Shown: positions 1-64,000 of the stretch, one piece after another | Layout of the letters: the number at the start of each line of letters is the position of its first letter | Position numbering within the stretch: position 1 is the stretch's first letter | From: Flectonema sp. DT1601 | Lineage: Eukaryota | DNA length: 64,000 nucleotides | Assembly: GCA_964019425.1 (NCBI GenBank) | Contig: OZ025797.1 | Location: forward strand, 620,001 to 684,000 | Direction of reading: 5' to 3' | Position numbers and translations under genes: made by a program | Notes under the pieces: model-generated | Seen by the model: only the letters and a program-made list of their open reading frames with translations | Told to the model about the DNA's origin: nothing | Databases searched by the model: none

Positions 1-1102
1 AACCAGAGGGTAGTAACTTCTTATACTTTTCTTTTATGAATACTGCATTAAAGTCCATTTTCTTCACACAAGGGTGCAGCATCTTCAGACAAAACCAGTG
101 GCAATCAACCACACGATTCTTTTTTCTTTCTCTTTTAATTTTAAGAGCCTCGTTGAGTGCTACAATGATTGCTTGCATTTTATTATTTTCTTTCACTTCG
201 TGACTTGCAAATCTTCGGATCCAGTGAAACATTCGTGAAATTCTTGTGAAAGACCAGTCTTTAATAACTTCAACATTAAGTGCTTCAAGATTGCATAAAT
301 GCTGTAGTTGTTTCCTTAAGCCATAGAATAGGCGAAACTTTGGGTTCGGTCCGACATCAGTGATGATCACTCGACCATTATTTATTTTCGTCCAATTTGA
401 AGGGGGTTCGTTAGTATTCTTTTTCCGTCTTCTTCTTTTTATCTTTTCCGTCGGGACTTTCGTTCGTGTGGATGCTTTTTTGTTATTTTGTACTTTCTTC
501 TTTCCCAGTATATTATAATGCGGTTTGAAATGACTGATCCAAAACCTCTCGGCTGGGTCAGCCATATTACGGAATAGGAAACTGTTGTTTTTCAGGAAGT
601 CGGGTTCATTAATTACTTCCAGTGTCACTGGGAATAATGGATATTTTCTCTTACGTATGAATTTGTATAATGGTTGAGTACATTTCCCCTGTACTGAGCG
701 ATTGCTCCAGTGTTGTTTTTCTCGATCTCTCGCAGTTTTATAAGTTTGACCAACATAACGGATATGTCCTCTCTCACACAATAAACCATAAATTACACCT
801 TTACAATCTTGAGGCTGTGCTTCAAAAGAGAGTCCACGTTGTTGGCGTGCTGTCCTTAACTTCTTTGAATAGTTCTGTTCAAACTTTCGTCTTGCTTCTT
901 TTAATGAAACTTCGTACTGATCATCTCTACGTTGGTTCTTTTCTAAGATCTTCCGGTCTTTAAATGCAACAGTGTGAACAGAACTTTCATCTTTGGCTCT
1001 GCGAACTACTGATTTGGCAATTCCAAACGGTATATGGTCAAGAGCTAAAGATAATTGGGATTTGGGAGGTGAAGTATTTTGGGATAAATTATAATTTTGC
1101 AT
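1..1102 (-). CDS. 5' part of an ORF with an N-terminal GIY-YIG endonuclease; probable Penelope-like retroelement (Naiad/Chlamys-type) polyprotein, running off the left edge
   Basis: Manual translation from ATG at 1102 stays open to the window edge (about 367 codons; absent from the ORF track, presumably for lack of a stop). Contains KGVIYGLLCERGHIRYVGQTYKTARDREKQH...LEVI...AERFWISHFKPHYN, i.e. GIY, YVG, catalytic R and E, and YN. A basic linker and helical region follow. The RT domain is not in the window. Confidence 0.75.
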   Translation of the reverse strand, partial: MQNYNLSQNTSPPKSQLSLALDHIPFGIAKSVVRRAKDESSVHTVAFKDRKILEKNQRRDDQYEVSLKEARRKFEQNYSKKLRTARQQRGLSFEAQPQDCKGVIYGLLCERGHIRYVGQTYKTARDREKQHWSNRSVQGKCTQPLYKFIRKRKYPLFPVTLEVINEPDFLKNNSFLFRNMADPAERFWISHFKPHYNILGKKKVQNNKKASTRTKVPTEKIKRRRRKKNTNEPPSNWTKINNGRVIITDVGPNPKFRLFYGLRKQLQHLCNLEALNVEVIKDWSFTRISRMFHWIRRFASHEVKENNKMQAIIVALNEALKIKRERKKNRVVDCHWFCLKMLHPCVKKMDFNAVFIKEKYKKLLPSG

Positions 1103-2441
1103 GAGTGTTATTAATAAAGGTAACTGTTAACTCTAAAATAGTTAACTATTTTTTTGGGAAGCTTGACCCTAAAACTGCTTTTTTAAGAAAATAAAAATAG
1201 TAAAAATTAAATAAAAATAATGAAAAGAGATTAAAGCTTTCTCAAGAAGGCTAAGGAAATGAAAGGGAAAAAGGTTGTCAGGGGATTATTGAAAGCAGGG
1301 GATGAAGGTCGGGTCAGGGCTACTTCCCAGCCACAAAACCTTCATCCTAAAACCCCTGCAGCACTTGATGACTGCTCCTCATCTAATATGGGATCTAACC
1401 TACTAGTCCGCAGACGACTACCCTACTGACGGTGTTCCTATTAGTCAGTCAATAGTGTCCATCTACGACAGCGGGTCATCAAATACACAAGATAATAGAA
1501 AGAGAAAGAAAAGAGAGAATTGACTAACCCTGTACTGAACAACCATCTCAGAACGGAAGACGGTTGTTGACAATAAATATTTATTGAACATTTTAAAAAA
1601 ATAAAAAAATAAAGAAGTAAACTTAAACTTAATCTTCGTTGAAGATCTCGAAATTAATTCGTACTCATATCTCTGAATAAGGTACATAATATTATGTGTC
1701 CCAAATTCCAATTAAAATTCATAGTAATTCATCATGGCGGTACATTTGTACTCCGAATCAGCCAAATTATTCAGTACCAATTGGTACTTAGGACTAAGTA
1801 TACAGCTTTGAATTGTATATACTCTTCTTAGCTGCAACTGCCTCTAAATAAACATTTAAAATCAACCAAATTATTATTGAAAAACACAGTAGAAACGATT
1901 ATAACTTTAAAACAAATTTCTTCCAAACAAACGAACGATAACCAACCGAAGATACGCCCTTAAAGAAACAGGTAACAAAAGCTACCGTTTAGTTCAAATC
2001 CTCACACTTTATGGAGGGATGAGGCGTATAATAAAATATGAAATACAAATCCATGCAATTCATTTATTTTGATTTGCGGGGGGTGAAACTTTGACAATGT
2101 AAAAACAGTAACAACTTTAGGTATTAAAGAAAACAAAATTAATATCAAGTACTTGACTGAAAAATATTTGTAGTTGTTAATCAAAGAAAATTACCTTTAG
2201 AAAAAAGAGAAAATAAAAAGAAAAAATATAAAGAGATAAGTATATTTTTTGTTGTCGAATCTGGTAATTCGGGGACCACGTACTAACAGGTTGAGCGTCC
2301 CATGCCCTGTAGTCCGTTACAACTTACACTTAACCGAAGTTAAAAGAAAAAAACAGTTCTTATTCTAACTAGTTCGTAGCACACTACTAGCGGCGCACTC
2401 TTTTGTTATAAAAACAAAAAGTATAACGTTTTGAGGATAAT

Positions 2442-2777
2442 CTAAAGTTCACTTACGAGAGCGAGGTACATTGAGCACTTCTTTTGATGTGAAGTTAGAT
2501 CTAATCTTGTCATGCCGCAACCATTGCAGCGTTGTCTTTTCTTCACATATTTATCTTTAGCAAGATTGTTTGTCGAGTTTAGACAAGGTTCATTATCTGT
2601 ACTGATTGATCTTAACCTTTTCTCTGAAATTGCTCTTTTACCTTGCTGTGAATTTTTAGTTATCTTATCCTGCTGTTGTTCATCAATCGATGATGTTAAT
2701 GTTTGAGTAGGAAGTATCGAAGTACCAGAGTCATCTGTATCTTCAGTATCATCATCGTAGTCATTTTCCTCAGACAC
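2442..2777 (-). CDS. Small ORF or exon with an acidic N-terminus and a C-terminal C2HC zinc finger, possibly part of the adjacent retroelement
   Basis: KKRQRCNGCGMTRLDLTSHQKKC fits C-x2-C-x9-H-x3-C. Same strand as, and upstream of, the GIY-YIG ORF. Start uncertain. Confidence 0.35.
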   Translation of the reverse strand: MSEENDYDDDTEDTDDSGTSILPTQTLTSSIDEQQQDKITKNSQQGKRAISEKRLRSISTDNEPCLNSTNNLAKDKYVKKRQRCNGCGMTRLDLTSHQKKCSMYLALVSEL

Positions 2778-4042
2778 ATGGCTTTTACCTCTCCTAGTAA
2801 CTCTACCAGTTGGTTTAGATCTTAGATTAGGTATTTCGCTTGGGGGCCCGGGGGGTTGTATGTTCGATTTTGTAAAAATTACAACTGTGTTGTTTCAAAA
2901 AACATAAAGATAATTTAACATTAATTTTAATGTTAAATGGTAATTTGATACTGCATTTTAAAGCTCAAAGGAACAACAATTTCTCCGACTTGACTGTCAG
3001 CGGCAGCGTAGTAAATGACTGCAAAGAAATAAATAATACCGCTGGAGGCCACGTGAACATAGTTGAGCGCCACTTGCCTAGTTACCGTGAGTACTTAATT
3101 AATACATTATATTGTCATTATATTGTCTTGAAAATTAACCATAGAAAAAGACGAACACCAGGAAGGGGGGCGGCTCTCTGTTAATAGCCGTATATACTGG
3201 TATTTGATGATACGAAAACTGTATTAAAAGTAGTTCAAGATGGCGAAACACGTTGTGGGTTAACTGTTCGAGTTTGTACGTAAAATACAAATGTATTGCA
3301 TCATAAACAACATAACGATAATTTAACATTAGTTCTGAGATACAGTGACTAAAGCTAATGTTAGTGCCCCCCAGGGGGGTAATTTGATACTGTATTTTCA
3401 AGCCCCCCACAGTGACTAAGGGTGATGCGCAACTTAGCATACTACAGTATCTATAGGTTTCGAGAGTATTTTCCTTTATAAATAATGTATCTGCTGGTGG
3501 CTGCTGCTGTGTGATTAATGAAAGACCGACAGTAGACGATTTGGTTTCCTTCTTTTTTTATTTGTCTGTAAATTGACTCACTCGAAAAATACTTAGGGAA
3601 GTGATCTTTCTATTTAAATCAAATAAGGAAAGAGAACAGGAAGAACTTTTAATTCGTAACATCCGGTGAGTCGATCAAATCAATGCTCCAAATCCTTAAA
3701 CCATAAGGGGAACGCTATGATTATATTAAGAAAAAATAAAATCAAAAAAGAGAACCAAAGGACGGGGGGAAGAACTGATTTTTCATATGAAAAAGACGTT
3801 TCGTTCCCTCATCTCCAGTTGGATGTAAATCGTTTCGCAAACAAATTTCCGCCTTCAAAAAAACAGAAGTAAAAAAAAAAAAGAAAGGCCGTTAATTAAA
3901 CTGGCCCTCAGATTGTTGAGGAGGAGGAAACGAGAAACTGTTGATGATTCCCAAGAGGATACTCTTTATGAGAGTTTGGTACCAGTTGAGGGAAGTTGAG
4001 GGAAGTAATATTTTATTTCATTATGTTTTAAGTTCTTCTTAC

Positions 4043-7000
4043 TTATGAGAACTTTGCCCATTTGCTGGTTTTTCTCCGCCACTCTTTGTGATGAGAGAGG
4101 ATTTCCTTCCACTGCAAAACAATCGAAGTGCGCGTAACGTTCGTTGGAACTAACACCAGAAAGTGTTCTATAAAATGAAATCGATTTGTCTCAACTTCTT
4201 CAGCTATGAAATCATGAACCGATTTCGGCTCTAAAAGTACTTCATCATTCTCATCAGGAACTAGTTCATCATTCTCATCAGGAACTGGTTCATCATTCTC
4301 ATCAGGAACTAGTCGATCACATAAATTATGAGAGAGCCGGTAAATGGCGAGGGCGGCTTCGAATATCTGCTGCATGTCCATACCGTCAAGCATCTGAAGT
4401 AGAACTCTGTACTTCTTCCAAAAGATCCTCGGATTTCTATTAGCTATTTTTCTTTGTTGTGAAGATCCCCCGAATGTTAACATATACATAACTCTCTGAC
4501 ACCAGAATTTAATATCTGTCCACCACGACTGGTTCTGAAGTCCACTAAAGAATCCAATCTTTGGCCAGGCAGCAGTGGTAGGGTCGTGTGCTATTCTTCT
4601 TAAGAATGTGACTTCATCAAACTGTTCCATACTAACCTCATCAAAAGTAGTACTCATGACACCAATGAGAAGATTAAATAACACGGCAATCAATACGACG
4701 TAGAACAACAAGAAGAAAAGAGTAGCGAACACTGGTCTTGCGGCGTACAGTCGCTGAAAGTCAAACTCACCCATTATCATAAAGAATAATCCTTGAAATG
4801 AGTGTTCGATGTCCTGTATTGTTGTTTGTTGTTGTTGTTGTTGTTTGTATCACTCCTAACAGTATAAAAGAAGACACACAAAAGATAATGATTAACATAC
4901 CCTGTAGGAGTTTACCAGACTTCCGAATACCACCCAGGCAGAGAAAATAAAACCAAACAACACAATAAGACAAATTATTAATAAGTTGAAGATAAGAGAT
5001 CCGGCACGACGAAGGGTTCTGATAATTAAATTCATATCTTTATCAGTTTGAAGAAAATAAAATGTTTTTAAAGACAAGAAGACCACAGTAATACCGTCAG
5101 TGCTTGCGGCTATCCAGGTGAGGTCAGAAATGGTTTCATACTCCTTCGGATAGACATCTGAGCAGAGGATGTGAGATGCTGAAATACCATAACTCAGATA
5201 CCAACCTTTAAACCCCCAAGTGATAACAATTAATACATTTATTATCAATTCTAAAACCAGCCAAATATCTGAAAACAGAGTTCTAATCACAGCTGCAATC
5301 AAACGAATACCTTTCGCCCTCGGAGGACATCCCCAATGAAATAGAGGAAATAACTTTCCGTGATTGTAGGCTGCTTCGTATTTCAGCAACTGATGTTGAG
5401 TCAGCCACTTTCCAACAATTCTCTTTATTGCTGCCCGGAGGAAGAAAACAAACAAAAGGATAAAGGCCATTAAACCGGGTGCCCCAATTGCGAAAGTTTC
5501 AGGGCTCATTTGAAAAAAAGAGAAAGTGTGAATACGTTTACTTGGAAGGAATGCTCCAGAACTAGAAACCTCAACCATGTATTGCATTCTTGTAATCTGT
5601 CTGGTGTTTTGATTATGAACAAAGAACTCAACCATCAGACCTCTAGTGGCAACGTCTACCCAATTCTGCTCTTTTAGAAATTCAAGTTCACTTAAAGCAT
5701 TACTCTGAGTCATACTAATAGGGAATAGCATTGAATATCCACCACATGAATATTGCATTCTATTCATCACACTGGATACGATTCCAATGTATGGAGCGAG
5801 ACCTTTACCCCCTGTCTCATCACAAGACTGGAAGACCCAAGGTCGAAGTTTTTTATAAAGCTTTTCAGCATCAACATTCCCAGCCTCTGCACTGATTCTC
5901 AAGTTCTCTAATTCTATTGTGAATGGAGCGCTAGAATGACTGAAATTGGCACCGTCGAATCCGCCACCAAACTTCTTGGGACCAAATAGGTCGATCAACT
6001 CTTCGGCAGATCTCTCGGCTTTTGATTTGAGGAAAGCCGCATCTTTTTCATAGGAATACTTATCATTCGAACTCCAAGATCCGTAACACTTTTCTAAATA
6101 ATAATTAGAACGATCAGTTGTGTCTTTTGACACTCCTTGAGAGATCCAACGACTCCAAGTATTGGTATTTGAAGTTAACCATCCGCAAGTATCTTCAATA
6201 ATTGAGGAGGCATCACTTTGAGTGAACTTCATATTTTTAATTAAATTATAAACATCAGGAAACCTTGTGTTGAAATCTGACTTGTACAAACTGTGGACCT
6301 CAACTGTCGAATACGCCGACGAGTCAGGCAAAGAAAGACGTGAAGCAGCGACACTTGACAACAGAACGTCCGTATCAAATGACCAAAATAAAAATGACTC
6401 ACCAGCTCTACTCCTCTTCAGCAACTGTTCAGAATACGTGACATGGGAAACTGCAGGTAAAACATCTTCAGGTACCCTTCCTTCATACATAGTACTGAGA
6501 CCGTTGTCACTTATAACTTTTTGAATATCATCCCACCCTCCGAAATCCAGGGAGTTATCTGGCGCATAGATTGCCACTTTTGGCGGTGTCGCACCGTCAT
6601 TTGAGAAATATTGATGAAGCTCGATACTTTCATTTAAACCAACAATCCCATCAACTACACAACGAGGACAAAGAGAAGCTCCACTCGCTGATATGTAGAT
6701 ACCCGGAGTAGGACTACCAACCTGACTGCTGTCAGCAGATATCTCAGAATTTAAAACACCTGAGGTGGTAGAGTTCCACAAAGAGAACACAACATCGAGA
6801 TTCCCAGAAAGTAATTCAGCTTCCGCAACACTACTGGTGATGGGGATGATGGTAGCGGAGACCGACATCTTTTCCTCCAAAAGATATTTAAAAACAGAAG
6901 ACGTCACACGAGAACCCGGAGTCACAGTGACCCCAACCTTCAAACTCCTCGGGAAGGTATCAGGTGACTTCTCTATGCATGTGTCTAATTCCCTGCTGTT

Positions 7001-8929
7001 GTCAACTGAACCACCAGAAAATACGTCCCACGTCTCCCAACTGGTGCTCTGTCTTACGTCACCAGTCGCGTAGCAAGCCTGAGGCAAATTATTCTCAAGC
7101 ATTTCCTTGTGTCCTTCACAATCCACATCAGGAGCACGATACTGTGTTAGCTTAACAGCTCCAATTACCTTATTAGCGTAGTGATGAGTTGTATAGACTC
7201 CGGGTTTGTGATCGTCATCAAATGCGAAGGGAAGCATTGTTTGACCAAACCAATCCCAATATTCATCGAGGTTTCGAATATCACTGAATGTCCACGCGAA
7301 GAATTGATCTGCTGCATCACCAACTTCCTCCAAACCAACAGCTTCATCAATACTAAGACCTAAGTAGAAAGCACCGCTAATGTTTGTACCAAGTTGCGTA
7401 GACATTGCGTACATAAGAAGAAAGATAATATAAAGGATAAAGTGACGCTGAAGTTTCATCTGTATCATTTTATTCTCCGTGTATTCGAGTAAGTATGATA
7501 ATCCATCAGTTTGAACAGATTGTCCTTTAATGCAATGAATAAAGAATCTCCTCTTAGGTATTAAACCTCTGAAGAAGTGGTTCATATTTCCCCAAATCGG
7601 GCAATCAATTTCAGCGACACCAGAAGCTTCAGCGTAGGCGACTTGAAATTCTTTCTCTGTGACACGTCTTCCAGCTAAACTTATAATATCATCATACAAG
7701 TCTTTAACAGTGTGTTGTACGTTAGCTTTGCTACGACGACCATACTTACCTCTCGCAGTGTATTGTTTAGAACCAACTTCTTCATAACTAGCGTCATCAG
7801 GTCGATATCCATCTAAGAAATATTGAAGTCTGTCAACGAACTCATCGTACACTTCTTCACTTACAATTGATTCACAGATCTCCTTTACGTCAGTTGCCAT
7901 TTCCAAGGCTTCATATTTTATTTCATCGTTAGTGTAGTTATTACCAAGTAGTAGCTTACCACACTCAAAGAGATGATCTTTTAGGATTGCGAAGGTTGTC
8001 TTATCACATCCGTAGTTGATGTGTTCGTTATTAGCGGCACCAGTTGATATAAAAAACACGAGTTTGCTCGCTTCAGATTTTGCAGCATTCTCATCGTCCT
8101 TGTTAGTGACGTCACTGATAGCAACTTTTTGATTTAGTCGCCAGACCTTCCCACCGATTTGTTGTTTTGCAAGTATTTGGGTATCGCTGGATGCGAGAAT
8201 GTGGATGAGACTTGAGAGTTGTTCATCAGAAATACGACAATTTAAAGTTCTGTCTTGACGGGTTGTTAGTTCTTTTTCCATCGTAACTTTTAAAAGTTTT
8301 AAAAGTTTCTTACGTTCTACTAACTGCCAAGGGTCTTCTTTCAAAGGTGTGAAGATCTCCACAATCTTCCCCTCCACTAACGGCAGTAGAAAGTCTTTCA
8401 ACTCTTCGGGTTCTAAAGTTTCACTGCCGTCAATGTTTAAAAGGTGGAAGATGTCGTCTCTGTACTCGCTGGTGATTTCTTTATAAAACTTTTTAAATTT
8501 TTGACCGTTAGTTGTCTGAAAATGATCTACTGGCTCGTTGTCCATCCACGGAGCTACAATAGACCAAAGTTTTCGCCAGTCGCAAAGGTTCAGACCGAAG
8601 GCACCAGCCCCATTAATTCGACTCTCGCGGTCAAGAGTCCTCAGTTTTGTTACAAAAACTGATTGATTGATTTTAATGAATGTCAACGCTTTTCGTAATG
8701 TGTGATGTTCGAGAGGATTTTTTATTGAATACTCTAGTGTTAGCTTGTGTAGCTTTCGAAGTCTTTTTTTTTCATCAATTGGTTCAAGAATCACAGGGTC
8801 CAAAGTTTTTTTTTCATAAATCCGACCCTCGTCATCAGGGTAGTTTGTTTCTTCAACATCACCTGTGAAGGACTCCTCCCCCTCTCTCGGTTCAGATGTG
8901 TAGCTCGAGTCTGAGTCACTGTCTGACAT
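4043..8929 (-). CDS. Polycystin-2/TRPP-like cation channel, copy A (exons 8929-4901 and 4813-4043; about 1599 aa), with an N-terminal EF-hand-like motif, an inserted OpuAC/ProX-like domain and a truncated C-terminus
   Basis: Splicing gives SYR|DIEHSFQGLFFMIMGEFDFQRL (pore helix and filter) followed by S6 LIAVLFNLLIGVMSTTF. Polycystin-domain motifs ANKVIGAVKLTQYR, GGY and LKEQNWVDVATRGLMVEFFVHN are present. EF-hand-like segment: IFHLLNIDGSETLEPEEL. Confidence 0.85.
4814..4900 (-). other. Spliceosomal intron (87 nt)
   Basis: AGG|GTATGT...CAA repeats...ACAATACAG|GAC; phase-0 removal joins the two ORFs into a complete channel. Confidence 0.9.
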
Positions 8930-10325
8930 TTTATTTTCCTTTTTCTGTTTTATAATTTAAGAAAACATTAATTCATAAAACTAATATAACCAAATGCAAG
9001 CAGCCAACCCGCCGTACAATTCGTCCAATAGAAACAAATAATTTTATTCACAAGAGGAATGGATGGGAAAGTGATGGTTGAGGAGGAACTCCACGAGAGA
9101 AGTATTCTATCCTCGGCATCAAGTCCGACACATTGCATACTGAGCAAACTAAAGAACATCGGGTTAACCCCGTAGAGCTACGAGACAACAGCAACGTAAG
9201 TAGACTCATCTTGTTAAAATATACGGCAAGAGTACTTTTGACTACAGGAAAACACCGAAGGGTTGAAAGTACTGTTTACTCCTATTTATTTTATATAATT
9301 CTGTTCTTGAGAATGTTATCATAATAACACTCAACTGATGGCACTCTTGAATAAGACAAAGAACTCTCATAACTACTAACTGTAAAGTAAACCACATTCT
9401 ATTTAGATGTGGTGACTAACCAGTTTTAAGAAGAGAACTTCAACATGGAAGGTACTCTCTGATATGAATCACGTGTTAAATCAGAAAGTAATGATGTCAG
9501 CTAAGGACGCAGTAGACTAAATGTTAAAGGACAGGAATAACGTAGAAAAGCTAAATAAGGAACGTGAAAACTCTATGTCGAAAAATTCGTAGAGGATTAT
9601 CCCAAAAAAAGAACTAACAAAAGAAAAATAAACGAACCAAAATAAAACACAAAAATAAAAACGAAAACTATCATCAGCTCAACCACCAGCGTCTTGATAT
9701 CCACCAATGAGGGGGAGAGTACGATGGGGGGCAGATATCGAAAAGGGGAGGGGGGATTGACAAAAAAATTTTGTTTTATAAATAATGTATCTGCTGGTGG
9801 CTGCTGCTGTGTGATTAATGAAAGACCGACAGTAGACGATTTGGTTTCCTTCTTTTTTTATTTGTCTGTAAATTGACTCACTCGAAAAATACTTAGGGAA
9901 GTGATCTTTCTATTTAAATCAAATAAGGAAAGAGAACAGAAAGAACTTTTAATTCGTAACATCCGGTGAGTCGATCAAATCAATGCTCCAAATCCTTAAA
10001 CCATAAAGGGGAACGCTATGATTATATTAAGAAAAAATAAAATCAAAAAAAAAGAGAACCAAAGGACGGGGGGAAGAACTGATTTTTCAAAATGAAAAAG
10101 ACGTTTCGTTCCCTCATCTCCAGTTGGATGTAAATCGTTTCGCAAACAAATTTCCGCCGTTAAAAAAAGAGAAGTAAAAAAAAAAATGAAAGGCCGTTAA
10201 TTAAACTGGCCCTCAGATTGTTGAGGAGGAGGAAACGAGAAACTGTTGATGATTCCCAAGAGGATACTCTTTATGAGAGTTTGGTACGAGTTGAGGGAAG
10301 TTGAGGGAAGTTATATTTTATTTCA

Positions 10326-13300
10326 TTACAACTCAGGACTTTGATCAACTGGAATGAGCGGCATGTCGTCAGCTCCCTGCTGGTCTACAGAATCAACGGG
10401 GTAGGGTATATCTTGTTGTGCAGCACCTTCGATGGGGAAGATCAGAGGAATACCAGGTGGTGACATCATGAATGGTGACCCTTGATGTGACTCACCGTTA
10501 ATAGCAAGTGGTGGTACCATGAGTGGTGTGTCTCCCGCTTCTTGTTGTCCTACACTTTCAATTGGGAAGATTAGAGGACCAGGCGATGGCACCTGTGAAA
10601 GTGGAGAATTTCCTGAAGGAACGCCAAGTGGCAATTGTGAAAGTGGTGTTTCATCCAGGATCATGTCTCCGTTATCGTCGGGTGGCGGAGCTCCACCAAC
10701 CTCATCATCGAAATCCATATCTAGTGGAGCGGGGTACGCAGTGATATCAGCTTCGATAATATCCAACACTTCATCAGATGGATTGATGAGTTGTCTGGCA
10801 CTCTTAATACAAGAATCAATATGTTCTCTCATTTCAAATAAAGATGATTCAAATTCTTCTTCAAGTGAACGTGAGAACTTTGCCCATTTGCTGGTTTCTG
10901 TCCGCCACTCTTTGTGATGAGAGAGGATTTCCTTCCACTGCCAACTAACTGAAGTGTGCATAAAGTTTGTTGGAACTAACACCAGAAAGTGTTCTATAAA
11001 ATGAAATCGATTTGGCTCAACTTCTTCAGCTATGAAATCGTGAACTGATTTCGGCTCTAAAAGTTCTTCAGCATTCTCATCAGGAACTAGTCGATCACAT
11101 AAATTACGAGAGAGCTGATGCATGACGAGGACGGCTTCGAATATCTGCTGCATGTCCATACCGTCAAGCATCTGAAGTAGAACTCTGTACTTCCTCCAAA
11201 AGATCCTCGGATTCCTATTAGCTGCGAGGACCATTCTTCCTTGCTGTGCAGATCTCCAGAATGTTAACATATACATAACTCTCTGACACCAGAATTTAAT
11301 ATCTGTCCACCACGACTGGTTCTGAAGTCCACTAAAGAATCCAATCTTTGGCCAGGCAGCAGTGGTAGGGTCGTGTGCTATTCTTCTTAAGAATGTGACT
11401 TCATCAAACTGTTCCATACTAACCTCATCAAAAGTAGTACTCATGACACCAATGAGAAGATTAAATAACACGGCAATCAATACGACGTAGAACAACAAGA
11501 AGAACAGAGTAGCGAACACTGGTCTTGCGGCGTACAGTCGCTGAAAGTCAAACTCACCCATTATCATAAAGAATAATCCTTGAAATGAGTGTTCGATGTC
11601 CTGTATTGTTGTTTGTTGTTTGTATCACTCCTAACAGTATAAAAGAAGACACACAAAAGATAACGATTAACATACCCTGTAGGAGTTTACCAGACTTCCG
11701 AATACCACCCAGGCAGAGAAAATAAAACCAAACAACACAATAAGACAAATTATTAATAAGTTGAAGATAAGAGATCCGGCACGACGAAGGGTTCTGATAA
11801 TTAAATTCATATCTTTATCAGTTTGAAGAAAATAAAATGTTTTTAAAGACAAGAAGACCACAGTAATACCGTCAGTGCTTGCGGCTATCCAGGTGAGGTC
11901 AGAAATGGTTTCATACTCCTTCGGATAGACATCTGAGCAGAGGATGTGAGATGCTGAAATACCATAACTCAGATACGAGCCTTTAAACCCCCAAGTGATA
12001 ACAACTAATAAATTTATTATCAATTCTAAAACCAGCCAAATATCTGAAAACAGAGTTCTAATCACAGCTGCAATTAAACTAATACCTTTCGCCCTCGGAG
12101 GACATCCCCAATGAAATAGAGGAAATAACTTTCCGTGATTGTAGGCTGCTTCGTATTTCAGCAACTGATGTTGAGTCAGCCACATTCTAATAAATCTCTT
12201 TATTGTAGCCCAGAGAAAGAAAATAAACAAAAGGGTCAAGATCATTAAACCGATTACCCAAAATGTATATTTTTCAGGGTTCTTTTGATATAAAGAGAAA
12301 GTGTGAATACGTTTACTTGGAAGGAATGCTCCAGAACTAGAAACCTCAACCATGTATTGCATTCTTGTAATCTGTCTGGTGTTTTGATTATGAACAAAGA
12401 ACTCAACCATCAGACCTCTAGTGGCAACGTCTACCCAATTCTGCTCTTTTAGAAATTCAAGTTCACTTAAAGCATTACTCTGAGTCATACTAATAGGGAA
12501 TAGCATTGAGTATCCACTACATGAATATTGCATTCTATTCATCATACTGGATACGATTCCAATGTATGGAGCGAGACCTTTACCCCCTGTCTCATCACAA
12601 GACTGGAAGACCCAAGGTCGAAGTTTTTTATAAAGCTTTTCAGCATCAACATTCCCAGCCTCTGCGCTGATTCTCAAGTTCTCTAATTCCGTTGTGAATG
12701 GAGCGCTAGAATGACTGAAATTGGCGCCGTCGAATCCGCCACCAAACTTCTTGGGACCAAATAGGTCGATCAACTCTTCGGCGGATCTTTCGGCTTTTGA
12801 TTTGAGGAAAGCCGCATCTTTTTCATAGGAATACTTATCATTCGAACTCCAAGATCCGTAACACTTTTCTAAATAATAATTAGAACGATCAGTTGTGTCT
12901 TTTGACACTCCTTGAGAGATCCAACGACTCCAAGTATTGGTATTTGAAGTTAACCATCCGCAAGTATCTTCAATAATTGAGGAGGCATCACTTTGAGTGA
13001 ACTTCATATTTTTAATTAAATTATAAACATCAGGAAACCTTGTGTTGAAATCTGACTTATACAAACTGTGGACCTCAACTTTCGAATACGCCGACGAGTC
13101 AGGCAAAGAAAGACGTGAAGCAGCGACACTTGACAACAGAACGTCCGTATCAAACGACCAAAATAAAAATGACTCACCAGCTCTACTCCTCTTCAGCAAC
13201 TGTTCAGAATACGTGACATGGGAAACTGCAGGTAAAACATCTTCAGGTACCCTTCCTTCATACATAGTACTGAGACCGTTGTCACTTATAACTTTTTGAA

Positions 13301-15871
13301 TATCATCCCACCCTCCGAAATCCAGGGAGTTATCTGGCGCATAGATTGCCACTTTTGGCGGTGTCGCACCGTCATTTGAGAAATATTGATGAAGCTCGAT
13401 ACTTTCATTTAAACCAGCAATCCCATCAACTACACAACGAGGACAAAGAGAAGCTCCACTCGCTGATATGTAGATACCCGGAGTAGGACTACCAACCTGA
13501 CTGCTGTCAGCAGATATCTCAGAATTTAAAACACCTGAGGTGGTAGAATTCCACAGAGAGAACACAACATCGAGATTCCCAGAAAGTAATTCAGCTTCCG
13601 CAACACTACTGGTGATGGGGATGATGGTAGCGGAGACCGACATCTTTTCCTCCAAAAGATATTTAAAAACAGAAGACGTCACACGAGAACCCGGAGTCAC
13701 AGTGACCCCAACCTTCAAACTCCTCGGGAAGGTATCAGGTGACTTCTCTATGCATGTGTCTAATTCCCTGCTGTTGTCAACTGAACCACCAGAAAATACG
13801 TCCCACGTCTCCCAACTGGTGCTCTGTCTTACGTCACCAGTCGCGTAGCAAGCCTGAGGCAAATTATTCTCAAGCATTTCCTTGTGTCCTTCACAATCCA
13901 CATCAGGAGCACGATACTGTGTTAGCTTAACAGCTCCAATTACCTTATTAGCGTAGTGATGAGTTGTATAGACTCCGGGTTTGTGATCGTCATCAAATGC
14001 GAAGGGAAGCATTGTTTGACCAAACCAATCCCAATATTCATCGAGGTTTCGAATATCACTGAATGTCCACGCGAAGAATTGATCTGCTGCATCACCAACT
14101 TCCTCCAAACCAACAGCTTCATCAATACTAAGACCTAAGTAGAAAGCACCGTTAATGTTTGTACCAACTTGCATAGATACTGCGTACATAAGAAGAAAGA
14201 TAATATAAAGGATAAAGTGACGCTGAAGTTTCATCTGTATCATTTTATTCTCCGTGTATTCGAGTAAGTATGATAATCCATCAGTTTGAACAGATTGTCC
14301 TTTAATGCAATGAATAAAGAATCTCCTCTTAGGTATTAAACCTCTGAAGAAGTGGTTCATATTTCCCCAAATCGGGCAATCATTTTCAGCGACACCAGAA
14401 GCTTCAGCGTAGGCGACTTGAAACTCTTTCTCTGTGACACGTCTTTCAGCTAAACTTATAATATCATCATACAAGTCTTTAACAGTGTGTTGTACGTTAG
14501 CTTTGCTACGACGACCATACTTACCTCTCGCAGTGTATTGTTTAGAACCAACTTCTTCATAACTAGCGTCATCAGGTTGATATCCATCTAAGAAATATTG
14601 AAGTCTGTCAACGAACTCATCGTACACTTCTTCACTTACAATTGATTCACAGATCTCCTTTACGTCAGTTGCCATTTCCAAGGCTTCATATTTTATTTCA
14701 TCGTTAGTGTAGTTATTACTACGCAGTAGCTTACCACACTCAAAGAGATGATCTTTTAGGATTGCGAAGGTTGTCTTATCACATCCGTAGTTGATGTGTT
14801 CGTTATTAGCGGCACCAGTTGATGTAAAAAACACGAGTCTGCTCGCTTCAGATTTTGCAGCATTCTCATCGTCCTTGTTAGTGACGTCACTGATAGCAAC
14901 TTTTTGATTTAGTCGCCAGACCTTCCCACCGATTTGTTGTTTTGCAAGTATTTGGGTATCGCTGGATGCGAGAATGTGGATGAGACTTGAGAGTTGTTCA
15001 TCAGAAATACGACAATTCAAAGTTCTGTCTTGACGGGTTGTTAGTTCTTCTTCCATCGTAACTTTTAAAAGTTTTAAAAGTTTCTTACGTTCTACTAACT
15101 GCCAAGGGTCTTCTTTCAAAGGTGTGAAGATCTCCACAATCTTCCCCTCCACTAACGGTAGTAGAAAGTCTTTCAACTCTTCGGGTTCTAAAGTTTCACT
15201 GCCGTCAATGTTTAAAAGGTGGAAGATGTCGTCTCTGTACTCGCTGGTGATTTCTTTATAAATCTTTTTAATTTTTGGATGGTAAGTTGTCTGACAAGGA
15301 TCTAATGGCTCGTTGTCCATCCACGGAGCGCAGAACGTTGGCATGGATTCACCACCGCTGGCTGCGTCACATCTGTTTGGTTGTTTAGTTTTAGAGATGA
15401 ATAACTTTGAGATAATTATTTTCAAACAACAGATTACAAAACACACCTCGATTGGAACTCAGCTCCCACAATAGACCAAAGTTTTCGCCAGTCGTAAAGG
15501 TTCAGACCGAAGGCACCAGCCCCAACAATTCGACTCTCGCGGTCAAGAGTCCTCAGTTTTGTTACAAAAACCGATTGATTGATTTTAATGAATGCCAACG
15601 CTTTTCGTAATGTGTGATGTCTGAGAGGATTTTCTATTGTGTATCTTAGTGTTAGCTTGTGTAGCTTTCGAAGTCTTTTTTTTTCATCAATTGGTTCAAG
15701 AATCACAGAGTCTAAAGGTATTTCACGAGTCTGATCCTCGTGATCATCAGGGAGGGTTGTTTCCTCAACATCTGCGAACCATTTAAAAGCACCGCAGGCA
15801 TCCCTCTCATCCTTTTCGATGATCGTTTCCGAATCAGATGTGTAGCTCGAGTCTGAGTCACTGTCTGACAT
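10326..15871 (-). CDS. Polycystin-2/TRPP-like cation channel, copy B (exons 15871-15447, 15372-11676 and 11600-10326; about 1798 aa), same architecture plus a long Pro/acidic C-terminal tail
   Basis: Three ORF-track segments join in frame through two GT-AG introns. Same motifs as copy A. Confidence 0.85.
11601..11675 (-). other. Spliceosomal intron (75 nt), homologous to 4814-4900
   Basis: GTATGT...ACAATACAG, with a shorter CAA tract than in copy A. Confidence 0.9.
15373..15446 (-). other. Spliceosomal intron (74 nt), present only in copy B
   Basis: TCGAG|GTGTGT...AACCAAACAG|ATGT; phase 2, giving EFQSRCDAASGG. Confidence 0.85.
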
Positions 15872-16256
15872 TTTATTTTCCCCCTTTTTCTGTTTTATAA
15901 TTTAAGAAAACATTAATTCATAAAACTAATATAACCAAATGCAAGCAGCCAACCCGCCGTACAATTCGTCCAATAGAAACAAATAATTTTATTCACAAGA
16001 GGAATGGATGGGAAAGTGATGGTTGAGGAGGAACTCCACGAGAGAAGTATTCTATCCTCGGCATCATTCTAATATTAAATAAGCGGTATACGAACAAAAC
16101 AAAAGTAACAACTGGTTTCCAACTTCGTAAAAGGAAATAGCCCGCAAGAGAACCAACGAGATGAATTTCCAAACTAAAGAACCACAACTACACAAAAAGA
16201 AAAGTTGATCAACAACTAATAAGGTAATCCTTAGCTACGATCAGGTAGGATAAATA

Positions 16257-18216
16257 TTAAGCAGAGTGAGGCTTTACAATATCTCCAAATATCAAAGACG
16301 GAGGCGGGCGGGTGAGTCGCGACGATGAGCCAGCAGTTTGTTGTGCAACCGCAGCAGCTCTCGGCGTCGATTTCGGAGTCGCAGCTGATGAAAAGACATT
16401 CGGCAGTGAGTTGGCCTTAACAGAACAAACACAGAGACTGTACATCTCATGTAACCACACACAGAGTGAATGTGAGCAACCTGAAGCTTTCATAACGTTA
16501 TCGGGAGAACACTTTTGATCGGAAGAATACTTTTTTAATATTCCAATAAAGTCTTCTGGATGATCAGACACATCATCAGGTGCTTCTTTTAATCTAATTA
16601 ACATCTCAGATGTTCCTAAGTGATGTGTTGCCATTCCCCAATTCACGTTTGGGTAACGAAGGACTCGAAGTACCGTAAGAACAGTCTGTTTGGTTGTGTT
16701 ATTACATGTTACAGATGTTTATTACAACAGAAATCAACATCTAAACAAAAGAATCCTAACATACTTTTCTAACAGCAGACGGTGGATAGATTAATGATTT
16801 AATCTGACGAAGGGTTTTCATTTTTATTGGAACCGAGAGAGTGACGTTGTCGTTGATTTGATTATCTCCTCTCTGTGGTGTTGTAAATGAGGACATCGAA
16901 GTAATTAAGGAACTACTCGATATTGGTAGTGACTTCCGAAGTATTTCTGAAATCTCAGTCTGCATTTGCCGACTTTTTTGAAATAACGCTGCCGTCTGAT
17001 ATGCAGGTCTGTCACCAACTGTATCAGCATCACCATCACTTCCCTTTCGCATAGCTTTAACAGGAGATTTTTGTGATCCAGATCCATTCTCGGGTTCGGC
17101 ATTTTTTCCAGCGGGTATCAGTAGTGGCCGCAGCTTCTTAATTTGACAAGCACTTTTTTTTAACCGAGACTGAACCTGTAATAAATACTGTTGTTGCGGA
17201 CCGATGACACATCCTGGGCGCATAAGTCGCATCCACGTTATGGCAGACTCTGCAGTAAAATGATGATATTTAATAAGATAACATCCTATCAATGTTCCAG
17301 TCCTACCAAGACCAGCTTTACAATGTATTGCTATCCCACCAGGTGTTGACTCAATGAATTCAAAGAATCTCATTATAATATTGTCACTCGGGTTACTGCC
17401 GTCGGTGTATATCAAATCGATGTGTCTGAAACCAGCCTCCGTAAAAACTTGACGAGAGTACGTCTTCCTACAGAGTCGTATTATTCCAGTTATGCCGCGG
17501 TCTCGAAATACTTTGCAATACTCTTCAGGGCCCCAACTCTTGAAGCCATAAGCTGCTTCATTAGAAATAGCATTTGGTGTACACAACGCAATAAATCTTT
17601 TATGAGGTTCCTCTCCCTTCGCTGATGAGTTGCTAGTCGGAGGGACAATCCAATTCCAATCTCCGTTTTGAGGCTGTTCGTAGAAATCATATTCTGAGCA
17701 ATCAAACTTCCTCCAATTAATCCATCCGAGGTCTCTACCACGTGATAATCCTTGAAGACAATTTAATATGGTACAGTTAAATGTTGAAATCCCAACACTA
17801 ACATCACGAAATGGAAGGAATGGAGGGTAACTTGAACAGATTAAATTCCACGCGCGTTCCGGAGAGTATCCCAAAGATAGTACACAAAATGCTGTTATGA
17901 GAAATCCTGCATTGGCGCGTTTATGTCCATCGTGCGATGAGTAAAAATAAAGTTTTTTATTCTCTAATTCTGGTGCGTTTAGATTTCTGTGACACGATCG
18001 ACAAAACTTAACCAACGCGGACATGTTGAGAGGTCCAAAGTCTGCTTCAAAAGGTTCGTAGACCAGATCAATGTCGGCAGTCCAAAAATAATAATTCTGA
18101 TCACTCTCCGGGTGTCCTCTCAAACTAATGAAATACAACTTGTCCGTTAGAATGGTACTTGCCCGTCCTAAGACGGATGCACCCAAAGGCCCTTCACCCT
18201 GTTGCTCTAATTCCAT
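16257..18216 (-). CDS. CDC14: Cdc14 dual-specificity phosphatase (exons 18216-16765 and 16685-16257; about 626 aa) with a C-terminal dynein MTBD-like domain
   Basis: N-terminal domain LVYEPFEADFGPLN, PFRD and NGDWNWIVP; catalytic IAIHCKAGLGRTGTLIG; RPGCVIGPQQ. Confidence 0.92.
16686..16764 (-). other. Spliceosomal intron (79 nt)
   Basis: AAA|GTATGT...AACCAAACAG|ACT; phase-0 join gives PPSAVRK|TVLTVLRVL. Confidence 0.88.
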
Positions 18217-18908
18217 GGTGAAGACGCCTACCTAACTGAATAAATAAAAACATTACAAAACTTAGAATAAAGCAAAAAACTATCTCGACAAGTTAATCAG
18301 ACAGTAGTCCACTGTGGCTGAGTAACCTCGTTGTTGGGATTTAATAAATTAGAGTAACGTAACTATAAAATGATCAAACATAAGTGTAAATGAGGAAAAG
18401 GGACAGTTTTTTTTTTTGTTTTTTTTTTTCCCTTCTGACCAGTGTATTTTGGGGTCCCCATACATCGCCCAAGGTCATGGGGATTTATAAGGCAAGGCCA
18501 TGCAGAGCTCCTGAGCCCTGAGCCCTACATCACTAATCTTAAACTTGCTAGCTCAAGTTGGGGGATATGATGTGCTCTGAAGAGCTTAACACGATTTGCA
18601 GGCTACAAGTTGGCTTTTTCTGACAGAGGCAAATCAAAGGATCAGCCAGAATGCTGATAAGAAATCCACACACCTGACTGACACAACCGAGAGAGTGCTG
18701 AACTCCCACATTACGCAGCCCATTGTACCACTCCTCACCCATCGTAACTCGAGCAGTACTAGATTTTCTTTTTTTGAAAATCTTAGGCCGAAATCCCAGA
18801 AATACACTGCGACTAATATTTACACATACACAGTCTCAGAACTTGAAGTACTTTTGATGAAGACGTTTATTAATATAACACATGTCCTAATCTTGTATTC
18901 AAACGTGA

Positions 18909-21719
18909 CTATGTCATAGAAGATTTACTTCCGCGTGAAGGTAAGGGTTGCAATGATGATCTTGGTCTGGAACTTACTGATGTTAGTGACGGACGCCTAC
19001 TCACAGATCCAATAGTAGAGCGAGGTCGTGAAATAGGTGTAAGTCGACGTTGCGGAGATGCAGACTTTTCTACGGTTTCTGTGTTTTCCGTTAATTCCGG
19101 CTCTTCATCTACCTCGTGTTCATCTTTTTGTTCATCTTTTGAATCAGAATTCCTGCGCTGCTGCCATTTTTGCTTCAGAACCCGTTGTCTGTTTTCTATT
19201 CCTGATACGTTTGAAATTGATATAGATTTCTTCTTTCGCACAATCGGGAGAGTTTTCTTTCTCGGAGGAGGAGCACTTCCCTTAACAGAATCTCTCACGG
19301 TTGAAAACAATTGAATTAAGTATCCAGATATACTATCACTCAAGGCTGAACTATTCATCGGAAGTTTTTCCTCATCTGTAAGAATAGCTTTTGTGTATGA
19401 CTGAACATTAGACTGCACGCTGCCTCTGATTGTGTTGGTGTCAGAGGCTTTCTTTATGATATTTGTAAGAGCCTGATCGGCTGTCTCTTCTGCATTACCA
19501 AGCTGGCCCGAAATTGACGCACAAAAACACTTTACCAAAGTATGAATCTTATGCAAAGGTGCAACTCTGTAATTGTTTGTTGACTCTTGCGTCCCGTGGA
19601 TTTGACTTTTTAGATTTTTCACGTAGGCTCTGAATTGCGATAGCTTTGGTACTCCTGGTACGTCAGCGAGGGATAGTAAACTCTCATCTGGGCAATCCGT
19701 ATTCGGATGACGCGACGACTTTGTGGCTGTATTGCGAAATGAGCTGTACACGGCAGATCTTACTTTCTTTGTTAGTCCGAGATTAGGTAGCTGATCTACA
19801 GGTTCAGCTTTAAAGGTGTCGTGGTAAAACATATTCTGACGTTCAGATGATTCGATATAAGACCTTAACCTGTACTGTGATGAGTACATCTTTGAAACTT
19901 GAGCAATTAGTCTTCCCTGCAAAGCCTCGTACATTCCTCGCTCTTCATCTGTTAGTGTATTGTGACGAATTCCTCGAGTAAGAGCTGCTGTTGCAGCCTT
20001 CCAATTATCAGCATTGGTGGTTGATGAAGATGTGTCCGAGACAGACTGTGCTGGGGATGCGTCTCCGATTTTCTGATTTTGTCTTATTATCTTTCGCACG
20101 TTTTCGAACCTCCCCTCCGGATTAAGCATCATTCCCTGTCTCCCCTTTAATAACCGATGGGTTATTCTCCAGACGTCTCCCTGTTTCATGGGTTTCAATG
20201 GTTGCATCACAACTTCTAACTCTAACTCGCTGTCATAGCGGAGATCGATGTCCGCCCATCCCTCTGGTGTTTGGCGTTTCTCGCGATACACCTGTGTGGC
20301 TCTCGTTGATAAATATATATCCCCCCCCGAAGTTGCTGACAGAATCCTAATACAACGTTGCAGCACAGTCCCGCTACACAAGTCTGCTGTGAGGGTACCC
20401 TTGTGAATTGCACAGCGAGCACGTAGTCCATTCCAGATTAGCTGTTGGTGGTACTCCTCATCTTCTATTTCCCCGTCATGTAGTTCCACAGCAATGTCTG
20501 AGGTTGGTTTACAAGCAGCATACAACAATATCTGCTGAGGCCATGCTATTTTTAACATTGATGTTTGCAGTCTGGTACAAAACCAAACAGCTTGCTCTAT
20601 TTCCGAAAACGCCAAAACATAAGATTCTCCAGCGCACTCAGTGTCAACATCACGATGCAGCATTTCTCCTTCCAGACCTTTGCTCAGTTCGACTGTTAAT
20701 GTTTCGGCTGCCAGCAAAGCTTCTCCATAGTGTTCTGGGCAAACTCGTCTCAAGAAGTTTCCATCCTGAATCTGTTTGTGGTAATATTGCCTCAAATCAT
20801 GTTGAAAATAAGAATCCCCGTTCAATACTATTGGAGTTTCAAATATAACTCGTTCTAGAACGCAGAGAAGATATTTTTCTGAAGTATCACTTACGGTACA
20901 AAGGTGATGTTTCATTTATGAAACAACTCTTCAATGAAACTCTACATGATATTTACAAGTTAAGAAACAACACACCTGCATCATTACTATGAATTTAGTT
21001 TTCGCATTCGGGGAGTTGTGAAAGCTGACATTGTTTGAATGAACGACCTCATCATTATCGAAAGCATTACCAACATGTGATTGCCAGTTATTAATATTAC
21101 TGTTTAACCGTTGTTCAAGGACTGCTATCCTTCCACGAAGTTTAGTCATTTCAGCATCCTGATCTTCAATTTTCCATCTAATTGTATCTATGCGTTCATT
21201 GCAAGTACTGGTCACCGATAAGCAGCTCTTCAAACCTCTCAATATGCTACGGAACGAAGAATGGAGAGCCATTGCTCGGATATCTACAGGCATGGAAGTA
21301 ATCATCGAATGGACGTCATTGTAGAAGTCGGTAAATAATATTTTCAGAATATCAATCGCCTTTTCCAATACTTCCGAACTATTGTCCGAGAAGGCGATTG
21401 CATCCAAGTCCTCGAGACACTCAGACAAGACAGGAACTGCTGATATTACTTTTCCCAGAGTTCCAACCCTCTCAGAGGTGGTACCTTTCAGGTATGGACC
21501 TAACCTTCCCAGCTCCGCTATCGGACCACCTGCACTAGTAGTCAGTAAGACTTCTTCTGCTTTAGCTCTAGCATAATCCAATTCATCATTTTCTAGTGCC
21601 TCGTCATAATAATTGAGCGTGTGATTTACTCGTTCTAGTCCTCTTTTTACTTGATCCTGGTGATCCAATGCGTCAGGCGTGACACTTCCCTGTCGGTTCA
21701 CTCCCTGCGGCGTTTCCAT
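18909..21719 (-). CDS. Class III nucleotide cyclase-like protein, probably catalytically degenerate (exons 21719-20976 and 20771-18909; about 868 aa)
   Basis: The spliced product has KFIVMMQ|IQDG...AGESYVLAF...AVWFCTRLQ...WPQQIL...WNGLRARCAIHKG...SGGDI, matching the TIVFTDI / GDxFMxAF / WxGLRVRxGIHxG / GGQI pattern of fungal and trypanosome adenylyl cyclases. An N-terminal coiled coil and a basic disordered tail flank it. Confidence 0.75.
20772..20975 (-). other. Spliceosomal intron (204 nt)
   Basis: CAG|GTGTGT...CCACAAACAG|ATT. The other nearby AG acceptors I checked were out of phase; this one restores the cyclase beta-1 motif. Confidence 0.75.
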
Positions 21720-22142
21720 CCTGCAAATACCTCAACAGATTATTGTAAACTTTGAATAAATTGAATAACCCAAATGGTACAACAAGAATAACTAACGAGG
21801 TATCATTTTGAGACCGTAAATGAGGAAATCAAACCTCATGTTGAAAACCAACTTTGGGACTTCATTATTTACGCTGTTCCTGTGAAACAAAATGAATCGA
21901 AGAGGAACAACAAATTATCTAAAGCACCACTTTCAAACATTACATGAGAGGTAACCCAAACCATGCCATGACCTTAAGTTTCCACATTCTTATGCAACCC
22001 TGAAGATATACCAATGGGGACTGAGACCACACAAATCTCACCTGGAACTTAATTCTTTAAACATGTGCTAACACACACTCTTCCTTAAATTCACAATTAA
22101 CAACGCGTCGACCGTCATGGTCATTTGGGATGAGGCGATCGG

Positions 22143-22290
22143 CAGGGTGGAGGTGTTCACGATTTTTCACTTTGCTACACGAAAATTCACGATTTTTCAC
22201 GATTTTTCACTTAATTTTTTGCTGCTTTCTGGTAGTGAAATCCCGTGAAAATGTGTGAAAATGTGTGAATTCTAATGAAAAAAGTGAGTG
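22143..22290 (+). mobile_element. Probable DNA transposon terminus (hAT-like) with subterminal repeats
   Basis: Starts CAGGGTGG; carries repeated TTCACGATTTTTCAC and oppositely oriented GTGAAAA motifs. No partner end identified. Confidence 0.4.
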
Positions 22291-23185
22291 ATATCCAGAT
22301 GGTACCGTTGGTGCTGGTGTGCTGTGTGATGTCAAACCTGTTCAGTTTGCCATACATGTCACTTTGACACTAAATGGGCATCGCTTGTGCCCAGTGACCC
22401 ATCACCCTTCCTGACCATCGCTTGTGGAGGTTCCGGACTTTGGACCAGCACATCGCGTGTGGTGGGTTTAATCACTGAGGGGCTCATTCTCGTTCAGACT
22501 GTTCTGTTCTATGATGTCTTTCCATTTTGGACAATTCTATATTGTGCACACATGAACTCCATGATGTTGCCCATTTCCTCGTTACTGAGAGACATCAGGT
22601 AAGCGTATGCCCGCCTGCGACGATGAGAGTACTTGATGAGGCGCTTGTTGCGCTGCAAGAATGTGAGAACCCACCTGAGGAATGGAATACCTCGAAGCGG
22701 GCATGATAACACATAGCATGCAAATGCTAAGGTTCCGAAGCGCCCATTCGTAACCTTCTCTTTAAATGGGCACGCCCTAAAAGAGATGCGGTGCTTCTTG
22801 CGAAGCCAGTAAGCAAACGACCGATTCCCACGTATGAAGAAGCACAGCGTTACTATTGAACGGAGGAAGTCACTGAGGCCAAAGTACTTCGCAATCCAGG
22901 AGGCAATGCAATGAACTCGGTGTGTAGGCTCCGGGATGAGGCAGATATTGCCATCTTGGTCAAATAATTTAAACCCCCTGTATTCTGATCCACCCCGATC
23001 ACTGAGCGCAGAGGTAATCGAGAATGTGATTGAGCTACTCAACAATCAGAAGCAATCGCGATGTTTTCGCAACATCGACATCGTCTCTCAGACTCGAGTC
23101 ATATATTTGGACCTGTACTTTGCTAAGTGTATTAGTGAGCTTTAGAACAGTGAACGATACATGACATGAAGACTGGCAATGATAC

Positions 23186-24704
23186 TTACCTAGGCACTGG
23201 CGGTTTCGCATCGTACTTTGGGCCCACATCTTTCCTGCGATCTCCTCCATAACTAGCAGCGACTCGTTCAGGTCCATTGAAAACTCTTTGTTCCGACCTC
23301 TTTGGACCCTCCTCACCTGATCCTCGATTCGGTTCTTCATTAGACTGCCGATCAACGTCGACACCTCGGCCCCTTCTGATCGCAGAATCTTCTCCCTTAT
23401 TTCCAAGATACGATCTGGAACTTGAGCTAACTCTTCTGACACTGACCTTCTTTGGCATGTGTCTCCCTGATCGCGGCTTAAACACCGCTTTACTAACTCG
23501 GGGCTGACCTCTGTTCATTTGTGACCTTTGCCAGCCCCCCCAACGTTTCCCGAGAACCCTTTTCCCTTGTTCTCGAAATTCCGTGGGTTCCAACTCCCCA
23601 TTACTCTCCCCTTATACCCTTTCCCGCTCATTTCTATCTTGTGCTTTTTCTCTGCATCAACCTGCCATCCTCACTGCCTTCTCAAACAACATCCCTGACT
23701 TGACCCTTAATCCTTTTCGTCGTGTATTCCCATTTCATAATCAACGACTCCAATGATTTATTCATACTCCGAACCAACGGTTTGGAGGTAATCCAGTCTG
23801 CTGATCTTGTACTTGCCGCCTTCACATTATCTCTTACAATTTCAAAGGCTGCCTTCAACTCCCTTAACTCCCTCGTGGCTAATTTACCCTTGTGCACTGA
23901 CCAGTATTTGTTCTCTAATTTATCCAGCAACCTTTCTGATCCACCTTGCGCCAAAATATCGCGCCATTGTAGCACGTTGGTCGCATCCGACGCTAGATCG
24001 AAATCTAGACATTCGACGTTCTCTGGAGACAATTGACACACATCTGCTGACTTCTTTTTTAATAATTCTGATGAATGCTGCAACTGCATCTGACATAATT
24101 GTTGATTTTGCGATAATAGTGCCATCATTTGTTGCACCATACTACTCTCTTGTTGTATTTGTGGCTGGGGTTGCGCACCATGCATCTGTGGCGATAACAA
24201 TGACGCCACCTGCGATTCCAAATTAGTTACCTTTTGGCACATGCCTAACATCTTTTGTTCATTTTCTAGTACTAACCTTTTTGACCACTCGTCCCAATAC
24301 ACATCCTTGCTTATTACATGGGCATATTCAAACCCCGCATGTGGAAAATCGAACGTTTCGTCCGGACCCGTGTGTCGATACACATCCCTTAATAGACTTG
24401 TTGAATTTGACAAGGTTACCCTCCCCATATTACCCACCATTGACAATAAGCCACAATACCACTTCCAACTTGATTCACCTTCCTTCCTCATACAATAAAC
24501 CGCTTCTCTACCAATAAGGGCCAACGAGTTGTTCTTCATCATCTCTTCGGACATTTTGGATTGGGGATCCCAAAACGTCCCTGCTTCCCCGATGGTGGCA
24601 CGTGGTGATTGTTCTCTCACCGTCCTCAAATCCTCAAACAGAATTGAATCCAAATCCATCTCAGCTCCTACATGCGGAATTTCCACAATTGGTGGTGTAG
24701 ACAT
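23186..24704 (-). mobile_element. Degenerate retroelement-like segment: 340-aa gag-like ORF followed by the start of a possible tyrosine recombinase (DIRS/VIPER/TATE-like)
   Basis: Intronless ORF with a coiled-coil, Q-rich middle and a broken 3' end. The downstream frame has KMWAQSTMRNR, resembling the WAxSTxxxR start of YR N-terminal domains. No catalytic YR or RT motifs seen. Confidence 0.3.
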
Positions 24705-24966
24705 TCTTTTGTTTTAGAGAAATAAACAAAAAGAGCAAAATTTGCTAAGGAAAGGAAGTAACATATTAGTTAAATTGTACCGATATACTATAACGTCTCA
24801 AACACAGCGCTAACCAGTGCAACGAGAGCTAAAAAAATTCGATAAACCACTTCTGATCCAACATTTTAGGTGCAGAGTGCATTTTAGATAAGGAAGGACA
24901 TTTTTCATTTTCCGTTCCGTTAGGACGGAAAAGTAATAAGTATAATAAGATTTTCGACGTACCAGA

Positions 24967-25009
24967 GCCTGCATAGCCTAGTGGTTATGGTCGTCGACCT
25001 TAAATCGCC
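24967..25009 (+). pseudogene. tRNA-like 5' half (pseudo-tRNA or SINE head), cut off by a MITE
   Basis: GCCTGCA-TAGCCTAGTGGTTATGGTC (A-box and D-arm-like), then CGA-CCTTAAA-TCG (anticodon-like arm). No T-arm or B-box. Confidence 0.45.
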
Positions 25010-25220
25010 GGAAAAATTAGTGCGGTTTGGTTGCTTTTTTGCTGTGTAAGGCACCAGCAGAAAAATGCAGCTGGAGAAAAAATCACTTCTGAGCAGAAAT
25101 ATTAGTGCGGTGGAAATATTAGTGCGGTGGAAATATTACTGCGTGGAAAAATTAGTGCGGTTTTTTGCAGATTTGGAAATTAGTGCGGTTTTTTCCGCGC
25201 AGTAATATTTCCAGTTACAG
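25009..25220 (+). mobile_element. Left-truncated copy of the 302-bp MITE found at 54032-54333
   Basis: Shares the internal sequence and the right TIR GCGCAGTAATATTTCCAGTT(A)CAG. Confidence 0.9.
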
Positions 25221-25251
25221 CATTCTTTTATTATTTATTTTTTTAAAAAAA

Positions 25252-25343
25252 AAACAATCAGTTAAGCGTCTTGACCAGGACGGAAAATAGAAATTAATCG
25301 ACATAGTCGATCGATAAAAAAACAATGATAACATTGTTTATTC
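25252..25343 (+). repeat. Solo copy of a ~90-bp palindrome-containing repeat followed by poly-T
   Basis: Matches the three units at 32363-32743. Confidence 0.9.
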
Positions 25344-25364
25344 TTTTTTTTTTATATATAATAT

Positions 25365-27150
25365 GAGAACGTGCCAAAAGTAGGGTACAATTTTGGGCCA
25401 CGGGTATCTGACGGTCCCTAAGTGTGAATCCGACCACTTTTCACAAGATATTTTATACTCAAAAAATGCAATTCCGTGTCTGGGAAGTGATTTTACTCGT
25501 AGCTAGTTTCAAAATTCCATATTTTCCCTAAGAGCTTACCTGTAGTATAAGGAGAATGGTAGTGATACTAGGTTCGACCAGGTGCTTAATAGGCAGTACT
25601 GATAATACAATGATGTGCTTTCTTTTTATAAAAATCATTGATTTTGCTGAAGTTCTTAATTGCTACACGTCACTGGGAGTGCTGGAAGTACTGCTACCAG
25701 CACAGGTACTACTGATACTGGTACACATACTGTCACTACTGGTAATGATGCTACTGGTGCTGCTTTCAAATTCTGATTGGAAGAGCAACGTCGATACTCC
25801 GAGTTGAGCTATCAACAGAAGACTGTTCATAAAGAACAGCTGGATCAATCCATGTTGTTGATGGAGATGGCCAGTGAGCTCTCTGAGCAACTCTATTTGG
25901 CAAAAGACCAAAACAGAACTCTCAAGTTTCAGTTACAAACTTGGGCAAATGGTTTTAACCCGCCTGAAAAGGAAGCGCAAGAAGAGAATGAGACCCCAAC
26001 GCGTCCGAGGGAGCGCTTATCACAAAAAAAGCGAACTCCACCGTCAACGAACTCAACGAACTTTCATGATCGCAGAAGAATCTTTTAAGATGACGATTGC
26101 TATTAGTATATCAGTCAAAATTTTATTTCCTTATCAAAAATAGGCAAAAACGGAAAAGTGGACCACAAAATTGCTGTGAGGAGTAAATGTGCCGACCAAA
26201 GCTGCATTTAAATGCGCGGAAACATGTGATCCTGCCCGACTAATAATCGGAATTCCTAAATCTGAAGAGCATCCTTCAAACTCACAACCGAGATTTCGCA
26301 GTTTCCTCTTTTCGGTCAACCATGGATGAGTCTCTCACCTGAAAATAAATCGAAGTGCTTATTCGCGTAGATGGGGGTCAGCCCGATTAAATAAAAAAAA
26401 AATCGAGCAAAAATATCATAAAACTGATTCTTGTACAGTGGGGTAGCCGTCAGCTTACTACAGTATTTTTTAACCACTTTTCCACACTCATTTTTGGACA
26501 CTTTTGACACACTACTTTTCTGACCTTATTCTTTGGAATTATGATGAGCTATCGGAGGTTTCATCAGAACTGTCGTCGTCATCGTCGTCATCAAAGCTGG
26601 TGCCTGAACTACCGCTACAACTGCTACTATCCAAGTCTGGCTCCCTGTAACTCGCACAGCTCGTGGTCTGCTCTGATGCAGTGCGCACAGAAACACGATA
26701 GAGCACGATATCCCATTGTGTATTGCTGAATCTCATTCTGATAGCCGTTCACGAGAGAGCGGAAGGAGAAGAAGTTGCTCTGGATGCCGGGTAGGGTCAT
26801 GCTGCCGTAGCGGGGGGAGATATCAACTAAGTCAGGTAAGAAGTTAAACACTCGTGAGCAAACAACATGCGTCGAAGCAGCGAGTTTCATTCTCTTGCTC
26901 GCAACTTCATACAGTGATCTTGCGTCAACTATTTCTCCTTGCATCTCGTATTGTTTGGCGGAGCGCGCGATGTCAAGAGCAAACTTCTTCAGTTGATAAC
27001 CCTCGGAATCCCATGGGCCTTTGCCATGCCCAGTTGGAAAACGATCCCAGGTAATATCCCTGTTAGCTGCTGCCATCCACCCCAGCATAAATTTCGCCTT
27101 GAAGTGATACGCCCGAATTTTAGTACCCGGTATCCCCAGTCAAAAGCTGG
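25365..27150 (-). mobile_element. Sola2-like DNA transposon, truncated copy with a C-terminal transposase fragment (about 26539-27110)
   Basis: Terminus ATAT|GAGAACGTGCCAAAAGTAGGG; the first ~410 bp are shared with 28474-28887. The fragment reads AYHFKAKFMLGW...ITWDRFPTGHGKGPWDSEGYQLKK...YRALSCFCAHC, with the HGKGPxD motif typical of Sola2 transposases. Confidence 0.7.
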
Positions 27151-27154
27151 CGAC

Positions 27155-28459
27155 AAACAAGACAAATGAAGTAACAGACCAGAACAGATAGAGAATAAAA
27201 AGAAAAGATATAGGCAAGAGTTATTGTAGTAAAAGATAACAAATAAATAAATGCAAGTATCAACACATGACTAAATTACACCAGCAGCTAACAAACAACA
27301 TAAAATTGAAGATCAGTTGCCAGAGTATTTCAACCATGGTAGAATACTCGCCCCTCTGGCAGGGATTATCCCAGACTTGTCCTTTAATTTAGTTGGACAC
27401 CATGGCTTACAACCCTTCCAGAGGGAAGCACCATTATGACTTCTATTTTTTTTCTTCAAGAATATCATAAGGTGGGAACAAAGAAAAATGTTATGCCCAA
27501 TGCACTAACAGGTCATTCCCTCGCACTCAGATCTATATAAAAAATTTCTAAGTGAGAAATACTTAGCAACTTTTAGAACAAATATTTCAGTAAATAACCT
27601 GTAATGATTAAACCATTACAGGTTTGATGCCAAAACTGACAAGGACTGAGTTGAATTTACCAGGTGAGATTTGGATTGGCTAAGGCCCTCCCTGAAGAGC
27701 AAGAACAAAAAAACTACTCACACCTGAAGAAAACATACACAAAGAACACACTGTAAGCTGTGTGTGTATTTTGTGTTTGTCACAACAGGAGAGAAAAGAA
27801 AGAATGTCAAGGTTGGTCACCTTGCCTATCAACGCACAACATTGGTGGTCTCTACTAGACCCTGAGTGATCCCACTGGATCTCTCATCGTTCATAGTACC
27901 TATGTGAAGTTATAAAATCAAAGGTAAACTATGAACTACAAATGACTTAGCCTGTTATTATAATGCCACAGGCAGGCCCTGCATTCAGCAACTATCCAGC
28001 AGTGCTTGGATGTCCTGATCTTCTTCTAAAAAAAAGAAAGAAAAACAAAACTGTAGCTGGGATCACTCAGGATCAACAGACTACCAATGCTACCTGTTGT
28101 ACTTGCTCACTATGGGGGGTGATGCCAAACACCCAGAAGTACTAAACTGCTTTCCTTCTTGCTGCCCAGGAGTTTCTGACCAGAACTAATAGAAAATAAA
28201 AAGTAGATGGGAAACAATAAAAAGTAAAATGGATATAACTGAAGTTAAACAAGACAAATGAAGTAACAGACCAGAACAGAAAGAGGATTGTAATAGAAGA
28301 TTACAAATAAAAAAAATGCAAGTATCAACACATAATCAAGATACACCAGCAGCTAACAAACAACATAAAATTGAAGATCAGTTGCCAGAGTATTTCAACC
28401 ATGGTAGAATACTCGCCCCTCTGGCAGGGATTATCCCAGACTTGTCCTTTAATTTAGTT
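27155..28459 (+). repeat. Diverged, internally deleted copies of the 1,356-bp unit outside the array
   Basis: Colinear with the unit, with substitutions and deletions (junctions near 27491, 27533 and 27676). Confidence 0.95.
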
Positions 28460-28473
28460 TTTTATTTATATAT

Positions 28474-30260
28474 GAGAACGTGCCAAAAGTAGGGTACAAT
28501 TTTGGGCCACGGGTATCTGACAGTCCCTAAGTGTGAATCCGACCACTTTTCACAAGATATTTTATACTCAAAAAATGCAATTCCGTGTCTGGGAAGTGAT
28601 TTTACTCACCGCTAGTTTCAAAATTCCATATTTTCCCTAAGAGCTTACCTGTAGTATAAGGAGAATGGTAGTGATACTAAGTTCGACCAGGTGCTTAATA
28701 GGCAGTACTGATAATGCAATGATGTGCTTTCTTTTTTATAAAAATCATTGATTTTGCTGAAGTTCTTAATTGCTACACGTCACTGGGAGTACTGGAAGTA
28801 CTGCTACTAGCACAGGTACTACTGATACTGGTACACATATTGTCACTACTGGTAATGATGCTACTGGTGCTGCTTTCAAATTCTGATCTAGGGCAGTTGC
28901 GAAAGTCGTGGTCAACCTCACTGCACCCCTTACACTGACGCTGCTTTCTTTTCCTTTTGGGTATCTGTGTCCCTTTTCCCCCAAGCAACTGTATTTCCCC
29001 TGCTCGTAGAATGGCTGTTGCCTTCCTGCGGAACCTGTGGCAATGTACCCTTTTCTTTGTAGTCTAGGGTGATCACCAGACTGTCACCTGGGTCTTGTGT
29101 TTTTTCAGCGTAAATCGCGTTCTGGCGTCGGAATTCCTCAGTGTGAAGATCAATCTCTACGAGTTGCTGAATGTATTCTGCAGCCTGAAGTTTAATATTT
29201 TGGGGTACACTTCCAGAAGAATTGAGCATGCACTGGAGAATAAGACCACTTGAGCGAGAGACATTCTAGACACTCATCGAGTAACCGGACTTCCCTTTAG
29301 CACTTTTAAGGAGCTTCCCCAGTTTCTTCCTGATTGACTGGCCTGCCAGGCAGTAGTTACAAACATCAGTTCGGCGGGCCAGTTTGCGGAATTCTTCTTT
29401 TCTCATCCTACGAAAAGTTGTCATTGAAATCTTATCTCTGAGAGAGCTGCTCTCATAGATGCTCCGGAAAGTTGGCAAGACATTCTGGATGGTGACGGTT
29501 GAGTCTCGCACCTTCGACAGCCTCTTCAGTGTGATAGAGGTTTCCGCCGATGCTCGCTGTCGACAACTTCTGCCATCTCCTCATTGGTTTTTCTTGGCCG
29601 TCCTAGCATCTGAGCCTCACTGTTTCTCTCATCCCATGCCTTCCTTCCGATCTTAATACCGGCTTCTGCAAAGTGTTAAAACTTCCACCCGTTGCTGTCA
29701 AGTGTTTTAAAAACTCTCCTCCTCTTTCCAACTTCTAAACTACTTATCATCTCACCTACACAAGGGGGAGCAACACATTTCCACAGACTTGATATGCCAA
29801 TAACATCCCTGAGCATGCTGTCAACATCGCCTCCTGAAAGGCACTCAAGCAGCTGTTTCGCTAATGTCACCCGTCTCTTTGTCGACCCACTAGCACTGTT
29901 TCCCCCTATCGGAGCTGCTCACCCATTTCTGTCATTAGCTCTTTGAACCGCGAGATAACAACTTTTTCTTGCATGTTTCTGGATGTTGCAGGGATTTAAC
30001 TGGTTTCAGATAAATAAACGACATGATTTAAAAAGGCAGCAAAAATGGTTCATACAGGACAAAGGCCTGTTAGCCTACAAAGAGGGGTCTTTAGTGAAGG
30101 AAATATGGAATTTTGAAACTAGCGGCGAGTAAAATCACTTCCCAGACACGGAATTGCATTTTTTGAGTATAAAATATCTTGTGAAAAGTGGTCGGATTCA
30201 CACTTAGGGACCGTCAGATACCCGTGGCCCAAAATTGTACCCTACTTTTGGCATCCTCTC
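28474..30260 (-). mobile_element. Sola2-like DNA transposon, internally deleted 1,787-bp copy with both TIRs (~160 bp) and a 4-bp ATAT TSD
   Basis: ATAT|GAG...CTC|ATAT; about 28474-28634 is the reverse complement of about 30102-30260. Broken transposase frames include RRTDVCNYC, LVITLDYKEK (first catalytic D) and a C-terminal CKGCSEVDHDFRNCP knuckle. Confidence 0.8.
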
Positions 30261-30544
30261 ATATATATATATTTTTTTTTTTTTTTTTCATGTTTGATTA
30301 TTTCCTCTTCATTTTTTTTTTTTCTTTTCTTTTCTTTCTTTTTTTTTTTTCTCTCTGCCTCTCTCTTAATTCTGTTCGTTTCTTTGAAACGAAAATTCAT
30401 TTGAATATTATTCCTTGGTCAGCAACCATCATTGTCGCCCTTTGGGCCTGTTAAAAAAAATAAAAAATAAAAAGAAAGTTTACATCGGGAATAGGGCAGG
30501 AGCCAAAAGCTCCCAGTCCGTTACTTCCCACTTTATCGAAATTC
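30261..30544 (-). repeat. ~285-bp segment, inverted partner of 31928-32220
   Basis: The reverse complement matches GAATTTCGATAAAGTGGGAAG...AATCAAACATG plus poly-A at 31928-32220. Confidence 0.92.
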
Positions 30545-30579
30545 AGCTTTTTTTTTTTTTTTTTTTTTGGACACCATGG

Positions 30580-31019
30580 ATCTTTGTGATTGCTACCTCT
30601 GGCTTCATGGAACCCAGCAGGTGGTTCAAAGTATTTCGTGCCACCTTTCTTCCTACCCTTACGCCACACACCTTTTTTGCCAGCTTTGTCACCGACTTCA
30701 CAGTGAAGCTTACGGCTACTGACCGCAGGATTTCTGCCAAGCACTTCGAGGAAATGCTGGCCTGGCTTTTTCCGCAATTATGATGCGGGTTGGACGAGGT
30801 AGTTGTCCACCCGTCCCTCCCCGCCCGTGCATGTGCAGAAAACTTGCACTTCTTGTCAGCGCATATCAGCTGCGCGCGGGTTCTGTCGCTCTGCTTTGCT
30901 CTTAACCCCTTACCCCGCTGGGTTTCACAATGGCGCACTGCCGTTTCCCACCCTCGCTTGCTGCTGAAAACCTCATAAATCCGAATAAATTGAACCTGTG
31001 GGAGCCTTCCTGTACACAA
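30580..31019 (-). pseudogene. Mutator/MULE transposase N-terminal fragment (MuDR/FAR1-type WRKY-like zinc DNA-binding domain)
   Basis: VFSSKRGWETAVRH...LICADKKCKFSAHARAGRDGWTTTSSNPHHNC; truncated before any DDE domain. Confidence 0.7.
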
Positions 31020-31050
31020 ATTGACTTACAAGTTCAAAGCCCGCGGTTCG

Positions 31051-31240
31051 GTGTATTTTGGGGTATTTTGGGCCATTTTGGGGTATTTTGGGCCATTTTG
31101 GGGTATTTTGGGCCATTTTGGGGTATTTTGGGCCATTTTGGGGTATTTTGGGCCACTTTGGGGTATTTTGGGCCATTTTGGGGTATTTTGGGCCACTTTG
31201 GGGTATTTTAGGCAAAAAAAGTGGGGTATTTTGGGCCATT
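31051..31240 (+). repeat. 20-bp minisatellite GGGTATTTTGGGCCA(T/C)TTTG, 7 full units plus partials
   Basis: Directly visible 20-bp period with a 10-bp sub-period. Confidence 0.97.
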
Positions 31241-31262
31241 GCCCTTCTTTTTTTATTAATTT

Positions 31263-31926
31263 CCATGGTGTCCAACTAAATTAAAGGACAAGTCTGGGAT
31301 AATCCCTGCCAGAGGGGCGAGTATTCTACCATGGTTGAAATACTCTGGCAACTGATCTTCAATTTTATGTTGTTTGTTAGCTGCTGGTGTATCTTGATTA
31401 TGTGTTGATACTTGCATTTTTTAATTTGTAATCTTCTATTACAATCCTCTTTCTGTTCTGGTCTGTTACTTCATTTGTCTTGTTTAACTTCAGTTATATG
31501 CATTTTACTTTTTATTGTTTCCCATCTACTTTTTATTTTCTATTAGTTCTGGTCAGAAACTCCTGGGCAGCAAGAAGGAAAGTAGTTAAGTACTTCTGGG
31601 TGTTTGGCATCACCCCCCATAGTGAGCAAGTACAACAGGTAGCATTGGTAGTCTGTTGATCCTGAGTGATCCCAGCTACAGTTTTGTTTTTCTTTCTTTT
31701 TTTTAGAAGAAGATCAGGACATCCAAGCACTGCTGGATAGTTGCTGAATGCAGGGCCTGCCTGTGGCATTATAATAACAGGCTAAGTCATTTGTAGTTCA
31801 TAGTTTACCTTTGATTTTATAACTTCACACAGGGTACTATGAACGATGAGAGATCCAGTGGGATCACTCAGGGTCTAGTAGAGACCACCAATGTTGTGCG
31901 TTGATAGGCAAGGTGACCAACCTTGA
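31263..31926 (-). repeat. Inverted 664-bp fragment of the 1,356-bp unit (variant type)
   Basis: Reverse complement of the unit from TCAAGGTTGG to GGACACCATGG; shares variants CATAATCAAG and AGAGGATTG with the 28.3-kb copy. Confidence 0.95.
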
Positions 31927-31927
31927 G

Positions 31928-32220
31928 GAATTTCGATAAAGTGGGAAGTAACGGACTGGGAGCTTTTGGCTCCTGCCCTATTCCCGATGTAAACTTTCTT
32001 TTTATTTTTTATTTTTTTTAACAGGCCCAAAGGGCGACAATGATGGTTGCTGACCAAGGAATAATATTCAAATGAATTTTCGTTTCAAAGAAACGAACAG
32101 AATTGAGAGAGAGGCAGAGAAAAAAAAAAAAAAAAAAGAAAGAAAGAATAGAAAAAGAAAAATATGAAGAGGAAATAATCAAACATGAAAAAAAAAAAAA
32201 AAAAAATATATAAATAAAAA
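31928..32220 (+). repeat. ~290-bp segment, inverted partner of 30261-30544; includes the empty site of the Sola2-like insertion
   Basis: Direct comparison; ends in poly-A then TATATAAATAAAAAA. Confidence 0.92.
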
Positions 32221-32362
32221 ACGTTGTATGAAAAAGGAAAAAAAGAAAAAAAAAAGACCAGAAAAGGAAAGAGAAAATGAAAAGGTATAATATTATTGTG
32301 GGGATATGAGGATAGCAGGGAGATGCTCTTTTTTTTTTTTTTTTTTATTATTTAAAAAAAGG

Positions 32363-32455
32363 AAACAATCAGTTTAGCGTCTCGATCAGGACGGAAAATA
32401 GAAATTAATCGACATAGTCGATCGATAGAAAAAAAAAAAATGATAACATTGTTTA

Positions 32456-32490
<35 letters not shown>

Positions 32491-32743
32491 CTTTTAATTA
32501 TTTTAAAGAAAAAACAATCAGTTTAGCGTCTTGACCAGGACGGAAAATAGAAAGTAATCGACATAGTCGATCGATAAAAAAAAAACAATGATAACATTGT
32601 TTATTCCTTTTTTTTTTTTTTTTTTTTTTAACCTTTTAATTATTTTTTAAAGAAAAAACAATCAGTTTAGCGTCTTGACCAGGACGGAAAATAGAAAGTG
32701 ATCGACATAGTCGATCGATAAAAAAACAATGATAACATTGTTT
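32363..32743 (+). repeat. Three tandem copies (period ~145 bp) of a ~90-bp core separated by poly-T
   Basis: AAACAATCAGTTTAGCGTCT(T/C)GA(C/T)CAGGACGGAAAATAGAAA..ATCGACATAGTCGATCGATA..ATGATAACATTGTTT, three times. Confidence 0.95.
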
Positions 32744-35700
32744 GAGTTGAATTTCCAGGTGAGATTTGGACTGTTAGCTTTTGGCTAAGGCCCTCCCTGA
32801 AGAGCAAGAACAAAAAAACTACTCACACCTGAAGAAAACATACACAAAGAACACACTGTAAGCTGTGTGTGTATTTTGTGTTTGTCACAACAGGAGAGAA
32901 AAGAAAGAATGTCAAGGTTGGTCACCTTGCCTATCAACGCACAACATTGGTGGTCTCTACTAGACCCTGAGTGATCCCACTGGATCTCTCATCGTTCATA
33001 GTACCCTGTGTGAAGTTATAAAATCAAAGGTAAACTATGAACTACAAATGACTTAGCCTGTTATTATAATGCCACAGGCAGGCCCTGCATTCAGCAACTA
33101 TCCAGCAGTGCTTGGATGTCCTGATCTTCTTCTAAAAAAAAGAAAGAAAAACAAAACTGTAGCTGGGATCACTCAGGATCAACAGACTACCAATGCTACC
33201 TGTTGTACTTGCTCACTATGGGGGGTGATGCCAAACACCCAGAAGTACTTAACTGCTTTCCTTCTTGCTGCCCAGGAGTTTCTGACCAGAACTAATAGAA
33301 AATAAAAAGTAGATGGGAAACAATAAAAAGTAAAATGGATATAACTGAAGTTAAACAAGACAAATGAAGTAACAGACCAGAACAGAAAGAGAATTGTAAT
33401 AGAAGATTACAAATAAAAAAATGCAAGTATCAACACATGATCAGGATACACCAGCAGCTAACAAACAACATAAAATTGAAGATCAGTTGCCAGAGTATTT
33501 CAACCATGGTAGAATACTCGCCCCTCTGGCAGGGATTATCCCAGACTTGTCCTTTAATTTAGTTGGACACCATGGCTTACAACCCTTCCAGAGGGAAGCA
33601 CCATTATGACTTCTATTTTTTTTCTTCAAGAAAATCATAAGGTGGGAACAAAGAAAAATGCTAAGAGGAACCCCCTATTAACACCTAAGACATCTAAACT
33701 GCAGCCCAGCCTATGCCCAATGCACTAACAGGTCATTCCCTCACACTCAGATCAAAAAATCAAAGTTCAGAGTGCATCTTAGCGTGAATGAGAGAATTTC
33801 CTCCCGCTCATTTTGAACAAAAGGGATAGGAGAAGGGATAGAAAACGAACATAAAAATAAAATTCTAAGTGAGAAACACTTAGCAGAAACACTTAGCAGC
33901 TTTTAAGGAGCTGAAAAGCAAAAAAAAAATCTAAGTGAGAAACACTTAGTAGAAACAATTTGTAGCTAATTAAGCTGAAAATAAAAAAATAAAAAATTTC
34001 TAAGTGAGAAATACTTAGCAACTTTTAGAACAAATATTTCAGTAAATAACCTGTAATGATTAAACCATTACAAGTTTGATGCCAAAACTGACAAGGACTG
34101 AGTTGAATTTCCAGGTGAGATTTGGACTGTTAGCTTTTGGCTAAGGCCCTCCCTGAAGAGCAAGAACAAAAAAACTACTCACACCTGAAGAAAACATACA
34201 CAAAGAACACACTGTAAGCTGTGTGTGTATTTTGTGTTTGTCACAACAGGAGAGAAAAGAAAGAATGTCAAGGTTGGTCACCTTGCCTATCAACGCACAA
34301 CATTGGTGGTCTCTACTAGACCCTGAGTGATCCCACTGGATCTCTCATCGTTCATAGTACCCTGTGTGAAGTTATAAAATCAAAGGTAAACTATGAACTA
34401 CAAATGACTTAGCCTGTTATTATAATGCCACAGGCAGGCCCTGCATTCAGCAACTATCCAGCAGTGCTTGGATGTCCTGATCTTCTTCTAAAAAAAAGAA
34501 AGAAAAACAAAACTGTAGCTGGGATCACTCAGGATCAACAGACTACCAATGCTACCTGTTGTACTTGCTCACTATGGGGGGTGATGCCAAACACCCAGAA
34601 GTACTTAACTGCTTTCCTTCTTGCTGCCCAGGAGTTTCTGACCAGAACTAATAGAAAATAAAAAGTAGATGGGAAACAATAAAAAGTAAAATGGATATAA
34701 CTGAAGTTAAACAAGACAAATGAAGTAACAGACCAGAACAGAAAGAGAATTGTAATAGAAGATTACAAATAAAAAAATGCAAGTATCAACACATGATCAG
34801 GATACACCAGCAGCTAACAAACAACATAAAATTGAAGATCAGTTGCCAGAGTATTTCAACCATGGTAGAATACTCGCCCCTCTGGCAGGGATTATCCCAG
34901 ACTTGTCCTTTAATTTAGTTGGACACCATGGCTTACAACCCTTCCAGAGGGAAGCACCATTATGACTTCTATTTTTTTTCTTCAAGAAAATCATAAGGTG
35001 GGAACAAAGAAAAATGCTAAGAGGAACCCCCTATTAACACCTAAGACATCTAAACTGCAGCCCAGCCTATGCCCAATGCACTAACAGGTCATTCCCTCAC
35101 ACTCAGATCAAAAAATCAAAGTTCAGAGTGCATCTTAGCGTGAATGAGAGAATTTCCTCCCGCTCATTTTGAACAAAAGGGATAGGAGAAGGGATAGAAA
35201 ACGAACATAAAAATAAAATTCTAAGTGAGAAACACTTAGCAGAAACACTTAGCAGCTTTTAAGGAGCTGAAAAGCAAAAAAAAAATCTAAGTGAGAAACA
35301 CTTAGTAGAAACAATTTGTAGCTAATTAAGCTGAAAATAAAAAAATAAAAAATTTCTAAGTGAGAAATACTTAGCAACTTTTAGAACAAATATTTCAGTA
35401 AATAACCTGTAATGATTAAACCATTACAAGTTTGATGCCAAAACTGACAAGGACTGAGTTGAATTTCCAGGTGAGATTTGGACTGTTAGCTTTTGGCTAA
35501 GGCCCTCCCTGAAGAGCAAGAACAAAAAAACTACTCACACCTGAAGAAAACATACACAAAGAACACACTGTAAGCTGTGTGTGTATTTTGTGTTTGTCAC
35601 AACAGGAGAGAAAAGAAAGAATGTCAAGGTTGGTCACCTTGCCTATCAACGCACAACATTGGTGGTCTCTACTAGACCCTGAGTGATCCCACTGGATCTC

Positions 35701-38700
35701 TCATCGTTCATAGTACCCTGTGTGAAGTTATAAAATCAAAGGTAAACTATGAACTACAAATGACTTAGCCTGTTATTATAATGCCACAGGCAGGCCCTGC
35801 ATTCAGCAACTATCCAGCAGTGCTTGGATGTCCTGATCTTCTTCTAAAAAAAAGAAAGAAAAACAAAACTGTAGCTGGGATCACTCAGGATCAACAGACT
35901 ACCAATGCTACCTGTTGTACTTGCTCACTATGGGGGGTGATGCCAAACACCCAGAAGTACTTAACTGCTTTCCTTCTTGCTGCCCAGGAGTTTCTGACCA
36001 GAACTAATAGAAAATAAAAAGTAGATGGGAAACAATAAAAAGTAAAATGGATATAACTGAAGTTAAACAAGACAAATGAAGTAACAGACCAGAACAGAAA
36101 GAGAATTGTAATAGAAGATTACAAATAAAAAAATGCAAGTATCAACACATGATCAGGATACACCAGCAGCTAACAAACAACATAAAATTGAAGATCAGTT
36201 GCCAGAGTATTTCAACCATGGTAGAATACTCGCCCCTCTGGCAGGGATTATCCCAGACTTGTCCTTTAATTTAGTTGGACACCATGGCTTACAACCCTTC
36301 CAGAGGGAAGCACCATTATGACTTCTATTTTTTTTCTTCAAGAAAATCATAAGGTGGGAACAAAGAAAAATGCTAAGAGGAACCCCCTATTAACACCTAA
36401 GACATCTAAACTGCAGCCCAGCCTATGCCCAATGCACTAACAGGTCATTCCCTCACACTCAGATCAAAAAATCAAAGTTCAGAGTGCATCTTAGCGTGAA
36501 TGAGAGAATTTCCTCCCGCTCATTTTGAACAAAAGGGATAGGAGAAGGGATAGAAAACGAACATAAAAATAAAATTCTAAGTGAGAAACACTTAGCAGAA
36601 ACACTTAGCAGCTTTTAAGGAGCTGAAAAGCAAAAAAAAAATCTAAGTGAGAAACACTTAGTAGAAACAATTTGTAGCTAATTAAGCTGAAAATAAAAAA
36701 ATAAAAAATTTCTAAGTGAGAAATACTTAGCAACTTTTAGAACAAATATTTCAGTAAATAACCTGTAATGATTAAACCATTACAAGTTTGATGCCAAAAC
36801 TGACAAGGACTGAGTTGAATTTCCAGGTGAGATTTGGACTGTTAGCTTTTGGCTAAGGCCCTCCCTGAAGAGCAAGAACAAAAAAACTACTCACACCTGA
36901 AGAAAACATACACAAAGAACACACTGTAAGCTGTGTGTGTATTTTGTGTTTGTCACAACAGGAGAGAAAAGAAAGAATGTCAAGGTTGGTCACCTTGCCT
37001 ATCAACGCACAACATTGGTGGTCTCTACTAGACCCTGAGTGATCCCACTGGATCTCTCATCGTTCATAGTACCCTGTGTGAAGTTATAAAATCAAAGGTA
37101 AACTATGAACTACAAATGACTTAGCCTGTTATTATAATGCCACAGGCAGGCCCTGCATTCAGCAACTATCCAGCAGTGCTTGGATGTCCTGATCTTCTTC
37201 TAAAAAAAAGAAAGAAAAACAAAACTGTAGCTGGGATCACTCAGGATCAACAGACTACCAATGCTACCTGTTGTACTTGCTCACTATGGGGGGTGATGCC
37301 AAACACCCAGAAGTACTTAACTGCTTTCCTTCTTGCTGCCCAGGAGTTTCTGACCAGAACTAATAGAAAATAAAAAGTAGATGGGAAACAATAAAAAGTA
37401 AAATGGATATAACTGAAGTTAAACAAGACAAATGAAGTAACAGACCAGAACAGAAAGAGAATTGTAATAGAAGATTACAAATAAAAAAATGCAAGTATCA
37501 ACACATGATCAGGATACACCAGCAGCTAACAAACAACATAAAATTGAAGATCAGTTGCCAGAGTATTTCAACCATGGTAGAATACTCGCCCCTCTGGCAG
37601 GGATTATCCCAGACTTGTCCTTTAATTTAGTTGGACACCATGGCTTACAACCCTTCCAGAGGGAAGCACCATTATGACTTCTATTTTTTTTCTTCAAGAA
37701 AATCATAAGGTGGGAACAAAGAAAAATGCTAAGAGGAACCCCCTATTAACACCTAAGACATCTAAACTGCAGCCCAGCCTATGCCCAATGCACTAACAGG
37801 TCATTCCCTCACACTCAGATCAAAAAATCAAAGTTCAGAGTGCATCTTAGCGTGAATGAGAGAATTTCCTCCCGCTCATTTTGAACAAAAGGGATAGGAG
37901 AAGGGATAGAAAACGAACATAAAAATAAAATTCTAAGTGAGAAACACTTAGCAGAAACACTTAGCAGCTTTTAAGGAGCTGAAAAGCAAAAAAAAAATCT
38001 AAGTGAGAAACACTTAGTAGAAACAATTTGTAGCTAATTAAGCTGAAAATAAAAAAATAAAAAATTTCTAAGTGAGAAATACTTAGCAACTTTTAGAACA
38101 AATATTTCAGTAAATAACCTGTAATGATTAAACCATTACAAGTTTGATGCCAAAACTGACAAGGACTGAGTTGAATTTCCAGGTGAGATTTGGACTGTTA
38201 GCTTTTGGCTAAGGCCCTCCCTGAAGAGCAAGAACAAAAAAACTACTCACACCTGAAGAAAACATACACAAAGAACACACTGTAAGCTGTGTGTGTATTT
38301 TGTGTTTGTCACAACAGGAGAGAAAAGAAAGAATGTCAAGGTTGGTCACCTTGCCTATCAACGCACAACATTGGTGGTCTCTACTAGACCCTGAGTGATC
38401 CCACTGGATCTCTCATCGTTCATAGTACCCTGTGTGAAGTTATAAAATCAAAGGTAAACTATGAACTACAAATGACTTAGCCTGTTATTATAATGCCACA
38501 GGCAGGCCCTGCATTCAGCAACTATCCAGCAGTGCTTGGATGTCCTGATCTTCTTCTAAAAAAAAGAAAGAAAAACAAAACTGTAGCTGGGATCACTCAG
38601 GATCAACAGACTACCAATGCTACCTGTTGTACTTGCTCACTATGGGGGGTGATGCCAAACACCCAGAAGTACTTAACTGCTTTCCTTCTTGCTGCCCAGG

Positions 38701-41700
38701 AGTTTCTGACCAGAACTAATAGAAAATAAAAAGTAGATGGGAAACAATAAAAAGTAAAATGGATATAACTGAAGTTAAACAAGACAAATGAAGTAACAGA
38801 CCAGAACAGAAAGAGAATTGTAATAGAAGATTACAAATAAAAAAATGCAAGTATCAACACATGATCAGGATACACCAGCAGCTAACAAACAACATAAAAT
38901 TGAAGATCAGTTGCCAGAGTATTTCAACCATGGTAGAATACTCGCCCCTCTGGCAGGGATTATCCCAGACTTGTCCTTTAATTTAGTTGGACACCATGGC
39001 TTACAACCCTTCCAGAGGGAAGCACCATTATGACTTCTATTTTTTTTCTTCAAGAAAATCATAAGGTGGGAACAAAGAAAAATGCTAAGAGGAACCCCCT
39101 ATTAACACCTAAGACATCTAAACTGCAGCCCAGCCTATGCCCAATGCACTAACAGGTCATTCCCTCACACTCAGATCAAAAAATCAAAGTTCAGAGTGCA
39201 TCTTAGCGTGAATGAGAGAATTTCCTCCCGCTCATTTTGAACAAAAGGGATAGGAGAAGGGATAGAAAACGAACATAAAAATAAAATTCTAAGTGAGAAA
39301 CACTTAGCAGAAACACTTAGCAGCTTTTAAGGAGCTGAAAAGCAAAAAAAAAATCTAAGTGAGAAACACTTAGTAGAAACAATTTGTAGCTAATTAAGCT
39401 GAAAATAAAAAAATAAAAAATTTCTAAGTGAGAAATACTTAGCAACTTTTAGAACAAATATTTCAGTAAATAACCTGTAATGATTAAACCATTACAAGTT
39501 TGATGCCAAAACTGACAAGGACTGAGTTGAATTTCCAGGTGAGATTTGGACTGTTAGCTTTTGGCTAAGGCCCTCCCTGAAGAGCAAGAACAAAAAAACT
39601 ACTCACACCTGAAGAAAACATACACAAAGAACACACTGTAAGCTGTGTGTGTATTTTGTGTTTGTCACAACAGGAGAGAAAAGAAAGAATGTCAAGGTTG
39701 GTCACCTTGCCTATCAACGCACAACATTGGTGGTCTCTACTAGACCCTGAGTGATCCCACTGGATCTCTCATCGTTCATAGTACCCTGTGTGAAGTTATA
39801 AAATCAAAGGTAAACTATGAACTACAAATGACTTAGCCTGTTATTATAATGCCACAGGCAGGCCCTGCATTCAGCAACTATCCAGCAGTGCTTGGATGTC
39901 CTGATCTTCTTCTAAAAAAAAGAAAGAAAAACAAAACTGTAGCTGGGATCACTCAGGATCAACAGACTACCAATGCTACCTGTTGTACTTGCTCACTATG
40001 GGGGGTGATGCCAAACACCCAGAAGTACTTAACTGCTTTCCTTCTTGCTGCCCAGGAGTTTCTGACCAGAACTAATAGAAAATAAAAAGTAGATGGGAAA
40101 CAATAAAAAGTAAAATGGATATAACTGAAGTTAAACAAGACAAATGAAGTAACAGACCAGAACAGAAAGAGAATTGTAATAGAAGATTACAAATAAAAAA
40201 ATGCAAGTATCAACACATGATCAGGATACACCAGCAGCTAACAAACAACATAAAATTGAAGATCAGTTGCCAGAGTATTTCAACCATGGTAGAATACTCG
40301 CCCCTCTGGCAGGGATTATCCCAGACTTGTCCTTTAATTTAGTTGGACACCATGGCTTACAACCCTTCCAGAGGGAAGCACCATTATGACTTCTATTTTT
40401 TTTCTTCAAGAAAATCATAAGGTGGGAACAAAGAAAAATGCTAAGAGGAACCCCCTATTAACACCTAAGACATCTAAACTGCAGCCCAGCCTATGCCCAA
40501 TGCACTAACAGGTCATTCCCTCACACTCAGATCAAAAAATCAAAGTTCAGAGTGCATCTTAGCGTGAATGAGAGAATTTCCTCCCGCTCATTTTGAACAA
40601 AAGGGATAGGAGAAGGGATAGAAAACGAACATAAAAATAAAATTCTAAGTGAGAAACACTTAGCAGAAACACTTAGCAGCTTTTAAGGAGCTGAAAAGCA
40701 AAAAAAAAATCTAAGTGAGAAACACTTAGTAGAAACAATTTGTAGCTAATTAAGCTGAAAATAAAAAAATAAAAAATTTCTAAGTGAGAAATACTTAGCA
40801 ACTTTTAGAACAAATATTTCAGTAAATAACCTGTAATGATTAAACCATTACAAGTTTGATGCCAAAACTGACAAGGACTGAGTTGAATTTCCAGGTGAGA
40901 TTTGGACTGTTAGCTTTTGGCTAAGGCCCTCCCTGAAGAGCAAGAACAAAAAAACTACTCACACCTGAAGAAAACATACACAAAGAACACACTGTAAGCT
41001 GTGTGTGTATTTTGTGTTTGTCACAACAGGAGAGAAAAGAAAGAATGTCAAGGTTGGTCACCTTGCCTATCAACGCACAACATTGGTGGTCTCTACTAGA
41101 CCCTGAGTGATCCCACTGGATCTCTCATCGTTCATAGTACCCTGTGTGAAGTTATAAAATCAAAGGTAAACTATGAACTACAAATGACTTAGCCTGTTAT
41201 TATAATGCCACAGGCAGGCCCTGCATTCAGCAACTATCCAGCAGTGCTTGGATGTCCTGATCTTCTTCTAAAAAAAAGAAAGAAAAACAAAACTGTAGCT
41301 GGGATCACTCAGGATCAACAGACTACCAATGCTACCTGTTGTACTTGCTCACTATGGGGGGTGATGCCAAACACCCAGAAGTACTTAACTGCTTTCCTTC
41401 TTGCTGCCCAGGAGTTTCTGACCAGAACTAATAGAAAATAAAAAGTAGATGGGAAACAATAAAAAGTAAAATGGATATAACTGAAGTTAAACAAGACAAA
41501 TGAAGTAACAGACCAGAACAGAAAGAGAATTGTAATAGAAGATTACAAATAAAAAAATGCAAGTATCAACACATGATCAGGATACACCAGCAGCTAACAA
41601 ACAACATAAAATTGAAGATCAGTTGCCAGAGTATTTCAACCATGGTAGAATACTCGCCCCTCTGGCAGGGATTATCCCAGACTTGTCCTTTAATTTAGTT

Positions 41701-42371
41701 GGACACCATGGCTTACAACCCTTCCAGAGGGAAGCACCATTATGACTTCTATTTTTTTTCTTCAAGAAAATCATAAGGTGGGAACAAAGAAAAATGCTAA
41801 GAGGAACCCCCTATTAACACCTAAGACATCTAAACTGCAGCCCAGCCTATGCCCAATGCACTAACAGGTCATTCCCTCACACTCAGATCAAAAAATCAAA
41901 GTTCAGAGTGCATCTTAGCGTGAATGAGAGAATTTCCTCCCGCTCATTTTGAACAAAAGGGATAGGAGAAGGGATAGAAAACGAACATAAAAATAAAATT
42001 CTAAGTGAGAAACACTTAGCAGAATCACTTAGCAGCTTTTAAGGAGCTGAAAAGCAAAAAAAAAATCTAAGTGAGAAACACTTAGTAGAAACAATTTGTA
42101 GCTAATTAAGCTGAAAATAAAAAAATAAAAAATTTCTAAGTGAGAAATACTTAGCAACTTTTAGAACAAATATTTCAGTAAATAACCTGTAATGATTAAA
42201 CCATTACAAGTTTGATGCCAAAACTGACAAGGACTGAGTTGAATTTCCAGGTGAGATTTGGACTGTTAGCTTTTGGCTAAGGCCCTCCCTGAAGAGCAAG
42301 AACAAAAAAACTACTCACACCTGAAGAAAACATACACAAAGAACACACTGTAAGCTGTGTGTGTATTTTGT

Positions 42372-42752
42372 CATCAGGACATCCAAGCACTGCTGGATAG
42401 TTGCTGAATGCAGGGCCTGCCTGTGGCATTATAATAACAGGCTAAGTCATTTGTAGTTCATAGTTTACCTTTGATTTTATAACTTCACATAGGTACTATG
42501 AACGATGAGAGATCCAGTGGGATCACTCAGGGTCTAGTAGAGACCACCAATGTTGTGCGTTGATAGGCAAGGTGACCAACCTTGACATTCTTTCTTTTCT
42601 CTCCTGTTGTGACAAACACAAAATACACACACAGCTTACAGTGTGTTCTTTGTGTATGTTTTCTTCAGGTGTGAGTAGTTTTTTTGTTCTTGCTCTTCAG
42701 GGAGGGCCTTAGCCAAAAGCTAACAGTCCAAATCTCACCTGGTAAATTCAAC
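42372..42752 (-). repeat. Inverted 381-bp fragment of a variant unit inserted within the array
   Basis: Reverse complement runs GTTGAATTTACCAGG...GGATGTCCTGAT; explains the 1,736-bp spacing between 41205 and 42941. Confidence 0.95.
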
Positions 42753-45700
42753 TTTGTCACAACAGGAGAGAAAAGAAAGAATGTCAAGGTTGGTCACCTT
42801 GCCTATCAACGCACAACATTGGTGGTCTCTACTAGACCCTGAGTGATCCCACTGGATCTCTCATCGTTCATAGTACCCTGTGTGAAGTTATAAAATCAAA
42901 GGTAAACTATGAACTACAAATGACTTAGCCTGTTATTATAATGCCACAGGCAGGCCCTGCATTCAGCAACTATCCAGCAGTGCTTGGATGTCCTGATCTT
43001 CTTCTAAAAAAAAGAAAGAAAAACAAAACTGTAGCTGGGATCACTCAGGATCAACAGACTACCAATGCTACCTGTTGTACTTGCTCACTATGGGGGGTGA
43101 TGCCAAACACCCAGAAGTACTTAACTGCTTTCCTTCTTGCTGCCCAGGAGTTTCTGACCAGAACTAATAGAAAATAAAAAGTAGATGGGAAACAATAAAA
43201 AGCAAAATGGATATAACTGAAGTTAAACAAGACAAATGAAGTAACAGACCAGAACAGAAAGAGAATTGTAATAGAAGATTACAAATAAAAAAATGCAAGT
43301 ATCAACACATGATCAGGATACACCAGCAGCTAACAAACAACATAAAATTGAAGATCAGTTGCCAGAGTATTTCAACCATGGTAGAATACTCGCCCCTCTG
43401 GCAGGGATTATCCCAGACTTGTCCTTTAATTTAGTTGGACACCATGGCTTACAACCCTTCCAGAGGGAAGCACCATTATGACTTCTATTTTTTTTCTTCA
43501 AGAAAATCATAAGGTGGGAACAAAGAAAAATGCTAAGAGGAACCCCCTATTAACACCTAAGACATCTAAACTGCAGCCCAGCCTATGCCCAATGCACTAA
43601 CAGGTCATTCCCTCACACTCAGATCAAAAAATCAAAGTTCAGAGTGCATCTTAGCGTGAATGAGAGAATTTCCTCCCGCTCATTTTGAACAAAAGGGATA
43701 GGAGAAGGGATAGAAAACGAACATAAAAATAAAATTCTAAGTGAGAAACACTTAGCAGAAACACTTAGCAGCTTTTAAGGAGCTGAAAAGCAAAAAAAAA
43801 ATCTAAGTGAGAAACACTTAGTAGAAACAATTTGTAGCTAATTAAGCTGAAAATAAAAAAATAAAAAATTTCTAAGTGAGAAATACTTAGCAACTTTTAG
43901 AACAAATATTTCAGTAAATAACCTGTAATGATTAAACCATTACAAGTTTGATGCCAAAACTGACAAGGACTGAGTTGAATTTCCAGGTGAGATTTGGACT
44001 GTTAGCTTTTGGCTAAGGCCCTCCCTGAAGAGCAAGAACAAAAAAACTACTCACACCTGAAGAAAACATACACAAAGAACACACTGTAAGCTGTGTGTGT
44101 ATTTTGTGTTTGTCACAACAGGAGAGAAAAGAAAGAATGTCAAGGTTGGTCACCTTGCCTATCAACGCACAACATTGGTGGTCTCTACTAGACCCTGAGT
44201 GATCCCACTGGATCTCTCATCGTTCATAGTACCCTGTGTGAAGTTATAAAATCAAAGGTAAACTATGAACTACAAATGACTTAGCCTGTTATTATAATGC
44301 CACAGGCAGGCCCTGCATTCAGCAACTATCCAGCAGTGCTTGGATGTCCTGATCTTCTTCTAAAAAAAAGAAAGAAAAACAAAACTGTAGCTGGGATCAC
44401 TCAGGATCAACAGACTACCAATGCTACCTGTTGTACTTGCTCACTATGGGGGGTGATGCCAAACACCCAGAAGTACTTAACTGCTTTCCTTCTTGCTGCC
44501 CAGGAGTTTCTGACCAGAACTAATAGAAAATAAAAAGTAGATGGGAAACAATAAAAAGTAAAATGGATATAACTGAAGTTAAACAAGACAAATGAAGTAA
44601 CAGACCAGAACAGAAAGAGAATTGTAATAGAAGATTACAAATAAAAAAATGCAAGTATCAACACATGATCAGGATACACCAGCAGCTAACAAACAACATA
44701 AAATTGAAGATCAGTTGCCAGAGTATTTCAACCATGGTAGAATACTCGCCCCTCTGGCAGGGATTATCCCAGACTTGTCCTTTAATTTAGTTGGACACCA
44801 TGGCTTACAACCCTTCCAGAGGGAAGCACCATTATGACTTCTATTTTTTTTCTTCAAGAAAATCATAAGGTGGGAACAAAGAAAAATGCTAAGAGGAACC
44901 CCCTATTAACACCTAAGACATCTAAACTGCAGCCCAGCCTATGCCCAATGCACTAACAGGTCATTCCCTCACACTCAGATCAAAAAATCAAAGTTCAGAG
45001 TGCATCTTAGCGTGAATGAGAGAATTTCCTCCCGCTCATTTTGAACAAAAGGGATAGGAGAAGGGATAGAAAACGAACATAAAAATAAAATTCTAAGTGA
45101 GAAACACTTAGCAGAAACACTTAGCAGCTTTTAAGGAGCTGAAAAGCAAAAAAAAAATCTAAGTGAGAAACACTTAGTAGAAACAATTTGTAGCTAATTA
45201 AGCTGAAAATAAAAAAATAAAAAATTTCTAAGTGAGAAATACTTAGCAACTTTTAGAACAAATATTTCAGTAAATAACCTGTAATGATTAAACCATTACA
45301 AGTTTGATGCCAAAACTGACAAGGACTGAGTTGAATTTCCAGGTGAGATTTGGACTGTTAGCTTTTGGCTAAGGCCCTCCCTGAAGAGCAAGAACAAAAA
45401 AACTACTCACACCTGAAGAAAACATACACAAAGAACACACTGTAAGCTGTGTGTGTATTTTGTGTTTGTCACAACAGGAGAGAAAAGAAAGAATGTCAAG
45501 GTTGGTCACCTTGCCTATCAACGCACAACATTGGTGGTCTCTACTAGACCCTGAGTGATCCCACTGGATCTCTCATCGTTCATAGTACCCTGTGTGAAGT
45601 TATAAAATCAAAGGTAAACTATGAACTACAAATGACTTAGCCTGTTATTATAATGCCACAGGCAGGCCCTGCATTCAGCAACTATCCAGCAGTGCTTGGA

Positions 45701-48700
45701 TGTCCTGATCTTCTTCTAAAAAAAAGAAAGAAAAACAAAACTGTAGCTGGGATCACTCAGGATCAACAGACTACCAATGCTACCTGTTGTACTTGCTCAC
45801 TATGGGGGGTGATGCCAAACACCCAGAAGTACTTAACTGCTTTCCTTCTTGCTGCCCAGGAGTTTCTGACCAGAACTAATAGAAAATAAAAAGTAGATGG
45901 GAAACAATAAAAAGTAAAATGGATATAACTGAAGTTAAACAAGACAAATGAAGTAACAGACCAGAACAGAAAGAGAATTGTAATAGAAGATTACAAATAA
46001 AAAAATGCAAGTATCAACACATGATCAGGATACACCAGCAGCTAACAAACAACATAAAATTGAAGATCAGTTGCCAGAGTATTTCAACCATGGTAGAATA
46101 CTCGCCCCTCTGGCAGGGATTATCCCAGACTTGTCCTTTAATTTAGTTGGACACCATGGCTTACAACCCTTCCAGAGGGAAGCACCATTATGACTTCTAT
46201 TTTTTTTCTTCAAGAAAATCATAAGGTGGGAACAAAGAAAAATGCTAAGAGGAACCCCCTATTAACACCTAAGACATCTAAACTGCAGCCCAGCCTATGC
46301 CCAATGCACTAACAGGTCATTCCCTCACACTCAGATCAAAAAATCAAAGTTCAGAGTGCATCTTAGCGTGAATGAGAGAATTTCCTCCCGCTCATTTTGA
46401 ACAAAAGGGATAGGAGAAGGGATAGAAAACGAACATAAAAATAAAATTCTAAGTGAGAAACACTTAGCAGAAACACTTAGCAGCTTTTAAGGAGCTGAAA
46501 AGCAAAAAAAAAATCTAAGTGAGAAACACTTAGTAGAAACAATTTGTAGCTAATTAAGCTGAAAATAAAAAAATAAAAAATTTCTAAGTGAGAAATACTT
46601 AGCAACTTTTAGAACAAATATTTCAGTAAATAACCTGTAATGATTAAACCATTACAAGTTTGATGCCAAAACTGACAAGGACTGAGTTGAATTTCCAGGT
46701 GAGATTTGGACTGTTAGCTTTTGGCTAAGGCCCTCCCTGAAGAGCAAGAACAAAAAAACTACTCACACCTGAAGAAAACATACACAAAGAACACACTGTA
46801 AGCTGTGTGTGTATTTTGTGTTTGTCACAACAGGAGAGAAAAGAAAGAATGTCAAGGTTGGTCACCTTGCCTATCAACGCACAACATTGGTGGTCTCTAC
46901 TAGACCCTGAGTGATCCCACTGGATCTCTCATCGTTCATAGTACCCTGTGTGAAGTTATAAAATCAAAGGTAAACTATGAACTACAAATGACTTAGCCTG
47001 TTATTATAATGCCACAGGCAGGCCCTGCATTCAGCAACTATCCAGCAGTGCTTGGATGTCCTGATCTTCTTCTAAAAAAAAGAAAGAAAAACAAAACTGT
47101 AGCTGGGATCACTCAGGATCAACAGACTACCAATGCTACCTGTTGTACTTGCTCACTATGGGGGGTGATGCCAAACACCCAGAAGTACTTAACTGCTTTC
47201 CTTCTTGCTGCCCAGGAGTTTCTGACCAGAACTAATAGAAAATAAAAAGTAGATGGGAAACAATAAAAAGTAAAATGGATATAACTGAAGTTAAACAAGA
47301 CAAATGAAGTAACAGACCAGAACAGAAAGAGAATTGTAATAGAAGATTACAAATAAAAAAATGCAAGTATCAACACATGATCAGGATACACCAGCAGCTA
47401 ACAAACAACATAAAATTGAAGATCAGTTGCCAGAGTATTTCAACCATGGTAGAATACTCGCCCCTCTGGCAGGGATTATCCCAGACTTGTCCTTTAATTT
47501 AGTTGGACACCATGGCTTACAACCCTTCCAGAGGGAAGCACCATTATGACTTCTATTTTTTTTCTTCAAGAAAATCATAAGGTGGGAACAAAGAAAAATG
47601 CTAAGAGGAACCCCCTATTAACACCTAAGACATCTAAACTGCAGCCCAGCCTATGCCCAATGCACTAACAGGTCATTCCCTCACACTCAGATCAAAAAAT
47701 CAAAGTTCAGAGTGCATCTTAGCGTGAATGAGAGAATTTCCTCCCGCTCATTTTGAACAAAAGGGATAGGAGAAGGGATAGAAAACGAACATAAAAATAA
47801 AATTCTAAGTGAGAAACACTTAGCAGAAACACTTAGCAGCTTTTAAGGAGCTGAAAAGCAAAAAAAAAATCTAAGTGAGAAACACTTAGTAGAAACAATT
47901 TGTAGCTAATTAAGCTGAAAATAAAAAAATAAAAAATTTCTAAGTGAGAAATACTTAGCAACTTTTAGAACAAATATTTCAGTAAATAACCTGTAATGAT
48001 TAAACCATTACAAGTTTGATGCCAAAACTGACAAGGACTGAGTTGAATTTCCAGGTGAGATTTGGACTGTTAGCTTTTGGCTAAGGCCCTCCCTGAAGAG
48101 CAAGAACAAAAAAACTACTCACACCTGAAGAAAACATACACAAAGAACACACTGTAAGCTGTGTGTGTATTTTGTGTTTGTCACAACAGGAGAGAAAAGA
48201 AAGAATGTCAAGGTTGGTCACCTTGCCTATCAACGCACAACATTGGTGGTCTCTACTAGACCCTGAGTGATCCCACTGGATCTCTCATCGTTCATAGTAC
48301 CCTGTGTGAAGTTATAAAATCAAAGGTAAACTATGAACTACAAATGACTTAGCCTGTTATTATAATGCCACAGGCAGGCCCTGCATTCAGCAACTATCCA
48401 GCAGTGCTTGGATGTCCTGATCTTCTTCTAAAAAAAAGAAAGAAAAACAAAACTGTAGCTGGGATCACTCAGGATCAACAGACTACCAATGCTACCTGTT
48501 GTACTTGCTCACTATGGGGGGTGATGCCAAACACCCAGAAGTACTTAACTGCTTTCCTTCTTGCTGCCCAGGAGTTTCTGACCAGAACTAATAGAAAATA
48601 AAAAGTAGATGGGAAACAATAAAAAGTAAAATGGATATAACTGAAGTTAAACAAGACAAATGAAGTAACAGACCAGAACAGAAAGAGAATTGTAATAGAA

Positions 48701-51700
48701 GATTACAAATAAAAAAATGCAAGTATCAACACATGATCAGGATACACCAGCAGCTAACAAACAACATAAAATTGAAGATCAGTTGCCAGAGTATTTCAAC
48801 CATGGTAGAATACTCGCCCCTCTGGCAGGGATTATCCCAGACTTGTCCTTTAATTTAGTTGGACACCATGGCTTACAACCCTTCCAGAGGGAAGCACCAT
48901 TATGACTTCTATTTTTTTTCTTCAAGAAAATCATAAGGTGGGAACAAAGAAAAATGCTAAGAGGAACCCCCTATTAACACCTAAGACATCTAAACTGCAG
49001 CCCAGCCTATGCCCAATGCACTAACAGGTCATTCCCTCACACTCAGATCAAAAAATCAAAGTTCAGAGTGCATCTTAGCGTGAATGAGAGAATTTCCTCC
49101 CGCTCATTTTGAACAAAAGGGATAGGAGAAGGGATAGAAAACGAACATAAAAATAAAATTCTAAGTGAGAAACACTTAGCAGAAACACTTAGCAGCTTTT
49201 AAGGAGCTGAAAAGCAAAAAAAAAATCTAAGTGAGAAACACTTAGTAGAAACAATTTGTAGCTAATTAAGCTGAAAATAAAAAAATAAAAAATTTCTAAG
49301 TGAGAAATACTTAGCAACTTTTAGAACAAATATTTCAGTAAATAACCTGTAATGATTAAACCATTACAAGTTTGATGCCAAAACTGACAAGGACTGAGTT
49401 GAATTTCCAGGTGAGATTTGGACTGTTAGCTTTTGGCTAAGGCCCTCCCTGAAGAGCAAGAACAAAAAAACTACTCACACCTGAAGAAAACATACACAAA
49501 GAACACACTGTAAGCTGTGTGTGTATTTTGTGTTTGTCACAACAGGAGAGAAAAGAAAGAATGTCAAGGTTGGTCACCTTGCCTATCAACGCACAACATT
49601 GGTGGTCTCTACTAGACCCTGAGTGATCCCACTGGATCTCTCATCGTTCATAGTACCCTGTGTGAAGTTATAAAATCAAAGGTAAACTATGAACTACAAA
49701 TGACTTAGCCTGTTATTATAATGCCACAGGCAGGCCCTGCATTCAGCAACTATCCAGCAGTGCTTGGATGTCCTGATCTTCTTCTAAAAAAAAGAAAGAA
49801 AAACAAAACTGTAGCTGGGATCACTCAGGATCAACAGACTACCAATGCTACCTGTTGTACTTGCTCACTATGGGGGGTGATGCCAAACACCCAGAAGTAC
49901 TTAACTGCTTTCCTTCTTGCTGCCCAGGAGTTTCTGACCAGAACTAATAGAAAATAAAAAGTAGATGGGAAACAATAAAAAGTAAAATGGATATAACTGA
50001 AGTTAAACAAGACAAATGAAGTAACAGACCAGAACAGAAAGAGAATTGTAATAGAAGATTACAAATAAAAAAATGCAAGTATCAACACATGATCAGGATA
50101 CACCAGCAGCTAACAAACAACATAAAATTGAAGATCAGTTGCCAGAGTATTTCAACCATGGTAGAATACTCGCCCCTCTGGCAGGGATTATCCCAGACTT
50201 GTCCTTTAATTTAGTTGGACACCATGGCTTACAACCCTTCCAGAGGGAAGCACCATTATGACTTCTATTTTTTTTCTTCAAGAAAATCATAAGGTGGGAA
50301 CAAAGAAAAATGCTAAGAGGAACCCCCTATTAACACCTAAGACATCTAAACTGCAGCCCAGCCTATGCCCAATGCACTAACAGGTCATTCCCTCACACTC
50401 AGATCAAAAAATCAAAGTTCAGAGTGCATCTTAGCGTGAATGAGAGAATTTCCTCCCGCTCATTTTGAACAAAAGGGATAGGAGAAGGGATAGAAAACGA
50501 ACATAAAAATAAAATTCTAAGTGAGAAACACTTAGCAGAAACACTTAGCAGCTTTTAAGGAGCTGAAAAGCAAAAAAAAAATCTAAGTGAGAAACACTTA
50601 GTAGAAACAATTTGTAGCTAATTAAGCTGAAAATAAAAAAATAAAAAATTTCTAAGTGAGAAATACTTAGCAACTTTTAGAACAAATATTTCAGTAAATA
50701 ACCTGTAATGATTAAACCATTACAAGTTTGATGCCAAAACTGACAAGGACTGAGTTGAATTTCCAGGTGAGATTTGGACTGTTAGCTTTTGGCTAAGGCC
50801 CTCCCTGAAGAGCAAGAACAAAAAAACTACTCACACCTGAAGAAAACATACACAAAGAACACACTGTAAGCTGTGTGTGTATTTTGTGTTTGTCACAACA
50901 GGAGAGAAAAGAAAGAATGTCAAGGTTGGTCACCTTGCCTATCAACGCACAACATTGGTGGTCTCTACTAGACCCTGAGTGATCCCACTGGATCTCTCAT
51001 CGTTCATAGTACCCTGTGTGAAGTTATAAAATCAAAGGTAAACTATGAACTACAAATGACTTAGCCTGTTATTATAATGCCACAGGCAGGCCCTGCATTC
51101 AGCAACTATCCAGCAGTGCTTGGATGTCCTGATCTTCTTCTAAAAAAAAGAAAGAAAAACAAAACTGTAGCTGGGATCACTCAGGATCAACAGACTACCA
51201 ATGCTACCTGTTGTACTTGCTCACTATGGGGGGTGATGCCAAACACCCAGAAGTACTTAACTGCTTTCCTTCTTGCTGCCCAGGAGTTTCTGACCAGAAC
51301 TAATAGAAAATAAAAAGTAGATGGGAAACAATAAAAAGTAAAATGGATATAACTGAAGTTAAACAAGACAAATGAAGTAACAGACCAGAACAGAAAGAGA
51401 ATTGTAATAGAAGATTACAAATAAAAAAATGCAAGTATCAACACATGATCAGGATACACCAGCAGCTAACAAACAACATAAAATTGAAGATCAGTTGCCA
51501 GAGTATTTCAACCATGGTAGAATACTCGCCCCTCTGGCAGGGATTATCCCAGACTTGTCCTTTAATTTAGTTGGACACCATGGCTTACAACCCTTCCAGA
51601 GGGAAGCACCATTATGACTTCTATTTTTTTTCTTCAAGAAAATCATAAGGTGGGAACAAAGAAAAATGCTAAGAGGAACCCCCTATTAACACCTAAGACA

Positions 51701-54031
51701 TCTAAACTGCAGCCCAGCCTATGCCCAATGCACTAACAGGTCATTCCCTCACACTCAGATCAAAAAATCAAAGTTCAGAGTGCATCTTAGCGTGAATGAG
51801 AGAATTTCCTCCCGCTCATTTTGAACAAAAGGGATAGGAGAAGGGATAGAAAACGAACATAAAAATAAAATTCTAAGTGAGAAACACTTAGCAGAAACAC
51901 TTAGCAGCTTTTAAGGAGCTGAAAAGCAAAAAAAAAATCTAAGTGAGAAACACTTAGTAGAAACAATTTGTAGCTAATTAAGCTGAAAATAAAAAAATAA
52001 AAAATTTCTAAGTGAGAAATACTTAGCAACTTTTAGAACAAATATTTCAGTAAATAACCTGTAATGATTAAACCATTACAAGTTTGATGCCAAAACTGAC
52101 AAGGACTGAGTTGAATTTCCAGGTGAGATTTGGACTGTTAGCTTTTGGCTAAGGCCCTCCCTGAAGAGCAAGAACAAAAAAACTACTCACACCTGAAGAA
52201 AACATACACAAAGAACACACTGTAAGCTGTGTGTGTATTTTGTGTTTGTCACAACAGGAGAGAAAAGAAAGAATGTCAAGGTTGGTCACCTTGCCTATCA
52301 ACGCACAACATTGGTGGTCTCTACTAGACCCTGAGTGATCCCACTGGATCTCTCATCGTTCATAGTACCCTGTGTGAAGTTATAAAATCAAAGGTAAACT
52401 ATGAACTACAAATGACTTAGCCTGTTATTATAATGCCACAGGCAGGCCCTGCATTCAGCAACTATCCAGCAGTGCTTGGATGTCCTGATCTTCTTCTAAA
52501 AAAAAGAAAGAAAAACAAAACTGTAGCTGGGATCACTCAGGATCAACAGACTACCAATGCTACCTGTTGTACTTGCTCACTATGGGGGGTGATGCCAAAC
52601 ACCCAGAAGTACTTAACTGCTTTCCTTCTTGCTGCCCAGGAGTTTCTGACCAGAACTAATAGAAAATAAAAAGTAGATGGGAAACAATAAAAAGTAAAAT
52701 GGATATAACTGAAGTTAAACAAGACAAATGAAGTAACAGACCAGAACAGAAAGAGAATTGTAATAGAAGATTACAAATAAAAAAATGCAAGTATCAACAC
52801 ATGATCAGGATACACCAGCAGCTAACAAACAACATAAAATTGAAGATCAGTTGCCAGAGTATTTCAACCATGGTAGAATACTCGCCCCTCTGGCAGGGAT
52901 TATCCCAGACTTGTCCTTTAATTTAGTTGGACACCATGGCTTACAACCCTTCCAGAGGGAAGCACCATTATGACTTCTATTTTTTTTCTTCAAGAAAATC
53001 ATAAGGTGGGAACAAAGAAAAATGCTAAGAGGAACCCCCTATTAACACCTAAGACATCTAAACTGCAGCCCAGCCTATGCCCAATGCACTAACAGGTCAT
53101 TCCCTCACACTCAGATCAAAAAATCAAAGTTCAGAGTGCATCTTAGCGTGAATGAGAGAATTTCCTCCCGCTCATTTTGAACAAAAGGGATAGGAGAAGG
53201 GATAGAAAACGAACATAAAAATAAAATTCTAAGTGAGAAACACTTAGCAGAAACACTTAGCAGCTTTTAAGGAGCTGAAAAGCAAAAAAAAAATCTAAGT
53301 GAGAAACACTTAGTAGAAACAATTTGTAGCTAATTAAGCTGAAAATAAAAAAATAAAAAATTTCTAAGTGAGAAATACTTAGCAACTTTTAGAACAAATA
53401 TTTCAGTAAATAACCTGTAATGATTAAACCATTACAAGTTTGATGCCAAAACTGACAAGGACTGAGTTGAATTTCCAGGTGAGATTTGGACTGTTAGCTT
53501 TTGGCTAAGGCCCTCCCTGAAGAGCAAGAACAAAAAAACTACTCACACCTGAAGAAAACATACACAAAGAACACACTGTAAGCTGTGTGTGTATTTTGTG
53601 TTTGTCACAACAGGAGAGAAAAGAAAGAATGTCAAGGTTGGTCACCTTGCCTATCAACGCACAACATTGGTGGTCTCTACTAGACCCTGAGTGATCCCAC
53701 TGGATCTCTCATCGTTCATAGTACCCTGTGTGAAGTTATAAAATCAAAGGTAAACTATGAACTACAAATGACTTAGCCTGTTATTATAATGCCACAGGCA
53801 GGCCCTGCATTCAGCAACTATCCAGCAGTGCTTGGATGTCCTGATCTTCTTCTAAAAAAAAGAAAGAAAAACAAAACTGTAGCTGGGATCACTCAGGATC
53901 AACAGACTACCAATGCTACCTGTTGTACTTGCTCACTATGGGGGGTGATGCCAAACACCCAGAAGTACTTAACTGCTTTCCTTCTTGCTGCCCAGGAGTT
54001 TCTGACCAGAACTAATAGAAAATAAAAAGTA

Positions 54032-54333
54032 CTGCAACTGGAAATATTACTGCGCTGAATAATTACTGCGGGGAAATATTACTGCGCGGAAAAATTAGTG
54101 CGGTTTTTTTGAGAAAAGATTAGTGCGGTTTTTTCCACTTGGTGGTAGAAAAAAATTTGGTTGCTTTTTTGCTGTGTAAGGCACCAGCAGAAAAATGCAT
54201 CTGGAGAAAAAATCACTTCTGAGCAGAAATATTAGTGCGGTGGAAATATTACTGCGTGGAAAAATTAGTGCGGTTTTTTGCAGATTTGGAAATTAGTGCG
54301 GTTTTTTCCGCGCAGTAATATTTCCAGTTGCAG
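54032..54333 (+). mobile_element. 302-bp MITE with 24-bp perfect TIRs and a TA target-site duplication (Tc1/mariner-type)
   Basis: The empty site AAAAAG-TA-GATGGG occurs in the other units. Here: TA|CTGCAACTGGAAATATTACTGCGC...GCGCAGTAATATTTCCAGTTGCAG|TA, with internal ATTAGTGCGG repeats. Confidence 0.95.
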
Positions 54334-57300
54334 TAGATGGGAAACAATAAAAAGTAAAATGGATATAACTGAAGTTAAACAAGACAAATGAAGTAACAGA
54401 CCAGAACAGAAAGAGAATTGTAATAGAAGATTACAAATAAAAAAATGCAAGTATCAACACATGATCAGGATACACCAGCAGCTAACAAACAACATAAAAT
54501 TGAAGATCAGTTGCCAGAGTATTTCAACCATGGTAGAATACTCGCCCCTCTGGCAGGGATTATCCCAGACTTGTCCTTTAATTTAGTTGGACACCATGGC
54601 TTACAACCCTTCCAGAGGGAAGCACCATTATGACTTCTATTTTTTTTCTTCAAGAAAATCATAAGGTGGGAACAAAGAAAAATGCTAAGAGGAACCCCCT
54701 ATTAACACCTAAGACATCTAAACTGCAGCCCAGCCTATGCCCAATGCACTAACAGGTCATTCCCTCACACTCAGATCAAAAAATCAAAGTTCAGAGTGCA
54801 TCTTAGCGTGAATGAGAGAATTTCCTCCCGCTCATTTTGAACAAAAGGGATAGGAGAAGGGATAGAAAACGAACATAAAAATAAAATTCTAAGTGAGAAA
54901 CACTTAGCAGAAACACTTAGCAGCTTTTAAGGAGCTGAAAAGCAAAAAAAAAATCTAAGTGAGAAACACTTAGTAGAAACAATTTGTAGCTAATTAAGCT
55001 GAAAATAAAAAAATAAAAAATTTCTAAGTGAGAAATACTTAGCAACTTTTAGAACAAATATTTCAGTAAATAACCTGTAATGATTAAACCATTACAAGTT
55101 TGATGCCAAAACTGACAAGGACTGAGTTGAATTTCCAGGTGAGATTTGGACTGTTAGCTTTTGGCTAAGGCCCTCCCTGAAGAGCAAGAACAAAAAAACT
55201 ACTCACACCTGAAGAAAACATACACAAAGAACACACTGTAAGCTGTGTGTGTATTTTGTGTTTGTCACAACAGGAGAGAAAAGAAAGAATGTCAAGGTTG
55301 GTCACCTTGCCTATCAACGCACAACATTGGTGGTCTCTACTAGACCCTGAGTGATCCCACTGGATCTCTCATCGTTCATAGTACCCTGTGTGAAGTTATA
55401 AAATCAAAGGTAAACTATGAACTACAAATGACTTAGCCTGTTATTATAATGCCACAGGCAGGCCCTGCATTCAGCAACTATCCAGCAGTGCTTGGATGTC
55501 CTGATCTTCTTCTAAAAAAAAGAAAGAAAAACAAAACTGTAGCTGGGATCACTCAGGATCAACAGACTACCAATGCTACCTGTTGTACTTGCTCACTATG
55601 GGGGGTGATGCCAAACACCCAGAAGTACTTAACTGCTTTCCTTCTTGCTGCCCAGGAGTTTCTGACCAGAACTAATAGAAAATAAAAAGTAGATGGGAAA
55701 CAATAAAAAGTAAAATGGATATAACTGAAGTTAAACAAGACAAATGAAGTAACAGACCAGAACAGAAAGAGAATTGTAATAGAAGATTACAAATAAAAAA
55801 ATGCAAGTATCAACACATGATCAGGATACACCAGCAGCTAACAAACAACATAAAATTGAAGATCAGTTGCCAGAGTATTTCAACCATGGTAGAATACTCG
55901 CCCCTCTGGCAGGGATTATCCCAGACTTGTCCTTTAATTTAGTTGGACACCATGGCTTACAACCCTTCCAGAGGGAAGCACCATTATGACTTCTATTTTT
56001 TTTCTTCAAGAAAATCATAAGGTGGGAACAAAGAAAAATGCTAAGAGGAACCCCCTATTAACACCTAAGACATCTAAACTGCAGCCCAGCCTATGCCCAA
56101 TGCACTAACAGGTCATTCCCTCACACTCAGATCAAAAAATCAAAGTTCAGAGTGCATCTTAGCGTGAATGAGAGAATTTCCTCCCGCTCATTTTGAACAA
56201 AAGGGATAGGAGAAGGGATAGAAAACGAACATAAAAATAAAATTCTAAGTGAGAAACACTTAGCAGAAACACTTAGCAGCTTTTAAGGAGCTGAAAAGCA
56301 AAAAAAAAATCTAAGTGAGAAACACTTAGTAGAAACAATTTGTAGCTAATTAAGCTGAAAATAAAAAAATAAAAAATTTCTAAGTGAGAAATACTTAGCA
56401 ACTTTTAGAACAAATATTTCAGTAAATAACCTGTAATGATTAAACCATTACAAGTTTGATGCCAAAACTGACAAGGACTGAGTTGAATTTCCAGGTGAGA
56501 TTTGGACTGTTAGCTTTTGGCTAAGGCCCTCCCTGAAGAGCAAGAACAAAAAAACTACTCACACCTGAAGAAAACATACACAAAGAACACACTGTAAGCT
56601 GTGTGTGTATTTTGTGTTTGTCACAACAGGAGAGAAAAGAAAGAATGTCAAGGTTGGTCACCTTGCCTATCAACGCACAACATTGGTGGTCTCTACTAGA
56701 CCCTGAGTGATCCCACTGGATCTCTCATCGTTCATAGTACCCTGTGTGAAGTTATAAAATCAAAGGTAAACTATGAACTACAAATGACTTAGCCTGTTAT
56801 TATAATGCCACAGGCAGGCCCTGCATTCAGCAACTATCCAGCAGTGCTTGGATGTCCTGATCTTCTTCTAAAAAAAAGAAAGAAAAACAAAACTGTAGCT
56901 GGGATCACTCAGGATCAACAGACTACCAATGCTACCTGTTGTACTTGCTCACTATGGGGGGTGATGCCAAACACCCAGAAGTACTTAACTGCTTTCCTTC
57001 TTGCTGCCCAGGAGTTTCTGACCAGAACTAATAGAAAATAAAAAGTAGATGGGAAACAATAAAAAGTAAAATGGATATAACTGAAGTTAAACAAGACAAA
57101 TGAAGTAACAGACCAGAACAGAAAGAGAATTGTAATAGAAGATTACAAATAAAAAAATGCAAGTATCAACACATGATCAGGATACACCAGCAGCTAACAA
57201 ACAACATAAAATTGAAGATCAGTTGCCAGAGTATTTCAACCATGGTAGAATACTCGCCCCTCTGGCAGGGATTATCCCAGACTTGTCCTTTAATTTAGTT

Positions 57301-60300
57301 GGACACCATGGCTTACAACCCTTCCAGAGGGAAGCACCATTATGACTTCTATTTTTTTTCTTCAAGAAAATCATAAGGTGGGAACAAAGAAAAATGCTAA
57401 GAGGAACCCCCTATTAACACCTAAGACATCTAAACTGCAGCCCAGCCTATGCCCAATGCACTAACAGGTCATTCCCTCACACTCAGATCAAAAAATCAAA
57501 GTTCAGAGTGCATCTTAGCGTGAATGAGAGAATTTCCTCCCGCTCATTTTGAACAAAAGGGATAGGAGAAGGGATAGAAAACGAACATAAAAATAAAATT
57601 CTAAGTGAGAAACACTTAGCAGAAACACTTAGCAGCTTTTAAGGAGCTGAAAAGCAAAAAAAAAATCTAAGTGAGAAACACTTAGTAGAAACAATTTGTA
57701 GCTAATTAAGCTGAAAATAAAAAAATAAAAAATTTCTAAGTGAGAAATACTTAGCAACTTTTAGAACAAATATTTCAGTAAATAACCTGTAATGATTAAA
57801 CCATTACAAGTTTGATGCCAAAACTGACAAGGACTGAGTTGAATTTCCAGGTGAGATTTGGACTGTTAGCTTTTGGCTAAGGCCCTCCCTGAAGAGCAAG
57901 AACAAAAAAACTACTCACACCTGAAGAAAACATACACAAAGAACACACTGTAAGCTGTGTGTGTATTTTGTGTTTGTCACAACAGGAGAGAAAAGAAAGA
58001 ATGTCAAGGTTGGTCACCTTGCCTATCAACGCACAACATTGGTGGTCTCTACTAGACCCTGAGTGATCCCACTGGATCTCTCATCGTTCATAGTACCCTG
58101 TGTGAAGTTATAAAATCAAAGGTAAACTATGAACTACAAATGACTTAGCCTGTTATTATAATGCCACAGGCAGGCCCTGCATTCAGCAACTATCCAGCAG
58201 TGCTTGGATGTCCTGATCTTCTTCTAAAAAAAAGAAAGAAAAACAAAACTGTAGCTGGGATCACTCAGGATCAACAGACTACCAATGCTACCTGTTGTAC
58301 TTGCTCACTATGGGGGGTGATGCCAAACACCCAGAAGTACTTAACTGCTTTCCTTCTTGCTGCCCAGGAGTTTCTGACCAGAACTAATAGAAAATAAAAA
58401 GTAGATGGGAAACAATAAAAAGTAAAATGGATATAACTGAAGTTAAACAAGACAAATGAAGTAACAGACCAGAACAGAAAGAGAATTGTAATAGAAGATT
58501 ACAAATAAAAAAATGCAAGTATCAACACATGATCAGGATACACCAGCAGCTAACAAACAACATAAAATTGAAGATCAGTTGCCAGAGTATTTCAACCATG
58601 GTAGAATACTCGCCCCTCTGGCAGGGATTATCCCAGACTTGTCCTTTAATTTAGTTGGACACCATGGCTTACAACCCTTCCAGAGGGAAGCACCATTATG
58701 ACTTCTATTTTTTTTCTTCAAGAAAATCATAAGGTGGGAACAAAGAAAAATGCTAAGAGGAACCCCCTATTAACACCTAAGACATCTAAACTGCAGCCCA
58801 GCCTATGCCCAATGCACTAACAGGTCATTCCCTCACACTCAGATCAAAAAATCAAAGTTCAGAGTGCATCTTAGCGTGAATGAGAGAATTTCCTCCCGCT
58901 CATTTTGAACAAAAGGGATAGGAGAAGGGATAGAAAACGAACATAAAAATAAAATTCTAAGTGAGAAACACTTAGCAGAAACACTTAGCAGCTTTTAAGG
59001 AGCTGAAAAGCAAAAAAAAAATCTAAGTGAGAAACACTTAGTAGAAACAATTTGTAGCTAATTAAGCTGAAAATAAAAAAATAAAAAATTTCTAAGTGAG
59101 AAATACTTAGCAACTTTTAGAACAAATATTTCAGTAAATAACCTGTAATGATTAAACCATTACAAGTTTGATGCCAAAACTGACAAGGACTGAGTTGAAT
59201 TTCCAGGTGAGATTTGGACTGTTAGCTTTTGGCTAAGGCCCTCCCTGAAGAGCAAGAACAAAAAAACTACTCACACCTGAAGAAAACATACACAAAGAAC
59301 ACACTGTAAGCTGTGTGTGTATTTTGTGTTTGTCACAACAGGAGAGAAAAGAAAGAATGTCAAGGTTGGTCACCTTGCCTATCAACGCACAACATTGGTG
59401 GTCTCTACTAGACCCTGAGTGATCCCACTGGATCTCTCATCGTTCATAGTACCCTGTGTGAAGTTATAAAATCAAAGGTAAACTATGAACTACAAATGAC
59501 TTAGCCTGTTATTATAATGCCACAGGCAGGCCCTGCATTCAGCAACTATCCAGCAGTGCTTGGATGTCCTGATCTTCTTCTAAAAAAAAGAAAGAAAAAC
59601 AAAACTGTAGCTGGGATCACTCAGGATCAACAGACTACCAATGCTACCTGTTGTACTTGCTCACTATGGGGGGTGATGCCAAACACCCAGAAGTACTTAA
59701 CTGCTTTCCTTCTTGCTGCCCAGGAGTTTCTGACCAGAACTAATAGAAAATAAAAAGTAGATGGGAAACAATAAAAAGTAAAATGGATATAACTGAAGTT
59801 AAACAAGACAAATGAAGTAACAGACCAGAACAGAAAGAGAATTGTAATAGAAGATTACAAATAAAAAAATGCAAGTATCAACACATGATCAGGATACACC
59901 AGCAGCTAACAAACAACATAAAATTGAAGATCAGTTGCCAGAGTATTTCAACCATGGTAGAATACTCGCCCCTCTGGCAGGGATTATCCCAGACTTGTCC
60001 TTTAATTTAGTTGGACACCATGGCTTACAACCCTTCCAGAGGGAAGCACCATTATGACTTCTATTTTTTTTCTTCAAGAAAATCATAAGGTGGGAACAAA
60101 GAAAAATGCTAAGAGGAACCCCCTATTAACACCTAAGACATCTAAACTGCAGCCCAGCCTATGCCCAATGCACTAACAGGTCATTCCCTCACACTCAGAT
60201 CAAAAAATCAAAGTTCAGAGTGCATCTTAGCGTGAATGAGAGAATTTCCTCCCGCTCATTTTGAACAAAAGGGATAGGAGAAGGGATAGAAAACGAACAT

Positions 60301-63300
60301 AAAAATAAAATTCTAAGTGAGAAACACTTAGCAGAAACACTTAGCAGCTTTTAAGGAGCTGAAAAGCAAAAAAAAAATCTAAGTGAGAAACACTTAGTAG
60401 AAACAATTTGTAGCTAATTAAGCTGAAAATAAAAAAATAAAAAATTTCTAAGTGAGAAATACTTAGCAACTTTTAGAACAAATATTTCAGTAAATAACCT
60501 GTAATGATTAAACCATTACAAGTTTGATGCCAAAACTGACAAGGACTGAGTTGAATTTCCAGGTGAGATTTGGACTGTTAGCTTTTGGCTAAGGCCCTCC
60601 CTGAAGAGCAAGAACAAAAAAACTACTCACACCTGAAGAAAACATACACAAAGAACACACTGTAAGCTGTGTGTGTATTTTGTGTTTGTCACAACAGGAG
60701 AGAAAAGAAAGAATGTCAAGGTTGGTCACCTTGCCTATCAACGCACAACATTGGTGGTCTCTACTAGACCCTGAGTGATCCCACTGGATCTCTCATCGTT
60801 CATAGTACCCTGTGTGAAGTTATAAAATCAAAGGTAAACTATGAACTACAAATGACTTAGCCTGTTATTATAATGCCACAGGCAGGCCCTGCATTCAGCA
60901 ACTATCCAGCAGTGCTTGGATGTCCTGATCTTCTTCTAAAAAAAAGAAAGAAAAACAAAACTGTAGCTGGGATCACTCAGGATCAACAGACTACCAATGC
61001 TACCTGTTGTACTTGCTCACTATGGGGGGTGATGCCAAACACCCAGAAGTACTTAACTGCTTTCCTTCTTGCTGCCCAGGAGTTTCTGACCAGAACTAAT
61101 AGAAAATAAAAAGTAGATGGGAAACAATAAAAAGTAAAATGGATATAACTGAAGTTAAACAAGACAAATGAAGTAACAGACCAGAACAGAAAGAGAATTG
61201 TAATAGAAGATTACAAATAAAAAAATGCAAGTATCAACACATGATCAGGATACACCAGCAGCTAACAAACAACATAAAATTGAAGATCAGTTGCCAGAGT
61301 ATTTCAACCATGGTAGAATACTCGCCCCTCTGGCAGGGATTATCCCAGACTTGTCCTTTAATTTAGTTGGACACCATGGCTTACAACCCTTCCAGAGGGA
61401 AGCACCATTATGACTTCTATTTTTTTTCTTCAAGAAAATCATAAGGTGGGAACAAAGAAAAATGCTAAGAGGAACCCCCTATTAACACCTAAGACATCTA
61501 AACTGCAGCCCAGCCTATGCCCAATGCACTAACAGGTCATTCCCTCACACTCAGATCAAAAAATCAAAGTTCAGAGTGCATCTTAGCGTGAATGAGAGAA
61601 TTTCCTCCCGCTCATTTTGAACAAAAGGGATAGGAGAAGGGATAGAAAACGAACATAAAAATAAAATTCTAAGTGAGAAACACTTAGCAGAAACACTTAG
61701 CAGCTTTTAAGGAGCTGAAAAGCAAAAAAAAAATCTAAGTGAGAAACACTTAGTAGAAACAATTTGTAGCTAATTAAGCTGAAAATAAAAAAATAAAAAA
61801 TTTCTAAGTGAGAAATACTTAGCAACTTTTAGAACAAATATTTCAGTAAATAACCTGTAATGATTAAACCATTACAAGTTTGATGCCAAAACTGACAAGG
61901 ACTGAGTTGAATTTCCAGGTGAGATTTGGACTGTTAGCTTTTGGCTAAGGCCCTCCCTGAAGAGCAAGAACAAAAAAACTACTCACACCTGAAGAAAACA
62001 TACACAAAGAACACACTGTAAGCTGTGTGTGTATTTTGTGTTTGTCACAACAGGAGAGAAAAGAAAGAATGTCAAGGTTGGTCACCTTGCCTATCAACGC
62101 ACAACATTGGTGGTCTCTACTAGACCCTGAGTGATCCCACTGGATCTCTCATCGTTCATAGTACCCTGTGTGAAGTTATAAAATCAAAGGTAAACTATGA
62201 ACTACAAATGACTTAGCCTGTTATTATAATGCCACAGGCAGGCCCTGCATTCAGCAACTATCCAGCAGTGCTTGGATGTCCTGATCTTCTTCTAAAAAAA
62301 AGAAAGAAAAACAAAACTGTAGCTGGGATCACTCAGGATCAACAGACTACCAATGCTACCTGTTGTACTTGCTCACTATGGGGGGTGATGCCAAACACCC
62401 AGAAGTACTTAACTGCTTTCCTTCTTGCTGCCCAGGAGTTTCTGACCAGAACTAATAGAAAATAAAAAGTAGATGGGAAACAATAAAAAGTAAAATGGAT
62501 ATAACTGAAGTTAAACAAGACAAATGAAGTAACAGACCAGAACAGAAAGAGAATTGTAATAGAAGATTACAAATAAAAAAATGCAAGTATCAACACATGA
62601 TCAGGATACACCAGCAGCTAACAAACAACATAAAATTGAAGATCAGTTGCCAGAGTATTTCAACCATGGTAGAATACTCGCCCCTCTGGCAGGGATTATC
62701 CCAGACTTGTCCTTTAATTTAGTTGGACACCATGGCTTACAACCCTTCCAGAGGGAAGCACCATTATGACTTCTATTTTTTTTCTTCAAGAAAATCATAA
62801 GGTGGGAACAAAGAAAAATGCTAAGAGGAACCCCCTATTAACACCTAAGACATCTAAACTGCAGCCCAGCCTATGCCCAATGCACTAACAGGTCATTCCC
62901 TCACACTCAGATCAAAAAATCAAAGTTCAGAGTGCATCTTAGCGTGAATGAGAGAATTTCCTCCCGCTCATTTTGAACAAAAGGGATAGGAGAAGGGATA
63001 GAAAACGAACATAAAAATAAAATTCTAAGTGAGAAACACTTAGCAGAAACACTTAGCAGCTTTTAAGGAGCTGAAAAGCAAAAAAAAAATCTAAGTGAGA
63101 AACACTTAGTAGAAACAATTTGTAGCTAATTAAGCTGAAAATAAAAAAATAAAAAATTTCTAAGTGAGAAATACTTAGCAACTTTTAGAACAAATATTTC
63201 AGTAAATAACCTGTAATGATTAAACCATTACAAGTTTGATGCCAAAACTGACAAGGACTGAGTTGAATTTCCAGGTGAGATTTGGACTGTTAGCTTTTGG

Positions 63301-64000
63301 CTAAGGCCCTCCCTGAAGAGCAAGAACAAAAAAACTACTCACACCTGAAGAAAACATACACAAAGAACACACTGTAAGCTGTGTGTGTATTTTGTGTTTG
63401 TCACAACAGGAGAGAAAAGAAAGAATGTCAAGGTTGGTCACCTTGCCTATCAACGCACAACATTGGTGGTCTCTACTAGACCCTGAGTGATCCCACTGGA
63501 TCTCTCATCGTTCATAGTACCCTGTGTGAAGTTATAAAATCAAAGGTAAACTATGAACTACAAATGACTTAGCCTGTTATTATAATGCCACAGGCAGGCC
63601 CTGCATTCAGCAACTATCCAGCAGTGCTTGGATGTCCTGATCTTCTTCTAAAAAAAAGAAAGAAAAACAAAACTGTAGCTGGGATCACTCAGGATCAACA
63701 GACTACCAATGCTACCTGTTGTACTTGCTCACTATGGGGGGTGATGCCAAACACCCAGAAGTACTTAACTGCTTTCCTTCTTGCTGCCCAGGAGTTTCTG
63801 ACCAGAACTAATAGAAAATAAAAAGTAGATGGGAAACAATAAAAAGTAAAATGGATATAACTGAAGTTAAACAAGACAAATGAAGTAACAGACCAGAACA
63901 GAAAGAGAATTGTAATAGAAGATTACAAATAAAAAAATGCAAGTATCAACACATGATCAGGATACACCAGCAGCTAACAAACAACATAAAATTGAAGATC

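Follow-up and report, generated by a model that had tools for sequence, protein, structure and literature searches.

Channels of the PKD2 type, known from structures of PKD2 and PKD2L1 (5z1w, 5t4d, 5k47), have six transmembrane helices with the PKD_channel signature and a TOP domain between S1 and S2. They share a cysteine pair in the TOP domain's finger 1, an acidic residue in a G-[DE] filter and an Asn in S6. To our knowledge the opening mechanism of polycystin channels is still unsettled, and we know of no natural extracellular ligand-binding module in them. PMC7229662 reports that the finger-1 disulfide (C331-C344 in PKD2, C210-C223 in PKD2L1) is needed for gating of both channels, and that voltage-dependent gating of PKD2 requires the finger 1/TOP region.

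Substrate-binding proteins of the OpuAC family (class F: TmoX 4xz6, ChoX 2reg, DmpX 7yle, ProX 1r9l/3tmg, OpuAC 2b4l/3l6h) have the PF04069 signature and a two-lobed fold, and are free or lipid-anchored periplasmic proteins beside an ABC permease. In OpuA of Lactococcus lactis (7ahd), an ABC importer, such a domain is covalently tethered, at the permease end, to the membrane protein it serves. In ionotropic glutamate receptors (iGluRs), a clamshell binding domain of bacterial type is coupled to a tetrameric cation pore. The window described here, the whole stretch of 64,000 nucleotides of DNA from the marine diplonemid protist Flectonema that was analysed, holds two tandem genes predicted to encode PKD2-like channels with an OpuAC/ProX-type domain nested in the extracellular S1-S2 loop. 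This architecture had been proposed in a preliminary description of the sequence, and Pfam, alignment to PKD2L1, Foldseek and VIA all agree with it.

Gene structure

Gene A is dominated by a single uninterrupted minus-strand frame of 1354 codons (4892-8956), in which all of the motifs quoted in the preliminary description lie (Table 1). The joined frame stays open across the exon junction (...NSYR before it, DIEHSFQGLF after it), and the junction agrees with that of the Flectonema transcript protein P0003 (...ASYRDIQHSFQGLF). P0003, a complete transcript ORF of 1732 aa, is 60% identical over the region and keeps the nested domain; its tblastn alignment spans 8857-4046 of the window. GC is even across gene A, at 0.39-0.41. 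Rfam gave no match in the whole 64-kb window.

Gene B was delimited by tblastn of P0003, with splice sites picked so that the ...EFQ.RCDAA... of that protein is reproduced. The two genes are 97.4% identical over 4275 bases (blastn). The second copy does carry the same insert, as had been noted, shifted by exactly 6775 bases; in 291 codons compared, the inserts differ by four synonymous and two non-synonymous codons (V763A, T875K).

Table 1. Positions of genes A and B, their exons and the features of the gene A protein in the window
Feature	Residues	Window position	Strand	Basis
Gene A coding region, 1599 aa		4043-8929	-	ORFs, splice junction, tblastn
Gene A exon 1		4901-8929	-	ORF
Gene A intron, 87 nt, GT..AG		4814-4900	-
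Gene A exon 2 (stop 4043-4045)		4046-4813	-
Transmembrane helix S1	497-519	7373-7441	-	Hydropathy peak, alignment to S1 region of PKD2L1 5z1w
N-terminal polycystin/TOP part with finger-1 hairpin	520-640	7010-7372	-	Pfam, PKD2L1 alignment
Polycystin motif NKVIGAVKLTQYR	586-598	7174-7136	-
Finger-1 cysteine	Cys604	7118-7120	-
Finger-1 cysteine	Cys619	7073-7075	-
Nested OpuAC-type substrate-binding domain	659-930	6140-6955	-	Pfam, profile against PDB, Foldseek, VIA
LKVGVTVTPG	663-672	6943-6914	-
Pocket position	Thr670	6920-6922	-
DVVFSLW	712-718	6796-6776	-
Pocket position	Trp718	6776-6778	-
Pocket position	Tyr745	6695-6697	-
Pocket position	Trp849	6383-6385	-
Pocket position	Phe851	6377-6379	-
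FNTRFPDVYN	886-895	6274-6245	-
TWSRWI	924-929	6160-6143	-
Helical linker, binding domain to second TOP half	931-1027	5849-6139	-
C-terminal polycystin/TOP part	1028-1140	5510-5848	-	Pfam, PKD2L1 chain 200-302
GGYSMLF	1063-1069		-
Polycystin motif LKEQNWVDVATR	1085-1096		-
Transmembrane helices S2-S5	1146-1343	4901-5494	-	Pfam, hydropathy, PKD2L1 chain 319-443
Pore helix, filter M-G-E, S6 (first part of exon 2)		4643-4813	-	Pfam PKD_channel, Ion_trans
Gene B, tandem copy of gene A		10326-15871	-	tblastn of P0003
Gene B exon 1 (intron 15373-15446)		15447-15871	-
Gene B exon 2 (intron 11601-11675)		11676-15372	-
Gene B exon 3, stop included		10326-11600	-
OpuAC-type domain of gene B		12915-13730	-	Offset from gene A copy

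Channel core

Assignment of genes A and B to the polycystin/TRPP-type, PKD2-like six-helix channels is supported by several profile matches. Polycystin_dom (PF20519) scores 71.1 bits in gene A (cut-off 23.6) in two stretches that flank the insert, the second being residues 1057-1138, or profile positions 119-198 of 199. PKD_channel (PF08016, cut-off 22.4) is matched by both exons: exon 1 scores 33.3 bits over profile 38-165 (residues 1217-1343), and exon 2, where Ion_trans also scored, 27.5 bits over profile 160-225; P0003 reaches 71.9 bits over profile 39-225. Residues 495-615 align to PKD2L1 chain 39-158 and residues 1058-1163 to chain 200-302. In the PDB the channel matches PKD2L1 and PKD2 best, and PKD1L3 less well.

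Cys604 aligns with the first finger-1 cysteine of PKD2L1 and Cys619 lies 15 residues further on; they are the equivalents of PKD2 C331/C344, and would presumably form the finger-1 disulfide in the gene A protein. Cys604 is kept in nine of ten family members and Cys619 in all ten. Exon 2 alone matched nothing in the PDB at E 0.01 (phmmer); the pore and S6 were aligned to PKD2L1 with the orthologue P0003 as query, and the window motif was read directly. The S6 Asn is conserved in this alignment, and the LGD filter of PKD2L1 falls on MGE, with an acidic residue kept and Leu and Asp changed. Unlike PKD2 and PKD2L1, the window protein has a 495-aa N-terminus that belongs to no Pfam family, and Pfam finds no C-terminal EF-hand or coiled coil in it. 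A canonical EF-hand in the N-terminus, proposed from the motif NIDGSETLEPEEL, was dropped, as Pfam scores none in the gene A frame.

The nested domain

The insert lies directly after the finger-1 disulfide hairpin of the TOP domain. From the alignment of the PKD2L1 chain on both sides, about 440 residues (binding domain plus linker) stand where the PKD2L1 and PKD2 structures have about 42, in line with the earlier statement that characterised PKD2 channels lack such an insert. The length of about 270 aa given earlier holds for residues 663-929 (6943-6143); the full span between the polycystin motifs is longer, 464 aa (599-1062).

Pfam assigns residues 662-911 (6944-6197) to OpuAC (PF04069) with 38.9 bits and E 9.6e-10, over profile positions 2-237 of 257. 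Because the curated cut-off is 21.2 bits, this match is more than chance, in agreement with the likeness of the insert's ends to glycine-betaine/proline ABC binding proteins given in the preliminary description. When a profile of the family was compared with the PDB, the best 7 of 13 matches were OpuAC-family proteins (E 2.2e-13 to 5.9e-6), among them TmoX 4xz6 (2.2e-13), ChoX 2reg (2.4e-9) and DmpX 7yle (2.8e-9). In the Atlas, 30/30 named matches carry PF04069; a query with residues 560-1140 gave no usable match there.

The confidence of the AlphaFold models is moderate (pLDDT 57.6 for the ectodomain, 64.0 for the insert alone), with residues 764-828 unmodelled. For the ectodomain model, all 27 Foldseek matches listed through rank 34 are OpuAC-family (E 8.6e-12 to 6.5e-8; TM 0.54-0.66 on target). 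With the insert-only model, VIA ranks 1-30 are all OpuAC-family proteins or sensors derived from such proteins (Z 16.6-11.4), and other type II folds follow at Z <= 11.0. The closest solved structures are DmpX, ProX, ChoX, TmoX and OpuA, at Z 14-17 and 9-18% identity to the solved OpuAC members; the top VIA match, OpuA 7ahd, reaches Z 16.6 with 225 residues aligned at rmsd 4.1. In the models the insert takes the type II fold of binding proteins and comes nearest to the OpuAC family, as the preliminary description had predicted.

Like OpuAC-family proteins, the window domain has a lobe-1 Trp (W718, TmoX W102), a lobe-2 aromatic residue (F851, TmoX W222) and C-terminal A-x-x-W-L...W helices. Unlike them, it is nested in a eukaryotic channel, has invariant cysteines at 651, 754 and 915, and has Thr in place of the first box Trp. 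The domain is built into a channel protein, and Pfam gave no match to an ABC permease or ATPase family in five further large ORFs; it therefore belongs to the OpuAC fold family and not to an ABC-transporter system. The tethering in OpuA is alike in kind, at the end of an importer's permease rather than, as predicted here, as an internal insertion in a tetrameric cation channel.

Six invariant cysteines and three N-x-S/T sequons in the ectodomain fit an extracytoplasmic location. Mean pairwise identity within the family is 0.25 for the binding domain vs 0.39 for the C-terminal TOP part. The loop at 764-828 varies between lineages; in Namystynia and Artemidia it is rich in Cys and far longer. 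The linker matches no known family in Pfam and is modelled with low confidence; W952, P1002 and A1014 in it are conserved in the family.

Putative ligand pocket

For ChoX, we take W90 to match the W718 position and W205 the F851 position, the numbering being shifted by 27 relative to the chain. The TmoX aromatic box consists of W55, W102, F220 and W222 (PMC8918994). HMMER alignments of a 9-sequence profile map these residues to T670, W718, W849 and F851, place Thr722 at the F106 position and, in the window copies, Pro742 at that of the TMAO-bonding Glu131; the position of TmoX W177 did not map. Across the family, column 718 is Trp in 8/10 members, column 745 aromatic in 9/10, column 851 aromatic in 7/10, and column 670 Trp in 3/10 (two from Namystynia, one from Artemidia) and Phe in 1/10.

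In the members from Namystynia and Artemidia, every mapped box position is Trp or, at 851, Tyr. For these members with a complete Trp box, a quaternary-ammonium or sulfonium compound of the glycine betaine, choline, TMAO and DMSP class is the probable ligand. Both window copies and P0003 retain Trp718, Tyr745, Trp849 and Phe851. In the window copies the ligand may be different or binding weak, as Thr670 replaces one cage Trp and Pro742 replaces the Glu. Loss of the Trp at the W55 position need not abolish binding, because the W38A mutant (W55 position) of SAR11 TmoX still bound TMAO well, as reported in PMC8918994. Family members P0004 and P0013 have lost Trp718 and Pfam scores no OpuAC in them, so ligand binding is not a property of every family member.

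Relatives and origin

Diplonemids belong to the marine heterotrophic flagellates richest in species. Transcript-derived proteins of four of them (Flectonema, Sulcionema, Namystynia and Artemidia) keep the insert, so it is not spliced out in these relatives; its removal by splicing would have told against the preliminary description. Besides P0003, the transcriptome proteins P0005, P0008, P0009 and P0010 keep the domain with OpuAC above the Pfam cut-off. Flectonema has several divergent paralogues (P0003, P0004, P0007/P0012).

Among 1.84 billion representatives the only sequence relatives of the insert are these channels, so the fusion of channel and domain is an old one and, on the sequences sampled, confined to diplonemids; it took place before the sampled diplonemid lineages diverged. 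Of 7995 scored candidates, four were fused relatives (longer proteins), all of the same channel family; no stand-alone relative of 160-700 aa appeared at E 0.001, in what was a weak search (profile after a word pre-filter). On metagenome contigs, 181 pattern stretches were found with a single insert as query, none confirmed by tblastn. The nearest look-alikes outside the channel family are bacterial, and the earlier suggestion of a horizontally acquired bacterial domain is accordingly plausible; these searches found no donor or close bacterial relative, and a recent transfer was rejected on that ground.

Discussion

We think it somewhat probable that genes A and B encode polycystin cation channels whose nested OpuAC domain, predicted to bind a methylated osmolyte-like solute, modulates opening. 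The binding domain would face the outside or an organelle lumen; closure of the clamshell on a ligand would be signalled via finger 1/TOP to the gate, and the cell could use the channel as a chemosensor or osmolyte sensor. More tentatively, diplonemids may have invented a ligand-gated TRP channel, in which a captured bacterial osmolyte clamshell on the lid makes the polycystin itself an ionotropic receptor of dissolved methylated solutes, for example DMSP, glycine betaine, TMAO or choline. The likeness to iGluRs is by analogy only, in the principle of a clamshell on a tetrameric cation pore. In iGluRs the binding protein is of another class and is split by the pore segments, whereas the window clamshell is contiguous within another extracellular domain; the channels have no sequence relation, and Pfam scored no iGluR family, Lig_chan included, in gene A at E up to 1.

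The window copies might instead no longer bind a small solute, the domain having become an extension of the TOP lid that serves structure or protein contacts, with a role in assembly, stability or contact with a partner or surface. Thr670, Thr722 and Pro742 at the pocket positions W55, F106 and E131, the loss of Trp718 in P0004 and P0013 as well, the lower conservation of the domain than of the TOP core and the long lineage-variable loop all point this way. However, the four aromatic residues are held in both copies and P0003, the TmoX mutant binds without its first box Trp, and synonymous exceed non-synonymous differences between the copies (4 vs 2, small numbers); on balance we regard such a relic as unlikely. 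A non-conducting PKD1-like receptor subunit, joining other polycystins so that the binding domain only tunes a heteromer, is improbable. Divergent paralogues within one species (Flectonema) would allow heteromers, and the MGE filter and the long cytoplasmic N-terminus without known domain would suit a subunit of this kind, but PKD2L1 and PKD2 are the best PDB matches, there are six helices only, without the 11-TM PKD1 layout and without PLAT or GPS in Pfam, and the acidic filter residue and S6 Asn are kept.

We give very little credence to an artefact, be it an assembly error, contaminating bacterial DNA fused to a eukaryotic gene, or an overlooked intron that splicing would remove. Transcript support for the insert comes from relatives rather than from this locus, yet the insert lies in one 1354-codon frame, in a gene of even GC, is shared by two genomic copies, has homologues in transcript-derived proteins of four diplonemid genera and, in the searches above, closely resembles no bacterial protein. 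Contamination and mis-assembly were rejected on the two copies and the transcripts in relatives.

The papers searched contain no description of a polycystin, PKD or eukaryotic TRP channel with an OpuAC or periplasmic/substrate-binding domain. Among the papers listed for OpuAC in Euglenozoa, diplonemids or protists none contains the term OpuAC, and the titles listed for diplonemid ion channels with glycine betaine include no relevant one; the titles and abstracts listed for diplonemids with polycystin concerned Polycystinea radiolarians or ecology; and none was found for PKD in Diplonema papillatum. The main text of a diplonemid transcriptome paper (PMC7052976) mentions no polycystin, PKD, betaine, ion channel or substrate-binding.

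With a well-understood clamshell sensor placed immediately behind finger 1, a natural polycystin would offer a direct way to study how the gate is driven by the TOP domain. It would also be a candidate, open to test, for the means by which abundant heterotrophic protists perceive dissolved osmolytes that prey release. The locus probably represents an old event in which a eukaryotic channel captured a binding domain of prokaryotic type, comparable in principle with glutamate receptors. Were the channel directly ligand-gated, the iGluR principle would have been invented a second time, independently, and methylated-solute cues would have their first known molecular receptor in a eukaryotic grazer. 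The VIA matches of the insert include acetylcholine and nicotine sensors on OpuBC-type scaffolds (6v1r, 7s7w), and a natural channel-coupled version of such a sensor domain may be useful in protein engineering.

Gene models and channel architecture

The DNA of the window is eukaryotic nuclear and carries two tandem polycystin (PKD2-like) channel genes, A and B. The two frames of gene A are joined across an intron whose donor, at 4900, is GTATGT and whose acceptor, ATACAG, ends at 4814. The frame stays open when 4901 is joined to 4813, and the product, reading ...NSYR before the junction and DIEHSFQGLF after it, agrees with ...ASYRDIQHSFQGLF of P0003, a complete 1732-aa ORF from a Flectonema neradi transcriptome. 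The joined product is 1599 aa long. Gene B has one extra intron close to its 5' end (15373-15446), the limits of which were picked to reproduce ...EFQ.RCDAA... of P0003. The copies are 97.4% identical across 4275 bases, with B offset from A by 6775. Copy A is without the first intron of B and about 22 flanking codons (8554-8929 vs 15329-15871), and a 543-base deletion removes its proline-rich C-terminal tail (4023-4046 vs 10329-10871); these losses are differences from both copy B and the Flectonema transcript. A CAA run is longer in A's copy of the second intron, which measures 87 nt vs 75 nt in B.

All motifs quoted in the preliminary description lie in the long frame of gene A where it had placed them. 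Within the translation of this frame (P0001, to which residue numbers refer), Pfam finds Polycystin_dom (71.1 bits) split in two, its second part (1057-1138) covering profile positions 119-198 of 199; OpuAC (38.9 bits, cut-off 21.2) at 662-911, covering positions 2-237 of 257; and PKD_channel at 1217-1343, covering positions 38-165. The second frame holds the remainder of PKD_channel (profile 160-225) and Ion_trans. The observation of a polycystin channel with an inserted OpuAC-like domain is therefore confirmed. PDB matches to residues 494-1343 at E <=0.001 (phmmer) comprise 17 sequences, all PKD2L1, PKD2 or PKD1L3. Aligned to PKD2L1 (5z1w), residues 495-615 correspond to chain 39-158 and residues 1058-1163 to chain 200-302, and about 440 residues stand where PKD2L1 has about 42. 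Cys604 aligns with the first cysteine of the finger-1 hairpin and is followed by Cys619 (conserved in 9/10 and 10/10 family members, respectively). The binding domain begins some 30-40 residues past this hairpin, with an invariant Cys651 and a first strand at 663. Given hydropathy placement of S1 at 497-515 and S2 at 1146-1164, the whole 625-residue stretch between them would be extracytoplasmic by polycystin topology, with which its six invariant cysteines and three N-x-S/T sequons are consistent.

Precomputed Pfam annotation of these proteins already lists PF08016, PF20519 and PF04069, which makes the architecture apparent from public data. Full-text literature searches, covering main texts and few subscription journals, returned no description of it. 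Channel and binding domain are each of known kinds; what is new, as far as seen, is their union in one protein, with the binding domain nested within TOP.

Features of the window and of homologous proteins (window positions in nucleotides, others in residues)
Feature	Position	Strand	Remarks
Gene A, long open frame	4892-8956	minus	1354 codons
Gene A, second open frame	4043-4849	minus	268 codons; after short gap
Gene B, near copies of both gene A frames	11667-15458 + 10326-11624	minus	6.8 kb upstream (window numbering)
Helical linker of no known family	P0001 931-1027		between binding domain and resumed TOP domain
Region with longer Cys-rich variable loop	P0005 1445-1839; P0008 871-1270; P0009 1103-1479
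CDC14-type dual-specificity phosphatase	16756-18231	minus	DSPn 154 bits, DSPc 46.5 bits
Open frame running off window	2-1126	minus	weak GIY-YIG nuclease match, 21.2 bits, below cut-off 22.6
Long open frame	18909-20915	minus	668 codons
Long open frame	20931-21731	minus	266 codons
Long open frame	23682-24713	minus	343 codons

Identity of the inserted domain

Searched singly against the PDB, the insert gives a lobe 1 match to Borrelia ProX (3tmg) at E 0.005. A profile built from nine inserts of the family (A2; the alignments are shallow, 9-10 rows) matches 13 PDB sequences at E <=1, the seven best all being OpuAC-family proteins: TmoX 4xz6 (2.2e-13), ChoX 2reg (2.4e-9), DmpX 7yle (2.8e-9), OpuAC 2b4l (9.6e-7), lactococcal OpuAC 3l6g (2e-6), OpuA 7ahc (4.4e-6) and ProX 3tmg (5.9e-6). 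With an ectodomain model of moderate confidence (631 aa, 10-row alignment, pLDDT 57.6, pTM 0.39), OpuAC-family proteins fill 27/27 rows listed by Foldseek through rank 34, led by DMSP-bound DmpX, ProX, choline-bound ChoX, TMAO-bound TmoX and glycine betaine-bound E. coli ProX, at E 8.6e-12 to 8.5e-11 and with TM 0.58-0.66 on the target; its TOP part brings in PKD1L3/PKD2L1 at rank 48. An insert-only model (291 aa, pLDDT 64.0, pTM 0.56, residues 764-828 below 50) gave, in VIA-align, only OpuAC-family proteins or sensors based on them in rows 1-30 (Z 16.6-11.4), e.g. OpuA 7ahd (Z 16.6, rmsd 4.1, 225 aligned) and DmpX (Z 15.8, rmsd 6.6, 245 aligned); LysR-type and other type II folds begin at Z 11.0. 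PF04069 is present in 30/30 named matches of the Atlas feature search, all bacterial clusters, the first three scoring 0.92, 0.91 and 0.91. From these sequence, Foldseek, VIA-align and Atlas matches, the insert is therefore predicted, by models of moderate confidence, to adopt a type II periplasmic-binding fold, as had been proposed.

Relatives and origin

Proteins resembling the region come only from EukProt transcriptomes of diplonemids and from contigs (P0006, P0013). They include P0003 (60% identity over residues 560-1140), P0004 and P0007/P0012 of Flectonema neradi, P0010 of Sulcionema specki, P0005 and P0008 of Namystynia karyoxenos and P0009 of Artemidia motanka. We take the window to come from a diplonemid (Euglenozoa); a neighbouring gene for a CDC14-type phosphatase accords with a eukaryotic source. 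Among 1,835,955,588 representatives, the 304-aa insert matches 7 proteins at E <=0.001 (phmmer), namely the window's own and six of 943-2813 aa; the six carry Polycystin_dom (6/6), PKD_channel (5/6) and OpuAC (4/6). No free-standing or bacterial protein appeared in that search at E 0.001, and a profile search of proteins of 160-700 aa, pre-filtered by words, gave none. The fusion is thus old and common, at 20-31% identity, to Flectonema and Sulcionema (Diplonemidae-type) and to Namystynia and Artemidia (Hemistasiidae-type); this taxonomic range is judged by similarity to the window's insert alone. The binding domain plausibly came from a prokaryote, since PF04069 is known overwhelmingly from prokaryotes and look-alikes outside the channel family (PDB profile matches, Atlas) are all bacterial.

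The variable loop of the binding domain is about 80-110 residues longer and cysteine-rich, with runs such as C-x-x-C, in the Namystynia and Artemidia homologues, each of them 2466-2813 aa in length; the N-terminus of P0008 has a weak RRM match. P0004 and P0013 form a divergent branch in which the segment and its cysteines are kept, Trp718 has been lost and Pfam finds no OpuAC; their binding domain is likely degenerate.

Putative ligand pocket and proposed function

The TMAO pocket of TmoX (4xz6) comprises W55, W102, F106, E131, W177, F220 and W222 according to PMC8918994, and was mapped by sequence alignment alone (HMMER alignments to TmoX and family alignments), the 4xz6 chain numbering in the profile alignment being that of the paper. 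W55 corresponds to Thr670 (family column T T N R F W W W R S), W102 to Trp718 (Trp in 8/10, Pro in P0004 and P0013), F106 to Thr722, a position not conserved in the family, and E131 to Pro742. W134 corresponds to Tyr745 (aromatic in 9/10), F220 to Trp849 (aromatic in 8/9 in A2) and W222 to Phe851 (aromatic in 7/10), the last also matching the Trp of the G-W-E-P motif in ChoX; W177 falls in a stretch left unaligned by HMMER. By this residue-by-residue mapping, the full aromatic box at the mapped positions is kept in the Namystynia and Artemidia proteins; in the window's copies and in P0003 four aromatic positions remain and one Trp has been lost.

Architecture, place and conservation of the domain are shown for these channels, as is its fold in models of moderate confidence. 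The clamshell would face outward and bind a small solute, and its closure would move finger 1 and the TOP lid and so shift gating of the cation pore; we lean modestly towards this reading. Methylated onium compounds would be the likeliest ligands, given the OpuAC family and the aromatic positions. The main rival, which we hold to be possible though clearly less probable, is that in the window's copies the clamshell has lost its ligand and acts as a structural element or as a surface for contacts. The lost Trp bears on this choice and is not decisive, because good TMAO binding is reported in PMC8918994 for the W38A mutant of the SAR11 TmoX, in which the residue equivalent to W55 is changed.

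A non-conducting subunit is improbable and an artefact highly improbable; both rank below the ligand-binding and lost-ligand readings.

P0003 residues 1262-1450 align with PKD2L1 chain 319-508 through S3-S6; the filter is L-G-D in PKD2L1 vs M-G-E in P0003, with the S6 Asn retained, and exon 2 of the window carries the same filter motif as P0003 (...FFMIMGEFDFQRL...). OpuAC is scored at the same place in five transcript-derived homologues (P0003, P0005, P0008, P0009 and P0010), and the segment is present in 10/10 aligned family members with invariant C651, C754, C915, W917, W925 and W928. Since transcript-derived homologues keep the segment and the open frame is unbroken in both genomic copies, splicing-out of the insert is very unlikely.

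Other features of the window

The three long open frames between 18909 and 24713 match no Pfam family at E 0.01. A 1356-base satellite forms a head-to-tail array from 32743 to the window end at 64000; partial copies also occur at 27216-28459 and, in inverted orientation, at 31263-31926. The array is disturbed at 41989-42753, which includes a short inverted piece, and at 54031-54332. The satellite has no Rfam match, its plus strand is A-rich (AT skew about 0.2) and its longest open frame has 82 codons. Nineteen full units, the reference unit counted among them, are 100% identical to the reference, which may mean that the array was amplified very recently or may stem from the assembly. Just before the array, 31055-31213 holds 7.9 copies of the 20-mer ATTTTGGGGTATTTTGGGCC, which is T4G4-like (telomere-like).

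Follow-up and report, generated by a model that had tools for sequence, protein, structure and literature searches.

Can dynein's microtubule-binding domain (MTBD) be carried by a cell-cycle phosphatase, and if so, does it still bind microtubules there? The question is raised by a Cdc14 gene of Flectonema sp. DT1601, located within a 64,000-nucleotide stretch of contig OZ025797.1 (positions 620,001 to 684,000, hereafter the window). The preliminary description of this stretch, based on the letters and their open reading frames, proposed that 2 neighbouring frames are joined by splicing into a Cdc14 that ends in an MTBD-like module. Diplonemids are abundant marine single-celled flagellates, and the dynein MTBD is usually regarded as belonging to the motor.

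Gene structure

The Cdc14 gene lies on the minus strand and extends from an ATG at 18216 to a TAA at 16259-16257; with the intron at 16764-16686 removed, it encodes a protein of 626 aa (Table 1). The frame of exon 1 stops just past ...AVRK, where GTATGT starts at 16764, and the second frame resumes past the CAG at 16686 and ends with the TAA at 16257. The intron (GTATGT...CAAACAG) has a GC content of 29%, compared to 40-42% in the flanking coding DNA, and the 2 polycystin genes of the window contain apparent introns of 75 and 87 nt with the same GTATGTTA...CAG signature. Comparison of 13 in-frame GT/GC-AG pairs with the D. papillatum orthologue placed the chosen pair first, with 102 bits (94 for the runner-up), and the spliced tail aligns with residues 484-595 of the orthologue without gaps across the junction (E = 1e-24). 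At the same codon, genome ORF P0003 ends 2 residues into an apparent intron and genome ORF P0133 reads through an 18-residue in-frame insert. The peptide quoted in the preliminary description was recovered on the minus strand, interrupted by this intron, and the splice it postulated between exon 2 and the phosphatase exon is borne out by the ranking of the 13 pairs and by orthologues that are contiguous across the junction. Automatic callers give 2 proteins at this locus (P0001 and P0122), which would fit a gene without splicing, with exon 2 as a separate ORF or with the intron retained and a 486-aa product. Such a gene is scarcely credible, given the uninterrupted fusion in D. papillatum and 2 TRINITY transcript-derived proteins, the lack of H1 in exon 2, and the identical junction in P0003 and P0133.

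Table 1. Features of the Cdc14 gene, with positions counted from the first letter of the window.
Feature	Position	Strand	Basis
Exon 1 (codons 1-484): Cdc14 catalytic region, linkers, MTBD helix H1	16765..18216	-	ORF and translation
Intron, 79 nt, GT-AG, phase 0, within helix H2	16686..16764	-	junction shared with P0003 and P0133
Exon 2 (codons 485-626 and stop)	16257..16685	-	ORF and translation
Tandem DSP domains, DSPn and DSPc, residues ~22-352	17161..18153	-	Pfam PF14671 (E 3e-45) and PF00782 (E 4e-12); PDB CDC14A (E 4e-94)
Catalytic loop HCx5R, intact (H298, C299, R305)	17296..17325	-	aligns with CDC14A/B
S-P-x-K site (S384), optimal Cdk/Cdc14 motif, linker otherwise divergent	17056..17067	-	sequence; putative role
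Conserved linker helix, residues 408-429	16930..16995	-	orthologue identity 36-82% vs 0-43% in flanking linkers
MTBD module, 5' part (H1, PP turn, H2 start), residues 464-484	16765..16827	-	homology
MTBD module, 3' part (H2-H6 and CC2), residues 485-570	16428..16685	-	homology; fold of the D. papillatum orthologue
C-terminal R-L-x-R-P...L-I-F motif, residues 607-617	16287..16319	-	common to the window protein and 5/120 listed Cdc14s

Other contents of the window

The polycystin-like channel genes (4046-8956 and 10329-15458, both on the minus strand) are near-identical and arranged in tandem, and each contains an OpuAC-like domain (bacterial-type, glycine-betaine-binding) inserted in the extracellular loop. 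Upstream of Cdc14, at 18909-21731 (minus strand), lies a gene of at least 2 frames with no Pfam match, the N-terminal part of which, judged by eye, may resemble a degenerate nucleotide-cyclase-like fold. The ORF at 2-1126 (minus strand) has a weak GIY-YIG match (E = 3.5e-4) and may belong to a mobile element. From ~33800 to 64000, copies of a 1356-bp A-rich unit follow one another head to tail, with 22 exact seed matches, 2 longer spacings, and no long ORF. An Rfam scan over 22000-38500 yielded only a weak twister-P1 at 22395-22474, which scored 28.7 bits where the gathering score is 67.2.

The phosphatase and its tail

By all features tested, the window protein is a Cdc14 with an intact active site. 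The exon-1 protein gave 1560 matches, the best 120 of which were listed and used for the Cdc14 comparison. Among the matches listed, its catalytic region is 44-47% identical to those of vertebrate CDC14A; the general-acid D272, upstream of the catalytic loop, aligns with that of CDC14A/B, and both D272 and C299 are invariant in the Cdc14 alignment. DSPn and DSPc, HCx5R, and the general-acid Asp are thus shared with the Cdc14 family (human CDC14A/B and S. cerevisiae Cdc14; PDB 9RIB, 1OHC, and 5XW5), and the differences lie in the tail. Whereas other Cdc14 tails are described as variable and disordered (PMC3038932, PMC11407943), that of the window protein holds a predicted folded MTBD of ~105 aa, along with a helix specific to the lineage and an SPxK site.

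Of the 6 diplonemid orthologues, 5 have an SPxK beyond the catalytic domain, and the linker helix corresponds to residues 415-440 of the D. papillatum model, where pLDDT is about 56-68. By analogy with SLiCE motifs, as presented in PMC11407943, the site and the helix together suggest possible self-regulation. No QGD-type SLiCE motif was found in the exon-1 tail of the window protein; a loose QGD pattern matched 109 of the 120 listed Cdc14s and was discarded as non-specific. The C-terminal motif, in the form R-[LP]-x-R-P...L-[ILF], recurs among the 120 listed Cdc14s in P0002, P0005, P0006, P0010, and P0013, all of which are euglenozoan. Its presence indicates that exon 2 is read in the given frame to its end, and its occurrence in euglenozoan Cdc14s both with and without the module suggests that it is older than the fusion.

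Homology and fold of the C-terminal module

Exon 2 alone matched dynein heavy chains in the PDB, with dynein in 8 of the 10 rows and a best E value of 1.5e-4, and the D. papillatum module alone matched dyneins with an E value of 2.2e-10. A profile built from 4 Cdc14 modules retrieved 56 PDB sequences at E<=1, including 24 at E<=0.001 (best, 1.2e-12). Judged by name or size, every one of the 56 is a dynein chain or an MTBD construct; the match labelled RSPH9 is 4583 aa long and aligned at DNAH10-like coordinates. The closest sequence matches of the module were axonemal chains that lack the flap (8GLV_Fm, Leishmania 9Y6S_9Q, and DNAH6). Taken singly, the modules of Artemidia and Namystynia gave an E value of 0.17 and no match, respectively, against dynein, and in Pfam scans of the modules PF12777 fell below the threshold and was not reported. 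The earlier assertion that the module is invisible unless the ORFs are joined therefore holds for Pfam but not for exon 2, which finds dyneins by itself. The homology that it claimed is upheld by the profile and by the orthologue; the module, at ~16827-16428, slightly exceeds the 16815 edge given for it.

An AlphaFold2 model of the D. papillatum module, computed from 4 Cdc14 tails without dynein rows, reached a pLDDT of 87.8 and a pTM of 0.82 and consists of 6 helices followed by a long C-terminal helix. The preliminary description had called for a comparison with dynein MTBD structures, and the outcome is in its favour, with the fold evidence coming from the D. papillatum orthologue model rather than from the window's own spliced module. 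In VIA, 123 of the 125 residues of the model superimposed on the mouse MTBD (3ERR), with a Z score of 14.6 and an rmsd of 2.4 A; 12 MTBD rows scored between 10.3 and 14.6, and the next row 4.8. A wide unbiased structure search likewise returned an MTBD (Z = 13.6), and the top 19 Foldseek matches were MTBD-containing entries; the Foldseek probability reached 1.0, although the best E value was only 2e-3. In the full-length D. papillatum model, the module forms a separate domain after disordered linkers. Neither D. papillatum model (module or full-length) contains a CC1 helix before H1, and hemistasiid modules may keep a short CC1-like helix.

By profile searches and predicted fold, the module is a dynein MTBD by descent and structure, without the full contact set. 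With the stalk-tip MTBD (part of PF12777; 3ERR, 6RZB, and 6KIO), it shares H1-H6 and CC2, the core W, the PP, the hydrophobic pattern, and, largely, the basic residue of H6; the hydrophobic core and the core W and P columns are kept in the modules. Unlike dynein, the Cdc14 protein has no AAA+ ring, linker, or coiled-coil 15-nm stalk (no AAA domains were found in its 626 aa), and its module differs from the dynein MTBD in having a non-helical CC1 (in the D. papillatum models), no H1 glutamate, and a score below the PF12777 threshold.

Conservation of the fusion in diplonemids

The 5 best non-self matches of the exon-1 protein scored 463-532 bits, whereas all others listed scored <=362. They comprise D. 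papillatum KAJ9463485.1, 2 genome ORFs, and TRINITY-derived proteins from Artemidia motanka and Namystynia karyoxenos, both Hemistasiidae. Cdc14 and the MTBD are contiguous in D. papillatum, Artemidia, and Namystynia (the latter 2 transcript-derived), and 2 genome ORFs have the same junction; P0125 represents another hemistasiid-like module tail. The fusion, proposed earlier from the spliced frame, is thus conserved in both diplonemid families sampled, Diplonemidae and Hemistasiidae. Among the 120 listed of the 1560 matches, the module profile found no match in the 114 non-diplonemid Cdc14s (best E = 4.4). In the catalytic-domain tree (39 of the 120 listed sequences, 332 columns), the diplonemids form a clade with UFBoot 100, sister to Papus and Apiculatamorpha (100) within a euglenozoan clade (97), a grouping that agrees with the species-tree expectation and marks the source of the window as a diplonemid. 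Most likely, the fusion predates the split between Diplonemidae and Hemistasiidae. Word-based protein searches with exon 2 or the module alignment as query returned only the 3 inputs; a metagenome DNA scan returned 1 Cdc14 locus, without the module; and in the ESM Atlas exon 2 had no usable match, while the D. papillatum module gave leads only (0.89) to PF12777-bearing clusters.

Between the window protein and D. papillatum, the module is 36% identical, compared to 14-18% for the linkers and 59% for the catalytic domain, and the module is better conserved than the linkers in most pairwise orthologue comparisons. Mean identity among modules is 28%, against 44% among dynein domains, which indicates that the Cdc14 modules drift fast.

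Motor-free microtubule-binding domains

The representatives search gave 361 matches at E<=0.001, the best 150 of which were listed. Sorted by their flanks, 147 listed matches comprised 51 proteins with 2-6 MTBDs and no detected AAA flank, 35 dyneins, 13 stalk fragments, and 48 single unclassified domains, an assignment for which a Pfam check of 60 showed a few errors among the unclassified. Motor-free carriers occur in Diphylleia, Cyanophora (TPR and 3 MTBDs), Gefionella, and Pharyngomonas, and the tandem entries include P0121, P0123, P0124, P0126-P0131, P0135, and P0138. Like the Cdc14 module, these are MTBDs without a motor; however, they come in 2-6 copies and have the H1 glutamate in 117 of 128 domains, whereas in Cdc14 the module occurs once, is joined to an enzyme, and lacks this glutamate. 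The tandem repeats mostly keep the tubulin contacts, and their proteins are candidate microtubule bundlers. Because motor-free MTBDs are widespread, a detached MTBD is less unique and mobility of the module becomes credible. In a FastTree phylogeny of 217 domains and 128 columns, the 6 Cdc14 modules did not form one clade. As to the donor, per-domain scores slightly favour dyneins (72 bits at best, vs 64.5 for free repeats).

Three chains of sub-dynein size in microtubule structures, 9FQR_Xl (1344-1497), 9YA2_L (1209-1457), and 9E5C_2e (147-420), align with 117-122 of the 125 residues of the D. papillatum model (Z = 8.1, 7.1, and 6.2) and are to be taken as leads only. Chain 9FQR_Xl may be EFCAB5, a guess from length. 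The size of 9YA2_L fits the resolved globular domain of Toxoplasma ICMAP2, in the available part of whose description an MTBD is not mentioned (PMC12819142).

Tubulin contacts and the switch residue

The yeast MTBD makes 6 salt bridges, via K3117, E3122, R3124, R3152, R3159, and R3201, and the partners of those in H3 are able to shift along the helix (PMC7042235). In Dictyostelium dynein, the E3390-R403 pair constitutes the weak-to-strong switch, and the weak state relies on the positive H2/H3 surface (PMC4298687). For comparison, residues 9-107 of the D. papillatum module were set equal to yeast 3115-3213, which are of the same length, with no compensating gaps assumed, and domains of the 147 other top matches were used where at least 80% of the profile was covered.

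D. papillatum has K487, D492, R494, R525, K571, and K574 at the contact positions. The window module has M466 (yeast K3117), Q471 (the H1 glutamate), K473, K550, and G553, with no K or R in H3, and H1 of Artemidia and Namystynia is devoid of basic residues. The H1 glutamate (yeast E3122, Dictyostelium E3390) is E in none of the 6 Cdc14 modules, one of which has D, as opposed to 34/35 dynein domains, 13/13 stalk fragments, and 117/128 motor-free repeat domains. On a score of 5 contacts, the 35 dynein domains reach 3-5 and D. papillatum 5 (with D for E), whereas the other 5 modules score 1-2 (the window module, 2), below all dynein domains and below 116 of the 128 motor-free repeat domains. Net charge ranges from +2 to +6 in all 6 modules (dynein median, +2; free-domain median, +3); since dynein and free domains typically carry such a charge as well, it is only weak evidence of binding. 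Basic residues occur in H2 of 6/6 modules, compared to 14/35 dyneins, and in H3 of 5/6, and the one in H6 is largely kept. Judged by these columns and by the conserved core, the modules have kept the MTBD fold and lost the switch. For the window's species, canonical strong binding to microtubules is improbable, and a weak electrostatic attachment by the module is plausible. The microtubule anchor postulated in the preliminary description, at the axoneme, basal body, or spindle, is plausible but would be weaker than it suggested.

These contacts bear on 3 alternative readings. A stalk-free module might act as a strong, stereospecific dynein-like anchor that always binds with high affinity and occupies the lattice at 8-nm intervals. 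This would suit D. papillatum best, with its 6 residues in place, and the MTBD has been called permanently primed, H1/CC1 alone moving on binding (PMC6629372); it is nonetheless improbable, as the H1 glutamate is absent from all 6 modules, with an acidic residue in only 1, and the window module retains 2 of 5 contacts. Alternatively, the fold could be repurposed, at least outside D. papillatum, with the module binding another protein instead of tubulin, whether a partner, a factor for localisation, or the phosphatase domain of its own chain. A conserved core beside a decayed H1 tubulin face points in this direction, as do positions that vary in dynein and are uniform in the modules (the H2 basic residue), the binding of LC1 by a dynein MTBD in PDB 6L4P, and the contact of the f-alpha MTBD with N-DRC helices (PMC11779644). 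We consider it rather unlikely in view of the 5 scored tubulin contacts kept in D. papillatum and the largely kept basic residues of H6 and H3. Finally, rapid divergence (28% mean identity), a deletion in H6 of the Artemidia module, and the lost tubulin contacts could mark a decaying vestige or a spacer without present function. That is very doubtful for a module that has stayed in frame and at full length, keeps its hydrophobic core across 2 families, and, in most of the pairs compared, has diverged less than the linkers.

Proposed function

We propose, with a probability of about 0.5, that the module is a switch-less, weak, and ATP-independent microtubule tether for Cdc14. Lacking the stalk and the flipped E-R ion pair, it would stay near the weak, diffusive binding state of dynein, with net positive charge and the basic residues of H2, H3, H5, and H6 holding it on microtubules. 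A motor would not be needed for this, since the isolated yeast MTBD binds microtubules with a Kd of 6.7 uM (PMC7042235). Such a tether would concentrate Cdc14 on microtubule-bound phospho-Ser-Pro-x-Lys substrates, possibly at the basal body, the flagellar or feeding apparatus, or the spindle, and the SPxK site of the linker may regulate it. The module of D. papillatum would bind most strongly, and those of the window's species and of hemistasiids less so.

The Cdc14 of Phytophthora infestans offers a precedent and an argument against the tether. This phosphatase of a flagellated protist localises to basal bodies and sediments together with microtubules, yet its C-terminal region comprises only 85 aa with a QGD motif, and no MTBD-like domain is described in the available part of the report (PMC3038932); Cdc14 may therefore not need an MTBD-like module to bind. 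A broader and more tentative proposal is that the MTBD is mobile far beyond motors, being used by many eukaryotic lineages in tandem arrays and fusions, and that the copy on diplonemid Cdc14, made switch-less through the loss of CC1 and of the H1 glutamate, diffuses on microtubules and dephosphorylates Cdk sites there.

Significance

In the literature searched, which lies outside subscription journals, we found neither a Cdc14-MTBD fusion nor a motor-free dynein MTBD family described, and a search for Cdc14 came up empty in the available main text of PMC12324889, PMC13615690, and PMC11633173, as well as in those supplements of PMC13615690 and PMC12697944 that could be searched. Little is understood of mitosis in diplonemids, and for D. 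papillatum tagging exists (PMC12324889) and degron tools are reported (10.64898/2026.09.11.751042). A core cell-cycle enzyme carries an MTBD across a major class of marine protists, in a module that ordinary annotation misses, and the motor-free tandem-MTBD set forms an unexamined class of candidate microtubule-associated proteins. If the MTBD is indeed mobile beyond motors, the track-binding domain of a motor would have been put to use in enzyme targeting. Should the module bind microtubules, it would hard-wire the link between Cdc14 and microtubules that has been proposed to be ancestral in flagellates and would constitute a natural experiment on an MTBD without a stalk or switch residue.

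Follow-up and report, generated by a model that had tools for sequence, protein, structure and literature searches.

How long satellite arrays arise and spread is still argued: unequal exchange, extrachromosomal circles and transposable elements have each been put forward. The locus considered here, in a stretch of 64,000 nucleotides from Flectonema sp. DT1601 (hereafter the window, by which we mean that whole stretch), raises the question in a particular form. Within an array of 1,356-bp repeats, one unit is interrupted by a partial copy of the same repeat in the opposite orientation. Is the repeat an ordinary satellite in which a break happened to be patched, or is it a mobile unit that has re-entered its own array?

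The tandem array (32744..64000, forward strand, period 1,356 bp) comprises at least 23 units and extends past the end of the window. Its units, whose ends read GAGTTG...AAGGACT, are identical in sequence: comparison of 20 intact units, the unit that hosts the inverted copy, a unit bearing a MITE and the final partial unit yielded two single-base exceptions in approximately 31 kb. One of these, at window position 42025 (unit position 1146, in the unit starting at 40880), lies 347 nt to the left of the insert; the other, at 43203, lies 450 nt to its right and is a private base of the host unit (unit position 588), where contigs assembled from two public sequencing runs, X1 and X2, carry T. The two differences are possible marks of error-prone repair, of shielding from homogenisation, or of polishing errors. 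Two units are over-long: one (1,736 bp, an excess of 380) holds the inverted insert, and the other holds the 300-bp MITE (54032-54331), which has 24-bp terminal inverted repeats (CTGCAACTGG...) and a TA target duplication. Internal 16-17-bp GAAATATTAGTGCGG repeats are also found in the MITE, and a related repeat block is present at 25096-25161.

The unit itself gives no sign of coding for protein: the longest ATG frame is 78 aa, a length reached or exceeded in 21% of shuffles, and no Pfam match was found within the unit. Searches of Rfam families, ribozymes included, returned no match at E up to 1 over 40700-44100 and none at gathering score over 1-36000, and a tRNA search likewise gave no match. 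No hammerhead or other self-cleaving motif was found in the unit, which contains two CUGANGA boxes without helix II. Reading by eye revealed no terminal inverted repeats between the two ends of the unit; a 7-bp hairpin stands 26 nt before its end. The plus strand has an excess of A, and AATAAA occurs at unit positions 558 and 579. Nested long-range complementary segments (48-70/460-482, 202-213/441-452 and 220-236/421-437) are present in unit 1-629 (window 43972-44600), for which the fold z is -3.0 on the plus strand and -4.4 on the minus strand; this complementarity could reflect a structured RNA or the remnant of an older inverted duplication. Every unit further contains three 66-bp repeats (unit 1104-1304; for example, window 45075-45275), situated 90-250 nt upstream of unit position 1 and each including the palindrome CTAAGTG(AGAAA)CACTTAG, which may be protein-binding or promoter elements. 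A 15-bp duplication (unit 610-624 against the unit end) was considered and set aside as being at background level, 55 of 235 control windows scoring equally well.

The insert lies at 42372..42752 on the reverse strand. It begins with a filler C (42372), accounted for by neither host nor insert, and continues as the reverse complement of unit positions 382 to 3 (42373-42752). To its left the host unit (42236..42371, forward strand) matches unit 1-136 at 100% identity and finishes in an imperfect AC/GT-rich hairpin, within its 3' arm (19-nt arms, 84% complementary); the fold z of the hairpin, at -1.5, is not significant. To its right the host (42753..43971, forward strand) continues with unit 138-1356. 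The first base on that side (T, 42753) is ambiguous between insert (unit 2) and host (unit 138), host G137 is missing, and the array resumes in phase, passing from 136 to 138; the net change to the target is one nucleotide lost and one filler nucleotide gained. Both junctions are non-homologous and blunt – sharing no base on the left, where the filler stands, and one on the right – and neither shows a poly(A) tail or A run. The insert makes inverted repeats with arms of 121-128 nt. TTTGTCA is present at both junctions, as the initial annotation had claimed. As a target duplication it is ambiguous, since host TTTGT, the filler C and the first base of the insert together make up the left copy: the choice is between a coincidence with odds of 1 in 16 and a 7-bp duplication combined with a 6-bp slippage deletion (one TTTGTG repeat lost). 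The coordinates of the insert in that annotation, and all five of its statements about motifs, were correct on re-checking. The insert is a real feature of the sequence: a truncated, opposite-orientation copy of the 1,356-bp repeat inside one unit.

Where did this copy come from? It is 99.2% identical to the array unit, from which it differs over unit 2-382 at exactly three places: an A added after position 11, a C missing at 261, and G265A. Each of these variants is shared with an older copy of the unit at 27.6 kb, and the sole difference between the insert and that copy is the copy's own 10-bp deletion. Exact occurrence counts agree with the earlier observation that the insert carries the variants of the diverged copy yet keeps CTGTTAGCTT: GAATTTACCAGG and GTACCTATGTG are each confined to the 27.6-kb copy and, in reversed form, to the insert; the array forms of these two sites number 23 apiece; and CTGTTAGCTT is retained in the insert and absent from the 27.6-kb copy. 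Because the insert carries the 27.6-kb haplotype, its donor was not the surrounding array, and the proposal that the unit is copied in trans holds in that the insert derives from a variant copy. The stronger claim, that the donor must be a third copy, is unneeded: an ancestor of the 27.6-kb copy, or another unit of the older array to which that copy belonged, would do.

Words of the unit are present in 16 rows from 12 studies (runs X1-X16), under 12 different organism labels and at low depth; no RNA run is listed among them. This spread points to an organism that is widespread, or else to one often present as a companion or contaminant. Public metagenome contigs and genome contigs gave no match to two exact patterns taken from the unit. 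The main unit allele differs by sample, X1 having CCTATGTG without the extra A and X2 the array form; two of the insert's three variant bases make up the main allele in X1.

These runs bear on whether the insert is an artefact, built from a chimeric long read and absent from the genome. Its junctions are found in no independent data set: contigs of the public runs contain neither, those of X1 and X2 show the uninterrupted unit only (a skip of 381 letters, with G between), and among the runs listed the best word share, 0.81, is below the 0.846 expected from ordinary unit words alone. The perfect identity of the units suggests heavy consensus polishing, and the two odd bases of the array stand beside the insert. 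An artefact, however, needs two separate non-homologous junctions with the array resuming exactly in phase. Moreover, the three variant bases are natural alleles of the 27.6-kb copy, two of them being also in the main X1 contig, so the inserted sequence did not come from array reads. We therefore regard an assembly or read artefact as very improbable. A fold-back or hairpin-adapter artefact was considered separately and rejected: the flip is asymmetric, 136 being joined to 382.

A second property of the insert concerns the point at which it ends. The array start reads ...CATTGTT(T) up to the boundary and GAGTTG beyond it; the end of the insert reads (A)GTTGAATTT, at unit position 2/3, no more than 3 nt from the array start. 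The shared end reported initially is thus real, with an offset of at most 3 nt. Two further contexts come from the public runs. In X1, a 2,966-nt contig of unrelated sequence, a flank that is absent from the window, ends ...GCTTCG(CT) and is followed by GAGTTG; in X2, a 291-nt contig runs from unit 627 via 231 other letters into unit position 1. The evidence for these two junctions consists of de Bruijn contigs with just 30-letter overlaps onto the unit. All four junction contexts (array start, insert end, X1 contig and X2 contig) fall at unit -1..3. With the array start taken as origin, the binomial chance of such a pile-up is 0.03 for the window alone (at least one of 6 other ends within 3 nt), 7e-4 once X1 is added (at least 2 of 8 ends) and 1.6e-5 with both X1 and X2 (at least 3 of 10 ends). 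The end of the repeat is fixed to within approximately 4 nt in four different junction contexts, and the recurrence of these junctions, together with the low chance of the pile-up, indicates that the unit has a defined terminus, at GAGTTGAATT, as had been proposed.

The opposite ends vary: unit 382 in the insert, 624 in X1, 627 in X2 and 832 in an older pair of copies within the window. Contig depth over unit 1-610 is about twice that over 580-1356 in both runs (X1, X2), at 17 vs 9.8 in one and 6.0 vs 2.6-2.8 in the other, as copies truncated at the far end would give. X1 showed no junction of the complementary type (...GGACT joined to foreign sequence).

A pile-up of copy ends at the terminus, which the initial annotation had anticipated, is thus found in the four junction contexts and not at the 27.6-kb copy, which runs straight through. 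This older partial tandem copy (27155..28459, forward strand) consists of unit 610..1356 (with deletions, and 95.6% identity in part) followed by unit 1..821 (99.1%). It crosses the unit junction without discontinuity at the terminus, and is therefore a fragment of a tandem, not a copy terminating there. It resumes with unit 822-832 at 30569..30579 (forward strand), after a 2.1-kb block at unit 821/822. Head to head with it, across a gap of 683 nt, stands an inverted copy of unit 832..169 (31263..31926, reverse strand) that is of array type at positions 261 and 265; both copies stop at unit 832. The immediate left flank of the array is a 144-bp repeat in 2.9 copies (32329..32743, forward strand), the last of which is cut at ...CATTGTT(T), where the unit starts. 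We also considered whether the array lies inside one copy of a W-Z repeat (flanks 10 nt apart in an intact copy, with a far end at 821). This was rejected, since the unit resumes with 822-832 past the 2.1-kb block; Z thus marks where an insertion into the unit ends and does not flank the array.

Several other repeats occupy this flank. The 2.1-kb block within the older copy (28460-30568) has 171-bp inverted repeats at its start and near its end (28463-28633 / 30101-30271, 96%), then a 281-bp segment and a T21 run; a 430-bp sequence from its end recurs at 25348-25777. A pair of 285-bp inverted repeat arms (30264-30544 / 31928-32212, 96%) meets the unit at two places, one arm at unit position 822 via T21 and the other at unit position 169 directly, so the end of that segment is defined as well. 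Between the head-to-head copies, the 683-nt spacer contains 7.9 copies of a 20-bp repeat, ATTTTGGGGTATTTTGGGCC (31055-31213), reminiscent of T4G4-type telomere repeats; adjoining it is a 160-aa frame (30543-31025, reverse strand) with a faint hint of a MuDR DNA-binding domain (E 0.014).

The flank between 25 and 32 kb is, then, a mosaic of rearranged, partly inverted pieces, and this is one of several observations in keeping with an explanation that involves DNA alone. The repeat would be an ordinary satellite, and a double-strand break at the GT-rich hairpin of one unit would have been repaired either by end-joining, with a loose 381-bp piece of DNA from an older, variant array captured in the process, or by switching template onto that piece in two steps. 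The blunt junctions, sharing 0-1 nt, with one filler and one lost nucleotide, fit such a repair; so do the position of the host break in a hairpin arm, the two base differences at 347 and 450 nt – as error-prone repair synthesis would leave – and the presence of a variant donor just 14 kb away. What repair leaves unexplained is why the fragment should end no more than 3 nt from the array start, and why foreign sequence is joined at the same point in two other runs. Nor does the 27.6-kb copy show a discontinuity at that point, or X1 the join of ...GGACT to foreign sequence, and a template switch is further opposed by the left junction, which has no microhomology. DNA-only break repair is accordingly an explanation that we think unlikely, if by no means negligible.

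A fixed end could also belong to a DNA element that moves without RNA. In this case a rolling-circle (Helitron-like) process or site-specific recombination would act from a fixed nick at unit position 1, the other end being variable, and arrays would form via repeated copying. Such an element would account for the one fixed and one variable end, for the want of a clear target duplication and for long head-to-tail arrays that begin exactly at the fixed end; the 7-bp hairpin close to the unit end is also in its favor. Helitrons are marked by a 5' TC, a 3' CTRR with a hairpin nearby, and target sites between an A and a T. The ends of the unit, however, are not TC...CTRR, and the three readable junctions, with TTT, CG(CT) and AAA directly before the boundary, are not A|T or T|T. 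The unit lacks terminal inverted repeats, and a domain scan of ORFs detected neither a Rep/helicase nor a recombinase (the scan took 54 of the 79 ORFs of at least 75 aa left of the array; the other 25 were judged mostly antisense within long genes or low-complexity). We attach little probability to either form of DNA element.

If the unit is mobile and does not encode its own machinery, a candidate source is found at the left edge of the window. Here an ORF of 375 aa (P0001; 2..1126, reverse strand), open past the window edge, is the N-terminal part, bearing a GIY-YIG motif, of a Penelope-like protein. Its Pfam GIY-YIG score is 21.2 bits, slightly below the cut-off of 22.6, and leads from a protein atlas name GIY-YIG only, all below 0.9. 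A reverse TRANSCRIPTASE (RT) domain was found in none of the 54 scanned ORFs of the window. A word-based search for long relatives of the ORF returned none; an exhaustive phmmer search returned 30 relatives, of which the 15 with at least 450 aa were taken for a domain scan. Pfam GIY-YIG is present in 7 of these 15, mostly near the N-terminus; one has a weak RVT_1 match downstream of GIY-YIG (22.8 bits, below the cut-off of 29.6), and six carry R[FY]IDD approximately 700 residues downstream. The aligned region of the homologues contains the blocks PK..K..R.IA, DF..MY, GIPMG..A.P..AN, RYIDD and FLG, which we take to be RT motifs 1-7. For the predicted model of one homologue (mean pLDDT 55.9; RT core approximately 75-95), telomerase RTs account for every one of the 17 best structural matches (E 1.3e-7 to 5.6e-5); a DRT2 defence RT comes next, followed by RTs of group II introns and retrons. 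When two long homologues and the profile of the family were compared by sequence with solved structures, no RT was retrieved, the only match being the I-TevI nuclease domain (E 0.003), and it took the fold search to reveal the RT. The ORF aligns to the N-terminal third of the family alignment A2 (hhalign probability 99.5%, E 6.7e-23).

Together the profile alignment and the predicted fold support the interpretation of ORF 2-1126 as the N-terminal part of a family that combines GIY-YIG with a telomerase-like RT, the domain order of some Penelope-like elements. GIY-YIG followed by RT is the order of the Naiad/Chlamys clade in the part of PMC8557442 available to us. The suggestion that the window contains a PLE-like element is therefore supported by the match to this family, the RT part of this copy being off the window. 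Upstream, no partial copy of the Penelope-like element was detected. Comparison of the unit with window 1-4100, around the Penelope-like ORF, gave a best score of 28.4 bits, with shuffles reaching 33.1; the 3' end of the element is off the window.

Other long frames in the window use the standard code and have a eukaryotic look, among them polycystin-like channels and a CDC14-like phosphatase. A tandem segmental duplication (3468-9121 / 9768-16066; 97% over 4.3 kb) includes two polycystin-like channel genes, each with an OpuAC-like substrate-binding domain, an unusual combination.

We consider the 1,356-bp repeat likely to be a mobile element and predict that it is copied through RNA; the source of the RT would most plausibly be of the Penelope-like kind whose gene starts in the window. 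As a whole, the reading that the unit is a non-coding passenger of a Penelope-like element, copied via RNA by an RT acting in trans, and that the insert marks its re-entry into its own array, is one to which we give roughly even credence. The corresponding proposal in the initial annotation – an RNA intermediate mobilised by a PLE-like RT – thus stands in part: a Penelope-like gene is present in the window, but poly(A), a ribozyme and a sequence link between unit and element are not seen there.

Under this passenger reading, a transcript of the unit, probably of the window's minus strand, would be reverse-transcribed from a fixed start at unit position 1. The template would be a variant master copy, and synthesis would halt after 381 nt. 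The cDNA would then be inserted where another unit had broken at its GT-rich hairpin, one nucleotide being lost and one filler nucleotide added. The resulting inverted repeats, with their arms of 121-128 nt, would thereafter shield the two neighboring units from homogenisation, and we propose that this shielding is the reason why the only two base differences of the array stand 347 and 450 nt from the insert. If a Penelope-like RT is the engine, the shared end is more likely to be the 3' end of a minus-strand transcript (the RT start site) than a 5' end. Reverse transcription that starts at defined internal RNA sites coinciding with the ends of genomic copies is described in the accessible part of PMC11167929.

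An alternative arrangement uses the other strand: a plus-strand RNA would start at position 1, and break-primed cDNA would run off the 5' end of that RNA. This variant fits the A-rich plus strand, the palindromic 66-bp repeats upstream, and the far ends at 624-627 after the AATAAA at 558 and 579. With the minus strand as sense, by comparison, the RNA would be rich in U, an uncommon composition for a retroelement, and this counts against that reading. In both strand variants the RNA step is what we infer. Two further considerations temper the passenger reading. Blunt junctions that share 0-1 nt fit the end-joining of any DNA fragment equally well; and the array, with at least 23 identical units, far exceeds the usual multicopy insertion, so that unequal exchange must be added to the account.

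A bolder version may be entertained, in which a ribozyme-free non-coding RNA passenger of a telomerase-like (Penelope-like) RT founds and seeds satellite arrays and re-invades its own array. Each array would start at the enzyme's fixed RNA start site and grow to more than 31 kb of identical units. We put this forward tentatively and think it rather doubtful; if true, satellite DNA would be seen in the act of being born and spread by retrotransposition.

What is established at this locus is that the terminus of a 1.36-kb unit recurs at different loci and in different samples, and that a Penelope-like gene stands 30 kb away. If the RNA route holds, the locus offers a compact, testable example of how a retroelement passenger becomes a satellite, and the habit of tandem and inverted insertion seen in N-terminal-nuclease Penelope-like elements would gain a new host as well as a new passenger. 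If the RNA route fails, what is left is nonetheless a breakpoint within a repeat that is well defined and recurs. The interest is mainly for specialists in mobile elements and satellites.

How does the unit compare with systems already known? Of the marks of a cut-and-paste transposon or MITE, the unit has neither terminal inverted repeats nor a target duplication of fixed length, unlike the MITE at 54032-54331. Satellite units with internal inversions arise by template switching during replication, and the present case resembles these in having an inverted partial unit inside an array and a break at a hairpin-prone GT-rich tract. It differs from them in that the donor is a variant copy and not the neighboring units, in that there is no microhomology, and in that one end of the inverted segment is a recurrent terminus.

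Among products of LINE activity, the closest parallels are endonuclease-independent LINE-1 insertions at DNA breaks, which, in the part of PMC1920257 available, share with the insert the use of a retro-copy as a patch, the lack of signs of an endonuclease and a small loss of target. The 5'-inverted LINE-1 copies, as covered by the accessible text of PMC2912911, show that an inverted arrangement is possible. Compared with the LINE-1 cases so described, there is here no LINE, no poly(A) tail and no A-rich 3' end, and the inverted segment stands alone rather than being joined to a direct 3' segment of the same copy. The marks of a LINE-dependent retrocopy or SINE are likewise not evident at the insert: neither junction carries a poly(A) or A-rich tail, and TTTGTCA is an ambiguous duplication.

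Non-LTR retrozymes, tandem hammerhead-bearing repeats that have been proposed as Penelope-like derivatives (in the accessible parts of bioRxiv 10.64898/2026.07.22.740005 and PMC7761336), are another comparison. Like them as there described, the unit is a tandem non-coding repeat thought to spread through RNA, and it is internally base-paired (unit 1-629). Unlike them, the unit is 1,356 bp long, has no self-cleaving motif and possesses a defined end that a ribozyme cut does not explain.

There is also a likeness to the non-autonomous passengers of N-terminal-nuclease Penelope-like elements (Chlamys/Naiad, for example MRC1 of Chlamydomonas). According to the part of PMC8557442 available, Penelope-like elements show frequent 5' truncation, partial tandems, an adjacent inverted 5'-truncated copy and target duplications that are difficult to discern; non-autonomous Chlamys elements often insert in multiple copies arranged head to tail, and the N-terminal-nuclease clade is without canonical hammerheads. 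Measured against the passengers in that description, the present case departs in three respects: the array, with at least 23 identical units over more than 31 kb, goes far beyond the usual insertion; the inverted copy is nested inside a unit rather than adjacent to a 5' end; and no 30-40-bp 'tail' was seen. A further passenger trait, a 3' end shared with the autonomous element, has no counterpart above shuffles in window 1-4100, the 3' end of the element being off the window. In other respects the same partial account matches the unit. The unit is non-coding; it has one fixed end and is truncated from the other, the sense strand being undecided; it occurs in head-to-tail multicopies, as a partial tandem and as inverted truncated copies; it is without a canonical hammerhead, and its target duplication is hard to see. 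The insert, moreover, adjoins a short (TG)n/(CA)n run, and a gene of the matching protein architecture is present in the same window. The locus is probably that of a non-autonomous Penelope-like passenger forming a satellite.
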